64,000 nt of DNA from assembly GCA_023213395.1 (NCBI GenBank), contig CM041465.1, forward strand, positions 192,517,741 to 192,581,740. Reading direction: 5' to 3'. A program made the position numbers and the translations under genes. The notes beneath the pieces were generated by a model, which was not told where the DNA came from, searched no databases, and was given only the letters and a program-made list of their open reading frames with translations. This stretch comes from Cycas panzhihuaensis. Lineage: Eukaryota; Plantae; Cycadophyta. This document shows, one piece after another, positions 1 through 64,000 of the stretch. Numbering within the stretch: the stretch's first letter is position 1; each line of letters starts with the position of its first letter.

Positions 1-3000
1 ATCATCCATCTACTCCTTCTAGTAATTGGTTAGCACTTTCATTAGCTACTTTGATGTCCTTTTGAAATTAGGACCAAAGCCTTACTCTTCATCAAATAGG
101 AAGTTGTAGAGTCTTCCTATGACTTTGTTTGTCACTTTTAAGACTTGGTCCATGCTTCTTCTCTTTGGATGATGACCTACTTTGTGACTTGTTCATTAGT
201 GCCTTGAGACCCCTAGTCCACCTAGAGCTTTTTAAGTTTAGGCCCACTTTTTATGAGGATGTGATTGAGAAATGTTTAGCTTTTCGGTGTATTTGAAATC
301 TTATTAAGGATCAAAAGTTGATGAAACTCTCTATCTCTAAGGATAAATCGGTCTATCTTGAAACCTAAATCTTTTAAGGTGATTGTATCTATGATAATCT
401 TACCTCTGCTATTCAAGCCCTTAAAAGGTTAATCAACACTAAGTTGCATATTAACTCTTCCCTTGCTACCAAAGTTAAGAAGGAAACAAGAGTTGTCCAA
501 TTTGTAGAGTCAAAGAAAGGCCAAACCCCTACCCTCCTCCTCCTAAGAAAATGTCATGGTGCTCTTACCACCAAATTGATATATGTGAATGGAAAGATTA
601 TAACAAGTTTAAGGCCATGTTTCACTATGGTCAAATCGATGATAAGCTTACATTTCGATCGAATCATGATTATTTGAGCCATAAAGACCCACTACTCAAC
701 CATACTAAGAAAGGTCTTAAAGATAAGGGAAATGCCAAATCTAGAGATATTAGGGATGACTCTGATTCAGATACTCATTCCTTGAGTAAAAAGGCCTTCT
801 CCACCTAAATGGGACCCTAAGAAGGATAATGCTCAAACTAAACCTCAACCAAGAGAGGGAGAATCTAAAAAGACCATTAACATGGTGGAAGCAATTAAAT
901 CTCTTTCATCATCTAAACCTATCAATGAAGACCCTCTATCTAAAGATAAACCATAAGATGCCCTTGCATAGTTACTAGTTAAACCCATGATTTTAGGTCT
1001 AGCCCACAATATACCAAAGAGGATTCTTTTCCTCTTGTTAAGGAATTAGAGACGATTTACACTGGAATCTCAATCATGGACCTTCTCAAGAGCTACCCTA
1101 ATCAAAGACAACTCCTCCTTGATATTCTTGGGGTGTGTGAGGCCTAATTCACTTGGCAAACCTAATTTAGTCTTCGGTCCCACAACATTGCCTAGGGAAC
1201 AAGAAAGAAATCATAATGAAACAACCCCATTTTATATTGAGACCATGAAGGAAGACATTAAGATCAAAAGGTGTAATGTGCATGAGGCTTCTCTGGTCAG
1301 CGTTATACCTTTATGCCTTTAAAAAGACCTAGAGATATCAACTTGCAAGATGGTTGAATAGGTTTATTAAAGTTATGGAAAATTTAAAAAACCTTGATTG
1401 GTTAAGTTACCCTTCCACTTACTTTATCCAGTAATATTATTATGGCAGAGGACATTATTGTTGACTTTGATCTTGAATTCAACATGTTACTTGGATGATC
1501 ATGGATCAACCAGATATTAGCAGTCTATTCCCCACTCTTCCATGAGCTCAAATTTATTCATGAAGGTAAGCTCAAAGTTATTAAGTATAAGAACAAACCC
1601 ATCCAAAAATCTATCCCATTGGTGGATGTCATCCTTGAAGAAGGGGAACCCTCCTCCTCATTTGTTTCCTTAGGTTTTGGACAATGTTTTGATATAAAAA
1701 CTACTTCCACATGTAACTCAAGAAGAGGTAAAGCAAGTTTATATGACCACCGTTATTCCTTTCTAGGATTAATTCCCTTTTGATCATGTTAATTCTACTT
1801 TGTCTCCTAACCAAATTAAGGGATATTATTTACTCATTGGCTTCTCTAGCATGCCTATAACATAATTTTCCATTGAGTCTCAATTTATCTTTCTTTCCTA
1901 ACTTGATTGGGACCTCCCTGTCTAAATGCCCCTCTTACGGGAGATAACCACTCTTATTGATATTGTTCCCCACACTCCCATTCCTTCATTACATCGGTCT
2001 CCCACTTCAGACCAACTACTCTATGCTCCTCCCCATGATAAAGATTTAGTCCTTAGAAGTATCTTCCACTTTAACCATTTTGAGAATGATGAGGGTATTC
2101 TTGAACACTTTGAGGGAGTCTCTCCTAATCCCCTATTTAATCATCACAAGGTTGGTTTCACTAAATATATCCAATATGGTTCACCTTTGGTAATAAAAGT
2201 TCTTGACATAACTATTCCTTTTTACCATTTGACCTAATCCTATCTTACTTTGAAGAGGGAAATGTAATACTTGTAGAAGATATTATTGTCATCAACCTTG
2301 GGATTAATGACCAACCTAGGGTAATTAAGGTTAGAGCTAGTTATTCATCCCTTGAGATTCAACAGTTGAAATGCCTCTTTATCAAGTTCTTTTCTATCTT
2401 TGCATGGGTCTATACCAATGTGAAAGGCTTATACCACGATGTTGTAGCTCATAATATTACTACCATCCTTGGGGCCAAACCTAAGTATTAGAAATAAAGG
2501 CCCATTCATCCTTGACTTTCAATTACTATCAAACAAGAAGTTGAGAAACTCCTAAAAGCTAGTTTCATTGAGTCAATAAATTACTCCCAATGGGTATCTA
2601 ATTTTATTCCCATCACCAACAAGTATATATCCATTTACATTTGCATTGACTTTTGTGATGTTAATGATTCTTGCTTAAAGGACAACTTCCCTTTACCACT
2701 CATTGACTAGATTTAGGGCCAAATAACTAGATTCAAAATAATGTCTCTTATGGATGGCTTCTTGGGTTATAACCAAATTCTCATTTCCCTGAGGATCACC
2801 ATAAAATAACCTTCACTATGCTGTGGGGGGCATTTTCCTATAAAGTAATGCCGTCTAGCCTTAAGAATACTAAGGCTACTTACTAGTGGGCTATGATTTT
2901 TATCTTCCATGACCTATTGGGAATTACTATCATAGTCTGCTTAGATTATATTTTGGGATTGTGATGTCATCAAGAGGATCACATTCAGGACCTTAGAACC

Positions 3001-5183
3001 ATTTCTTAGTGTTGTTAAAATTATTAGCTTTGCCTAAATCCCAATAGTGTGTTTTTACGGTCGCCTTTGATAAGATACTCAAAATCATTGTATTAAGAGA
3101 TGGTATTAAAGTTGACCTTAACAAAAACATAACTATTATTGAAATACCTCCACCTCACAATAAAAATAAGTCAAATCCTTCCTTAAAAGGTTTGGGTTCT
3201 TACACCATTTTCTTGCTAACTTTTTTGCCAGTACCAAGCCCCTTACTAATATCCTTAAAATGGATGCTTCCTTTCAATGGATTATGGCCATATAAGAATC
3301 CTTTGATAAAGCTTAAACAAAAATTAATCTCATCCCCAATACATTCCCCACCATACCTTGATAAACCTTTCATTCTTTACAACTCTTCTACTGAGGAGTC
3401 TCTTGGAGTTATGCTAGCTGAAAAAGATGAGTTTGGTTGTGAATAAGCCATTTATTTCATTAGTCATACCTTGGTTATTGTAAAACTAAACTACATCCCA
3501 TTTGAAAAAGAATGCTTGGCCCTAGTTTTTGTAACCAAGAAACTACACCATTGCTTACTAGGCAATACCACCCACATTATTACACAGTTAGACCTAGTCC
3601 ACATGTTACTAACTAAAGCTAATCTAACCAAGCAAGCAAATGGCCCTTATTTTCACAAGAATTTGACTTGCGAATGTTCAATCACAAGTAAAAGAAGGGG
3701 ATGGTAATTATTGAACAACTTACCATAGTGCTTCTCTCTAACAACAATCACATTGCTATTCATGATACCCTTTGAATTAAGTATATTTTTTAAGTCAATG
3801 TTACTCCCAATGAGTTAGACTAGTATAAGGACATCGAGGCTACCTTTTAGATCAAACATATCCTTTGATACCATTTCTAAAAGAGGAATTGAGTTAGGGA
3901 AGTTACATACGATCTCCTCCTTGATGAAGTGCTATATAAGTGTTCTATTAATGGAGTCTTACTATAGTAACTCTCCTCTATAGAGGCTTAACTTATATTG
4001 ATTAAATGGCATGATGGCATATGTGGTGGCTACTTTGGTGGCTAATTTATTAGCTTATGCATCCTACATATATTAGATATTATTGGTTTACCATATTTAA
4101 GGATGTATACCTTCATGTACAAAAATGTGAGCAGTGCCAAGCATACCCCTCATTGATCCATCAACCAACTACACTTTTAAGTTTAATTCTCTATATATGG
4201 CTTTTTTCCCAATGGGGTCTTGACCTCATTAAGAAGATTTATCCTCCATCATTTATAGGTCATAAGCTTATCTTACCGCCATTGAATGTTTCATAAAGTA
4301 TAGTGAGGCGCTTCCCTTGAGCATAATGACTAGGAAGGTGATCGCTACCTTCATCTTTCAATATATTATTTGTAGGTTTAGAGTTTTTGAAGTTATTGTC
4401 ATAGATAATAGAACTCTATTTTGTAACTCCCATGTAGATGAGTTATGTAACAAGTTCTATATTACTTATAGGATGTCATCTCCATATCACCTAGAAGCAA
4501 ATGGTTAGATTAAAGCCTTTAATAAAACATTGGATAGAATTTTAGTTAAGATAGTAGTATTGTCATTGATGTTAGCATGCATAACTCTTTCATGCCTTAT
4601 AGGTATATTGCACCTCCATACAAACTATAATAGGGATGACTATATTTTCTTTAGTCTATGGGATCAAAGTTATCCTCCCATTAGAGGTCAAGATCTCTTC
4701 ACTATAAGTATCACTCAAACACTTCACTGATGAGGAAAGGATGAGGAAAGTAAGACTATTGAAACTTAAAATAATGGATGAGACCTATCTTAAAGCCTAT
4801 TAAAAAAATTTAGCCTAAAAACCTAAGCTTCAATGACCCATGATAGATATTTGTGACCAAAAATTTTATGTGGGAGATAAAGTACTCAAGCTAGAATACC
4901 TTCATGACAAGCAAAGAGAGTTTGACTTTAAATAGATGGATCCTACCTAATAATCAAAGACCTAGATAATGGAGCTTAACACATCTCCACTCTTGAGGGC
5001 CTTGAATTTTAGAAGGCTATCAATTCTTAATTCTTAAAGAAGTACTATGTATAACTTGGTCATGCATCACTTTATAAATGAGCTTAAACTATGACCTCCT
5101 CACCGAAGTTCAATACTTGAAAGGAGCCATACTTAATTATCCTTCCATAGGACATGGGTCTCTTCACTTTGAATTCAAGTATA

Positions 5184-5219
<36 letters not shown>

Positions 5220-8200
5220 TTTTCTAAAAAATATTAAAAATAATAAATTCATAAAACAACAAAAACATGTTTGATTTTAGCTCTTTTTAACTTTGTTCAT
5301 AATCTTGGGTCTCCCAAGACCTTCTAATCCCCAACTCAAGCCAATATGATGGTTTTCAGTTATAGGTCCAAGTAGTTGGCTTCTTCATTTGACACTATAT
5401 CTTACTCAAGTAATTTCTTCTACTTGTAAGTTAGATGTCTCTATTACACATGACCATTCGCACTCATCTTTCTCTTAATTCACTAATCTAGTAAAGAGTT
5501 CCTTTATACCTATTTGACAATTAAAGAATCCTTTAGTTCTTAGTCAAATGATAAAGTCAAACACTTACTAATCTCCTTACTCAACTTTAACAACATATAA
5601 GTTATCATCAAGCTCTCAAGTTACTTAAACATTAGTCATATAATTAGCCTTAGTTTACTTATTTCCCTCTTAATGCATTTTGTGCTCAATGTTGTAGCGA
5701 GAATACTTACATAATCTCTTAGATGATGGCATTCTTTTACTCTTGCAATTTGTATCCATTACTATTGAGCTATTTCTATACAATTAAAATGTTGAAGCTA
5801 ACTCAATCATCTATCATATCCTTTATTACCATTATTTATAGGTCTATCACTTCAAGTTGGGGTATTGATCACTCTCAACATGAGTATAAACTAACTATTC
5901 CCCACAATCGAATAAACTATGGCTCTAAGAAATCCATCCAAAGAATGAGGCTAAATTATGGTGATTATATTTTTTCCTTTAAGACCCCATGCTCTCACTT
6001 GCTCAAGAAATGTAGAATGGTCACTAAATAGATTGAATTATGGTGACTACACCTTTGAAAATCAACCACTAGTGAGGCTAAACTATTGTAAGAATGTTTT
6101 TATACATAGGGTAGTTTGCATTTGTATCCAAAAATAAAATTACTAAAATAAAATGTTAAAAACTCAAAAACTTAGGTGGCTATTTAAGAAGATGGTTTAG
6201 AAGAATAGGTAGGACTTTATTAAGCCCCACAATCAATCTCATCCTCCCTTTCCTTCATCCTTTTCTTATTACTTACATCCTTATACTTTCAAGCAACTCA
6301 ATAAATATGTTAAGTAGCCTATGTTCTTAAATAACTTAGTTTAGACAAGATTGGAAATATTCACCATCTTTCTTTAACTTGTTTATAGAGTTTTCCTTAC
6401 CAAAGGGTAAATGTTTCAATCAATAATATCCCTTTTCAACATTGACTAGGTCTCTTGGATCTTGTTTGTATGAATGTATTATGAGTTAATAGACTACTTG
6501 TCATGAAGATTAGATGATTGCATTCGATTATGCTTATGATTGATTATTATTTCCTATGATGCAAAAATCACAAAAGTGCTTACTAAAATGGTGTACTCTA
6601 GCTTCCTCCCAAGTTGAGCTCCACCTTGATATTATATTTTTGTCATCCTTTTTGATATTTCTTCATTGAATAGTCCATGTTGATCCTCAAATTCCTAGCT
6701 TCACTTCATTATGCTCTTTCAATGACCTCACAATTTACTTTTCATCGGTCATCACCCTATTCTTTTATGAAAATTTAGAAGGAATTATTAGGTTTTCATC
6801 ACTTTTGGCTTGTTATATTTTTCATTATAGGTCATATTTTTGGGCTTACCCAAAAATGTGACTTAATAAAATATGATCTTTGAGTTGGTCATATTTTTAC
6901 TACTTTTGAATGTTGCATTTTTATTATAGTTCATGTTTTTCATTATAGGTCACACTTTTACTTTCTTGCACTAAAAAATCTTGATAAGCTATTTTTCCTA
7001 TTATATAGATATTAGTTTGCAATAAACTATGACCCTACCTTCCTTTGGTTTTCTCATTTTTCCTCCCATTCTTTAGCCTATAAATCTCATTTATTTTCTT
7101 AAGAAAAGAGAGAACTTTATGCAATAAAGTGCTACTAAATTATCATCCTAATCTTTTGACTTCTATCAACCTAACTTAGTGTGATTTTGGATCTTGAAAG
7201 GCTAACATGTGTGCAAGATTTATATACTTATTTACTCTTCTGGTAACGAGTATGTTGGGTTGCAAGGTGCATACTTAAAGGTGTTTTCATAAATTGTCCT
7301 ATTTTTTCCTTAGTTTCTTTTTGGGTATGATTTTCTTTTAAAATTCAAGTTTAGTTTTCATTCTTTTCCTTCATAAGACAAAAGAAAGATACTCTCAAGA
7401 ATAGAGAACTTCCTTCTCAACTCAAGAAAGCTCATTAAGAAAGCCCTAATGCTCATGAGCTCATGAATAAAGAGGAATCCCTCACAGAGTGAGACCTAAG
7501 GTCTTAGACTCTTTTGCCATAGAGTTTTAAGCCTCCTTATTCCTTCATCCTCGCTTTCTTCTTGTTTCTTTTATACATTAAGAAAAAGGAGAAATAAAGA
7601 AAGGTGTAGTGTAAGTAGTAGGTGCATATTTATCTTTTGTATGGGCTATTAATGTTACCAATATTTAGTGCTTACTTTCATTTGCTCAAAGGAAATATCA
7701 ATATCCTTTACATATTGATAAATCATGACAAGAAGAGAACCTCCTCTAGTTACACCTTTATATTGAAAAAAATGAGGTAGGCCATTCTTTAGCTATTATT
7801 TTCTTTTTGGTTCTTCTTTTAACTCAAAATAAAAAAAAGGAAAGGAACAACTGAGAGTCTCTTTAATAGTCCTATTGTTTGGTTTGGTGGCTTTGAAAGG
7901 ATTTCTCTTTTTAAGTAGCCAAGATAATTGTAAGAGCATTTGAAAAATCCCATCATTTCTCTTTAGATGTGTGTTGGGCATAGGTGAATATCATCTTAAA
8001 AAATAAAAAAGAAAAGAAAATGTCATGTATGTATAGGTGCATTAGATAAAGTCATGTTAGCCTAAGTTAGTTTTCTTTAGTATTTTACCTAATTGATTAT
8101 TACTTGTTGTTTATATTTAAAAGAAAACTGCATCCTAGATATGTAATTAGGGCTTAACTTCTCTTGTGTGGTTTACGTAAGTTAGGTCTTGTCCCTTCAT

Positions 8201-9060
8201 TTATGACTTGCTTGATCACTTAAGATTTAGCATCTATGGTGTACAAGCTTGTTCTCTCTTATGGATAAATTCATCCTATCATTAGAGAATTTTTTATCAA
8301 TTAAGACTTGATATCTTTGATATACAAACCTCCTCTTCCTTAGGATTAATTTTTTGTCATGTTTTAAACACTAAAGATCTTAGATTTTTGTCATACGTTA
8401 GGTTGAGAGCGACTCTCTCCTTTCTCTTATATTCACCTCTAACTGCAAGAATCTATTAGAATCATATGCAAGCATCCCCAAGTCATCCATTCTCATGGGT
8501 GGATCATCATCCAATGAGATATTCCCTAATGACTTATCCTTGATGGTGTCATTAATCTAAAGTCCAAGCTCTCCTAGATCTTTACATCTATTAGTCCTTC
8601 TATGCTTTACCTAGATCATCATATATTATTTTCCTTTTAGGTGGGATAGTGGTCTAGGTTAAGGCATCATCTTTAGAGAGATATTGGGGATAGACAAGCG
8701 AAAACTTAGGACATTTATTTGGGTAAAACCCTACGAACCTTTCACATGTTGAAAGTTTATTTGCTATCTTCCCCAAGCTAAAGGGGTCTTATTTGTATTA
8801 TTCACTTAATTTAGATTATCATATTCATTTCTTGATTTGAGTTTATTATGTAAATAATAGAATGGATGAGTAATATTTTGATCTTTCTACTTACCTAACA
8901 CACAACTAAAGATTCATCCCTTCTCCTTAAGGGAAGATTCAAGGATCTAATTAGGTCATTTCACTTTTACCGTTTCCTTCCCTTCCCCTCCTAACCCTCT
9001 CCTTTGCAAGAATCATTCACCTAAATTCTCATTAGTGACTTGCCTTAAGATTTGGCATTA
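1..9060 (+). mobile_element. Degenerate Ty3/Gypsy (non-chromovirus, Tat/Ogre-like) retrotransposon, 3' part: gag end, PR, RT, RH, IN, 3' LTR
   Basis: Motifs DNFPLPLI and MDGFLGYNQI (~2680-2780), LNYIPFEKECLALVF (RH, ~3485), HDGICGG and QWGLDLI..IYPPS (IN, 4010-4250), SSPYHLEANG. Many stops and frameshifts. Confidence 0.9.
6412..9060 (+). repeat. 3' LTR (~2.65 kb) of the Gypsy element, copy A
   Basis: Starts TGTTTCAATCAA after a purine tract (caaagggtaaa). Homologous to 49739-52563 and 60594-63281. Ends gatttggcatta (decayed CA). Confidence 0.85.
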
Positions 9061-10582
9061 ACATATTTACTTGTTGGTGATTTAATAACTTTCTAAGTAT
9101 TATTCTACTTCATAGTAGAGATTGCAACATCTGTTGTTGTTCTCCACTTTTACTCTTAGAAAGTCTTCTCAAAACTCAAAGTCTCATCAACATTAAGTAC
9201 ATCTACCATCAAGTAAAATTAACCATATTAGGTATCATCCTCAATTTTATTTCCCTTTGGTCTTGGGTAACTAAGCTTCTATTACTATTTTTAAGTACTA
9301 CTTAGGGAGTTTCTTGGCAATTGAAGTAACCTTATATTGTATTTTATTATATGATTCCTAAGTATCTTAATATTCCTCCTCCTCATCTTCCATTTCAACT
9401 TTAGCTAATATATTAGCTAGCTTCACTTAGTATTTGGATCAATAAATTATTGCCTCAAAGAATTAAACTTTAGTTGTTTCTTAATCTATTTCCTTTTGTA
9501 TTACTATATCTTTAAAGTGTGTAGGTCAAGATCTCACTTGTTAACTTCTTAAAATATGACATCCCAAGTTGTGTATACCTTTCTAGTTACCAACTCAAAT
9601 ACCTAACTCATTTTTCTTTCGTTTCCATACTTAATAAGGATATACTTATAACTCTTATCATCATTTTTAAAATATTTTTCCTTTATAACATGTAGATCTA
9701 TAATGCTCCTAAAGATTCTAAGATGGTTCACTATTGCCTTTCTCCTTAGTCAAGATTTTTTTGATATCATATTCTAAAATGCCTTTGTTGAATTCTTATT
9801 AACCGAGATATGTTATTATGCAAATAACTTCAATGTAAAAGAATTCATCATTAGCTTGGCCTTTCCAACCAAAGTTTTATTCATCCTCTCATCAACTATA
9901 TTTTCTGAAGTGTGTTTCCTATTAGCTATTTTTATGTCATGGTCCTTACAAAACTAGATAAAGGTATTAAAGGTGTGTTCTTCCCATTATTCGATCTAAG
10001 GATTTTAAACCTTTGATCATTTTTTCCTCCACTTTCACTTTGATCCCTTAAAAGTATCAAAGGTTTGAGATTTCTTCATTATGAGATAAAACTAAACTCT
10101 CCTTGAAAAATCATCAATGAAGGTTAATAAATATCTTACACCTTTGAGTTATATGGTTGGTATTAGACCACAATATCTAAGTGGGTAGGGTTCAACTTTT
10201 AATTGCTCTCTAATCTTTACATTTTATAACTTCTCCTATATTTCTTTCCTATTATATAAGTTTTACAAATAATTTTCATTGGTTTAAGTTCTAGAAGACC
10301 ATGTACTATATTTAATTTATACATTAGATGAAGACAACAGTAATGCAAATGACCCATTCTTTCATGCCATAATTAAAATTTATAAGATGCATTAATGACT
10401 AATATTTTTGGTTTAAAAATTGCCTAAGAGCTTATAAATTCTATTGTCTCTACCACCTTTTATAATAGCTTTCATATCATGGTTGTTGATAATAACCTTT
10501 CTATCCTTGAAAAGAACACTCATACTACTATCTTTAATCTAGTTGACAAAATCAAAATTTTCTTCAATCTTAGTATATATGT

Positions 10583-10861
10583 TGTTAGGATTAGTAATTT
10601 GACAAGCAAATCAAACCCTAATGGTGAGCAACAAAAAATGAAGTATGCACAGAATAGACACCATGTTGGAGAATTGGCCAAAACTCAATTATGAACAAGT
10701 AAGAGTACATACTTATAGTACAACCTCACCACTAGAGAAAGAACCCCATTGGACTACTTAGAGGTGGCACACATATCAAGGTGGCCCACAACTCTAATAC
10801 AATATACAAAAGATAGAGAGAGTTTACATAAGGCTAATGGAATTGAGTATTACACCCAACA
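10583..10861 (-). repeat. 3' LTR of the cargo element
   Basis: TGTTAGGA...CCCAACA; adjacent ttccccca (10862-10869) reads as a polypurine tract on the minus strand. Confidence 0.95.
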
Positions 10862-10914
10862 TTCCCCCATGTAATAGTCAATTACATAAATGTCGTCACT
10901 TCAATGATAAGTTC

Positions 10915-11445
10915 AAGTCTCCAAAAGGTTCTTTGGATCAAAATCATTTCGCACAAAATAAGAAAGCCATTGAAGTCCATATGAAGTAGAGTCCATCTCT
11001 AGGAATGCATGGGTTATCACCGCAACCGCCACTTGATTGGTAGGAACTCCCTCTGTATCGTGGAGCAATCGAGTCGGCAAGAGTAGCTATATAAGGTCCC
11101 ACCCTTGCTCATATGGGAGTGCAAGGAACATATATATAATAAGCACATGGCACATGGCACATGGCAAGAGTCTCCAAAAAGTCTGTTTGGATCATAAATC
11201 TTTCTTGGATCATAAACATTCTTTGGATCATAAACAACTGCCGCCAAGAATAAAAAGCTACTTTGAAGTCCATATGAAGAGGAGTCCATCTAAGGAATGC
11301 ATGGGTTATCACCGCAACCGCCTTGATTGGGTAGGAACTCCCTTTGTATACGTGGAGCAATCGGGGCAAGAGTAGTCGTATAAGGTCCCACCCTTGCTCA
11401 TATGGGAGTGCAAGCGGAAAATATATATGTATAAAGCACATGGCG
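10915..11445 (-). repeat. Two imperfect ~260-290-bp tandem copies of a decayed Copia RT fragment
   Basis: Repeated block gaagtccatatgaag...ataaggtcccacccttgctcatatgggagtgcaag. Minus-strand translation QGWD...IKAVAVITHAFLRWTPLHMDFKVAF resembles Copia RT QGxDY..FAPV...W.LHQMDVK.AF. Confidence 0.7.
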
Positions 11446-11567
11446 AGACAAAGGTAGCTTACGAAAGTGTGTCCTACATCTTCTCAATAGGACTAGCACT
11501 TCTTGACATCTAATGTCCGGAAATACAATGGCACTATGGCCTCAAACATACCACATGGGCTAACAAG

Positions 11568-11704
11568 ATGCCTCATTGGGCTAATCAACTTGCCACCATG
11601 GGCAAAAATAACCCGACATTTGAAATTTTTACATGATGCCTCATTGGGCTAACAACTTGCCACCATGGGCAAAAATAACCGACATGTGAAATTTTTACAT
11701 GATG
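11568..11704. repeat. ~67-bp tandem duplication
   Basis: atgcctcattgggcta...gaaatttttacatg occurs twice in tandem. Confidence 0.9.
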
Positions 11705-12294
11705 AAAATGATATGTGACTTGTGTAGCACATGTGACTCTCTCTCATAAATGAAGTACAATAAGATCACAATGGGTTCTTCAAGAGCTAAAAGGAAGTCC
11801 ATAGTACATGTCATCCCCCCCAATGGGGGTACATTACATCAAGAAAACCTTGAAAGAACAAGATGTGCACTGAAGAAACCGAGAAAAATGAAGATAAATA
11901 GGAACTTATGACTTTGAACTTAAAATTCTCCATGAAAACTCCAAAATATGTCAAATGACTGTCAAATGAAAACTCTCTACATTACGGATCCAACGCATAG
12001 CGATTTAATCGAATCGGACCTCCCAATCTCAAGATACGATGGAAATGTGATAGGTACTCTTTAAGAATCTTTGAAATGGGACGAAATGAAGATTAGCCCC
12101 TTCATGAGTTGGCACAGTCGCATTAAGTCTCCATATGACCGGGGCTAAGTGATGAGGGGCTAGACGGACTTGAAGAGATTATCCAATATAATTAAATCAA
12201 CATTTTCAAACCAAAAAAAATATAACCCTTTTTTAAAACAATTTCACGTCCGCCAAGAATGTAAAAAATAGCCCAAATACTTTTCATAACCCTA

Positions 12295-12695
12295 TTAGGG
12301 TTTATGCAATCGAATAATCGTCGCCTCCATTGAAGATGAAATCTGCAGATTCGAAGATGGGTTGTCGCCATTACAGGTCGACGATGGAGTAGATGAGGGC
12401 GCCATTATTGCGCAGCGAGCCATTCTGTGCAGGTTCGCCATCGAATGCAAATTGTAGGTCAAAGGTTTCTTAACAGTAGATGCAATATCACCAAGGAAGG
12501 AGTTACGGAGAAATCTCTCGCTCGTTACCCGACACAGTAATAAGGAGCTTTGGAGCTCAGCGCGCGATGCACAATGCCAGAACAAGGGTACCCTGGCATC
12601 GATCGACAATCTCAAACAGGGGTCATCATGCCGAAGGCAGAGGTAAAGGCAGAAGTACTGAGCCGCCATAGAGTGAGAGTACGATGGAGAGGAGC
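12295..12695 (-). pseudogene. Second captured fragment: pyrimidine-rich leader, ATGGCG start and Ser/Arg-rich, transit-peptide-like reading frame
   Basis: ctcctctccatcgtactctcactctATGGCGGCT with ATG at 12669. Reads [12 protein letters not shown] (shifted frame) ...ERFLRNSFLG...MARCAIMAPSS. CpG-rich. Donor gene not recognised. Confidence 0.4.
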
Positions 12696-13034
12696 CTTGG
12701 AGCGATTGCAACAGCTGTTCGAGCTCTTGACAAAGTCAATGGCCCCTCCAATAATTAATGCTTGATCTCCCCTTTGAATGTAGGACCGTTGGCTTTCTAC
12801 TTTTTCGATGTTCTTGCAGGCTTTGGATCGTTTCCTCTTCCTTCGCTCCCGAACGACGTCGGTCCTGGTGCTCAATTGGGAGGCGGGATCAACGTTCATT
12901 GACATCCGAGGCTCAGGCGAAGCTACGAAGCCCCCGCCCATGCAATTCTCCAAAGAATTGACGGTGGAAGAGGAATTAGGCTCGCGGGTTGAATCGACAC
13001 CCTCCTCCACTTGCATCCGGTGGAAAGAGTACAT
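12696..13034 (-). pseudogene. Captured, processed fragment of a bHLH subgroup Ia (FAMA/SMF-like) transcription factor with an internal deletion and a frameshift
   Basis: [19 protein letters not shown]|[20 protein letters not shown], then a 1-nt shift into [10 protein letters not shown]. Matches the Ia consensus KRKR..[57 protein letters not shown] without the MTHIA...MPG segment. Confidence 0.9.
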
Positions 13035-13295
13035 ACTTAGAGGAAAAGATCCAGAAACAAGAAGCAATGGAAGCTCTCATTTCCAAGTTTTGTCACTATT
13101 TCTTCTCTCGAAAGCCGCTTATATGACTTCAAGCAACCCACACGTACAATCTCCCTCGTGAGATTATACAACAGACAGTTGAGTCCCAAACTCCTACAGA
13201 CACAACCTCTGCTCCAGAGCTTTAGTGAAAGTAAAAAGTTGAAGACATGACAAAGCTTGGGAAGCTTTCTAACAAGCGAGCCCAACACATAGCGC

Positions 13296-13500
13296 TTTTT
13301 CTTTCTTTCTTTTTTTTTTTTTTTTTTTTTTTTGAAATACATAAGAATATAGGCCAGATTTGAAGGCCTTGAATACAAAATTTTTGAGCATAAGAGAAAT
13401 ACATATCAAAAAATATATGTATAACTCAGAATATGCAAATACTTTTGAAAATAGAGTTTCTTCTAGCTTCCGGATAGCGAGAAGCACTCACTCAGCTAAT
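13296..13500 (-). other. Captured mRNA 3' UTR ending in a poly(A) tract
   Basis: 24 consecutive T at 13310-13333 (A on the element's sense strand), preceded on the minus strand by U-rich 3'-UTR-like sequence. Confidence 0.55.
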
Positions 13501-13890
13501 TAGCAGTTCTGCAACACTACGTCCTTGACATGCGAAGGAAGCGATCAAGCAGAATTGGATGCACAAAGAATTTGGTGGACTTTCACCTGCATGCAATATT
13601 ATTGTGGTACCACATGTGGAGAAGAGGTCCACCCGGCAAGATTGAGGCTTCAAATGACCACAAAACTTCAAAGCGGCTTGAAAGCGACCTCTCATCATCA
13701 CCAAAATAGCCCTTCAAAATTTGATATCAGTCCCATAACAAAATATGCATCAGATATAACTTGAAATGATCTTCAACTTGACGAAGTCACGAAGCGAACA
13801 CATCAAAAATTTACAAGACTTGAAAGCTCAAAAAACAGAAATGACATGTACTAGGACTTTCAAGAAAGGCCTCCAAGGGTTGAACCTTGG

Positions 13891-13902
13891 GCTCTGATAC
13901 CA
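13891..13902 (-). promoter_or_regulatory. Primer binding site (tRNA-iMet)
   Basis: gctctgatacca is the reverse complement of TGGTATCAGAGC and abuts the 5' LTR. Confidence 0.95.
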
Positions 13903-14181
13903 TGTTAGGATTAGTAATTTGACAAGCAAATCAAACCCTAATGGTGAGCAACAAAAGATGAAGTATGCACAGAATAGACACCATGTTGGAGAATTGGCCA
14001 AAACTCAATTATGAACAAGTAAGAGTACATACTTATAGTACAACCTCACCACTAGAGAAAGAACCCCATTGGACTACTTAGAGGTGGCACACATATCAAG
14101 GTGGCCCACAACTCTAATACAATATACAAAAGATAGAGAGAGTTTACATAGGGCTAATGGAATTGAGTATTACACCCAACA
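13903..14181 (-). repeat. 5' LTR of the cargo element
   Basis: 277/279 identical to 10583-10861. Confidence 0.95.
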
Positions 14182-15299
14182 TATGTTACCTCCTCGATGT
14201 AGTCATCTTCCTATTAGGTGTGATCAATAAGACCTTATTCCCTCTACTTTCAATACCTTATTATCTCCTAATATTATAATCTACCTATTTGCTTGCTTCC
14301 CACATGTGTCTAAACCATCCAATCTTGAATTCCATGTGTCTAAAATCCCTTAAATTAATGTACTAGATATCATATGCTCTTGGGCATGTTTATGAAGGTA
14401 CCATGAAGATTTTTTATCCCTTGTTAGTTGAGTTAGTTGATTAATTAGAAATGTGCCCTACCTATAATTTCTTCCCTATTTTTCTTGATATCCCTTCTTC
14501 TCTTGATCAACCTATCACTTCTTATAATCTCTCTTGAAATGGCCTAACTTATTACAATAATATCATAGCTTTGGTTACCCCTTTCGAGTAAACTATGCTA
14601 TCATTGAAACTCATTCTTCTTTCAAATGAAAGATTTCTTCCTCTTTGACTATAGTAGAAAAACATTAAAATATTCCTTAATAATTTTATGCTTCAATATT
14701 TGCTCATATTATAATAACAATATCTCTAACTTATTAAATGTGATATTTTTTATTTTCTCTGTAAGAAAAAATTCATCATAGAAATTTTCAACCTCTTTAA
14801 TTAACTCCTTAATACCACAATAATCATACCCTTATCATCCATAATCTTCTTATTATTCTCTAATTTATTTCTAATTCCTTTTACCATTTGGAGATGTTTA
14901 ACCATTTAACCCATCATCCTTTGACTATAAAGTTGATTCTTTAAAATCATAATCCTTGTATCACTTTTTTCTCAAAGATAGGCATGATAGTATCCCATGA
15001 TTCCTTAGGTGTATTCATCTTCTAACATTTTCCACTAGAGCTCCATTGATGGACATGTTTATTAAACCTAAGATGAAGTCACTTTTGCCCTCAAACTTTG
15101 CATTTTCATGAGAAGTGATTATCTTTTCATCTAGTATAGGTACCTTACCTTATAAAATTTACCACAAGCTATTCATGTGGAGTAAATTGGTCATCTAGTG
15201 CTTCTTAGTGCCCTAGCTTTTAGTACTAATTGATTTATTTATCTAGGAGTTAAACACGTTTCCACCTAGTATGTTTATTACCTAGGGGGTAAGCACTTC

Positions 15300-16915
15300 C
15301 TGAAGAATGAGGTTGGGGGGGGTTTCTGGATCCCCCATTTGGAATGCTCTCTTGTCCTCAAGACCTATCCTGAGCAATGACTTATGTTAGAAACCGGAGA
15401 ATGGTGAAAGTATAAGATTTTGGGAGGACAAATGGTGTGGCCCCTCCAAATTGGGTGAGTCACCATCTATTGGTAATCTGTAGAGGTGCAGTGAGGATTC
15501 ATATGGCCCACTTATCAAGCACTCGGGAAGGACAAGATAAGAATAGGAAATTGAGAAAGTTTGATGATCTGCGGGGTTTTGAGGAGGAGATTCGGATCAT
15601 TAAGGAGGTATTACACCAACAAGATATTCCTAAGAGGACTCCTCCGGATACCCTAATTTAGTCCTTTTACTTTCGGGTCTGCTCGGTTAAGGACATTTAT
15701 AATTCATGATGATGAGAGAAGGTTGGGCTAAGGGCGATATCTTTGGCGGGGGTTTGGAAATTGGGGCTTATACCAAAGATAGCTACTTTTTGGTGGCTAT
15801 GTCTACAAAATAAGCTTCTAACAATAAAGAACCTCCTAAAACATGGTTTTTATTTGGCGAATAGATGCAAGTTATGTAGGAGGGAGGTCGAGTTCTTAAA
15901 CCACCTCGGTATCCATTGCCCCTACTGGGGGATCTAGGGTGGCTTCGTCCAAACTGGGAATAATATGGGTTTCTTCTAAGTCTTTGAGGGATTAATGGCT
16001 AACATGAAAATCTCCATTCAAGAGTAAAATGCTAGGTAGGTTATGGAATCTAATTCTCCGGTAGGAACTTGGCATATATGGAAGGAGTGTAATAGGAGAA
16101 TTTTCTAAGGTAAAGAGTTAGGCGATTAGAGACTCTTTGATAAGATCGGAAGGGCATCTTAGAGATGTTAAAACCCTTAAAGGAGGGTAGGATTCTAAGG
16201 GGAAGACAACATCCTACATGATTAAGGTATCTATTACACGGCGGGAGGGAATGTAAAGAGGAGGAAAACTATTTGGACACCTCCACGAAGAAACACGGAT
16301 CAAAATTAATTTTGACGGTGCAACTAAAGGCAACCCTAGGGAGGCTGGGGCAAGAGGTCTGTGCAGGAATCATGTTGGGACGGTGAAGTGGGCATTTCAA
16401 TCGAATCATAAAATGGAGGTAAAGGCTATGCAAATGGCGGTAGCCATGGTGGATGAGGAGGAGGAACAGAAAGTGATTATAGAAGGTGACTCCCTGAATG
16501 TGATTAGGAGCTTAAAGGGAGAGATGAAGGTGGAATGGAGCATTGTGGATCTTATTAGGGATGCACAGGACGTCCTGAGCTCCAACCAGAGCGTTTAGAT
16601 ATAATAAACATACAGGGAAGGAAATGCGACGGCGACCTGGTTGGCAAATTGGGTAGTGTTAAATAACAGGAATAAGGTATGGAAAGAGAACTTCCCAGAT
16701 GAGCTATTGAGTCTGGTCAGGATAGACTTCTCTAGACTTAATGAGGGGATGGATAGGAGAGGGTGAGCGAGTGATTTTTGGATTGGTTAGGCCATGGGCT
16801 TATCATGGCCATCTCACTCTAATAGGTTGGCTTTTGATGTAAAAGGTTTAGGGACTGTTAAAACCCCTTCTAATATTATTTTACCTTACCAAAATAAATA
16901 AATAAATAAATAAAA
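15300..16915 (+). mobile_element. 5'-truncated plant L1 LINE (ORF2 C-terminus: zf-RVT plus RNase H), degenerate
   Basis: NGESIRFWEDKW; PKIATFWWLCLQNKLLT..NL.KHG...NRCKLC..E.E.LNHL.IHCP; IKINFDGATKGNP; EGDSLNVI; YREGNA. A-rich (AAAT)n tail at 16891-16915. Confidence 0.88.
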
Positions 16916-17365
<450 letters not shown>

Positions 17366-18754
17366 CACATAAAATTAGGTGTTAAATAGTCCTAATATAC
17401 TATATATTAATATTTTTATTATTTTTTAGTTATTTTAATATCTTTGATCACATACATACCATTAAAAAATAGAAAATAACATGGACACCATGTAGGAAGT
17501 TGGAAAATTCTTATGTGACCTCTACAAAATGATAAAGAATTACAAATTACAAATCCTAATGCTTTAAGAATTTTGACTAGGTTGTTATATAAGTTATAAA
17601 TGGCTTTAGTACCTTATGATCCCACGAGACCAAGTGGCGCTTATTTAGAGGTTAACTATTAGATTCAAAATAAGAATAACATATAATTTAATGTATTGGA
17701 CTATAGGAAATTGAAAAATAAATTTTATCAAATGTTTTGAATGGTGAATATTCAGGCAATTCTTTTTATGTTTTCAAAATTTTGGTGAACTTTATACAAC
17801 TTTTGAATTTATGATTTGTCTCTTTAAATCATATCAACTACCATGGATACTCAAATTCTTTTCCTCATCTTTGAATTTTAAGATTTATGTGGTTTATTTA
17901 GCCTTTAATCTTTATTTAGCTTTGAACTTTTTATTTGCATATTGCTAATCATGTTATTAATATGCAACATTTAACACTTCTCATAACTTAATATTTGGTG
18001 TTTCAACACATGAATCTACATTTGATCTTTAGTAATGATCTTGATCTTCATGGATCTAACATCTCATTACAACCCATGAACTAACACAATCAACTCATAT
18101 TTTGGGCCCTATTGTTGATAAATTTAACTTTGAAATATTTGTGTCCTACCATAGATTCATTCCCTAGTGTTGATCTTTATTTATTTTCTTGAGCTTATAA
18201 ATTTATTGGGTGTTTATCTAATAATGCCCAATAAGTCTTCAAATGATCTAGCATTTTACATCTTTAAATATTCTTAGAGTTGGTATAATAACTTGGATTT
18301 ATTTATGACTTTGAAAACCCTATAATGAATTAAAAATGACCCATAAACCATAATTCCTTCTTTGAAAAATTTGAGAAAGATTCATAAACCCTACTCATAA
18401 ATGATAAAATAAAGTTTGGCATTGTGGCTTAAATTAACAGCATAACAAAGCCCTAACCCACAAAGTCATTCAATAAGAAAATAGAGTATAATTCCTCTTC
18501 ATCATAATAATTTTATATTAAAAAATATATATCTATAAAATAAACAAGATACCTCAAAAACTTCTCTAAAATCATTAAAAGGCCCTCTGATTACTTCCAA
18601 TAACCACCATAATTCTCCACTAAACTATTAATTTAAAAAATAAATTTCTCTTAATACTTATCACCATAATATACCTAGCTAAAAAAATTAATTGAATTTG
18701 CTTGCACCTCACATCCCTTTCAAAATTACCTCCTTTCACCGCTTTAATATGAAA

Positions 18755-19522
18755 TATAAGAAACTTCACTAGATTGAAAATGCAAAGAAACCAAATTTAT
18801 CAAGTAGAATTAGTGTTGAGACCTTGTCTTCTATTTTGCAACTAGTTACAGGAATCAAAACCGAAATTTAACATGCAAGTTCTTAAACCGGAGGTAATAC
18901 AATAAAATAAATTAGAAAGCCAAAGCATCATATATACACCTAATATAATATAGTAAAACCTTAGCGGGGTTCAAGGAAAACATCCACACAGGAAAGGTAT
19001 CGATCTTTATTATCAAAGAATAGAGAAATATACATAATTTGTAGTAGAATGCTTACAACAACAATAACCACCCAACTCTTCACAAGACATCTAATACATC
19101 GAACACCATCAACATAATGAAAAAAGCACCTTAAATTAGGATACATAAGAGAGTCATACAAGACATAAATCTCGACCATAGAATTAAAGGTATTTTGTGA
19201 GCGACCTTGATTCTATTTACAATTTAGTATGTTTTTCAATGCTAGCTTTTTGTGTCGGGAGCTATCACCCTCGAACCCTCTTCTTGGGAGATTCCATCCC
19301 TTGCACTCGCCAAAGGGGCTCTTGCCCCCTTGGAATATCCCAAGAATGTTTGGAGGAGAAACTACCATACCAACCTGTCAAAATTTTAGCCTCCAAAATA
19401 TTATTGTCATATCATCTAACAATTAGTCTACTTTCAAATTTTTTATTTATTCAAAATACTTGATAATTATATACAAGCTTATAGGTTATTTATGGATTCT
19501 TGATCCCAAGTTATATATAGTG

Positions 19523-19566
<44 letters not shown>

Positions 19567-19718
19567 CTTGGGATCAAGAATTCTTCATAAATAACCTATA
19601 ACTACCTTAACACTTAGCACCATATTTGATGATGATCTTACAACTCACCAATTATTCTAATGACTCACCATCAATTGCTAGGACCTATAACTTAATAATG
19701 TAAATATTAATTCTAATA
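18755..19718 (-). repeat. Copia LTR (probable 5' LTR, with decayed PBS at 18741-18752), interrupted by a solo LTR and an AT-centred palindrome
   Basis: After removing 18814-19421 it aligns with LTR 48042-48318 (ccaaatttatcaagtagaatt(a/g)gtctac; taacttaataatgtaaa(c/t)attaatt). gctttaatatga resembles decayed gctctgatacca. Confidence 0.75.
18814..19421. mobile_element. Solo LTR (608 bp)
   Basis: TGTTGAGA...TCTAACA flanked by a perfect 5-bp TSD ATTAG (18809-18813, 19422-19426). The empty site is visible in the paralogous LTR at ~48090-48110. Confidence 0.9.
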
Positions 19719-21489
19719 CGAATATTCCTCTTCAAGAGAAGAAAGACTCTAAAAATAGTACCCCTTTTTTAAGAAGAGAAGAGAAATAATAACTCCAAAA
19801 GTTATATATTTTAAATGATCTATTTAGTGTTTATATATAGGTGTGCATCTAAATCATTAATTATTTTAAGCTAAGGTTGGATTCAAAATAATTAATAGTC
19901 TAAGTTAAAATTAGCCTTTAATAATTTATATTTTAAACTACAAATTTGAAACCGATTTAACTTTATTATATACTATATATTTAGAGTTGACAACCACTCA
20001 TTTTAAAGCCAATAATAATTTCTACACTATGGTCCATGCTTTACATTTTAATTTCCTTTATTTTAAGAATATAATTACAAAATAATAAATATGTCCTTAT
20101 CTTTAAAAGTTCCTTAATCTACTAAGAGGGATATTCACATAATAATTCCTACCTCTTAATATGCTTTACCCTCAAAGCATGAGTATAAGTGGATGATATC
20201 ACTACTATGTCTCATCTTTCACTTAATGCCGTGTATATATTTAAGAGTTGGCCTTAGTTGGTCAACTTGGTTATAAGCCAATCCTTTATAATTAAATAAA
20301 GTACAATAATTCCCTACATCTTGATATGCTTCACCCTTAAAATATTTTTAAAATTAATTTTCAATGAATGCCATAGATTATATCTTAAGGGTTCTAATAA
20401 TTTAATGATAAAGTACTTACTAGTCCTTCTTATGCTAATTCTATTATACACTATAATTTTATGTCTTTGTTATACCTTAATAATAAAATATACTTATCAT
20501 TTACTACCTATATCCATGATGGAGTAACCTCTACTATGGAAAGTCTAATATCCATCTCCTTTAAGTCTTACATTTTAACACTATAAAACTTATCTCATAT
20601 TAAAATAGTACATCTTATATTTGATAGATTCTTCTTAGGGTCTCTTAAGGTCAAATCTAGCACTTATACATTTGAGCTATGGAATAGTAGCAATTAGCAT
20701 CTAACAAGATATGGTAAGTGCGGGAAAGCAACCCAACAAGCATCGAGCATAGGAACATATGGTATTTAAGTAGAAATACCTAAAAAGCTTCTCAAGAAAT
20801 GCATAACAAAGTGGATTACAAAATAAAAATGTATAACGATCATTCTATAATAAGAACCATGAGGAATATATAATGTAGAATGGAAGGAATATAACAAAAG
20901 ATAAATATACATATAGATTAGCAAAGTATAATTAATGAATAGTTAATGTAATTATTATGAAAGGCCATATATTATATAAAATATACAATTATGAATATTG
21001 ATTATAATTATTCCCCAAAAGGCGTGTAAAGGGTATTTATTGGTTAATTCTCACCATTTTAAATATGAGAGGTATCTTATTTGATTAGAGTCATTCTCTC
21101 TAGTATGGAGAAATAAATAATTGAGTTTTATATCATGTTCTCAATGATGTGAGAGTCAAGTTAGTAAGTTCTATGGCCTATTTTCTAGTATAGAAGTTAT
21201 TGTATTGTAATATTGATGATATTCTAGCAAGAAAAATCCATATGGTGATGTATAAGTGATCTAAACATTGATATTACTTAATATAATTAAAAAGTTATAT
21301 GGAAATTATATATTATGTGTTGATTTTAATTATATATGATGCTATAATGGATGATAATATTGTGTTATTACTTTGATATACTATGGACTTATATGGCATG
21401 TGTATGTTAAGTGGCCTATATGTTGATATAATTCCTAATTAGACTATCAAAAGTGATCGTTAATGAGTATAGCTTTTAAGGGGAAAATG

Positions 21490-23070
21490 TAGAGTTGACA
21501 TTAGTTTTATTATCAAAGTCTACTAGTGGGGAAGAAGATCTAGTGTTTTCAATTAATGTCCAAAGACTAATACACCTACTTGCCGATATAATAATAGGTT
21601 ATAACTAAGCCTCAATGGTCAATGGACCTTCCAATGCCATCAAAATGACCTTCAAAGTGAGTGATCTACCTAAATAGCCTTCACTCATGGGAATCTTGGA
21701 ATCTACTAGATAAAGTGCCATAAGATGAGCAAATGAGAAGAAATTAAGAAGGGTAAGGAGATTACGTTTTAATAAGAATAAAAGATTAACAGACATTCTC
21801 TCAAAAGTATAAGGTAAGTGGTACCAAGACACCTCAAGAATAGGGAAATGAAGGATATGGAGAGCTAATGGCGATAACACTTACTTCATTGGAATCGACA
21901 TGCCTAAGCTAAAAAAAAAGGAGATTCCAAAAGAAGAAGAAGATTTGAAGGAAGAAAACAATACTTTAGAGGAGGAACAAGAAATTCTAAGTAAGGAGGA
22001 AGGATTAAGTGTGGACTCTAGTTTGGAGGACTTAAGTTATCACGAGGAGAAGATAAATGAAGGTCCTCTACATATTAAAAAATTATCTAACAAGGTAATT
22101 GTTTAAGGATATGTCAAATAAGGGATCTAAGTAATCATTCTTAATTACAACATCATCGATAATACATATACTAGGGTATCCATCGTTATTCATCTAAGGA
22201 CACCCTTTAAGAACTAGTTGTTTAAAAAGGGAGTAGTGGGAAGGAAATCCTATTAAGGATACCTCTAAATAGTGTAGTAATAAAAGAGTTTACACCTCCA
22301 AAGGGCAAGTTATCTCACCTATACTTTCACAAGAAGGAAGAAAACCACCGAGTAATCTAAAGATTGGAGATTTTAAGGAATTTATGAGACTCATCTTTGA
22401 AGATACAATTGATGCAAGTGAAAATATTTACCTATTTTAGAATTTCGTAAATATAAAAAGATTACGAGATAAAGATGAGATTAAAGTGAGATTCACCTAC
22501 TCTTAGTGGGATGTTAACTTTTCATGGTATAGACCTAGCTAAGATATAGGAGAAGATTAAGAAGGAATTTGAGGAGAGATTGGAAAAGTTTAAAAGGAAT
22601 AAGGTAATATAGTTATCTCTAAAAGAAATAAAACAAAGACTAGGAGAATTGGTATTGAAATATATAAATTGAATAAATATCAAAGTTGTAAATATGACAA
22701 ATAGAGAAAAGATTATAAATTATAATATGAGGAGTTATTTTATTAACAGGTTTAGTTTAAAATTAAGGACTATAATGATAACCCATCCCTAAAATCCTTC
22801 TAACATACACAAGAGTTGGCATTGGACTTCAAGAAGGAAATAGATACCTAAAAGGCAAGCCATGACCCCTTGTTAATTAGATTATAAGAGGAAATCTAGG
22901 AATTGAGAAACAAAAATATAAATAAACTTTATTATCAAGTGACAAAAATAGAGGAGACCTTAGAAGTAGTAGCCCTAGAAAAGGAAGTTACAAGATTAAA
23001 ATTAGAAGGGTAGAAACCTCAAGATAATGAGGAGGAGAAGAATAAGAAATACGAGGGTGAAGAACCCTAA
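21490..23070 (+). mobile_element. Highly decayed Gypsy-like gag region
   Basis: Purine-rich coding-like strand; D..K.RF..L...WY gag-like relic at ~22460-22530; many stops. Boundaries uncertain. Confidence 0.4.
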
Positions 23071-23239
23071 GTGAATAATATTCCTTATTTAACTTCCTTA
23101 CCTTAAGTCTCTCGAATATAGTGGTGTTATATCTTGATATGCTTATTTTGAGTATGAAACTTAGGACTCTTCAACAACTAAATAATAATTTAATTATTAA
23201 TGAAGATAGTCATTACACTATTTCAAATATCAAGAATGT

Positions 23240-23600
23240 CTAACATTCCCTTTAATTGGACTACTTCATGAGCACCCATTGAGAGTGCTTAGTACTTTAT
23301 AAACTTTTCACATCCTTCTTTAATGGAACTAGGAGATTATACTATGTAAATTTCCTCCTTTAGTTCTTCATTAAAGAATGTGAACTTCACATCTATTTGA
23401 TGTATCTCTTCAAATTTGGCTATAATTAAAAGGATTAATATTACTATAGTTATCTTTGAGGTAGGTGCAAATGTCTCATAATAATTTATCCCTTCTTTTT
23501 GTTTTAAACTATAATGTTCCTATTCCTTGTCCTAATCAACTTCATTTATGTTAATTTACTTCTTATTTTATTTGGTCTCATTTATGGTATTTTACTTTTA
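23240..23600 (-). mobile_element. Copia RT fragment
   Basis: Minus strand reads EIHQIDVKFTFFNEELKEEIYI, resembling LHQMDVKTAFLNGELEEEIY. Confidence 0.75.
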
Positions 23601-24189
23601 TTTCAAGTCAACTTAGGATCTTTTCTGGTTGACCTCTATGTGTATTTTTGGATGACTTCTATCCCTATCTTTTGAGTTCCTTAAGCTCAATATCACCACC
23701 TATTTATAGGGACCCTTAGCCTCTTCACGGGATCATCAATGTGGATTGTGGCTACTACATTTTTGGCCTTTAAGGTTGTAGTTTTTAGAGGGAACCTTGC
23801 CTCAAAGAGGAAGCTAAGCATTAGGTACTTATTTTTAAGTTATGTTGATTTTTTATTATATTTCAAAGCATTATTGAGTTTATATTCAAAGGGATCATAT
23901 TAGATCTCTTGTATATTACCATTTATTAGATAAAACTTTCACTTTATTAGTGGTTTTCCTATGTTTTCTTCTATTTTCTATTGGCAGTCCCATTTCAAGT
24001 GCTACCAGGGCTTCATTCTGAAGCCATCTTAAGGGTAATTTTTATTTTAAAAAAAAGAAAAAAATTCAAGGACATTTTAAATCTTTCCTCCCCCTCCCCC
24101 TACCATAGTTTTTCTCTTTTTTCCTAAATAGAATTAAGATCAAGAAAGACTCTCTAATAAAATAAAATGGTAAACACTCAATCAATCTC

Positions 24190-27100
24190 AATAGAAAATG
24201 TAGATAAGAGGGTTAATCAATTAACTTATAAGATAGCCATCCTATCCATGCATTTTAAAAATAACCTCTAAAAACTTAATACTTTATTAGAAAATATAAA
24301 TAAGAGACTAAACTTTACTAAAGAGGAAGGAGGATCTTCAAGAGATGATAGGTTTTAGGAACAAGAGGACTAGAGGGAATTCAATAAAATATTTCATAAA
24401 CCCAAAGGTCTAAGGGATCACCAACATATAAATCTAAGGGATTTCAAACATAGATATGGTCCCAAAGAAACACAATTATTTTTGAAAAAAATTGACCCTA
24501 ATAAATTAAGGGACATCAATAGTTGGTTACTTTAAATGGAAGCCTACTTCTAGGCACATGTCTTACCTAATAATGAGAAACTTCTATCGGCTTCCCTTCA
24601 TATATATGGGAAGACACTTTAATGGTTTAATTAGTGGAAAAATTCCTAACAAAAACACAAATGATTTAGACTCCTAAAAGGAGCATTAATAGAGCACTAT
24701 GAAGAAACTTAAAACATAGACTACTTTACTTAAATCACTCAATCACAACATATATACTCAATTTAAGCATACACAAAGTTATTTCAAAATTTGCAAACCT
24801 TAATTCCCATTACCCTTTGAAGAAACCTTATTATCAAAACTTATGTTGGGGGGCTTAAAAGGAAATATCAAATACTACATTAAGACATTAGGGGTAGCCA
24901 ACATAAGGGAGGCTATTCACCTTATAAGAAACATCAAAGCGAGAATATAGGAGACCAAAACCAATTATACTTGATAGAACATATCAAAATTCTATAAAAA
25001 CCCTAACTCCCAACCCAACTAGACTAGATCAAGCATAAAAGTTGAGCCTCTCTTGGGGAAACAAGGTAGTAGAAAATAATAAACGTATTTAGAGAAGACC
25101 ATATAAGGTAGGGAACCTATTTAAAGTATGAGGAAAATGGATCTAAGATTATTAATGGCCCTTTAGAAAGGAATTTATGATCAATAACAAAGATATGGGC
25201 ATCCTAATATAAGAAGAAGAAGAGGAATATCTAGATAAACATGATGAGATAGAGTCAAGACCTTCCTATTATAGATAATGATCATGTATAAATACCTCTA
25301 TGAACCATCACGGTGAAGCCACCACTTCCTAAACCCTATGATTTTAAGGGAAAATTAAGGGATCCCTTGTAGCCATCTCATAGAGAGCAAGAATACCCAT
25401 AATTTCATCAATAAGTCCACAACTAAAAATTAGGCCTACAAATTCAAATATTAATTACTTTCCAAGTCATAATTACAAATGAAAAAATAATGAATTGTTA
25501 AGGGTTTTATCTAAAAGTAAACTTGTAAATTAAGAATTATGTAATAACCTATGTATTTGCTATGTTGATAGGAGGAGTTGATGTAGTATTCATTATACAT
25601 TAGGATTTATCACCACCAATTATAAAACCCAGTACATGAGTTTTAAATAAAAGGTCATACATATCATTTACATACACCATCCACACCTCCCACCTAATTA
25701 GTAACCTCACACCAAGTGAAGAAGATCTTAAGAAAGAACCTTGGTGTATATATAATGACATGTTATAAGGTTGTAATAAAAGATGTGCCAATGAAAGTAT
25801 AAACCAACATGGACCAATACAATAGGGTTTTTAAAGAACCATAGGGCTTGCCTCTAAATCAACGTTGACAACATCCTATTAAGTTAGTATCAACAACAAT
25901 GCTAATCAATATTTATCCTTACCACCATCCATATTATCTTAGGAGGGATCTTGAACAAATTACTAAGGAACTATTATAGAAAAACTACATCTTGAATAAT
26001 ACCAATTCTTTTATATCACCAATAATATTAAGTCATAAAAAGGATGGTTCCTACTATATGCACATCAACTATCGAGGATTGAATAAAGATACAATCAAGA
26101 ATTATTATCTTAAACCTCAAATTAATAATCTACTAGATGAAATACACAAAATAAGATATTTTTAAAGCTTGACCTCCAATTAAGATATTGCCAAATCCAG
26201 TATCAAGGAAGAAGATATATACAAAATAAATTTTTATCCATATAAAGGTTTATTTGAATTTAGGATTATGTTGTTGAGCTTAACTAATGCCCTAGCAACC
26301 TTTCAAAGTATGATGAATATAATATTCAAACCTATTCTATATAATCTAGTGTTTATTTTTCTCAATGATATCCTAATATATAGCTCAACATGGGAGGAAC
26401 ATTTGGAGCATATATGATTCGTTCTATAGATTCTTCAAGAGAACTAATTCTTTACGAACAAAAGCAGATATATGTTTGAGAATACTAAATTAGAATATCT
26501 TGGATACATCATCAGTCAAGAAAGCATTAAGAAAGACCCCAAAATGATCCAAGCTATAATAAATTAGCCCATATGTAAGAATGTGATTGGAGTATAGAGT
26601 GTTTTAGGAGTAACTGGATTTCTCTAAAAAATTATAAAAGGATACACCAATATCACATCCTATTTAATATACCTCATAAAAAGGAATGCTTTTCTATGGA
26701 ATTCTACAATAGAAGACACTTTTCAAGAGTTAAAAATAGCAACTCATAGCTTTGGTTCTAGTAACTCTAGATTTTTATCGACCTTTCACATTAGAATATT
26801 ATGCATTAGGAATAGGAATAGGAATATGAATAGTCCTCCTATAGAAGGATTGACCACTTACTTATAAGAGCCATAAACTCAATACCACGAATAAATTTAA
26901 CTCATATATGATAAAGAAATACTTACAGTCATGCATACCTTACACTAATAGCATTAGTATCTATTAGAGAATAGTTTTATAGTCAAAAGAGACTATGATA
27001 GCCTCAAATATTTCCTTAACTAGAAGACATTATCTAATAAGTAACAAAAATAGGTGAGTAAACTCCGGATATTTGATTTTAGGATTTTGTATAAAAGGGG

Positions 27101-27990
27101 TAAGAGAATGTCATTATTAATGCTCCGTCACAAATACCAAAAGACAACATTAAAAGTGTATCCTTGAAAGTGGTTTCAATAGCAACATCCATCTAGATGC
27201 AAGAATTTCTTTAGGAATATCAAAATGACCACTCCATTCCAAAAATATAGAGGGAAACATAAGAATAGGGATATATAAAGGATATAATACAAAGAAATAT
27301 GATTTTATAGAAAGGGAAAATATTGATCCCGTGACTTTAAATATTAAGGATAAAATTCTTTAGGAAGCCTAATCAACCCCAATCGTTGGATACATAGGGA
27401 TCGATACAATATACCATAAGATACATGGATCTTTCTTACGGAAAGGGATTAAAGGAGACATCCTCAAATTTATGTTAGAATGCAACTCCTATTAGAGGAA
27501 TAAAAGCTAGAGTATAAAAGTATTAGGACTACTCCAACCATTGCACATCCTATAACAAAATATGAAGAGATCTTGATGGATTTCATCATAGAACCCCAAA
27601 ATTAGAACATAAAGATGTTATTTTGTAGTAGTTGATAGGCTAATAAAATATGTATACTTTAAAGAAATATAATCAATAAAAATTCTAGTTATAGAGTAAA
27701 ACTCTTTATAAAGGAAATACATTATTTACACCATTTTCCTAAGGTCATAGTAAGTGATTATGATCTAAAGTTCACTAGTCACTTCTAGTAGGGCTTATTA
27801 TGGCTACTAGGGACCAAATTATCCATGATCATGGTTTACTATCCTTAGATTAATAGTTAAATAAAGGTTGTAAATAAATATTTAGAAGGATATCTATAAA
27901 AGTTTACTTCTAATAAATAACAACATTAGCACAAATAGCTCTATCTTATAAAATGGTGGTATAATATCATATATAACTCATCAATAAAAA
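24190..27990 (+). mobile_element. Degenerate chromovirus-like Ty3/Gypsy gag-pol (LTRs not identified)
   Basis: gag SWL..MEAYF; protease LIES.NTHNFI (~25380); KKDGS..M.INYRGLNKDTIK; FLNDILIYSSTWEEHLEHI (~26360); GLLQPLHIL, VVVDRL, IVSDYDLKFTSHF and KWWYN of integrase. Confidence 0.85.
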
Positions 27991-27999
27991 TAATATCGT

Positions 28000-30223
28000 T
28001 GTTATATTCCTTTTGTTATCACTCTTTAAGATTTTTATCTTTTATTACTTTGATTCTTGACTCTAACGTTTCATTCCTAAAATTAATCAAATACTTTTGA
28101 CTTATTCTTTAGAAATTATCCTAAGTTTTCTTGGTATAATCATCTATAAATACTAAGATATATCTAGCTTTACCTATGGAAGGAATGGGGAGTGGGACTA
28201 TCATGTTTAAGTATATAAGCTACAACTTCTCCTTATCTCTCTAAGCTTTATTCTAAGAAAAATGATATCTATGATACTTACCATAGATGCAACCTTCAAA
28301 TATACTATCTAAACATGAGATCTATGGCAACCTGTCTACCATATTTAACTTGTTTATCAATGATATACTTCCATAATTAAGATGATTTACCTTTTCGCCA
28401 TAATTAACTACTATCATGTATATTAGCAATCAAGACATATGATCGATTTGAATTCTATTTTTCCTTAAGCACCTAAAAGTTATTCTTCACTCTTCCAGTT
28501 ATAATAATAACAAAGTACTTCTTTAAATCCTTAATCAAGTATTATATTCATAAACATTGATCTTCAAATCCTTTTTATAGATTTTTTAAGCTAATAAAAT
28601 ATTTTCCTTCTTCTTTGGTACATAATACACCTAGTTGAAAATTCCTCTATAGGATTCACTATTCCAACACCCTTAATAGGTATAACATTAGCATCATCAA
28701 GTATAATTTGAGAATCCTATAGGTTAATATTCCATGATTTAAACTTCTCTTTGGAGAAAGTTATATGCTATTATGCTTCAAAATCAAGAATCCAACTATT
28801 CTTTAATAATAAGGACCTTATCTCTCCACAATGGACTTTAATATTCTTCCCTTAGCCTTGTGTAAGCCCTAATTCTTTTTGTAATACTTTGCCTCCTTAT
28901 GGCTAATCTATTTACAATAGTTATAGGATCCATTGAATCTCTTCTTCTTCTTCCTTAGCTCATAGTTTTCTAAAGTACTAGCCTTTTGTAAACCTTATCT
29001 TTATAATTACATTCTAGCCTATGTGTTTTCATCACCAAGGTATGATTAGATTCAAAACTTTAAAGCAAACCACAATGCTTTAAATTAACATCCTTATTTA
29101 GAATTAGGGTCCTTAGCTAATCAAATTTTATTATCTCCATGGCAAAATCCTTTGCATAGATTGTTTGAAATATAGTAAATATAGTTAGTAATCTCCACAT
29201 GACAAGAGTAAATAGTAGCTCCTTATTAATATATCTTAATTTAATAGCTTTGAGTATATTTTTAAATCCGTCATCTTGTTAAACTAAGCTCTAATATCAT
29301 TCTCATCTTTGATAATAGTATTTAATAATTCCATTAATAAAGTGGCATGCTTGATTAGGCCTAGGCTATATATCCCTTAATGACATTATGTTTCCTTTAT
29401 TTTAGGCTAGATCAAGAGATAAAGAAGCCCATGGAAACCTAAAACCACCTTTTCCAACTCCTAAGAAGGAGCCTCTACCGCTTGTATTGTTTGGTTTGGA
29501 TATGCAAGTGATAATAATAGTTTAGGATGTAAGGAGAAGTATTAGGATGTACTAGTCTACATGAGCAAGCAAAGGAGTTCTAAATCAAGAATTATGCTAC
29601 CAATATTTTTTGTATCCTAGTGTTTACTTCAAATTTGGGCACATATATTAAAAAAAAGAAATTTCATTAGCATTTTCTCAACAACATCACTCAAATTGCC
29701 ACAACTCGAGGCATCCTTTACACAGGAACAATAATATATACATGAGAATATATTAGGGAAAAAGAAGTTAAATTTATTTCAATTTTGACACCTACTCCCC
29801 TAAATTGGTGTGGGTATCTCTCTATCCAAATATAGGCTCACTTGTCCTTCACAATTTTCTAGAATCTCCTACAAGCAAAGGTTTCAAAACCCAATTCTTC
29901 AACTTACTAATACTCTGTGCTTACCATAGCGTTGATACCATGTTGTAAGCGGAGTACAAAATCAATGATCAAAATGGAAAAGAGTGTATAATAGAGAAAA
30001 TTAGTTTCTCAAAATGCTACTCAATTCACTTGAATTTATTCAATGATATTTAAAATGCTAATACATGTTTAAATACAAATCTACAAATGTAATGGCCAAC
30101 CTTGAAGCTACCACTAGTCAATTACATGAGTTGTCTGACTCATCCCTCTATAATAAATTATAACGGATCTCATAGCATTAAGTTATGAGTTGTTTAATGT
30201 AAACATTACAAAATATTCTAATA
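28000..30223 (-). mobile_element. Degenerate Copia 5' part (putative 5' LTR 29941-30223, PBS, gag-PR)
   Basis: gcgttgatacca|TGTTG at 29929-29945; SWILDFEA..HIT protease relic (~28760-28800); zinc-knuckle relic (~28900-28930). Confidence 0.6.
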
Positions 30224-31300
30224 TTTGGGTATAAATAGGGCATAAGCTTGGGGTGAGAACAAAGGCAAAGAATCACGTGCAATGTTATGATCCCAATCAA
30301 AGATAACATATCTTATGTACTATTTCAATCATCATTAATGGAATTACAAATTATATGGATCTTGTGTGTATGAATATTTGTGCATGAAATAGCATGTTAT
30401 GCTACTATCTGAAAATAATTACCATTATTAGTATCAAATACTAATGTGCAATAACAAGGTCACCACACCACCAATCGTTGTGGAGATCCAAGCCATGGAC
30501 AGTTGACACTAAGATGTGACCAGAAGATAAATGGGCAACCCTGTGACAACTAGTGTGATGCCTTCCATTCGACCAAATGGAAGGTTAGCTTGGTGAGAAA
30601 CCTTTCTAATAATTTTCACTTTTTATGTTTAGATCCTCACATACCTTTGAACAAGTGCTAGTAAGGGGACCATGGTATCGAGATGCAATGTGATTATGTT
30701 CAACAAGAGGGAGATTGACTTCTCACTAGATAATGTAGTTGCACTTAAATGTCTATTACGGATGGGGTTCCTCAAACTCCCCATGCACTTGTGGACCTTC
30801 ATGAAGGATCTCATGTAACCTCTAAGTAGCTTAGTTTCACCAAAGCCCTTTAGAGTGTTCTATCCTAGGCCTCATATCCAAGTATGTGCTAGGGTAGACC
30901 TTTCTAAGGAGCTAGCTAATCATATAGTTATTAAATGTGGTAGCTAAGCTGGTAACCAGAAGGTTGCCTTCCTAAACATTTTGAATGCTTGCTTTATATG
31001 CCATTCCAAGGATCACCATATTCAAGATTGTCCACTTGTCTTGGCCAAATTTGAGCTAATTGCAACAATTGAACCCAAAAATTTGGGGCTCCTTCTTAAG
31101 CATGAGAATGGCCACAATGAAAAACCTCCTAATAAGCCCAACAAGCACAAGTCTTAGAAAGGCCAAATAAATAATTGACTAAGACCTCTAGCAAGTCCCT
31201 ACAAGGCTTGCTCAAGACTTGAAAGTCAATAGCAAATTACTAGAAAAGCCACAAGAGCCAACAATCAAGTGCCAAAACCATCTATCTATAGTGCTAAAGC

Positions 31301-32046
31301 TATTGAAAATTAACAAAACAAATTTGATATCATGTTGAAAATGGCACTATTGGACATATGAATACACAATGAAACACATATGCATGAGGTAATAAAAGAT
31401 GTAAACAATAAATAAAAAATCAAAGGAAGTATATATAAACACATAAGACAATAAGGCTTGTGGGAAATGATCATCTCCAATTATTGCATTAGGTATGAAT
31501 ATACACTTATAGTACATAGTCACTTCATGGTTGTCCAATCACATGTGAGAACGATTATAACTGCCACTAAGGTGAAACATCGACACGTGTGCACATGCAC
31601 ACACTTTAATGACACTAATTTAATATCACATGAGAGAGTTACAAAAACACCTTAACATTAACACTAACCCAACATTAAACATTACTTTCAACACCGCGCA
31701 TAATGTTTAATCATATCAATACGTAAGGGTTAATGCTCTTTCATCAATACAAGAACATCACGTCAACACACTAGGGATAACACCCTTTCACCAAGGGGAA
31801 CCATATATCTTCTCCAAATAAGACAAACACCATCCGCACCTTCAACTATCTTTGAAATCTCCACTTTGTATCGATGTCCATATAAAACAAGCTCTATCTA
31901 CCAAACTACATGGGTAACTAGTCATAACAACTTCTAGTTCTATAGGAACCACCTTTGAGTACATGGTTACGCCAACATATGTCAACACCATCACGGGAAT
32001 AAATTTGAACTACCTCATTTGGACAAATGAGTTGAGTGTATGTATG

Positions 32047-32108
<62 letters not shown>

Positions 32109-33744
32109 CACCGAGTTTTGTAAGCCTCCTATTCAAATCCACTTGACTAGTCATGTGCGTATGTGGTGGCCTATGACAAGCCAAAAGACCTCTAGGCCAT
32201 TGTAACCCATTTCAAAAGTAGGAGCAAGTGCCAATTCGGTGACCAAAGCTTGTGAGAACAAGTTTCTAGCCACCTAGCATACGCTCATTTCGTCATTTCA
32301 TCATAATTCACTAACTTTCGGTCTTGTGTCAACCAATCGATGTATTCTTTTGCTATCATTCATGCGAGTTTCACAAATTTTTAATAAGTGGAGCCCAACA
32401 TGCCCACCTACAAACAAGGACTAATGCCAGTCCAGTCTAATAAGAGAAGAAAATAAGCAAATGCGAGAGGTTCTCGATCTCACAATCTTTTGAAATACTG
32501 ATTGTTGTCAACATGATTCAATCTCGTGATATTATGGACACCTTTTTGGGAAAGAATAGATCCGTGCTTCTTCATGAAGATATTGGTGGGGGGCTTGGCA
32601 TTGAAAATCCCAATATCCCTCCAGTTTTCCTTATTTTTATGAATTCAAGTTCCACAATTTTCCAGTGCAGATGACCGTGGTTCCCCTGTTTTCTATTAAA
32701 CGATGTTCAAAATATGGTGACAAGCTCCACAATTGGGCAACTCCTTGATGTTATGTTTCCCATGATACAACTAGTGTAGGATGACTTTGTCAATTGACCG
32801 AATGTTACCTACAATTTTAAGCATGTTAGATAAAGCCCCAACACGACAATGGAATTGAGCGATTCCAATTCATCCCACGCAAACAAAGGACCACACTCAA
32901 CAATCTTTGGCATAACTTTGCTCTAATATGCTCTACTATTTCATTTTCGTCCATATTTGGAATGAAGTCTTATTTCTCTTTTAACTTGATGGAATACTAG
33001 CTCTAATGGCTTCTTATCTTACTTTCATGAGGTGATAAGTCCTATTTGGGCAACCTCTTTTGTGGATGTACTTCATAACCTTGCATGTTATATATAGGCA
33101 TCCCACATGCATAATAAATATCCACACCAAACAAAATGACCAATAAGGATCCCACATGCATATTAAATATCCACAACAAACAAAATGACCAATATTACCA
33201 TTAGTTTTGAATGTGGCTCTTCAACATCTTGAGCTTGCCCCAATCTATAGTCATATCTTCTCAACATAACCTTTTCAAAATCCTCTTCAAAATCTTGAAA
33301 CCTTAACCTACTCAAATCTACTTTGCAAGATCAATCCCACCATCCCGCTCGATACCACATTGAAAATTAATAGAACAAATCTAATACCATGTTGAAAATG
33401 GTGCTATTGGACATATAAATGAAAGCATATGCATGAGGTGATAAAAGATGTAAACAATAAATGAACAAATCAAACATTGAAGTATGTACGAACATATAAG
33501 ACAATAAGGCTTATGGAAAATGATCATCTTCAATTATTGCATTAAGTATAAATACATACTTATAACGTAGTCACCTCATAGTTGTCCAATCACGGATGAG
33601 AACCATTATAACCACCACTAAAGTGATACATAGATACGTGTGCGGATGCACACCTCTTAATAACACTAATTTAATATTACATGAGAGAGTTAGGGGGGCA
33701 CCTTAACATTAACAGTAACCTAACAATAAACATTACTTCAAACA
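31301..33744 (-). mobile_element. Older non-autonomous LTR element (~2.4 kb)
   Basis: Diverged ~390-bp direct repeats at 31301-31693 and 33358-33744 ending ...caaca/aaca. PBS gctcgatacca at 33347-33357. No gag/pol recognised. TSD imperfect (aaagc / aagt). Confidence 0.75.
32036..32105. repeat. (GTAT)n/(AT)n microsatellite
   Basis: Directly visible. Confidence 0.98.
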
Positions 33745-33884
33745 AAGTATGTGTCTCCTTTGATTTGCCTCATCTATAGAAGAGCAATTCTAAGATAAGC
33801 TAAAGTATGAGTGATGTATGCTAGTGTTATCCTCTATCTTAGGCGAGGAGGGAGGAGGCATCGAGGTTGAAGAGGTCGAGCATG

Positions 33885-35830
33885 TTATGCATGGTGGCTT
33901 CAATATATGAGGTCTTTCTAACCCATGCAAAAAGCGAACAATGAGAAGAGTTTGCTATAAACTTAAATAGGTAGACATTTTTGTTTCCAAGAAATTTAAT
34001 GTGTTAGTAATAACTTTAGATTTGTTTTGTCATAAATTTGGCCAAATTGTATCCTTTTCACAATTGATCATCATGAAGGAAAAGATGGCACAATAATTTT
34101 GCTCAATTATAGGCTTCAGACAAGGTATTCCTTTCTAGATTAGAGTTAGGAAATATCGTGTTTAGCTTATGTTATATTTGGAAAATCTTCTACATAAGGT
34201 TGTTGACATTTATGCCCTAACCTTCCCTCTAAAATAAAACCTCTTTGGTCTTGATTAAAGGGAAACTCCGTAATGTCTCTTAGTATTTTTGTGGCAATTT
34301 CAATATGGTAGAATGAACTATTAATGAGATTGACAATAGACCTTGTAAATGGCATCAAGATGAAAATTTTGGATGGATGAATTTGAAAGCCAAGCTCAAT
34401 TGTATGATCCCAATGTTAATAGGTACAAGAAGCGTGAAAGTTGTGATCTTTGGTTCATGTGGTTTAACCTTCAATTGAAACATGATTATGCTCTAAAAAG
34501 GTTGGACAGGACCATGTTGACTAATGATAATAATTGAACTTTGTTTCCTAGGTGTGGTGGGCCCATCAAAATCTTAGATGACGCTGCCTTGTTTGATTGA
34601 TTTACAATCTCTTGTCTTTTCATGAAGGCAAGATAAGGGAGCCACTCAAAATTTTTATTTAAGCCCAATGCTATCCACCAATCAAATCCTAGTTTTCATT
34701 TAAGCAAAGTGCCTTAGTTGCATTAAACAAATTTGGCACCTTTCTCCATTCCTCTAATCCAACTTGCAATGGATTACTCAAAGAAGAAGAGGCCATCAAT
34801 AGAACAACTTCATTTTCATAAGGATATGACAAGCAAGTGGCCTCAATCGTAAAATTTTTGAAAGGGCTAACACCAAAAAGTTAGTTGAAGTTAGATCTCT
34901 CCTTTTACAAAGCCCATTTTGACGAAACCCTAAGCCCAACTCACTCATGACCTTCAAGTGATTGAACTCAAGAAAGGCAAGGAGTCCAAGTCCATGCTAG
35001 GCTACACTATATAAAGAAGGAGATAGATGTTCAAAATTCTTTTCCAAATATTAAAGTGCAAAATGATCCTTGAAAACATTCTATGACTCAAAATAGATGA
35101 GTGGGAATCACCCAAAGAGAGTAATGCCAATGAATATGTTAAATAGTATACTAGGGTTTTCAAGCTCAAGGACCCACCTAAGCCATTGCAAATGCTCTCA
35201 AGAATGCTTGCAAGTTGTCCTCACCAGTTTAGCACCTTGTGGAGAATGTTTCAAAGCCCCTTTTAAAATGGAAGAGTTGTTTGATGCGCTTTATGAAATG
35301 GCTAATAAAAAAAACCCTAGCACTAATGGATTCCCTTGACTTTTATAAGGCCATTTGGGATAACAACAACCTTTTCCTCCTTAAGGCCCATCAAGAAACC
35401 CTTAGCCTTTGGTTCTCTAAGCCTCATAATCAATAGGTAAATAATAGATTAATTCTAATTGGGAAGCTTATCTCATTACCAACTGGAGACCAATAACCTT
35501 TTAAATGTCTCATACAAGATACTAGCTAATGCATTAACTAAGTACATTAGACATTCTCCCCAACGTTGTTAGGCCTAAACAAACGACGTTCATCTAAATA
35601 AATACATTCTGGATAGATTTATTACTATTTGAGAGTGCATGGAATGAGCAAGATCCTCCTCTGTAGACATTTTGTTTATAAAAATTAACTTCGAAAAATC
35701 CTTAAAATACGAGACTACTTTAAGTTTTGGAGAGAGGTTAGTTAGGTTGGTGCAAGTGCTCTTTGTTGATGCCTCCGTAGGCATAACCTAAATGGTGTTG
35801 TGACTAAGTTGGGGGACTTCATAGATCTAT
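33885..35830 (+). mobile_element. Degenerate LINE ORF2 (APE endonuclease plus N-terminal RT)
   Basis: NI.GLSNP.KKR..., QE, GNFNMVE (endonuclease); ELFDALYEMANKKNPSTNGFP, FYKAIW, NWRPIT..NVSYKILANAL, KINFEK (RT). Confidence 0.82.
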
Positions 35831-35854
35831 TAAGCAAGTTTTCCCTCTTACTAC

Positions 35855-38800
35855 TATTAGACTTAATGCTTATTCACCTACATTGCATTGCACAATGTGC
35901 TTCATGCACCATATGCTAGATATTATAACATAAGTTGAGGGTTTATGAGTAAAGAGATTATCTTCGTGAGTAGATGAATTTTTCTTTACATATTTCATGT
36001 GTTTCCTCATTGTGTTAATGCTTCTCCATGGATGGGCGTTAAATTTGTTGCTAACATTTGGTATTAAAGAAAATGCCTACATTATTATGCTTCTCTCACT
36101 TGGTGACAATCTTCACAATCCAATGACAATCCAAGCATGTGTCTTTATTTTGCAAGTAATTTAGTGTTGGACCAATGTAGGGTCCCCATAACAGGGCTAT
36201 GTTGTGCAAAGGAGAAAACATCGGTTGTATAAGAGAATTAAGAGTGTTGCTCAAGCTAGTGGCATCTCGCTTCAAGAAGAGTAGGCCCATAGAAAAGCAT
36301 CTCATGGGACAAGAAAAACCCTTATTAGGGCATCCACTCATTGCAGAGAAAGGTGATGGTAAAAGCATGCATTCTTTTGTTTCTTGTCTTTCAAATTCAA
36401 ATGTGGGAATGAACCATGGAGGAAACGACATTGTAGAAACCATTGATTGAAGGAAACATGCAATGACATGGATCGACTAGTGCAAGGACAAAGTAATATG
36501 TCACAAGAATGACTTAGTGAAGGGCAACATGAGACACTACAAATCAACATGTGAAAAGGTGATGTTAGATGTTGCAAGACTAGCTTGTAAAAGGGTAATG
36601 CAAGTCAAAGCAAAGGGCTCTCATCACAAGGCAATGATTAGAATGACTAAAAAATGAGCTTAGACCAAAGAAACCCATAACAAGGCAATGACGAAAAATG
36701 CCAATCCAATTGACTCATCCATAAACAATTTGTTGATTCAAATTCCAATCTCAAACACAAAAACAAAGGTAAAACATTTTTCAAAATATTTGAATTTTTA
36801 TAAAGTTTGATTTAATCATAACTTTTTATATAGTTACTTGAAATCGCATTTAGCCCCAAGTTAAATTTGTGTTTGATCACATGATGGAAAGGTGCTAAGC
36901 CCATTTGTAGCCTCTTACCAATTTTTTAAATTTCAAAAGTATTTTCAATTGTAATTGTGATTATGTCCTCATTGGAGGTGAACACATGGTTTTCCAACAC
37001 TTACAAAGTGACCCAAGAGACCGAGAGAAACGAAGCAAAAAATTATAAAATTGTTACTTCACGGTGTGCGTGGGGTGTTCAATACCTAATTGATATTCAT
37101 GAACTTGTCAAGCCTTTTCCAATGTTTTCTAATTTTCCCACCAAAGACCACTATACCCTTTTCTTTTTTTCAATTATTATTAAAAAGTTTGTAGGTGCAA
37201 AACATAAAGTGTGCAACATTAAAAACTTCTTTAAAATCATTAATTTAATGCTTTTGAAAACTTAGTTAGGAGAACAAGACATTATTGAAGTTGAAACCTC
37301 TATAGAAAGCACAATATGCCTTGTAAATCAACCTTCCCTTTAAAATTTACATCTTGACAATGGTAAGTTTATTTGGGAGAACAAGACAATATCATAACTA
37401 AGACCTATGGGTAAAGCATAATATGCCTTGTAGATCAAGTTTGCCCTTTAATTTATGTGTTAAATATTAACAAACAATTGCAAACATGTTGAATGCTATC
37501 ATAAAAACTCACGACCCGAAAATTATGTTGCAAGAAAACGCCAAGTAAAATATCTAATGATTATGAATGACCTATGGGGTTATGTTAATGGCATTACTAT
37601 ACAAAACCAACTAATGTTAGTGTATTAGCATAATTTGATTTAAAAATCAAAATCGAAACAACATTTAGATGCAAAGACACCTACAAATACTTGGGAGTCC
37701 ATCATCGATCTATATGAACAAGGATGATGAAAGGATTATTTCACTAAAAACTTAGTTGTACACCTAAAGCTTACAGAGTCCATAAGAAATCATATGCAAA
37801 ATATAAAAGGAAATAAGAACCAACTATCTACAATGGGTGAATCAGTACCTAATAAAGACCTTGCAATTGCCACTCTAAAGGATCTTCCAAAAGACAATGA
37901 AAACTTTATTCTGGTCCGACCATGGTCGACAAACTTGGCACAATAACTTTTAATAAGTTAGAAGGCCTTCTACTAGAATGTGAACAATTGATCAAAAGAA
38001 ATAAAGATGGAGAACCTTCAGGCATATGTAGCCAAGTTCAAAGCCAAAAAGCCCTTTGTACCATGTCAAAAGTACCAAAAGAATAATGACAAACATAAGC
38101 CTCAAATTGATAAAGAATTCTCTACGAGGTTTAAAACACTTAATTACTTTTTGTTGTGGAAAAACTTAACCACATGCAAAAAGACTACAGAAAGAAAGAA
38201 TATGACTTAATGAGAAAAAAAACCAAGTGGAAGACAAGGACATGCGAGATGATATGGGCAAGGACATGACCACAAAGGTCACTATGCATCTAAGGATGAA
38301 CATTTGTTTGTAGTTGCATATCGGTTCAAACATGTCTTAGAGGACACCTGGATTGTTGATAGAAATGCAACTTGCAACATGATTCAAAAAACAAAGTGGC
38401 TAAAAGATATCAAACAAATTGAAGGTGAAACTTTGACATTGGAAATAATCACTTTGAAGCTCCAAAGCCATGTGTTTTCCGATGCAACCACAAAGGACCA
38501 AGTTTGACATGAAATAATAGGTCACTTCAACTATCCTAGTCTTAAGTTGATGTATATATTAAACATGGTGCATGGTTTGCCTAAAATAACTATTGACAAA
38601 TGGTTACATGAAGTATGTATAATTAAAAAATAACACAAAGACAGGTTTAAAAAAGATAATGCTTGAAAAATTAATGCCGATTCATACTTGTCCATCCTTA
38701 TCTATGTGGTCGACAAAGGCACATTCACTTGAAAGATCCTTAAAATTTATGACATTTCTTAATGATTTCTCAAGAAAGGTATGGGTGTACTATCTAAGAA

Positions 38801-40245
38801 ACAAATTACAAGACTTTGAAATCTTTAAGGAGTTTAAACAAGAAATAGAAAATGAAGCAAACCAAAAATTAAGATTCTCAAGCCAAACAAAGAGGAGTAC
38901 ACATGTAAAGAATTCAACCAATTATGTAAATAACAACGCATCTAAACATAGTTCTCTAGCACCCACACACCATGGTAGAAAGGAATTATTGAAAGGACGA
39001 ATAAAACCTTAGTGGGAAAAGCTAAGGACTTCTTTAATTTAAGAGTCTTGTAGATTCCTTATGGGGAGAAGCAATTAGGACTATGGGATATCTAATCAAT
39101 AAAAGCTCCACAAACAATTAGGTACAAGAAATCATAGAAGGCTTAGACAGAACAAAAAGCCTACCGTTAGTTCCTTCCGGGAGAATCAATTAGGACTATG
39201 GGATATCTAATCAACAAAAGCTCCACAAATAATTAGGTACAAGAAATCAGAGAAGGCTTAGACAAATAAAAAGCCTACCATTAGAGCCTTCGAGTGTAAT
39301 GCCTCCACGTATATTCCTAAGGAAATTTATAAAAAAAAAAAATCAAGTGTATTTTTCTTAACCATAAACCAAAAATCATATGTATCTAGAGATGTCATCT
39401 TCGTAAAGGTAATAAAGAATTAGACTTGAGTACACCCCACCACAAGAAGATAAGGGTAAAGCAATCATGGAACTACAAGTTGTCCATCAAATGCTCCTTC
39501 AAATCCACAATCTAGACAACATCAATTGTAAAATACTTTGACCAATGAAAATTTGAAATCGTAGTAATAGAAACTAGAAAGTTGCTAAAATGGTAACTAA
39601 AAGCAACTATTGAGACACAACATCCTAAACATGTTGGGAAGTAACAATTGAAAATAGCAACTCCACCTCAAGTGAACTATGCTCCCATGGCCAATGTACT
39701 TAGTTCTAATGCCCCTTCCACTTTTGAAAAGGCAAGGCAAGAAGAAAAGTGAAAGCATACCATGGTTAAAGAAGTTCGGTCCATTAAAAAGAATGGCACC
39801 TAGTACTTAGTCAAATTACCCAAGGGTAAAGAGGACATCGGATGCAAATGGGTCTACAAAACCAAGTTCAAGGCCAAGGAAACAAATGGAGAGGCATATA
39901 GATAGATCAAGAGCCAAAGGGTTCAAACAAAAGTGAAACATAAATTTTAGGAAACCTTTGCCTTTGGTGGCCAAAATGATTACCATCAAAGTGGTTTTAG
40001 TCTTGGATAGCAAAATATAGGTGTCTAAAAAATTTAGTCCATTAAAAGAATTGACACTTGGGGTTCAAACAAATTACCCAAGTGTAAAGATCCCATCGGT
40101 GCAAATGGACCTACAAGACCAAAATAAACATTAAGGGGTGTTAGACTTATTCACCTACATTGTATATCATTATGTGCTTTATGCATAAGTGTTAGATATT
40201 GCAACTTTACATTGTAACATTGTAACTTAAATTGAGGGTTATGAA
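35855..40245 (+). mobile_element. Degenerate Ty1/Copia with a ~1.4-kb leader and most of RT-RH deleted
   Basis: 5' LTR 35855-36056 with PBS-like tggtattaaag (36059-36069); DLWGYVNG gag; DTWIVD..ATCNM protease; FLNDFSRKVWVYYL integrase; LP.GK..IGCKWVYKTK RT start; PPT aagggg and partial 3' LTR from 40139. Confidence 0.82.
39062..39292. repeat. ~114-bp tandem duplication within the Copia integrase
   Basis: caattaggactatgggatatctaatcaa...aaaaagcctacc occurs twice. Confidence 0.9.
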
Positions 40246-41373
40246 CCCATTCCCTTTGTGTGCATGATGAACACTTGTCATACTTATCCCACAAATAGTC
40301 AACAACTATTTTGCTAATGGCCTTCTCTTGATGGGGGACCGATTTAGAACATGTTAACCAAAATTAGAAGGCCATCCAAATTTTTGCCTACCCTCTAGTT
40401 ACAAAATCATTGGGAAACACCACATATGCAAACAGTACAAGATTGTTTATGAACACAACAGACTCAAGAGAACACACACATAGGATGACAGATTTGACAT
40501 GGAAACCCTTGCGTAAAAACCCACCACAAACACACAAAGCAATCTTCAAGAAGAGCTTGGTGACCACATCTTCAAGTTGATCTCCACTTAGACAAAACTC
40601 AACCCACATCTTTCCCGATCGATCCGCTCTTGGATGTAATGGTTCTATGCCTCATATGCACATGATTCTTTGAAAATACTCTAACAGTCCCTACAACCAT
40701 ACAACTCTCTCTCACACTGACACTTAGTCCACGTAACTCAACCATTTTCCTTCACTAAACCAAGAGGTTGAACCACTTGAGCCATGTAAATCTCCTCTTC
40801 AAGTCTATGTTAAGGAATGCTAACATGATGTGAATCCCAACTATATGTAATCGCCAAAGTAAGAAACAATCGAACAAAAACAACATAGAGGTTTGGTACA
40901 AATGTCTCCTCATACCCGATTCCTTCTTTTGTTACCTCAAATGCAACTCTCCATTGTGAATATTCTTTGACTAGAATCGTTGGTGTCTACCACAAATTTG
41001 ACCGACATGCTAATCCTTGATCTTCAATCATCCTCTAGGTTTTCAATCGCTAATGGAATATGGGTTGCAACCGTGTCTCTTCTTGTAACAACTCTTCATC
41101 ATCACTCCCACTAGGTCCTACTTAGTCCCAAACATAATATCGTAGACAAACCTCTACACACCGCTAAACCACGACTCGTAAAGGGAAGATATGAATGATA
41201 AAACCTATATTTAAATGACATTCAACATGATACGTCATTAGCTCTTGAACTTGACATCTAGACTAATCGCAATGCTCTTCCCCTGCAGATCATATTGTTT
41301 GTAAGTTTTATTCATAAAACCCATACAAACACTCCAAACTCTTGCGATCCCGCTATTGCTATCCTCGTCTAAA

Positions 41374-42110
41374 ATGTGTGCACTCCAATGCACCTCAATA
41401 TCAAATGGAAGGTTTCGATGGTCCAACATAACACATAGGATATGCGGCGAACAACCTTAGCAAGAGCCTTGTTACATAGTTGTTGCAACAATTTACGCCA
41501 CAAAACATGGTAGGCAAACTCTATTAATGCATCAAACACCTCCATATCTCGCATCACAAGATTATTCTTCACCTACAACCCGCCTTACAGGATACATAGG
41601 ACATCCAACTCTTGTTTCATGTGTGCACTCCAATGCACCTCAATATCAAATGGAAGGTTTCGATTGGTCCAACATAACACGGAGGATATGTCATGAACAA
41701 CCTTAGCAAGGGCCTTGTTACATAACTGTCAGAACAACTTCGCCACAAAACATGGCGGGCAAACTCTATTAATGCATCAAACACCTCTATATCTACATCA
41801 CAAGATTACTATTCTTCACCGCAACCCAATCTTACGGGATACATAGGACATCCAACTCTTGTTTCATGTGTACACTCCAATGCACCTCAATATCAAATGG
41901 AAGGTTTCGATCGGGTCCAACATAACACGAGAGGATATGTTGCGAACAACCTTAAAGGGCCTTGTTACATAGTCGTCAAGAACAACTTCGCCACAAAACA
42001 TGGCGGGCAAATTCTATTAATGCATCAAACACCTCCATATACGCATCACAAGATTATTCTTCACCGCAACCCAATCTTACGGGTACATAAAACATCCAAC
42101 TCTTGTTTCA
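41374..42110 (-). repeat. Three ~245-bp tandem copies of a decayed Copia RNase H segment
   Basis: Unit atgtgt(g/a)cactccaatgcacctcaatatcaaatggaagg...catccaactcttgtttc starts at 41374, 41619 and 41867. Minus-strand DMEVFDALIEFAYHVLWRKLLQQL resembles EAEY.AL.E....WL..LL; adjacent EDSNSGIA...FMNKTYKQYDL resembles DSQSAI...FH.RTKHID. Confidence 0.75.
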
Positions 42111-43127
42111 TACTATGACAAAGGCAGAATTGATTTTAAGGCTTCTCATCATAGACCTTTCCATTCACACTTCAATTTTATCACAAGTACACTATCAATT
42201 CTACATCGACTTGTTCGAGATATGCACACAAGTTGAACTAGGATCCAACAGCAATAAACCCTCATGCTAATACCATTGCAATCACCCAAAGTTTAACGGT
42301 TTGCCAACAAACTAATAACCATTTATACAAACAAAGCCACAAACCGCAATTTTGAACCACTTCACTATACACACTTGATGTAAGAATATGCAATGATCAA
42401 TAACCACAAACAAAGTTTGCTTCGCCTTGCAACTTAGGTATACTAATACAACTCGTCCATTTCTCACCCTTCTATCAATCAATAAAACACAACAACTCTC
42501 ACCCATTAATCATGCCCCTTCTCCCTATTAAACATGCTCTATTATCAATTAGTGAACTCCACTATCTTCATAACTTCGCCCAATAAACTCTACCATGTAA
42601 CCACAAGCAAATAGTCACTCACTTTGCCATTCAAACATTGCCTCATTCATGCCTCATATCACCATAAATATCACCAATTAAGAGTGCAAAATAAACACTA
42701 ACTTTGCCACTAAATCATCACCATATATACATGTCACATAATGCCATCAAACTCAAGACATAATAGAAAGAATACATGCCCACTAGCACACAACATGGCA
42801 CCACATCCAATTATACCAAAAAGGTGATTTAATATATCTAAGGCTAAATATCAAATAAAGGGCCACTTAATATATTAATCAACTCCCAACTTTATGCATG
42901 GACAACCTTTCTTAAATATATCAAAGTAATTTAAAAATGGAAGAATGATATCATAAGGGCGACTTCATATAATGCGACTTAAATGTATATATATCAAAAT
43001 ATATATTAATCACAAAATATCGACAACTTGATTATTCACAACCGCAGATTATTTCAAAGGATGGTTGAATATTACAATGGAGATTAATATATCAATCCGT
43101 GCAAATAAAAATTCATCTAGTTGAGGC

Positions 43128-43128
<1 letters not shown>

Positions 43129-43165
<37 letters not shown>
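43129..43165. repeat. (AT)n microsatellite
   Basis: Directly visible. Confidence 0.97.
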
Positions 43166-43169
<4 letters not shown>

Positions 43170-43949
43170 CAACAAAAAAAATCAAACCACGATCAAATAT
43201 ATTCTCTTGCGACTTTATCAAATGCAAAATATAACGACGATTTCAAAATAAATTCATAATGGCAATCTTCATATATTATCTCACACGACTGTATATAATG
43301 GCAAACATTGATGGATGATGATTAAATCATCACGCAGCAATTGAATTCTCAATCGTAAATATTTCCCACAAAGAAAATCAACAACAAGCGATTTAAATAA
43401 TCGCATTCAACGAAGGGTAGGCCATTATATGATATATTAGGTGATCAATAATACAACAAGCGAATATATATTATATACTATGCCTTTAATTAATCAAACG
43501 AGCAAATAGAAATTATAGAGAATAATCGTAGTTTGGTGACCTACGACCACGCACTTATGCAACAATCGAGAAACACTCTAGATCGATCTTTGCATCCTCG
43601 ATAATCTCACAATCACTACGACTCACGAGGGTAGCTCCAACGTCAACGGTGGCATCAAGGGTCGCAACAAGCTCATCAATGACCTACAAACTCCATGGTT
43701 TCACTACAAACTTAGTGGCACTCTCAATAATTAGATCCGACACCTTCTACGTGGTCAAAGCAGCATCGGCGGTTATCACATTTTTACAAATCTATCATAT
43801 TACAATACAATGAACTTGATCTATATTTATAGATCATAAGTGTCTTGAATATACAATGACTTACATCATCGACTCATTACATCGTAATAATATCAATATT
43901 TTCCGTACAATAATTCACCACATTAATGTTAGTCAGAATGAAGATAATG

Positions 43950-45100
43950 TCACTCCAACAAAATCCAATTGGCAAAAGACTACCTATTTTTGTAATTCCC
44001 TAATGATTTATCAAACTAGGCTAAACAATTCAAGGGGACTTGGATTAGGCCAAGTAATACTTTCAAGTTCTTGAGCATTCTCTATAGGTTTCAAGTCTAT
44101 CTTAAAGACATGTGAGAATGTCTAATCAACAAGGTGGAAAAAAAAGCTTAACATGTTGAACTCCAAACCCTTGTCTCTTGTCGAGAGATACAAGGCTTGC
44201 ACCAAAGTGCTAGTTACCATGCATGTCTATAATGCTACTTGCAATAGGTGCATTAAACTACTCAAAACTATATACGTGGTCCCTCGATAAAAATAGGAAG
44301 GGTTCAATACAATGAAATAGGCTATGTTATTAAGAAAAAACCAAGGTGGGGTTAAGAATTATTGACAATAAGAAGCAAGGACTTGTGTTATGTGCCATAC
44401 GAATAGTCAATGCCAAAGAGGGTGATAAAGCCTGGAAAATTTGATCATACATAACCTTGGTTGGGTCTTACTCCAAGATCAACACCCTAATCTCTCTCTG
44501 CCACCATTAAGGTGGCCTATTCTTGTTTAGTTAAGAGCATATGAATTAGGACGCCTAGAAGAATTTCTTGAATTGGTTGGGGGATGAAGATAGAAGGGTT
44601 CTCTCTACTGGGGAACACTTCATTTGATGATTGCCCTACTTCATTAGGATGGCTATTGCTTGCATCAAAATCCCTAATGTAAAGTAAAAATGCTCAACAA
44701 TAGAGGTCCCAAGTTGGTCAAACAACTATTTGATTAGGCAAGAGGGAGGTGGCAATCATTGACTAATATCAAATAAGAGTTCTACACCAAAGGTTTAAAA
44801 AAGTTTATCTTAAAGGGAATCTAGAGTTGCTTTCTTGCACCATAGATAAAGTCTAGATACAAGTGCTTAGAGTAAATGGTGGAAGGGCGTAGAATTGCTC
44901 CAAATCTTTTTTAAACTTGTCCCCCTCCCATTTACGTAAGTCCCTCTCCCTTCCTTTGTAAGTAATTAGAATGCTTTAATAAGACCTGAAAATGCAATAA
45001 TAGTGAGGGAGCTTGGAGTAGAAGATTTGAAAGGTTGCAGCAAGCCGCTCTTGGACCCAAAAAGGCCTTCTTTGTTGGGTTTTCAATTCATATTTGGATG
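43950..45100 (-). mobile_element. Possible very decayed LINE ORF2 fragment
   Basis: Weak relics only (a KGLG-like motif near 44160-44210). Confidence 0.3.
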
Positions 45101-45997
45101 ACTATGAAATCCTAGGTGAACCAATTTAAGCACGTTGACCTAACTTATCCCATAAGAGGGCAATTAGAAACTTACGCATTTGTTTTGCTATTGTTTGTAA
45201 ACCAGGTCTACTTCGTCATGGATGCATGTGTCTAATAAGCTTGTCATCTCAAGGTTTTTGGATGGAATGTTGCACTTCTAGGGGATAATAAATCATTCTC
45301 CCAGACTTTCACTCTTGTTTGGGACATTCTCACGGTGAGGGTACCATAATGCATATGGAAACATAGATATGCTTCTTTTGGCGCTCAAACTCCTTTAATT
45401 ATTTTTTTATTGATATAACGCGGTCCATGGTATAGCTTGATTGTGCTCTACAGATTAGTATGCAGGCAGACAAGGTCCAAGTCGAACTCTCCCATCTCCT
45501 TGAGTTCATTGATCATTGGTGGTTAACACTATACACTGTGGGTCGGATGGCCCCTTAAACAGGAAGCTCCCATCACAATCTGAGCTTCAGGCCAAAGCAG
45601 GAGCAGGCCACAGTGACAACAGTCCCTACTGAGTCATTCTGGGGCAGATAACCCCTCTGGAAAGAGGGGTCCCTCCACCACAGCCCCTTTCCAACACAAG
45701 CCGGAATCGACCTCAGTCCCAGCAGCAACAACAGTCAGCCATAGATGAGCAATCCCACAGTCCACAACAAACTCAGCCAATTGAAGTAGGAGGATTGCCA
45801 TGACAAAAGTGATAACAAGGCAGCCAAGCTCCTGCCTCATGAGTCTTTGCTATTCTCCATACATCTGCTTCTGCTGGATCTTCTATATTTTATATTATAG
45901 CCCAAGAGAGCCGAGCTTTACGTTTTCTAATAATTTCAAGGACCATTCTTTCCCTACACACACAGACATATCCAAGAATAGAGATAAAGGGAATTAC

Positions 45998-46378
45998 CTT
46001 AAGCGCATGGGAGGCATTGTTAAGATCAATTTCCAACTGCGTCATACTTGAGGCCCCGCTGCGTTGAATGACAGCGGTCAATGCCATTATGGCAGCCACT
46101 GCTTCGGCAAGATCAGGTTTCTTACGCCAGTAATTAAACTCATCGATAACACTAAATGCCTTCACACTGCCATCGCATGGCGGGCTTCTGGTTTCGGCGC
46201 CTGGGTCACCGGCAGCCTCGGCCTGTGCAAGCCAATCCCATGTGACCGTCGCGGTTTGGCGACCTGCAGGACCCTCGTCGCACGCACAAGGATTATAACG
46301 AGAAGCATTCCCGCTGGGTTCGTCTCTGTTCAGACTCGGATGGTTGTCCACCACAAACGATGCTGACTTCCCCCACAT
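45998..46378 (-). CDS. First coding exon (127 codons) of a translation initiation factor eIF2B subunit alpha-like gene; possibly an orphan or pseudo-exon
   Basis: MWGKSASFVVD...DWLAQAEAA...FSVIDEFNYWRKKPDLAEAVAAIMALTAVI...LEIDL..AS.ALK matches plant eIF2B-alpha N-termini (MWRRS.SF.LD; DWLAQAQAA; VI.EFN.WRKQPDLAEAVAAIRAL). Followed by a phase-0 donor AAG|GTAATT at 45997. Confidence 0.88.
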
Positions 46379-48041
46379 TTAGTGTGGAGTCCTGCTTACT
46401 GCGATTCTATTTCTCCCACCTACGGACCGAACCTGAGCTCCTGAACTAACAGTCGCTATTGTAGCTTATATGGTTCTAAATTTTTTTGTATGTTCTTTTA
46501 AAGGTTGGTGGAAATATGAAACGATACGACTCTACATCACCACCACCCAACCATGGTGCATGGATTACTACTTTCATAACTTCCTTTTCTTTATGGTTTC
46601 CTAGGGAAATGGACCACGAGTTTGTTGTGGCAATGTGAATATGCAACACCATTTTAGAACATTACATGCACGTGCATGATGCTCAAGTAGAAAATGGCTA
46701 TATTCTTCTTCTGCTTCTTGTTTAAAAATTAATTATTTAAAAATAGTGTAAACATATAAAATTTGAGAGATATTAGTATAAGGAGTTTAGAAGTTGTAAG
46801 AAACACTAAATGGCAAGCATGATCCATATAAAAACCATAAAGCAAAGCAAGTACTATGTGAAAAAATGGAAGAAACAAACACATAAGCATGTAAGAAGCA
46901 CATAGGAATAAACCTACTAACATAAACAACGTTTAATGTCTCATAAAATTTTAACATTTGTAAGAGATGGGAAGAATGATTATTCCTCGATAATGAGACC
47001 ATATCTTAGAGACATGAATTATGTGAGGAAGTGGCAATTGTAGAGAACATGTGATTATTGTTATAATAAACCAAATGCTTACATTAAGAAGTAAGGAATT
47101 TAAAATGACGACTATCAATTTAAAAGCATGCTAGATCCTAGGCATTAATACAAATAACAACTATTCACATCAAACATTTTGGGTTACAAGTGAATATTAT
47201 TCCTTGAATAGTATACAAGATGATGAGATAACCAAACGTGAACAATTTAACCTTATTATACGTGGGAGATCAAAGACAATTTAAATCACATAGTATATCA
47301 ACAAACATAGTGATTACTCTAGGTATTTGAACTTCCAAGCTCTAATTACTTAAGCAAAGGCCTACTAGGTAGGTGCTAGATCAAGGCCATGAGAAACTCA
47401 TGCACCTTTGAGAAGAATAAGTTAATGTTCAAGAAACAAAGATATAAAATCTACATCTCACTAATATCTTGTTATGATAATATAATTAAAGGAGAAATGC
47501 CATTAATGATTTTACATTACTAATTATTATAAACAATGATATAAATGATTTAATTGCAATATATTATCATAGGTGATGAATGCCTTAATCCTATAGTGGA
47601 TGGTATTTTACACCTTCACTAAACATCTTCATATGGGGAGAATATGAATGAAGAGATATTATAATAAGGATGTGTTGTATAAACTCTGGTGTATAACAAG
47701 GAACTACTATGGTGGTTAAGATATACTTGACCTACTTTTAAAAAAAAGGTGCAACATAGCATCCATTTAGGGTTACACAGTAATTCCATAGATAAATAAA
47801 AGAAGAAATACTTGAGTATTACCAAATATTAAAAGTTGGAAGCAATACAATAATAATAAAGACACCAAATTATATAAAAAAGAATGAGTACTAAAATGAT
47901 AGCAAAAATATGTCATTACATAAAAAATTGAATTAATAACAAATATGATAACTTCTAACATAATGAAATAGTATCGAATAATGTGATATATCTCTTTTAA
48001 TAAGACATCCATAAGATAGTAGAATATCTAAAATGACTATT

Positions 48042-49738
48042 TGTAAGAAAATTCACCAAAATAAAAAATACGAACACACCAAATTTATCAAGTAGAATTG
48101 GTCTACCTTCAAAACTTTTCGTTTATTCAAAATGATTGATGATAAGATGTTATACAAATGTGTATAATTTGGGATCAATAATAGTCCATAAATGACCTAT
48201 AACAACCTTAGCACTTGTCACCACATTTGGTGATAACCTATAACTCACAAATTATTTTGAAGACTCACTGTTAACCACTAAGACTTGTAACTTAATAATG
48301 TAAACATTAATTTTAACACTCTCTCTTAATGTTTACATCATTGGCTTTGACATTAATATAAAATTTAAACTTGTCAAAATTGAGTTTAGTTAAGGGTTTA
48401 GTGAAGATATTTATCAATTGCTCTTCAATAGGCTTATACAAAAGTTGAATCTCTCCATTTTAGATCTATTCTTGAATGAAATAATAATACATCTCAATGT
48501 ATCTAGTGTGAGCATGGAACACTAAATTCTTAAAAATCTTTAAGATACTTTGATTGCCACAATATAAAGTAGTTGTCTCATTCTAATGAACTCCCAAATC
48601 ACCAAGGACCTTTGTCAATAAAATACTCTTATAAGTTATTGCAATTATAGCTTTATACTCTAGTTTAGTAGATGACAATGAATTAGGCTACTTTTGCCAA
48701 CTCTAAATAATAATAACAAAACATAAATCGAACCAATACTCTAAAGTGGACCTTCTGTTATTAGTACATCTAGCCCAATCAAAATCTAAATACCATTCTA
48801 GCCTAAAATTATAGGCTAAACTTTAATCCATGGTGTAGAGTTCTCTACAAATATTTAATAATCCTCTTTACAGCTTCCTAATAACTCTACTTTAGCTTTG
48901 TTATGAATCTTAATAGCATATTAACTATAAAAGTTATATCAAGCCTAGTTATAGTCAAATAAATCAAGCTACCAATTAATTGCCTATATATATGCCATCT
49001 ATTTGGTCTCCACCATTTATAGCTGTTAATTTTGAATATGTATCTAGAGGGATTGGAGCAAGTTTATAGTCTCCCATTCTAAATTTCTTCAAAATCACCT
49101 ATGCATACTTAGCTTGTAAAATCATGATTTTTCTAGGCTTCTACCAAGCTTCTACTTCTAAAAAGTAGTTAAGTAGTCTAAGATCTATTATCTCAAAATT
49201 TCTCTTGAAATCATTCTTCAAGTTTTCAATCTTTGAAGTATTATCACCAATTATTGTAAGATCATCCATATACAAAACCATAAAAATAACTAAATATTCA
49301 CCTTCAACTTTAATATACAAGCTTAGATTAATTGTTAATCTCCCAAACTTATTATTCAAAAAATATTGATCAATATTAGAATACTAGGTTTTTAGAGCTT
49401 ACTTTAAGATATATAAAATTTTCTTCAAGTGGCACATGAGATTTTTTTCTGCCTTTTGCTACATATCTAAGTGGTTGCTCTAAATAGACTTTCTCCATAA
49501 GATCTCCATTCAAGAATGCACTATTAACATCAAGTTAGTGTAACTACCATTTGAATTAAGTAGTTATTACTAATATAAGTTTAATTATCATTATCTTTGC
49601 TACTAAAGAAAATGTCTCCTCATAGTTAATATCTTTTGTTTACTTAAAACCCTTCATTATAAATCTAGTTGTGTATTTATCACTTGATTCATCTAATGTA
49701 AATTTGGTCTAATAGACCCATTTACATTTAATTACAAG
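48042..49738 (-). mobile_element. Copia 3' half: RT-RH, PPT and 3' LTR (48042-48318); host of the Gypsy insertion
   Basis: Minus strand VIKCKWVY.TKF, LDVNSAFLNGDL, VLYMDDLTIIG, HAHTRYIEM.YYFIQE. PPT aagagagag precedes TG at 48318. Confidence 0.88.
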
Positions 49739-52563
49739 TGTTTCAATCAACAACGTCTTCTTTTGACATTAGCAAATGCTCTTGCTTTATCTCATTTATT
49801 GCTGGGACTTATTTTTATGAATGTATTATGAGTTAATAGATTGCTTGGCATGAAAATTAGATGATTGCATTCTCATTACACTTATGCTTAATTATTACTA
49901 CCTATGATGCAAAGATCGCAAAAGTTCTTACTAAAATGGCATACTCCAACTTCCACCAAAGCTCAGCTCCATATTACACTATTTTATCATCCCTTGTTTG
50001 ATATTTCTTCATCCAATAGTCATTGTTAATCCTCAAATTCCTAGCTTCACTCTATTTTACCCTTTTGATAACCTTATAGTTCACTTTTTTAGCAATTATT
50101 ACCCTTGTTCTTTTTTTTTTTTTAAGGAATTATTAGTTTGCCATCACTTTTTGGTTTGTCACATTTTACACTATAGGTCACATTTTTGGTCCTACCTAAA
50201 AACACAACTTACTTAATAAATACGATCTTTGAGTTAGTCATATTTTTAGTACTTTTATATGTCACATTTTTCACTATAGCTTACATTTTTTTAGTATAGA
50301 TCATGTTTTTCACATTTCTATATAAAAAAGAATAATAATAGCAAGTCATTTTTTCCCATCATATGGATATTAGTTTGCAGGAAACTACAGCTCCATCTTC
50401 CCCTAATTTTCTCACTTCTTCCTCCTATTCTTTAACCTATAAATCTCACTCATCTTCTTAAGAAAGTAAGAGAGAAATTTGTGTAATGAGGTGTTGTTAG
50501 ATTATCACCCCAACCTTTGTGACTTCTATCAACCCAGCTTGGTATGATTTTGGAGCTTAAAGAGCTAACATGGCGGTAAGATTTACAAAGCTAAAAACTA
50601 CACCTCTCTAACTTTAGCTTATTTCTCTTCTTATTCCCCTTCTCCTCCTCATATTCCTTCTTCACTCTCTCAAGCATACTTTCTCCTTCTTAAGGGTCTT
50701 TATTTCTCTTATTAAAATGTATGCTTGTTCACTCTTATGGTAATGAGTATGTTGGCTTGTAAGGTGGATATCTAGAGGTGTTGAAATAAATCCTCCTAAT
50801 TTTTTCCTTGGTTTCTTTTTTTAGTGTGATTTTATTTTTAAATTCAAGTTTAGTTTTCCTTTCTTTTCCCTTTATAAGATAAAGGAATGATACTCTCAAG
50901 ATTGGAGACCTTCCCTCTCAAATTAAGAAAGCTCACTAAGAAAGCCCTAGTGCTAATGAGCTTATTAGTAAAAGAGGAGTCTCCCTTGTAGAGTGAGACC
51001 TAAGGAGGTCTTGGACTCTTTTTCCATAGAGTTTTGAGCCTCTTTATTCCCTCACCCTTGCTTAATTCTTATTGCCTTTATAGACATTAAAAAAAAGAGA
51101 AAAAAATAAAGATGTAGTGTAACCAGTAGGTGCATGTTTATCTTTTGTTTGGGCTATTAGCACTAGACACATTTGGTACTTGCTTTTATTTGCTTAAAAT
51201 AATAATCAATATCCTTCTATGTATATTAGTGAATTATGACAAGAAGTAAACCTCTTTTAATTACACCTTCACATTGAAAAGAATATGAGGCAACCCATTC
51301 TTTAGTTATTATTTTCTTTCTTCTTCTTCTTTTGGCTCAAAAAAAAATTTGAAAGAAACAAGTAAGAGTCTCTTTAATAGTCCCATTGTTTAGCTTCAAG
51401 GCTTTGAACGGATTTCTCTTTTAAGTAGCAGAGATAAATGTAAGAGCATTTTAAAGAACCGATTATTTTTTTTTTAGATGTATGTTGGGCATAGGTGAAT
51501 ATCATTTTAAACAACAAAAAGAAAGAAAGAAAAAAAGTAAAGGGTATATATGCATAGGTACATTAGATGAAGTCATATTAGCCTAAGTTAATTTTCTTTT
51601 AGTATTTTATCTGATTGATTGTTTCTTGTCATTTGCATTCAAAAGAAAATTATATCCTAAATCTACATTTAGGGATTGATTTATCTTGTGTGATCCCCCT
51701 AAGTTAGGTCTTATCCCTTTATTTAGGACTCGCTTGATCACTTAAGACTTAATATCCCTAGTATATAAGCTCGTCCTCTCTTAGGGGTAAATACCTCCTA
51801 TTGCTAAAGGACTTTTGATCAACTAGGACTTGATACCCTTGACATATAAACCTCATCTTCATCAAGATTGATTTTTCTATCATGTTCTACATAGTAGAGG
51901 TGTTGACTTGCAATCACACTTCAGGTTGAGAGTAACCCTGTCTTCTCCCCTACATTCACCTTTAAGTGCAAGAACTCGTTAAAATTAGATGTGGACATCC
52001 TTAAACTATCCATCCTCATAGGTGGATCATCATCAAGTGAGAGAGTCCCTAATGATTGACCCCCATAGGGTCATTAGTCTAAGGTCTAAGCTCTCCTGGG
52101 TCCTTGCACTTATCAATCCCCTTGTGCGTTAGCTACATCATCATAGATTATTTTCCTTTTAAGTGTGATAATGGTCTAAGTTAGGGCATCATCTTTAGAG
52201 AGAGATTATAGGTAGATGAAAAGGAAAGCTTAGGACATTTATTAGGTATGGACTCCCATGATCCTTCCATATATTAGAAGTTTATTTGTTATGTTCCCTA
52301 AGCTAAAGGAGGTCTTATTTGTGTTGTTTGCTTGATTTGGATTATCATATTCATTGCTTGATTTAAGTTTGTTATGTAAATAGTAGAATAAATAAATACT
52401 ACTTTGATCTTTCCACTTACTAGATACATGATTATAGAGTCATCCCTTCTCCTTCAGGAAAGGGTCGAGGATCCACTCAAGTCATTTCACCTTTACCCCC
52501 TCTCCTTTATAAGAATCATTCACCCAAGGTCTCATTGGTGACTTGCCTCGAGATTTGATATCA
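49739..52563 (+). repeat. 5' LTR (~2.8 kb) of the Gypsy element
   Basis: TGTTTCAATCAA...GATTTGATATCA, followed by a decayed PBS-like tagtgacca. Clearly diverged from the 3' LTR and has an extra ~150-bp segment (~50580-50720). Confidence 0.85.
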
Positions 52564-55500
52564 CTTTAGTGACCATTTTGGTGAGCTTACCTAAGCTTCT
52601 TATTTAAATGATTACTCCCTCTTATCATTAGAGCCTTTCTTAAGTTGTACCTACATGCATTCTTACTCATTTACCTTTCTTTTTTCCATCCACACAAAAC
52701 CACCTTCATCTATCACACCTTAGTTTTCCATTTATATGAGGATTATTCACTTGCTTTCTTTATGTCTCACTTTCTTTATGGATCCCTTTTGTACCTACCC
52801 TAAGTTATCTAGGAGAATTTTAGGCCTTCCCATTAAAATGCCCATCCTCATCTTCTTGAGCTACTACTCTCACACTTCTTGAGGGTTACAAGATTTCAAT
52901 TACTGACCTCAATACTCCAACTATATGTCTAGACATTACCAATTTGTTTAAGTATAAGAAAAATCCACTCTTATACAAGGTCCCTATGAGATAAGTGTTT
53001 AACTCATTTAAGAATGCATCTTTAAAATGAACTCATATGGCTTTATACAACCATTATGTGGATCACAAGAGGCCCAACCCTTATAATGAGGGATATGGGG
53101 CATTCATGACACACCCTCCTCCCATGACAACACATCCCTTTGAGCAAGCTATAGGTGTTATTGCCTTAACTTATGTTTACTCATATACCATTGCCCATGA
53201 GGGAGGGGACCATATGGATTCTTTTTATCCCTCCTCATTAAGCATCCACCCCAATAATTATGCTTTATGTCCTTAAGCTATATCTTCCATAGTTCAATAA
53301 TTTACTCCTCTACTTGAAACTTCTTAATTAGGTCCCATGGGGGACCTATTCTCCCTACTTATGATATTAAGCCTAGTGTTTTTTTCTCTCATTGGCCTAC
53401 TTATTCTTTATTACTTAGAGGGGTTCATCCATCTATTAGAGGTGCCCATCCTTCATAAGGTAACCCCTTCACATAAGTCATCTAAACATAGGAAACTCCT
53501 ACTTATTTTCCTAGCCCTCAACTGCCTTCACATGTCTTCCCCATATCATTACTCCATCCAAGACTAGTTAAGCCCATATAACCTTCTTACATGTTGAGTA
53601 CAGGCTAACAAGCCCTACAGTTATGTGCCATGTATCCTTGCCATGATCCCACTGCTTCTTATAGCCAAACATCTATATTCAATCAATAGGATTGCATAGG
53701 TTAACCTTCTCGCCATGGACTGTATGTTTGCCACACATCTTAATATCTAAAGGGCCTTATCTATAGGGGGTATCTGCTCCCTACATTCCCATTGGACCCT
53801 CCTTTAGACTTATAGGACCTCCTCCTCATCCCTTATATCTTATAGACCTCACTTATGCTATAACACCTAGATATCCTCACCCTACCTAAATTGTTCCTTA
53901 ACTACCCTCATCCTTAAGGGCTAGAAGGTCATATGTAGATTACAAAAGAAACCTCTACCCACATGAGATCCTTCTTTATTCACTACTTCCCTTCATACTT
54001 AGACCACCTAAGTTTGCAGATGAGTTAACCCAAGACCTAATAGCACATGTACAAGCCTTTACACTTGCATGAGCTAACTACTTACCTTATGATTATGTGA
54101 TGATGTTACTCTTTCCCAAGACCTTTTAAGGTGACACTCTAAAGTGGTTTTATCAATTGAAGCCATCATCCATCTACTCCTTCTAGTAATTGGTTAGCAC
54201 TTTCATTAGCTACTTTGATGTCCTTTTGAAATTAGGACCAAAGCCTTACTCTTCATCAAATAGGAAGTTGTAGAGTCTTCCTATGACTTTGTTTGTCACT
54301 TTTAAGACTTGGTCCATGCTTCTTCTCTTTGGATGATGACCTACTTTGTGACTTGTTCATTAGTGCCTTGAGACCCCTAGTCCACCTAGAGCTTTTTAAG
54401 TTTAGGCCCACTTTTTATGAGGATGTGATTGAGAAATGTTTAGCTTTTCAGGTACTTGAAATCTTATTAGGGATCAAAAAGTTGATGAAACTCTCTATCT
54501 CTAAGGATAAATTTGGTCTATCTTCGAAACCTAAATCTTTTAAGGTGATTGTATCTATGATAATCTTACCTCTGCTATTCAAGCCCTTAAAAGGTTAATC
54601 AACACTAAGTTGCATATTAACTCTTCCCTTGCTACCAAAGTTAAGAAGGAAACAAGAGTTGTCCAATTTGTAGAGTCAAAGAAAGGCCAAACCCCTACCC
54701 TCCTCCTCCTAAGAAAATGTCATGGTGCTCTTACCACCAAATTGATATATGTGAATGGAAAGATTATAACAAGTTTAAGGCCATGTTTCACTATGGTCAA
54801 ATCGATGATAAGCTTACATTTCGATCGAATCATGATTATTTGAGCCATAAAGACCCACTACTCAACCATACTAAGAAAGGTCTTAAAGATAAGGGAAATG
54901 CCAAATCTAGAGATATTAGGGATGACTCTGATTCAGATACTCATTCCTTGAGTAAAAAGGCCTTCTCCACCTAAATGGGACCCTAAGAAGGATAATGCTC
55001 AAACTAAACCTCAACCAAGAGAGGGAGAATCTAAAAAGACCATTAACATGGTGGAAGCAATTAAATCTCTTTCATCATCTAAACCTATCAATGAAGACCC
55101 TCTATCTAAAGATAAACCATAAGATGCCCTTGCATAGTTACTAGTTAAACCCATGATTTTAGGTCTAGCCCACAATATACCAAAGAGGATTCTTTTCCTC
55201 TTGTTAAGGAATTAGAGACGATTTACACTGGAATCTCAATCATGGACCTTCTCAAGAGCTACCCTAATCAAAGACAACTCCTCCTTGATATTCTTGGGGT
55301 GTGTGAGGCCTAATTCACTTGGCAAACCTAATTTAGTCTTCGGTCCCACAACATTGCCTAGGGAACAAGAAAGAAATCACAATGAAACAACCCCATTTTA
55401 CATTGAGACCATGAAGGAAGACATTAAGATCAAAAGATGTAATGTGGATGAGGCTTCTTTGGTCAATGTTATACCTTTATGCCTTTAGAAAGACCTAGAG

Positions 55501-58500
55501 ATATCGACTTGCAAGATGGTTGAATAGGTTTATTAAAGTTATGGAAAAATTTAAAAAACCTTGATTGGTTAAGTTACCCTTCCACTTACTTTATCCAGTA
55601 ATATTATTATGGCAGAGGACATTATTGTTGACTTTGATCTTGAATTCAACATGTTACTTGGATGATCATGGATCAACCAGATATTAGCAGTCTATTCCCC
55701 ACTCTTCCATGAGCTCAAATTTATTCATGAAGGTAAGCTCAAAGTGATTAAGTATAAGAACAAACCCATCCAAAAATCTATCCCATTGGTGGATGTCATC
55801 CTTGAAGAAGGGGAACCCTCCTCCTCATTTGTTTCCTTAGGTTTTGGACAATGTTTTGATATAAAAACTACTTCCACATGTAACTCAAGAAGAGGTAAAG
55901 CAAGTTTATATGACCACCATTATTTCTTTCTAGGATTAATTCCCTTTTGATCATGTTAATTCTACTTTGTCTCCTAACCAAGTTAAAGGCTATTATTTAC
56001 TCATTAGCTTCTCTAGCATGCCTATAACATAATTTTCCATTGAGTCTCAATTTATCTTTCTTTCCTAACTTGATTGGGACCTCCCTGTCTAAATGCCCCT
56101 CTTACGGGAGATAACCACTCTTATTGATATTGTTCCCCACACTCCCATTCCTTCATTACATCGGTCTCCCACTTCAGACCAACTACTCTATGCTCCTCCC
56201 CATGATAAAGATTTAGTCTCTAGAAGTATCTTCCACTTTAACCATTTTGAGAATGATGAGGGTATTCTTGAACACTTTGAGGGAGTCTCTCCTAATCCCC
56301 TATTTAATCATCACAAGGTTGGTTTCACTAAATATATCCAATATGGTTCACCTTTGGTAATAAAAGTTCTTGACATAACTATTTCTTTTTTACCATTTGA
56401 CCTAATCCTATCTCACTTTGAAGAGGGAAATGCAATGCTTGTAGAAGATATTATTCATATCAACCTTAGGACTAATGACCAACTGAGGGTAATTAAGGTT
56501 AGAGCTAGTTATTCCTCCCTTGAGATTCAACAGTTGAAATGCCTCTTTATTGAGTTCTTTTCTATCTTTGCATGGGTCTATACCAACGTGAAAGGCTTAT
56601 ACCCTGATGTTGTAGCTCATAATATTACCACCATCCTTAGGGCCAAACCTAAGTATTAGAAATAAAGGCTCGTTCATCCTTGATTTTCAATTACTATCAA
56701 ACAAGAAGTTGAGAAACTCCTAAAAGCTAGTTTCATTGAGTCAATAAATTACTCCCAATGGGTATTTAATTTTATTCCCATCACCAACAAGTATATATCC
56801 ATTTACATTTGCATTGAGTTTTGTGATTTTAGTGATTCTTACTTAAAGGACAACTTCCTTTTACCACTCATTAACTAGATTTAGGGCCAAATAACTAGAT
56901 TCAAAATAATGTCTCTTATGGATGGCTTCTTGGGTTATAACCAAATTCTCATTTCCCTGAGGATCACCATAAAATAACCTTCACTATGCTGTGGGGGGCA
57001 TTTTCCTATAAAGTAATGCCGTCTAGCCTTAAGAATACTAAGGCTACTTACTAGTGGGCTATGATTTTTATCTTCCATGACCTATTGGGAATTACTATCA
57101 TAGTCTGCTTAGATTATATTTTGGGATTGTGATGTCATCAAGAGGATCACATTCAGGACCTTAGAACCATTTCTTAGTGTTGTTAAAATTATTAGCTTTG
57201 CCTAAATCCCAATAGTGTGTTTTTACGGTCGCCTTTGATAAGATATTCAAAATCATTATATTAAGAGGTGGTATCAAAGTTGACCTTGACAAAAACATAA
57301 CTATTATTGAAATATCTCCACCTCACAATAAAGAATAAGTCAAATCCTTCCTTAAAAGGTTTGGGTTCTTACACCATTTTCTTGCTAACTTTTTTGCCAG
57401 TACCAAGCCCCTTACTAATATCCTTAAAATGGATGCTTCCTTTCAATGGATTATGGCCATATAAGAATCCTTTGATAAAGCTTAAACAAAAATTAATCTC
57501 ATCCCCAATACATTCCCCACCATACCTTGATAAACCTTTCATTCTTTACAACTCTTCTACTGAGGAGTCTCTTGGAGTTATGCTAGCTGAAAAAGATGAG
57601 TTTGGTTGTGAATAAGCCATTTATTTCATTAGTCATACCTTGGTTATTGTAAAACTAAACTACATCCCATTTGAAAAAGAATGCTTGGCCCTAGTTTTTG
57701 TAACCAAGAAACTACACCATTGCTTACTAGGCAATACCACCCACATTATTACACAGTTAGACCTAGTCCACATGTTACTAACTAAAGCTAATCTAACCAA
57801 GCAAGCAAGCAAATGGCCCTTATTTTCACAAGAATTTGACTTGCGAATGTTCAATCACAAGTAAAAGAAGGGGATGGTAATTATTGAACAACTTACCATA
57901 GTGCTTCTCTCTAACAACAATCACATTGCTATTCATGATACCCTTTGAATTAAGTATATTTTTTAAGTCAATGTTACTCCCAATGAGTTAGACTAGTATA
58001 AGGATATTTGAGGCTACCTTTTAGATCAAATATATCCTTTGATATCATTTCAAAAAATAGGAATTGAGTTAGGGAAGTTACATACTAGTATCTCCTCCTT
58101 GATGAAGTGCTATATAAGTGATCTATTAATGGAGTCTTACTACAGTAACTCTCCTCTATAAAGGCTTAAGTTATACTAATTAAATGGCATGATGGCATAT
58201 GTGGTGGCTACTTTGGTGGCTGATTTATTACCTTATGTATCCTACACATTAGATATTATTGGTTTACCCTATTTAAGGATGTATATCTTCATGTACAAAA
58301 ATGTGAGCAGTGCCAAGCATACTCCCCCTTGATCCATCAACCAACTACCCTTTTAAGTTTAATTCTCTATCTATGGCTTTTTCCCAATGGGGTCTTGACC
58401 TCATTAAGAAGATTTATCCTCCATCATTTATAGGTCATAAGCTTATCTTAACTGCCATTGAATGTTTTATAAAGTATAGTGAGGCAGTTCTCTTAAGCAT

Positions 58501-60593
58501 AATGACTAGGAAGGTGATCACTACCTTCATCTTTCAATATATTATTTGTAGGTTTAGAGTTTTTGAAGTTATTATCATAGATAATGGAACTCTATTTTGT
58601 AACTCCCATGTAGATCAGTTATGTAACAAGTTCTATATTACTTATAGGATGTCATCTCCATATCACCTAGAGCCAAATGGTTAGATTAAAGGCTTTAATA
58701 AAACATTGGATAGAATTTTAGTTAAGATAGTAGCTGGATGTCATTGATGTTAGCATGCTTAACTCTTTCATGCCTTTTAGGCATATTGCACCTCCATACA
58801 AATTATAATAGGGATGACTATATTTTCTTTAGTCTATGGGATCAAAGTTGTGCTCCCATTGGAGGTCAAGATCTCTTCACTATAAGTATCACTCAAACAC
58901 TTCACTGATGAGGAAAGGATGAGGAAAGTAAGACTATTGAAACTTAAAATAATGGATGAGACCTATCTCAAAGCCTATTAAAAAAATTTAGCCTAAAAAA
59001 CCTAAGCTTCAACAGCCCATGATAAATATTTGAGACCAAAAAAATTCTATGTGGGAGATAAAGTACTCAAGCTTGAATATCTTCATGATAAGTAAAGAAA
59101 GTTTGACTCTAAATGGATGGGTCCCTACCTAATAATCAAAGACCTAGATAATGGAGCTTAACACATCTCCACTCTTGAGGGTCTTGGATTTTAAAAGGTC
59201 ATTAATTCTTAATTCTTGAGGAAGTACTATGCATAACTTGGTCATGCATCACTTTATAAATGAGCTTAAACTATGACCTCCTCACCTCAAGCTCAATACT
59301 TGAAAGGATCCATACTTAATTATCCTTCCATAGGACATGGGTCTCTTCACTTTGAATTCAAGTATAAATTATATATATATATATATCATTTTCTTAAAAA
59401 AAATATTAAAAAATAATAAATTCATAAAACAACAAAAACATGTTTGATTTTAGCTCTTTTTTAACTTTGTTCATAATCTTGGGCCTCCCAAGACCTTCTA
59501 ATCCCCAACTCAAGCCAATATGATGGTTTTAAGTTATAAGTCCAAGTAGTTGGCTTCTTCATTTAATACTATATCTTACTCAAGTAATTTCTTCTACTTG
59601 TAAGTAAGTTAGATGTCTCTATTACACATGACCATTCGCACTTATCTTTCTCTTAATTCACTAATCTAGTAAAGAGTTCCTTTTATACCTATTTGACAAT
59701 CAAAGAATCCTTTAGTTCTTAGTCAAATTACAAAGTCAAACACTTACTAATCTCCTTACTCAACTTTAACAACATATAAGTTATCATCAAGCTCTCAAGT
59801 TACTTAAACATTAGTCATATAATTAGCCTTAGTTTACTTATTTCCCTCTTAATGCATTTTGTGCTCAATGTTGCAGCAGAATACTCACATAATCTCTTAG
59901 ATGATGGCATTCTCTTACTCTTGCAATTTGTATCCATTACTATTGAGCTATTTCTATATAATTAAAATGTTGAAGCTAACTGAATAATCTATCATATCCT
60001 TGATTACCATTATTTATAGGTCTATCACTTCAAGTTGGGGGTATTGATCACTCTCAACATGAGTATAAACTAACTATTCCCCATAATCAGAATAAACTAT
60101 GGCTCTAAGAAATCCATCCAGTAATGAGGCTAAATTATTGTGATTATATTTTTTCCCTTTAAGACCCCATGCTCTCACTTGCTCAAGAAATGTAGAATGG
60201 TCACTAAATAGATTGAACTATGGTGCCCACACCTTTGAAAATCAACCACTAGTGAGGCTAAACTATTGTAAGAATGTTTTTATACATAGGGTAGTTTGCA
60301 TTTGTATCCAAAAATAAAATTACTAAAATAAAATGTTAAAAACTCAAAAACTTAGATGTCTATTTAAGAAGATGGTTTAGAAGAATAGGTAGGACTTTAT
60401 TAAGCCCCACAATCAATCTCATCCTCCCCTCTCCTTCATCCTTTTCTTATTACTTATATCCTCATCCTTTTAAGCAACTCAATAAATATGTTAACTAGCC
60501 TATGTTCTCAAATAACTTAGTTTAGACAAGATTGGAAATGTTCACCATCTTTCTTTAACTTGTTTATAGAGTTTTCCTTACCAAAGGGGCAAA

Positions 60594-63281
60594 TGTTTCA
60601 ATCAATAATATCCCTTTTCAACATTAACTAGGTCTCTTGGATCTTGTTTGTATGAATGTATTATGAGTTAATAGACTACTTGGCATGAAGATTAGATGAT
60701 TGCATTTTGATTATGCTTATGATTGATTATTATTTCCTATGATGCAAAAATCACAAAAGTACTTAGTAAAATGGTGTACTCTAACTTCCTCCAAAGTTGA
60801 GCTCCACCTTGATATTACATTTTTTTGTCATCCTTTTTTGATATTTCTTCATTGAATAGTCCTTGTTGATCCTCAAATTCCTAGCTTCACTCCATTATAC
60901 TCTTTCAATGACCTCACAAATTGCTTTTTCACCAGTCATCACCCTATTCTTTTATGAAATTTTAGAAGGAATTATTAGGTTTTCATCACTTTTTGGCTTG
61001 TTATATTTTTCATTATAGGTCATATTTTTGGGCTTACCCAAAAAATGTGACTTACTTAATAAAATATGATCTTTGAGTTGGTCATATTTTTAGTACTTTT
61101 GAATGTTGCATTTTTTATTATAACTCATATTTTTCATTATAGGTCACACTTTACTTTCTTGCACTAAAAAAAAGTACTGATAGGCTATTTTTTCCCTATT
61201 ATATAGATATTAGTTTGCAATAAACTATGACCCTACCTTCCTTTGGTTTTCTCACTTTTTCCTCCCATTCTTTAGCCTATAAATCTCATTCATTTTCTTA
61301 AGAAAAAGAGAGAGAACTTTATGCAACAAAGTGCTACTAAATTGTCATCCTAATCTTTTTTACTTCTATCAACCTAACTTAGTGTGATTTTGGATCTTGA
61401 AAGGCTAACATGTGTGCAAGATTTATATACTTATTTACTCTTCTGGTAACGAGTATGTTGGGTTGCAAGGTGCATACTTAAAGGTGTTTTCATAAATCCT
61501 CCTATTTTTTTCCTTAATTTCTTTTTTAGGTATGATTTTCTTTTAAAATTCAAGTTTAGTTTTCATTCTTTTCCTTCATAAGACAAAAGAAAGATACTCT
61601 CAAGAATGGAGAACTTCCTTCTCAACTCAAGAAAGCTCATTAAGAAAGCCCTAATGCTCATGAGCTCGTGAATAAAAGAGGAATCCCTCTTATAGAGTGA
61701 GACCTAAGGTCTTAGACTCTTTTTCCATAGAGTTTTAAGCCTCCTTATTCCTTCACCCTTGCATTGTTCTTGTTTCTTTTATACATTAAGAAAAAAGGAG
61801 AAATAAAGAAAGGTGTAGTGTAAGTAGTAGGTGCATGTTTATCTTTTGTATGGGCTATTAATGTTACCAATATTTGGTGCTTACTTTCATTTGCTCAAAG
61901 AAAATATCAATATCCTTTTACGTATATTGATAAATCATGACAAGAAGAGAACCTCCTCTAGTTACACCTTTATATTGAAAAAAATGAGGTAGGCCATTCT
62001 TTAGCTATTATTTTCTTTTTGGTTCTTCTTTTAACTCAAAATAAAAAAAAGGAAAGGAACAATTGAGAGTCTCTTTAATAGTCCTATTGTTTGGTTTGGT
62101 GGCTTTGAAAGGATTTCTCTTTTTAAGTAGCCAAGATAATTGTAAGAGCATTTGAAAAATCCCATCCTTTTCTCTTTAGATGTATGTTGGGCATGGGTGA
62201 ATATCATATTAAAAAATAAAAAAAGGGAAGAAAATGTCATGTATACATAGGTGCATTAGATAAAGTCATGTTAGCCTAAGTTAGTTTTCTTTAGTATTTT
62301 ACCTAATTGATTATTACTTGTTGTTTATATTTAAAAGAAAACTGCATCCTAGATATGTAATTAGGGCTTAACTTCTCTTGTGTGGTTTCTCTAAGTTAGG
62401 TCTTGTCCCTTCATTTATGACTTACTTGATCACTTAAGATTTAGCATCTATGGTGTACAAGCTTGTTCTCTCTTATGGATAAATGCATCCTATTGTTAGA
62501 GAAATTTTGATCAATTAAGACTTGATATCTCTGATATACAAACCTCCTCTTCCTTAGGATTAATTTTTTTGTCATGTTTTAAACACTAAAGATCTTAGAT
62601 TTTTGTCATATGTTAGGTTGAGAGCAGCTATCTCCTTTCTCTTATATTCACCTCTAACTACAAGAATCTATTAGAATCATATGCAAGCATCCCCAAGTCA
62701 TACATTCTCATGGGTGATCATCATCCAATGAGAGATTCCCTAATGACTTATCCTTGATAGTGTCATTAATCTAAAGTCCAAGTTCTGCTAGATCTTTACA
62801 TCCATTAGTCCTTCTATGCTTTACCTAGATCATCATATATTATTTTCCTTTTAGGTGGGATAGTGATCTAGGTTAAGGCATCATCTTTAGAGAGATATTA
62901 TGGATAGACAAGCAAGAAAACTTAGGACATTTATTAGGGTAAAACCCCTATGAATCTTCCACATGTTGTAAGTTTATTTGCTACCTTCCCCGAGCTAAAG
63001 GGGGTCTTATTTGTATTATTTACTTAATTTAGATTATCATATTCATTTCTTGATTTGAGTTTATTATGTAAATAATAGAATGGATAAGTAACATTTTAAT
63101 CTTTCTACTTACCTAACACACAACTAAAGATTCATCCCTTCTCCCTAAGGGAAGATTCAAGGATCTAATTAAGTCATTCCACTTTTACCCTTTCCCTTCC
63201 CTCCCCCCCTCCCAACCCTCCCCTTTGCAAGAATCATTCACCTAAGTTCTCATTAGTGACTTGCCTTAAGATTTGGCATTA
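60594..63281 (+). repeat. 3' LTR of the Gypsy element, copy B
   Basis: TG after the PPT; homologous to 6412-9060 and 49739-52563. Confidence 0.85.
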
Positions 63282-64000
63282 ACATATTTACTTGTTAGCG
63301 ATTTAATAACTTTCCAAGTATTATTCTACTTCATAGTAGAGATTTCAACATCTATTGTTATTCTCCACTTTTACTCTTAGAAAGTCTCCTCAAAACTCAA
63401 AGTCTCATCAACATTAAGTACATCTACCATCAAAGCAAAATTAACCATATTAGGTCTCATCCTCAATTTTTATTTCCCTTTGGTCTTGGGTAACTAAGCT
63501 TCCATTACTATTTTTAAGTACTACTTAGGGAGTTTCTTGGCAATTGAAATAACCTCATATTGTATTTTATTATATGATTCCTAAGTATCTTAATATTCCT
63601 CCTCCTCATCTTCCATTTCAACTTTAGTTAATATATTACCTAGCTTACCGTTAGTCTTTGGATCAATAAATTATTACCTCAAAGAATTAAACTTTAGTTG
63701 TGTCTCAATCTATTTCCTTTTGTATTACTATATCTTTAAAGTGTTTAGGTCAACATCTCACTTGTTAACTTCTTAAAATATGACATCCCAAGTTGTGTAT
63801 ACCTTTCTAGTTACCAACTCAAATACCTAACTCATTTTTCTTTCATTTCCATACTTAATAAGGATATACTTATAACTCTTATCATCACTTTTTAAATATT
63901 TTTCCTTTATAACATGTAGATCTATAGTGCTCCTAAAGATTCTAAGATGGTTCACTATTGCCTTTCTCCTTAGTCAAGATTTTTTTGATATCATATTCTA
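63282..64000 (-). mobile_element. Continuation of the interrupted Copia (RT start and integrase C-terminus)
   Basis: KW.I.ID.EISTM..NNTWKVIKSLTSK joins VIKCKWVY at 49738 once the Gypsy is removed. Confidence 0.88.

What the first reader, a model, noticed from the sequence alone, without database searches (positions are those of the whole stretch)
10583..14181. Young non-autonomous LTR retroelement acting as a multi-gene mRNA-capture vehicle
Seen: all cis signals are intact (279-bp LTRs with 2 mismatches, TATGT TSD, iMet PBS, PPT) but no gag/pol ORF. The interior is a sense-oriented chain of leader, polyadenylated 3' end, 5' UTR plus Ia bHLH fragment, second ATG-initiated fragment, and duplicated RT relic. 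Established: LTR elements can transduce spliced host mRNAs by RT template switching (e.g. maize Bs1). Inference: this is a recently mobile Copia-derived 'pack' family, mobilised in trans, that has captured up to three transcripts including a developmental regulator. It is the best candidate for an undescribed system in this window.
Basis: partly seen in the sequence, partly recalled or inferred. Interest (0 to 1): 0.92.

Follow-up and report, generated by a model that had tools for sequence, protein, structure and literature searches.

The report
Young LTR element carrying bHLH fragment
A recently inserted, protein-less LTR retrotransposon from a very abundant plant (probably gymnosperm) repeat family carries about 1 kb of low-copy host sequence, including a spliced, broken piece of a bHLH transcription-factor gene; this is a clean example of a known process, not a new kind of system.

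Summary
The structure is real. Two 279-bp LTRs (10583-10861 and 13903-14181) differ at 2 sites and are flanked by a TATGT duplication. The element lies on the minus strand, with an iMet-type primer site at 13890-13902. Contigs from two related organisms carry the exact empty site, so this is a young, genuine insertion.

No gag, pol or RT remnant was found in 30 stop-free pieces, so the "RT relic" is unsupported.

Summed contig depth in related species splits the interior. Two arms are very high-copy: 10862-12238 and about 13334-13902. The centre, about 12239-13291, sits at roughly single-copy depth.

Only 12694-13010 of that centre can be identified. It is an internal fragment of a group Ia bHLH gene; database names for its closest homologues are bHLH57, 67 or 94. 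It lacks the conserved loop intron, has an exact 27-codon gap (basic region and helix 1), and has a frameshift.

The "second ATG-initiated fragment" starts as helix 2 of the same gene, and the rest has no homologue. The "5' UTR" cannot be the canonical one, and the sequence before the poly(A) is family leader.

Best reading: LTR-mediated retroposition (Bs1-like), mobilised in trans. This is a new member of a known kind. First-stage notes list many similar cargo elements elsewhere in this genome; none has been checked.

The parts
10578..10582 (.). Target-site duplication TATGT (left copy)
   Evidence: Identical 5-mer at 14182-14186. The empty-site joint 10576->14181 skips 3604 nt, which equals the element plus one TSD.
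10583..10861 (-). 3' LTR in element sense (279 bp, TG..CA)
   Evidence: 277/279 identical to 13903-14181. Very high summed contig depth in three organisms.
10862..10870 (-). Short polypurine tract (GGGGGAA on the minus strand), directly upstream of the 3' LTR
   Evidence: Read directly from the sequence. Only 7 purines, so the call is weak.
10871..12238 (-). 3' arm: non-coding, high-copy family interior. Contains tandem duplications 10929-11151/11219-11444 and 11563-11638/11631-11704.
   Evidence: Depth is 10^3-10^4 at 10863-11931 and 10^2-10^3 at 11932-12253. Contigs from two organisms stop matching at 12233 and 12238. Duplications. No Pfam domains.
12239..12693 (.). Cargo piece D: unidentified sequence, GC 43-50%, single-copy depth over 12415-12693 and somewhat repeated over 12239-12414
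   Evidence: Depth falls to single-copy level. The 138-aa minus-strand ORF has no homologue. A plus-strand 52-aa peptide has only a weak formyltransferase-motif hit with no support. Rfam found nothing.
12694..13010 (-). Processed internal fragment of a group Ia bHLH gene. It starts mid-CDS at 'EEG', has an exact 27-codon gap at 12785|12786 (basic region plus helix 1 missing), a 1-nt frameshift near 12725-12728, and ends after [10 protein letters not shown].
   Evidence: phmmer best hit is Ginkgo Gb_17233, E 7e-13. tblastn to gymnosperm bHLHs gives 68 identities over the 92 ungapped columns (about 74%). The profile matches only positions 186-260 and 288-318. The conserved IQR|GDQ intron is absent.
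13025..13039 (-). 15-nt stretch identical to the LTR (10701-10715 / 14021-14035, the TATA-like part of the LTR), lying between cargo piece U and the bHLH fragment
   Evidence: the repeat finder D6. None of 1000 dinucleotide shuffles reached 15 nt; the maximum was 13. A contig of run X16 stops matching exactly at 13039.
13040..13291 (.). Cargo piece U: unidentified low-copy sequence upstream (element sense) of the bHLH fragment. Not the canonical bHLH N-terminus or 5' UTR.
   Evidence: No match to the bHLH profile N-terminus. No Pfam hit. Low depth, and a diverged homologue sits in a contig of the possible RNA run X16.
13292..13333 (-). A-rich run in element sense (24 pure A at 13310-13333, then an AG-rich tail) at the leader/cargo boundary
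   Evidence: Read directly from the sequence. Read laying skipped 13292-13343 as a repeat.
13334..13889 (-). 5' arm or leader: non-coding repeated family sequence
   Evidence: Depth in X1 is about 66,000 next to the PBS, falling to about 2,000 at 13381-13541. Contigs cover 13350-13488. No Pfam domains.
13890..13902 (-). Primer-binding site TGGTATCAGAGCC (minus strand), abutting the 5' LTR
   Evidence: Read directly from the sequence. The motif is described as a conserved plant LTR-element PBS with tRNA complementarity.
13903..14181 (-). 5' LTR in element sense (279 bp), with a TATA-like CTATAAG at LTR position 144
14182..14186 (.). Target-site duplication TATGT (right copy)

Best explanation
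This is a 3,599-bp non-autonomous LTR retrotransposon on the minus strand. It belongs to a very abundant family shared by several related species.

Layout in element sense: 5' LTR, iMet-type PBS, a repeated leader ending in an A run, about 1.05 kb of low-copy cargo, a repeated non-coding 3' arm, a short PPT, and the 3' LTR.

The cargo holds a processed but defective internal piece of a group Ia bHLH gene, flanked by two unidentified low-copy pieces.

The most likely origin is LTR-mediated retroposition. During reverse transcription inside a virus-like particle, the enzyme switched from element RNA to co-packaged host RNA(s) and back. The resulting chimera was later copied again as a pseudo-element, using proteins from an autonomous relative.

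Shown: the insertion is young (LTRs 99.3% identical, intact TSD) and is absent from two related organisms. Shown: a version of the bHLH piece with the same 27-codon gap exists at about 93% identity in an organism that lacks this insertion.

Inferred from that: the chimera, or a donor that was already deleted, is older than this insertion. Also inferred: the template-switch mechanism and mobilisation in trans.
For: - Structure: LTRs, TSD and PBS are as described.
- Empty site: contigs in X1 (organism A) and X4 (organism B) join 10576 to 14181, skipping 3604 nt. Their flanks are about 96.5% identical to the window.
- Copy number contrast: summed contig depth of the LTRs and arms is 10^3-10^4, against about 5-30 for 12415-13058. 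Contigs from two organisms leave the element at 12233 and 12238.
- No coding capacity: no retroelement domains in any frame.
- bHLH identity.
- Splicing: four independent isoforms or fragments (Welwitschia P0073, P0084, P0110, P0108) place an intron between 'SYIQR' and 'GDQAS'. The cargo is contiguous across that point.
- Possible donor: in organism A, a 98.5% identical contig stops matching at 12787, which is the gap junction.
- Older deleted copy: in the same organism, a 163-nt contig at 92.6% identity with no gaps crosses the junction to 12760.
- Switch footprint: a 15-nt LTR-identical stretch sits at an internal cargo junction, p<0.001 by shuffling.
- Precedent: the mechanism, partial and multi-gene capture, and secondary retroposition are all described.
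Against: - Only one intron position could be tested, and it was inferred from protein isoforms rather than from the donor's genomic sequence.
- No donors were found for pieces U and D, so the cargo may contain intronic or intergenic DNA.
- The A run lies 5' of the cargo in element sense. A simple two-switch capture of a polyadenylated mRNA does not predict that. It needs either a prematurely polyadenylated leader RNA as the last template, or a family-intrinsic A-rich tract.
- Microsimilarity at the arm/cargo switch points could not be tested without a cargo-less family copy and the donor.
- No autonomous partner was seen.
- The contig evidence is fragmentary, and no run contains the whole element. 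The assembly of the interior is therefore not independently confirmed by reads.
Confidence: 0.65

Rival explanations
1. One-off chimera. The host RNAs were captured in the same retrotransposition event that produced this copy, so no older cargo-carrying lineage exists.
For: The cargo sits at about single-copy depth in related organisms. A 98.5% identical contig in organism A could be the donor. The LTRs are nearly identical.
Against: Contigs at 89-93% identity in organism A cross the 27-codon gap junction. A 93% contig in organism B spans the helix-2/piece-D junction. Both organisms lack this insertion and differ by only about 3.5% in the flanks. The junctions therefore look older than this copy.
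Confidence: 0.15
2. DNA-level acquisition. The low-copy centre entered an existing element copy by nested insertion, filler DNA during double-strand-break repair, or gene conversion, and was only afterwards retrotransposed.
For: Pieces U and D have no recognisable coding content and could be intronic or intergenic DNA. No poly(A) tail lies at the 3' end of the cargo.
Against: The bHLH fragment lacks the conserved loop intron. There is no TSD or terminal structure of a nested element around 12239-13291. The 15-nt LTR-derived stretch at an internal junction fits reverse-transcriptase template jumps better.
Confidence: 0.12
3. Assembly artefact, or a chance arrangement of repeats.
For: No sequencing run examined spans the element.
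Against: The LTRs are 279 bp and 99.3% identical. A perfect 5-bp TSD flanks them, and the PBS abuts the LTR. Contigs from two independent studies carry a precise empty site with a single TSD copy.
Confidence: 0.02

Closest known systems
Bs1 of maize (LTR retroelement with transduced fragments of three host genes)
   Same: LTR-flanked element without its own pol. It carries partial, intron-less host gene fragments in its interior, and copies share switch points and were retroposed again.
   Different: Only one donor family is identified here. No chimeric ORF is intact, because of the frameshift and the missing basic region and helix 1. No gag remnant was seen. The host is probably a gymnosperm.
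LTR-mediated retrocopies (Tan et al. 2016, PMC5131818; rice/sorghum 'captured genes', PMC3726574)
   Same: An internal partial retrocopy replaces element interior between two LTRs. Multi-template chimeras and de novo or filler bases occur at switch points. The loci behave as non-autonomous LTR elements.
   Different: Microsimilarity at the switch points could not be measured here. The carrier is itself a high-copy non-coding family rather than a truncated autonomous element.
TRIM / LARD non-autonomous LTR elements (for example Veju long variants, Cassandra)
   Same: No coding capacity and the same TGGTATCAGAGC-type PBS. Extra sequence introduced by aberrant template switching is described for Veju.
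   Different: At 3.6 kb with 279-bp LTRs, the size falls between the two classes. There is no 5S-like LTR (Rfam negative), so it is not Cassandra.
Pack-MULE / Pack-CACTA (DNA transposons carrying gene fragments)
   Same: Non-autonomous vehicle with constant ends and host gene fragments inside.
   Different: Those capture at the DNA level and retain introns. Here the fragment is spliced and the vehicle is an RNA-intermediate element.

Membership tests
LTR retrotransposon (structural definition) | Two direct LTRs ending TG..CA | tested here: met
   279 bp each, 277/279 identical.
LTR retrotransposon (structural definition) | 4-6 bp target-site duplication and an empty site elsewhere | tested here: met
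   TATGT on both sides. Empty-site contigs in X1 and X4.
LTR retrotransposon (structural definition) | tRNA primer-binding site next to the 5' LTR, and a PPT next to the 3' LTR | tested here: met
   A 13-nt iMet-type PBS abuts the LTR on the minus strand. The PPT is only 7 purines, so that half is weak.
Ty1/Copia superfamily | pol domain order PR-IN-RT-RH, or RT phylogeny | not testable with these tools
   No pol remnant in any frame. The iMet PBS is shared with TRIMs and, from general knowledge, with many Gypsy lineages, so 'Copia-derived' stays unproven.
Non-autonomous LTR element (TRIM/LARD-like) | No gag or pol coding capacity, with intact cis signals | tested here: met
   30 stop-free pieces plus the cargo ORFs carry no retroelement domains.
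LTR-mediated retrocopy / Bs1-type transduction | Host-gene-derived sequence inside the element | tested here: met
   Group Ia bHLH homology at 12694-13010.
LTR-mediated retrocopy / Bs1-type transduction | Captured sequence lacks the donor's introns | tested here: met
   The cargo is contiguous across the conserved IQR|GDQ intron site. That site was inferred from four intron-retaining isoforms or fragments.
LTR-mediated retrocopy / Bs1-type transduction | A separate donor locus exists | tested here: inconclusive
   A 98.5% identical contig in organism A diverges exactly at the gap junction. Its sequence could not be read. Donors of U and D were not found.
LTR-mediated retrocopy / Bs1-type transduction | Microsimilarity or filler at template-switch points | tested here: inconclusive
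   A 15-nt LTR-identical stretch lies at an internal junction, p<0.001. The arm/cargo junctions are untestable without a donor and a cargo-less copy.
Group Ia bHLH transcription factor (functional gene) | Complete basic-helix-loop-helix domain plus the C-terminal ACT-like domain | tested here: not met
   Basic region and helix 1 are absent, there is a frameshift in helix 2, and no C-terminal domain is present. Pfam HLH is not detected.

The most novel reading that the evidence does not exclude
This element may be one instance of a genome-wide class. In that class, abundant non-coding LTR families in this large, probably gymnosperm, genome have constant arms and a central slot behind the leader. 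The slot repeatedly acquires and propagates different host mRNA fragments, making a retro-element analogue of Pack-MULEs that operates at scale. The internal A run and the LTR-derived filler would then be signatures of a preferred switch site.
Probability: 0.2. Interest if true: 0.6.

Novelty: new member of a known kind. Interest (0 to 1): 0.3.

Why it matters
This is a well-delimited case with a TSD, an empty site, and a clear contrast between repeated arms and low-copy cargo. It shows LTR-mediated capture and onward transport of a spliced host gene fragment in a lineage where such events are little documented.

The carried bHLH piece cannot encode a working transcription factor, so a direct functional effect is unlikely. 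The value is as a marker of recent retrotransposition, and as a seed for a genome-wide census of cargo-bearing LTR elements. First-stage notes suggest these are frequent in this genome.

Tried and rejected
**Readings rejected**
- 'RT relic' in the tandem duplication: no Pfam hit in any frame.
- 'Second gene' read from the 138-aa ORF: no homologue among 5.8 billion proteins, and its N-terminus is bHLH helix 2.
- bHLH C-terminal (ACT-like) homology in 12239-12693: I saw apparent motifs by eye (SPxY..S.AQ, DIAS.V). The profile search found nothing beyond position 318, and the two weak resemblances lie in the wrong order.
- Exon skipping as the cause of the 27-codon gap: the conserved intron lies 5 codons downstream of the gap's 3' edge.
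- Cassandra or other structured RNA in the element: Rfam found nothing and no tRNA genes were found.

**Inconclusive**
- Plus-strand peptide 12299-12454 resembles a formyltransferase motif (Pfam E 0.011, PDB E 0.6). NCBIfam, the ESM Atlas and a word-based search gave nothing.
- Plus-strand peptide 12458-12643 has a weak match to a serine-carboxypeptidase motif (E 0.55), which I treat as chance.

**Searches that found nothing**
- Other family copies: none in the window, none in metagenome contigs, none in viral contigs, and none by sequence in the scan's notes.

- Read laying allowed one call, so the contig sequences at the junctions could not be read.
Full report
**Observation**

The window holds a direct repeat of 279 bp at 10583-10861 and 13903-14181. 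It differs at two A/G sites (10637/13957 and 10831/14151) and starts TG and ends CA. TATGT flanks it on both sides, at 10578-10582 and 14182-14186.

The element lies on the minus strand. The reverse complement of 13890-13902 reads TGGTATCAGAGCC and abuts the right-hand LTR. This is the standard plant LTR-element primer site; papers on Copia elements and Cassandra TRIMs use the same 12-mer. On the same strand a short purine run (GGGGGAA) precedes the other LTR. No other copy of any part lies in the window.

**Proof of transposition and age**

Logan contigs of four public runs were laid on 10000-14800. Contigs from organism A (595 nt) and organism B (1003 nt) run from 10348-10576 straight into 14181 onwards. 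They skip 3604 nt, which equals the element plus one TSD copy. Their flanks differ from the window by about 3.5%.

The insertion is thus absent from two related taxa. The LTR divergence (0.72%) is several times smaller than that flank divergence. With the conifer rate commonly used for LTR dating (about 2.2e-9 per site per year, from general knowledge), this gives roughly 1-2 million years.

No run held the whole element; the best held 0.29 of the sampled words. The interior arrangement therefore rests on the assembly.

**No coding capacity**

All ORFs and all 30 stop-free pieces of at least 38 aa in the non-cargo interior gave no gag, protease, integrase, RT or RNase H hit, on either strand. 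Some family copies in organisms A and B lack one unit, and the same holds for the 67-bp duplication at 11563-11704.

Superfamily assignment (Copia) is untestable here. Rfam found no 5S or other RNA family.

**Arms versus cargo**

Summed contig depth in organisms A, B and D splits the interior.
- It is 10^3-10^4 over the LTRs, over 10862-11931 and over 13542-13902.
- It is 10^2-10^3 over 11932-12253 and 13381-13541.
- It drops to the level of the single-copy flanks over 12415-13058: about 8-30 in X1 and 2-7 in X4.

Two contigs from different organisms match up to 12233 and 12238 and then continue with unlike sequence. That sets one cargo boundary at about 12238|12239. The other boundary falls in the A-rich tract 13292-13333, which the tool skipped as a repeat.

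The element therefore consists of constant repeated arms around about 1.05 kb of low-copy sequence. The inner parts of the arms are shared by only a subfamily.

**The bHLH piece**

A search of 1.8 billion representative proteins with the 151-aa ORF (13067..12612, minus strand) gave group Ia bHLH proteins. The best hit was Ginkgo Gb_17233. Gymnosperm relatives from Pinus, Cryptomeria, Taxus and Welwitschia were recovered.

Sources name the close homologues bHLH57, bHLH67 or bHLH94. On those database names the fragment looks closer to the bHLH57/67/94 group than to FAMA, but no phylogeny was run to test this.

Homology is confined to 13010..12694.
- It starts mid-protein, at EEG, about residue 173 of 456.
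- It is about 74% identical over the 92 ungapped columns (68 identities).
- It lacks exactly 27 codons, covering the basic region and helix 1, between ESQR and SYIQR (12786|12785).
- It shifts frame by one nucleotide after FVK.
- It ends after [10 protein letters not shown].
- The N-terminal part and the C-terminal ACT-like domain are absent.

1. The 'second ATG-initiated fragment' (ORF 12711..12295) begins as helix 2 of the same gene. Its remainder has no homologue.
2. The sequence upstream of the fragment cannot be the canonical 5' UTR.
3. The ORF cannot encode a bHLH factor.

**Spliced or not**

Three intron-retaining isoforms diverge immediately after SYIQR with a valine: Welwitschia P0073, P0084 and the Pinaceae-like P0110. 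One fragment, P0108, begins just before GDQAS. Together they indicate a conserved phase-0 intron between IQR and GDQ. The cargo reads SYIQRGDQ without interruption, so it derives from spliced RNA at the one site that can be tested.

The 27-codon gap ends 5 codons before this intron. It is therefore a deletion or template jump, not exon skipping.

**History of the chimera**

The contigs give three pieces of evidence.
- In organism A, a contig 98.5% identical to 12787-12922 stops matching exactly at the gap junction. It is a candidate donor.
- In the same organism, a 163-nt ungapped contig at 92.6% and another at 88.6% continue across the junction.
- In organism B, a 93% contig spans the helix-2/piece-D junction.

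These copies are more diverged than the orthologous flanks, and they occur in organisms that lack this insertion. The gapped, fused structure is therefore probably older than this copy. This fits repeated retroposition of a cargo-bearing lineage, as described for Bs1 and for Drosophila retrocopies. An already deleted donor would also fit. The evidence consists of a few short contigs and should be treated as suggestive.

**Junction details**

A 15-nt stretch at 13025-13039 is identical to the LTR's TATA-like region, in the same orientation. None of 1000 dinucleotide shuffles reached that length. It lies between piece U and the bHLH fragment. A contig of the possible RNA run X16 that is homologous to U stops matching exactly at 13039. 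This looks like a footprint of a multi-template reverse-transcription product.

The 24-nt A run lies 5' of the cargo in element sense, directly after the repeated leader. It is therefore not the cargo's poly(A) tail. It could be the tail of a prematurely polyadenylated leader RNA used as the last template, or an A-rich tract native to the subfamily. I could not decide between these.

**Unidentified pieces**

Pieces U (13040-13291) and D (12239-12693) gave no convincing protein, Pfam, NCBIfam, PDB, Atlas or Rfam match. A plus-strand peptide in D resembles a formyltransferase motif weakly. 'Multi-gene' capture is therefore possible but unproven. Only one donor family is established.

**Comparison and verdict**

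The literature already describes the following:
- capture of partial mRNAs by LTR elements through template switching;
- chimeras of several donors;
- filler at switch points;
- further retroposition of the chimera as a pseudo-element.

The examples are Bs1, rice and sorghum surveys, and retrocopies from Drosophila to mammals. This element fits that kind in every feature that could be tested. The untested features are microsimilarity at the outer junctions, the donors of U and D, and the autonomous partner. It is a new member of a known kind.

The scan's first-stage notes list many other cargo-bearing non-autonomous LTR elements elsewhere in this genome. None has been checked. If they hold up, the genome-wide pattern would be more interesting than this single copy.

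**Limits**

Only one read-laying run was allowed. Scans of metagenome and viral contigs found no family copies.

Noticed in passing
window 1-9726 and 54165-63950: A direct repeat of at least 9.7 kb, 93-100% identical, with about 54.17 kb spacing. It runs to the window's end, so its true length is unknown. A third, more diverged partial copy lies at about 50700-52500. The position homologous to the insertion site would fall just beyond the window, so I could not see whether the second copy is empty.
   Followed up: no
window 16863-17370: Dense short-period (8-14 nt) tandem repeat with strong G-over-C skew. It creates spurious ORFs on both strands.
   Followed up: no
window 13025-13039 vs 10701-10715 / 14021-14035: A 15-nt exact match between the cargo and the TATA-like part of the LTR. 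It is not expected by chance (0 of 1000 shuffles). Possibly a template-switch footprint.
   Followed up: partly
window 10929-11444 and 11563-11704: Two internal tandem duplications of the 3' arm (about 290 bp and about 67 bp). They are polymorphic among family copies in related organisms, where contigs skip one unit.
   Followed up: partly
window 12299-12454 (+): A stop-free 52-aa plus-strand peptide with a weak formyltransferase-like motif (G..DxGxIIAQ). It lies antisense to the element. Other libraries do not support it.
   Followed up: yes
window 12290-12300: A telobox-like AAACCCTAA motif (minus strand) inside cargo piece D, near its end. This motif is typical of plant promoter or 5' UTR regions.
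   Followed up: no

Follow-up and report, generated by a model that had tools for sequence, protein, structure and literature searches.

The capture of host gene fragments by LTR retrotransposons via template switching is well described, and maize Bs1 and the rice chimeric retrogenes are reportedly host gene fragments that were captured in such elements. LTR-mediated retroposition has been treated elsewhere (PMC5131818), and a 2026 survey put the number of coding fragments captured in a gymnosperm genome at ~400,000 and that of cargo-bearing transposable elements (TEs) in a conifer genome at ~480,000 (PMC13477047). TE-captured gene debris of this kind is common and ordinary. The locus described here lies in a window (the whole stretch of DNA that was analysed, 64,000 nucleotides of contig CM041465.1 of Cycas panzhihuaensis) and nothing essential distinguishes it from the captured fragments of these reports (PMC5131818; PMC13477047). 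As in those cases, intact LTRs, a target-site duplication, a primer-binding site and a polypurine tract surround a sense, spliced host-gene fragment. The interior is a mosaic whose sharp breakpoints do not correspond to splice sites, the element itself lacks coding capacity, and what it carries is decaying like a pseudogene. What is specific to the locus is the cargo, with its loss of 27 codons, and the small, high-copy backbone that carries it. The cargo includes a piece of a gene of bHLH subgroup Ia, which comprises SPCH, MUTE and FAMA as well as seven other genes and is recognised by its C-terminal domain and by an 18-aa extension that precedes the bHLH domain (Ran et al., 2013, PMC3823973). 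The sequence is very probably a fragment of a spliced mRNA from one of the 'other Ia' genes, built into a small non-autonomous LTR element and carried in it as low-copy cargo.

The host element is a coding-less LTR retrotransposon of 3.6 kb (10583-14181), oriented as the bHLH reading, i.e., on the minus strand. Its 3′ LTR (10583..10861, minus strand, TG...CA) and 5′ LTR (13903..14181, minus strand) were delimited by repeat search, alignment and blastn (99.28% identity over 279 nt); each is 279 nt long with TG..CA ends, and the two differ at 2 of 279 positions. The remaining landmarks were read from the sequence. The target-site duplication TATGT is found in the left (10578..10582) and in the right flank (14182..14186), a polypurine-tract-like run ATGGGGGAA (10862..10871, minus strand) abuts the 3′ LTR, and a primer-binding site TGGTATCAGAGCC (13889..13902, minus strand), which we take to be of the tRNA-iMet type usual in plant LTR elements, directly follows the 5′ LTR. 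The 3′ backbone (10862..12007, minus strand) is high-copy, as judged from repeat families and a contig depth of 10^3 to 10^4, and holds no gag/pol; the depth profile likewise sets apart a high-copy 5′ backbone, the leader (13348..13888, minus strand). There is no gag/pol-sized ORF in the 3-kb interior (no ORF of 150 aa or more in the 3′ backbone), and no Rfam family was detected in 10400-14400. Within the 3′ backbone, 10929-11444 and 11563-11704 are made of two ~290-nt units (85% identical) and two ~67-nt units (95% identical), and many family variants with indels at these same two places occur in the DNA runs.

Since the LTRs differ at only two positions, the present insertion is called recent, and with an assumed gymnosperm substitution rate it would be of the order of 1-5 million years old. 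In two DNA runs there are contigs in which 10576 is directly followed by 14181, as in an empty site; the flanks there are ~20-copy and 93-97% identical, and these contigs may come from paralogous sites. The flanks themselves (10400-10576 and 14187-14400) are a repeat of ~20 copies, with a summed depth of ~100 against 4-9 per contig, which means that the element inserted into an older repeat.

Between the two backbones lies a low-copy cargo block (12008..13347, minus strand), delimited by contig depth, which is a mosaic of host-derived pieces including the bHLH fragment. Depth was summed over the contigs of three DNA runs of the species and amounts to 10-150 over 12008-13347, against 10^3 to 10^4 over the LTRs, 10862-12007 and 13348-13902. 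Neither a second nor an inverted copy of the cargo was found in the window by repeat search and blastn. An A-rich run (13296..13333, minus strand; 24 A followed by GAAA repeats) marks the passage from the 5′ backbone to the cargo, close to the change in depth at ~13348; an A-run in this place is what would be expected had the tail of a polyadenylated short element transcript been the point of entry for reverse transcriptase. In a probable RNA contig of the species the match is confined to 13039-13087 (49 nt), with unrelated ends of 255 nt on both sides, which suggests that a transcribed gene contributed one more short patch to the cargo.

The sequence fused to the bHLH fragment behind helix 2 carries, on the plus strand and thus opposite to the bHLH reading, a weak formyltransferase-like motif, G.....VD.GVDEGAIIAQ (12299..12454), recognized by Pfam and by a PDB phmmer search. 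The Pfam match to Formyl_trans_N (12299-12454, E = 0.011) is below the curated cut-off; with the 24-residue stretch GLSPLQVDDGVDEGAIIAQRAI the top three PDB matches are all formyltransferases, weak ones (E = 0.64-2), and an Atlas search with the formyltransferase-like piece returned no match. The fused sequence may therefore be an antisense formyltransferase fragment and not the 5′ end of a plastid-targeted gene. Pfam gave nothing above cut-off on ten other cargo ORFs. The features of the cargo fit a patchwork that arose from repeated template changes.

The minus strand at 13013..12697 reads as a bHLH protein of subgroup Ia, in which VESQR is fused directly to SYIQRGDQ, and a tblastn E-value of 7e-20 against P0064 puts this similarity far above chance. 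The fragment (12697..13013, minus strand), defined by tblastn, BLASTP, alignment and tree, holds ~75 residues upstream of the domain, the Ia-specific 18-aa extension, the loop and helix 2, and it lacks the N-terminal ~170 residues as well as anything beyond QSLQ. An exhaustive HMMER search yielded 58 matches, of which Ginkgo Gb_17233 was the first. The fragment lies in a minus-strand ORF of 151 codons in the bacterial-code listing (13067..12612), of which the ATG-started part (12612..13034, minus strand) has 140 codons. This is an accidental reading that passes through the bHLH fragment and whose end is out of frame; the span 12696-13034 given in the initial annotation is bounded by its first in-frame ATG (13034) and by the final codon with homology (12697). 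Pfam HLH was not detected in the copy and the ATG ORF matched no family. Twelve nucleotides upstream of the start of bHLH homology, 15 nt (13025-13039) match the LTRs exactly (10701-10715 and 14021-14035), which may be a scar of a template switch or chance, with an estimated ~0.02 such matches expected per 7-kb self-comparison.

Initially, the copy was described as a stomatal-type (FAMA/SMF-like) bHLH. Its origin in subgroup Ia is confirmed, as the Ia-specific extension matches the homologues column for column. The lineage within the subgroup turned out to be another. In a region-restricted search with the Ginkgo protein, gymnosperm proteins came first (Taxus, the Pinus massoniana bHLH24 cluster, Logan transcripts), angiosperm bHLH57, 67, 70 and 94 ranked after them, and no protein named FAMA, SPCH or MUTE was among the best 120 matches. 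A search seeded with a FAMA-like representative returned FAMA-named proteins, among them Cryptomeria FAMA, a Taxus protein and Ginkgo Gb_32351, hence separate FAMA orthologues exist in gymnosperms for comparison. Over occupied columns the identity of the copy to conifer 'other Ia' proteins amounts to 60-63%, versus 37-41% to gymnosperm FAMA. The latter aligns over the conserved 58-76 residues only (40-44 bits), whereas the 'other Ia' proteins align also over the 75 lineage-specific upstream residues (74-80 bits).

In a maximum likelihood tree of 48 rows, built from a set that left out SPCH, MUTE and moss SMF, the copy falls in a starred group (97/93) with Ginkgo Gb_21105 and the 'other Ia' genes of Pinaceae and of Taxus type; this group is nested in a clade with angiosperm bHLH57/67/70/94 (100/99), and FAMA forms a separate clade (100/99). 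Forcing the copy into seed-plant FAMA costs 66 log-likelihood units (AU test, p = 1.6e-45). The exclusion covers the seed-plant FAMA clade only, since the test did not reject a basal attachment to the FAMA side as a whole, with ferns and lycophytes counted in (p = 0.10). A placement in SPCH/MUTE/FAMA is thus not supported by the tree (97/93 versus 100/99), by the AU test with respect to seed-plant FAMA, or by the identity of 37-41%, so that from the alignment and tree which had been proposed as a check the assignment to subgroup Ia stands and that to the stomatal clade finds no support, the nearest relatives being gymnosperm 'other Ia' genes. By these sequence comparisons the donor is an 'other Ia' gene of the bHLH57/67/70/94 lineage and not a member of SPCH/MUTE/FAMA.

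With this lineage (the Arabidopsis bHLH57/67/70/94 type, Pinus massoniana bHLH24, Ginkgo Gb_21105) the copy shares the motif EEGV..EPNS..NS.ENC, the Ia extension and the helix-2 signature, and it differs from the 'other Ia' proteins in that it lacks 27 domain residues, the N-terminal ~170 residues and the ACT/SMF domain, and is frameshifted. SPCH, MUTE, FAMA and SMF belong to the same subgroup and are alike in the extension and in helix 2, yet FAMA has AIEFV where the copy has AIDFV. Of what defines an Ia member protein, the copy has neither a complete bHLH domain, as 27 of its 52 residues are absent, nor the C-terminal SMF/ACT-like domain; PF22754 was found by Pfam in the homologues and not in the copy.

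The fragment was derived from spliced RNA, as the initial annotation had held in deriving it from a processed mRNA. Ran et al. (2013, PMC3823973) hold no text on intron positions, and the position of the loop intron was taken from two partial ORFs (P0180 and P0178) in the 90% cluster of the closest Pinaceae orthologue. In P0180 the homology extends to LMPGSYIQR and gives way to non-homologous sequence that starts with V, i.e., a GTN codon, which fits a retained GT intron start. P0178 starts with MQ (ATG-CAG) directly before GDQAS, where ..CAG corresponds to an AG intron end; it runs unbroken through the QSLQ-AQKRKR region to THASIK and there departs from the protein. From these two we infer that exon 1 ends at SYIQR and that GDQAS and THASIK delimit exon 2. 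The window has an uninterrupted SYIQRGDQA (12785..12759), with the exon1/exon2 junction SYIQR|GDQAS closed at 12768..12773 (minus strand, from the Pinaceae orthologue fragments). Since the site of the loop intron is closed in the copy, its origin lies in spliced RNA.

A LINE-type processed pseudogene would likewise be copied from a spliced mRNA, an origin that the fragment shows in one closed exon junction. Unlike such a retrocopy, the fragment has no 3′ poly(A), the only A-run (13296-13333) being upstream; the target-site duplication flanks the LTR element and not the fragment; and both ends of the fragment are cut and fused to unrelated sequence between LTRs. The term 'retrocopy' used in the initial annotation thus holds as far as derivation from mRNA is concerned, and does not hold in the sense of a free-standing copy, since the fragment is LTR-element cargo.

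The deletion junction reads CGG|TCC (12783..12788, minus strand) and lies between 12786 and 12785, where 81 nt (27 codons) are absent. BLASTP against Ginkgo Gb_17233 shows a single gap of exactly 27 residues, from VESQR to S[YF]IQRGDQ, and the gap is identical against eight of eight gymnosperm homologues in the alignment. An in-frame loss of the basic region and helix 1, and a distance of about 27 residues between the two motifs in subgroup Ia, had both been put forward in the initial annotation; both are borne out, the distance being exactly 27 in all eight. In P0064 the gap corresponds to residues 247-273 and the Pfam HLH domain to 245-296, so that the loss took nearly the whole basic region together with helix 1 and the initial residue of the loop.

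A frameshift had also been noticed, and it can be traced to the loss of one G at ~12726 (12724..12728, minus strand; AAG-AG for AAG-GAG), which shifts the frame after DFVK: where the homologues have K-ELEQ the copy reads AAG-AGCTC, and the homologous reading resumes in the next frame. Beyond it, a frameshifted continuation of the bHLH gene past QSLQ was considered as a candidate and rejected, as tblastn with C-terminal sequence gave noise only; under lenient settings the C-terminal halves of seven homologues found no C-terminal (ACT/SMF) homology 3′ of QSLQ in any frame of 11900-12720. In one contig in each of two DNA runs, 12726 is joined to 12790, skipping 63 nt; this variant may be a further form of the cargo that lacks the remaining loop and helix-2 codons, or it may hold other sequence there.

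The initial annotation had named a native splice isoform of the donor as what might explain the gap. A retro-copied isoform, produced by exon skipping or by an exitron, would account for a loss of 81 nt that is exactly in frame. However, the loop intron lies after SYIQR, whose codons are kept in the copy. The deletion is located entirely inside exon 1 and ends 15 nt upstream of the exon junction, with which exon skipping fails. Moreover, by the residues of every homologue, the missing segment must begin ATG-ACN (Met-Thr) and end CCN-GGN (Pro-Gly), and edges with these codons provide no GT..AG or AT..AC ends, even if shifted by 1-2 nt, which makes an origin of the gap in splicing very improbable.

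The other breakpoints are no exon edges either. The bHLH homology begins abruptly ~170 residues into the protein and breaks off just as abruptly beyond QSLQ, midway through exon 2; P0178 runs uninterrupted past QSLQ, so that on its 3′ side the homology does not stop at an exon edge. Of the three breakpoints of the fragment (its two ends and the 81-nt loss), set at the protein level against homologues of other species, none coincides with an exon boundary. Template switching is the most likely cause of all three. The spliced 'other Ia' mRNA would have been built into the RNA-derived interior of the element during reverse transcription, where the two ends of the fragment would result from reverse transcriptase switching between co-packaged RNAs, and the 81-nt loss from the enzyme leaving one RNA and re-entering it. 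A one-base loss would later have shifted the frame, and the fragment would since have spread with the element as low-copy cargo.

For the internal deletion taken by itself, a jump of reverse transcriptase has about an even chance of being the cause. A GG microhomology at the deletion, as had been suggested, is putative and would require that the Gly codon of the donor was GGG. A deletion at the DNA level, in which an integrated ancestor already bearing the cargo lost the 81 nt through slippage during replication or through end-joining repair, with the rest of the history unchanged, is a less likely possibility, and its product would be no different. A 1-nt deletion and point changes of the decay type are likewise present in the copy, C>T and G>A predominate in the differences among the copies of the family, and small deletions are common in old TE copies, all of which would fit such an event. 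It is made less likely by the other two breakpoints, which are clearly recombinational, and by the apparent presence of the deletion in copies that are 7-11% apart, which makes it old relative to the spread of the family. Under neither model is there a selective reason in a pseudogene for the loss of exactly 27 codons in frame.

This age is read from related contigs. Those of 89-93% identity extend between 12758 and either 12922 or 13011 and so span the deletion junction, with 26-28 nt on its short side, which is below the 31-nt bridging rule, and contigs of ~85% identity begin at 12435 or 12489 and reach 12787, covering the frameshift as well as the QSLQ fusion. The contigs across the junction and those across the fusion indicate that this architecture is seemingly present in older copies, and hence that the capture predates the young insertion in the window. 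The 81-nt deletion, too, probably predates this insertion.

Since the basic region, helix 1, half of helix 2 and the ACT/SMF domain are all absent, the copy is a pseudogene fragment and no bHLH function is expected. The earlier view that it cannot bind DNA, and that the loss of helix 1 and the frameshift speak against normal dimerisation, agrees with this: judged from the alignment, neither DNA binding nor bHLH dimerisation would be expected of a protein in which the basic region and helix 1 are absent. Could the fragment act in some other way? An ATG ORF with the basic patch RKRKRSK exists, the cargo lies in sense orientation behind the LTR, and donor genes of captured fragments have higher exon methylation in a conifer (PMC13477047). 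A nuclear micro-protein made from the 140-codon ORF might accordingly interfere with Ia/IIIb bHLH partners, or siRNAs from element transcripts might silence the donor. Nevertheless, either function is very unlikely, since besides the lost basic region and helix 1, the frameshifted helix 2 and the absent ACT/SMF domain, depth was zero over 12276-12945, with no RNA contig there, in one probable RNA data set of the species, no inverted copy that could form a hairpin is present in the window, and the protein collection holds no relatives of the 151-aa ORF among proteins of 83-264 aa. The bHLH stretch occurs in none of the runs recorded as RNA, and neither RNA nor siRNA evidence came to light in these data.

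The locus is therefore best described as an ordinary pseudogene fragment, carried by a TE and derived from a non-stomatal Ia bHLH gene. Since its donor is outside the SPCH/MUTE/FAMA lineage, it has no bearing on stomatal development. It is a clean and well-delimited example of gene capture by an LTR element, with every structural landmark in place and three non-splice breakpoints in one short fragment, and as such it is useful as a worked example of template switching by reverse transcriptase, even if by itself it matters little. It also calls for caution in annotation, as automatic gene prediction could list the 140-codon ORF as a truncated bHLH. There is a slim chance that the family is still mobile and that its sense LTR transcripts or 24-nt siRNAs cross-target the parental 'other Ia' bHLH gene; if true, this would be a concrete epigenetic conflict between a TE and its donor over a gymnosperm developmental regulator.
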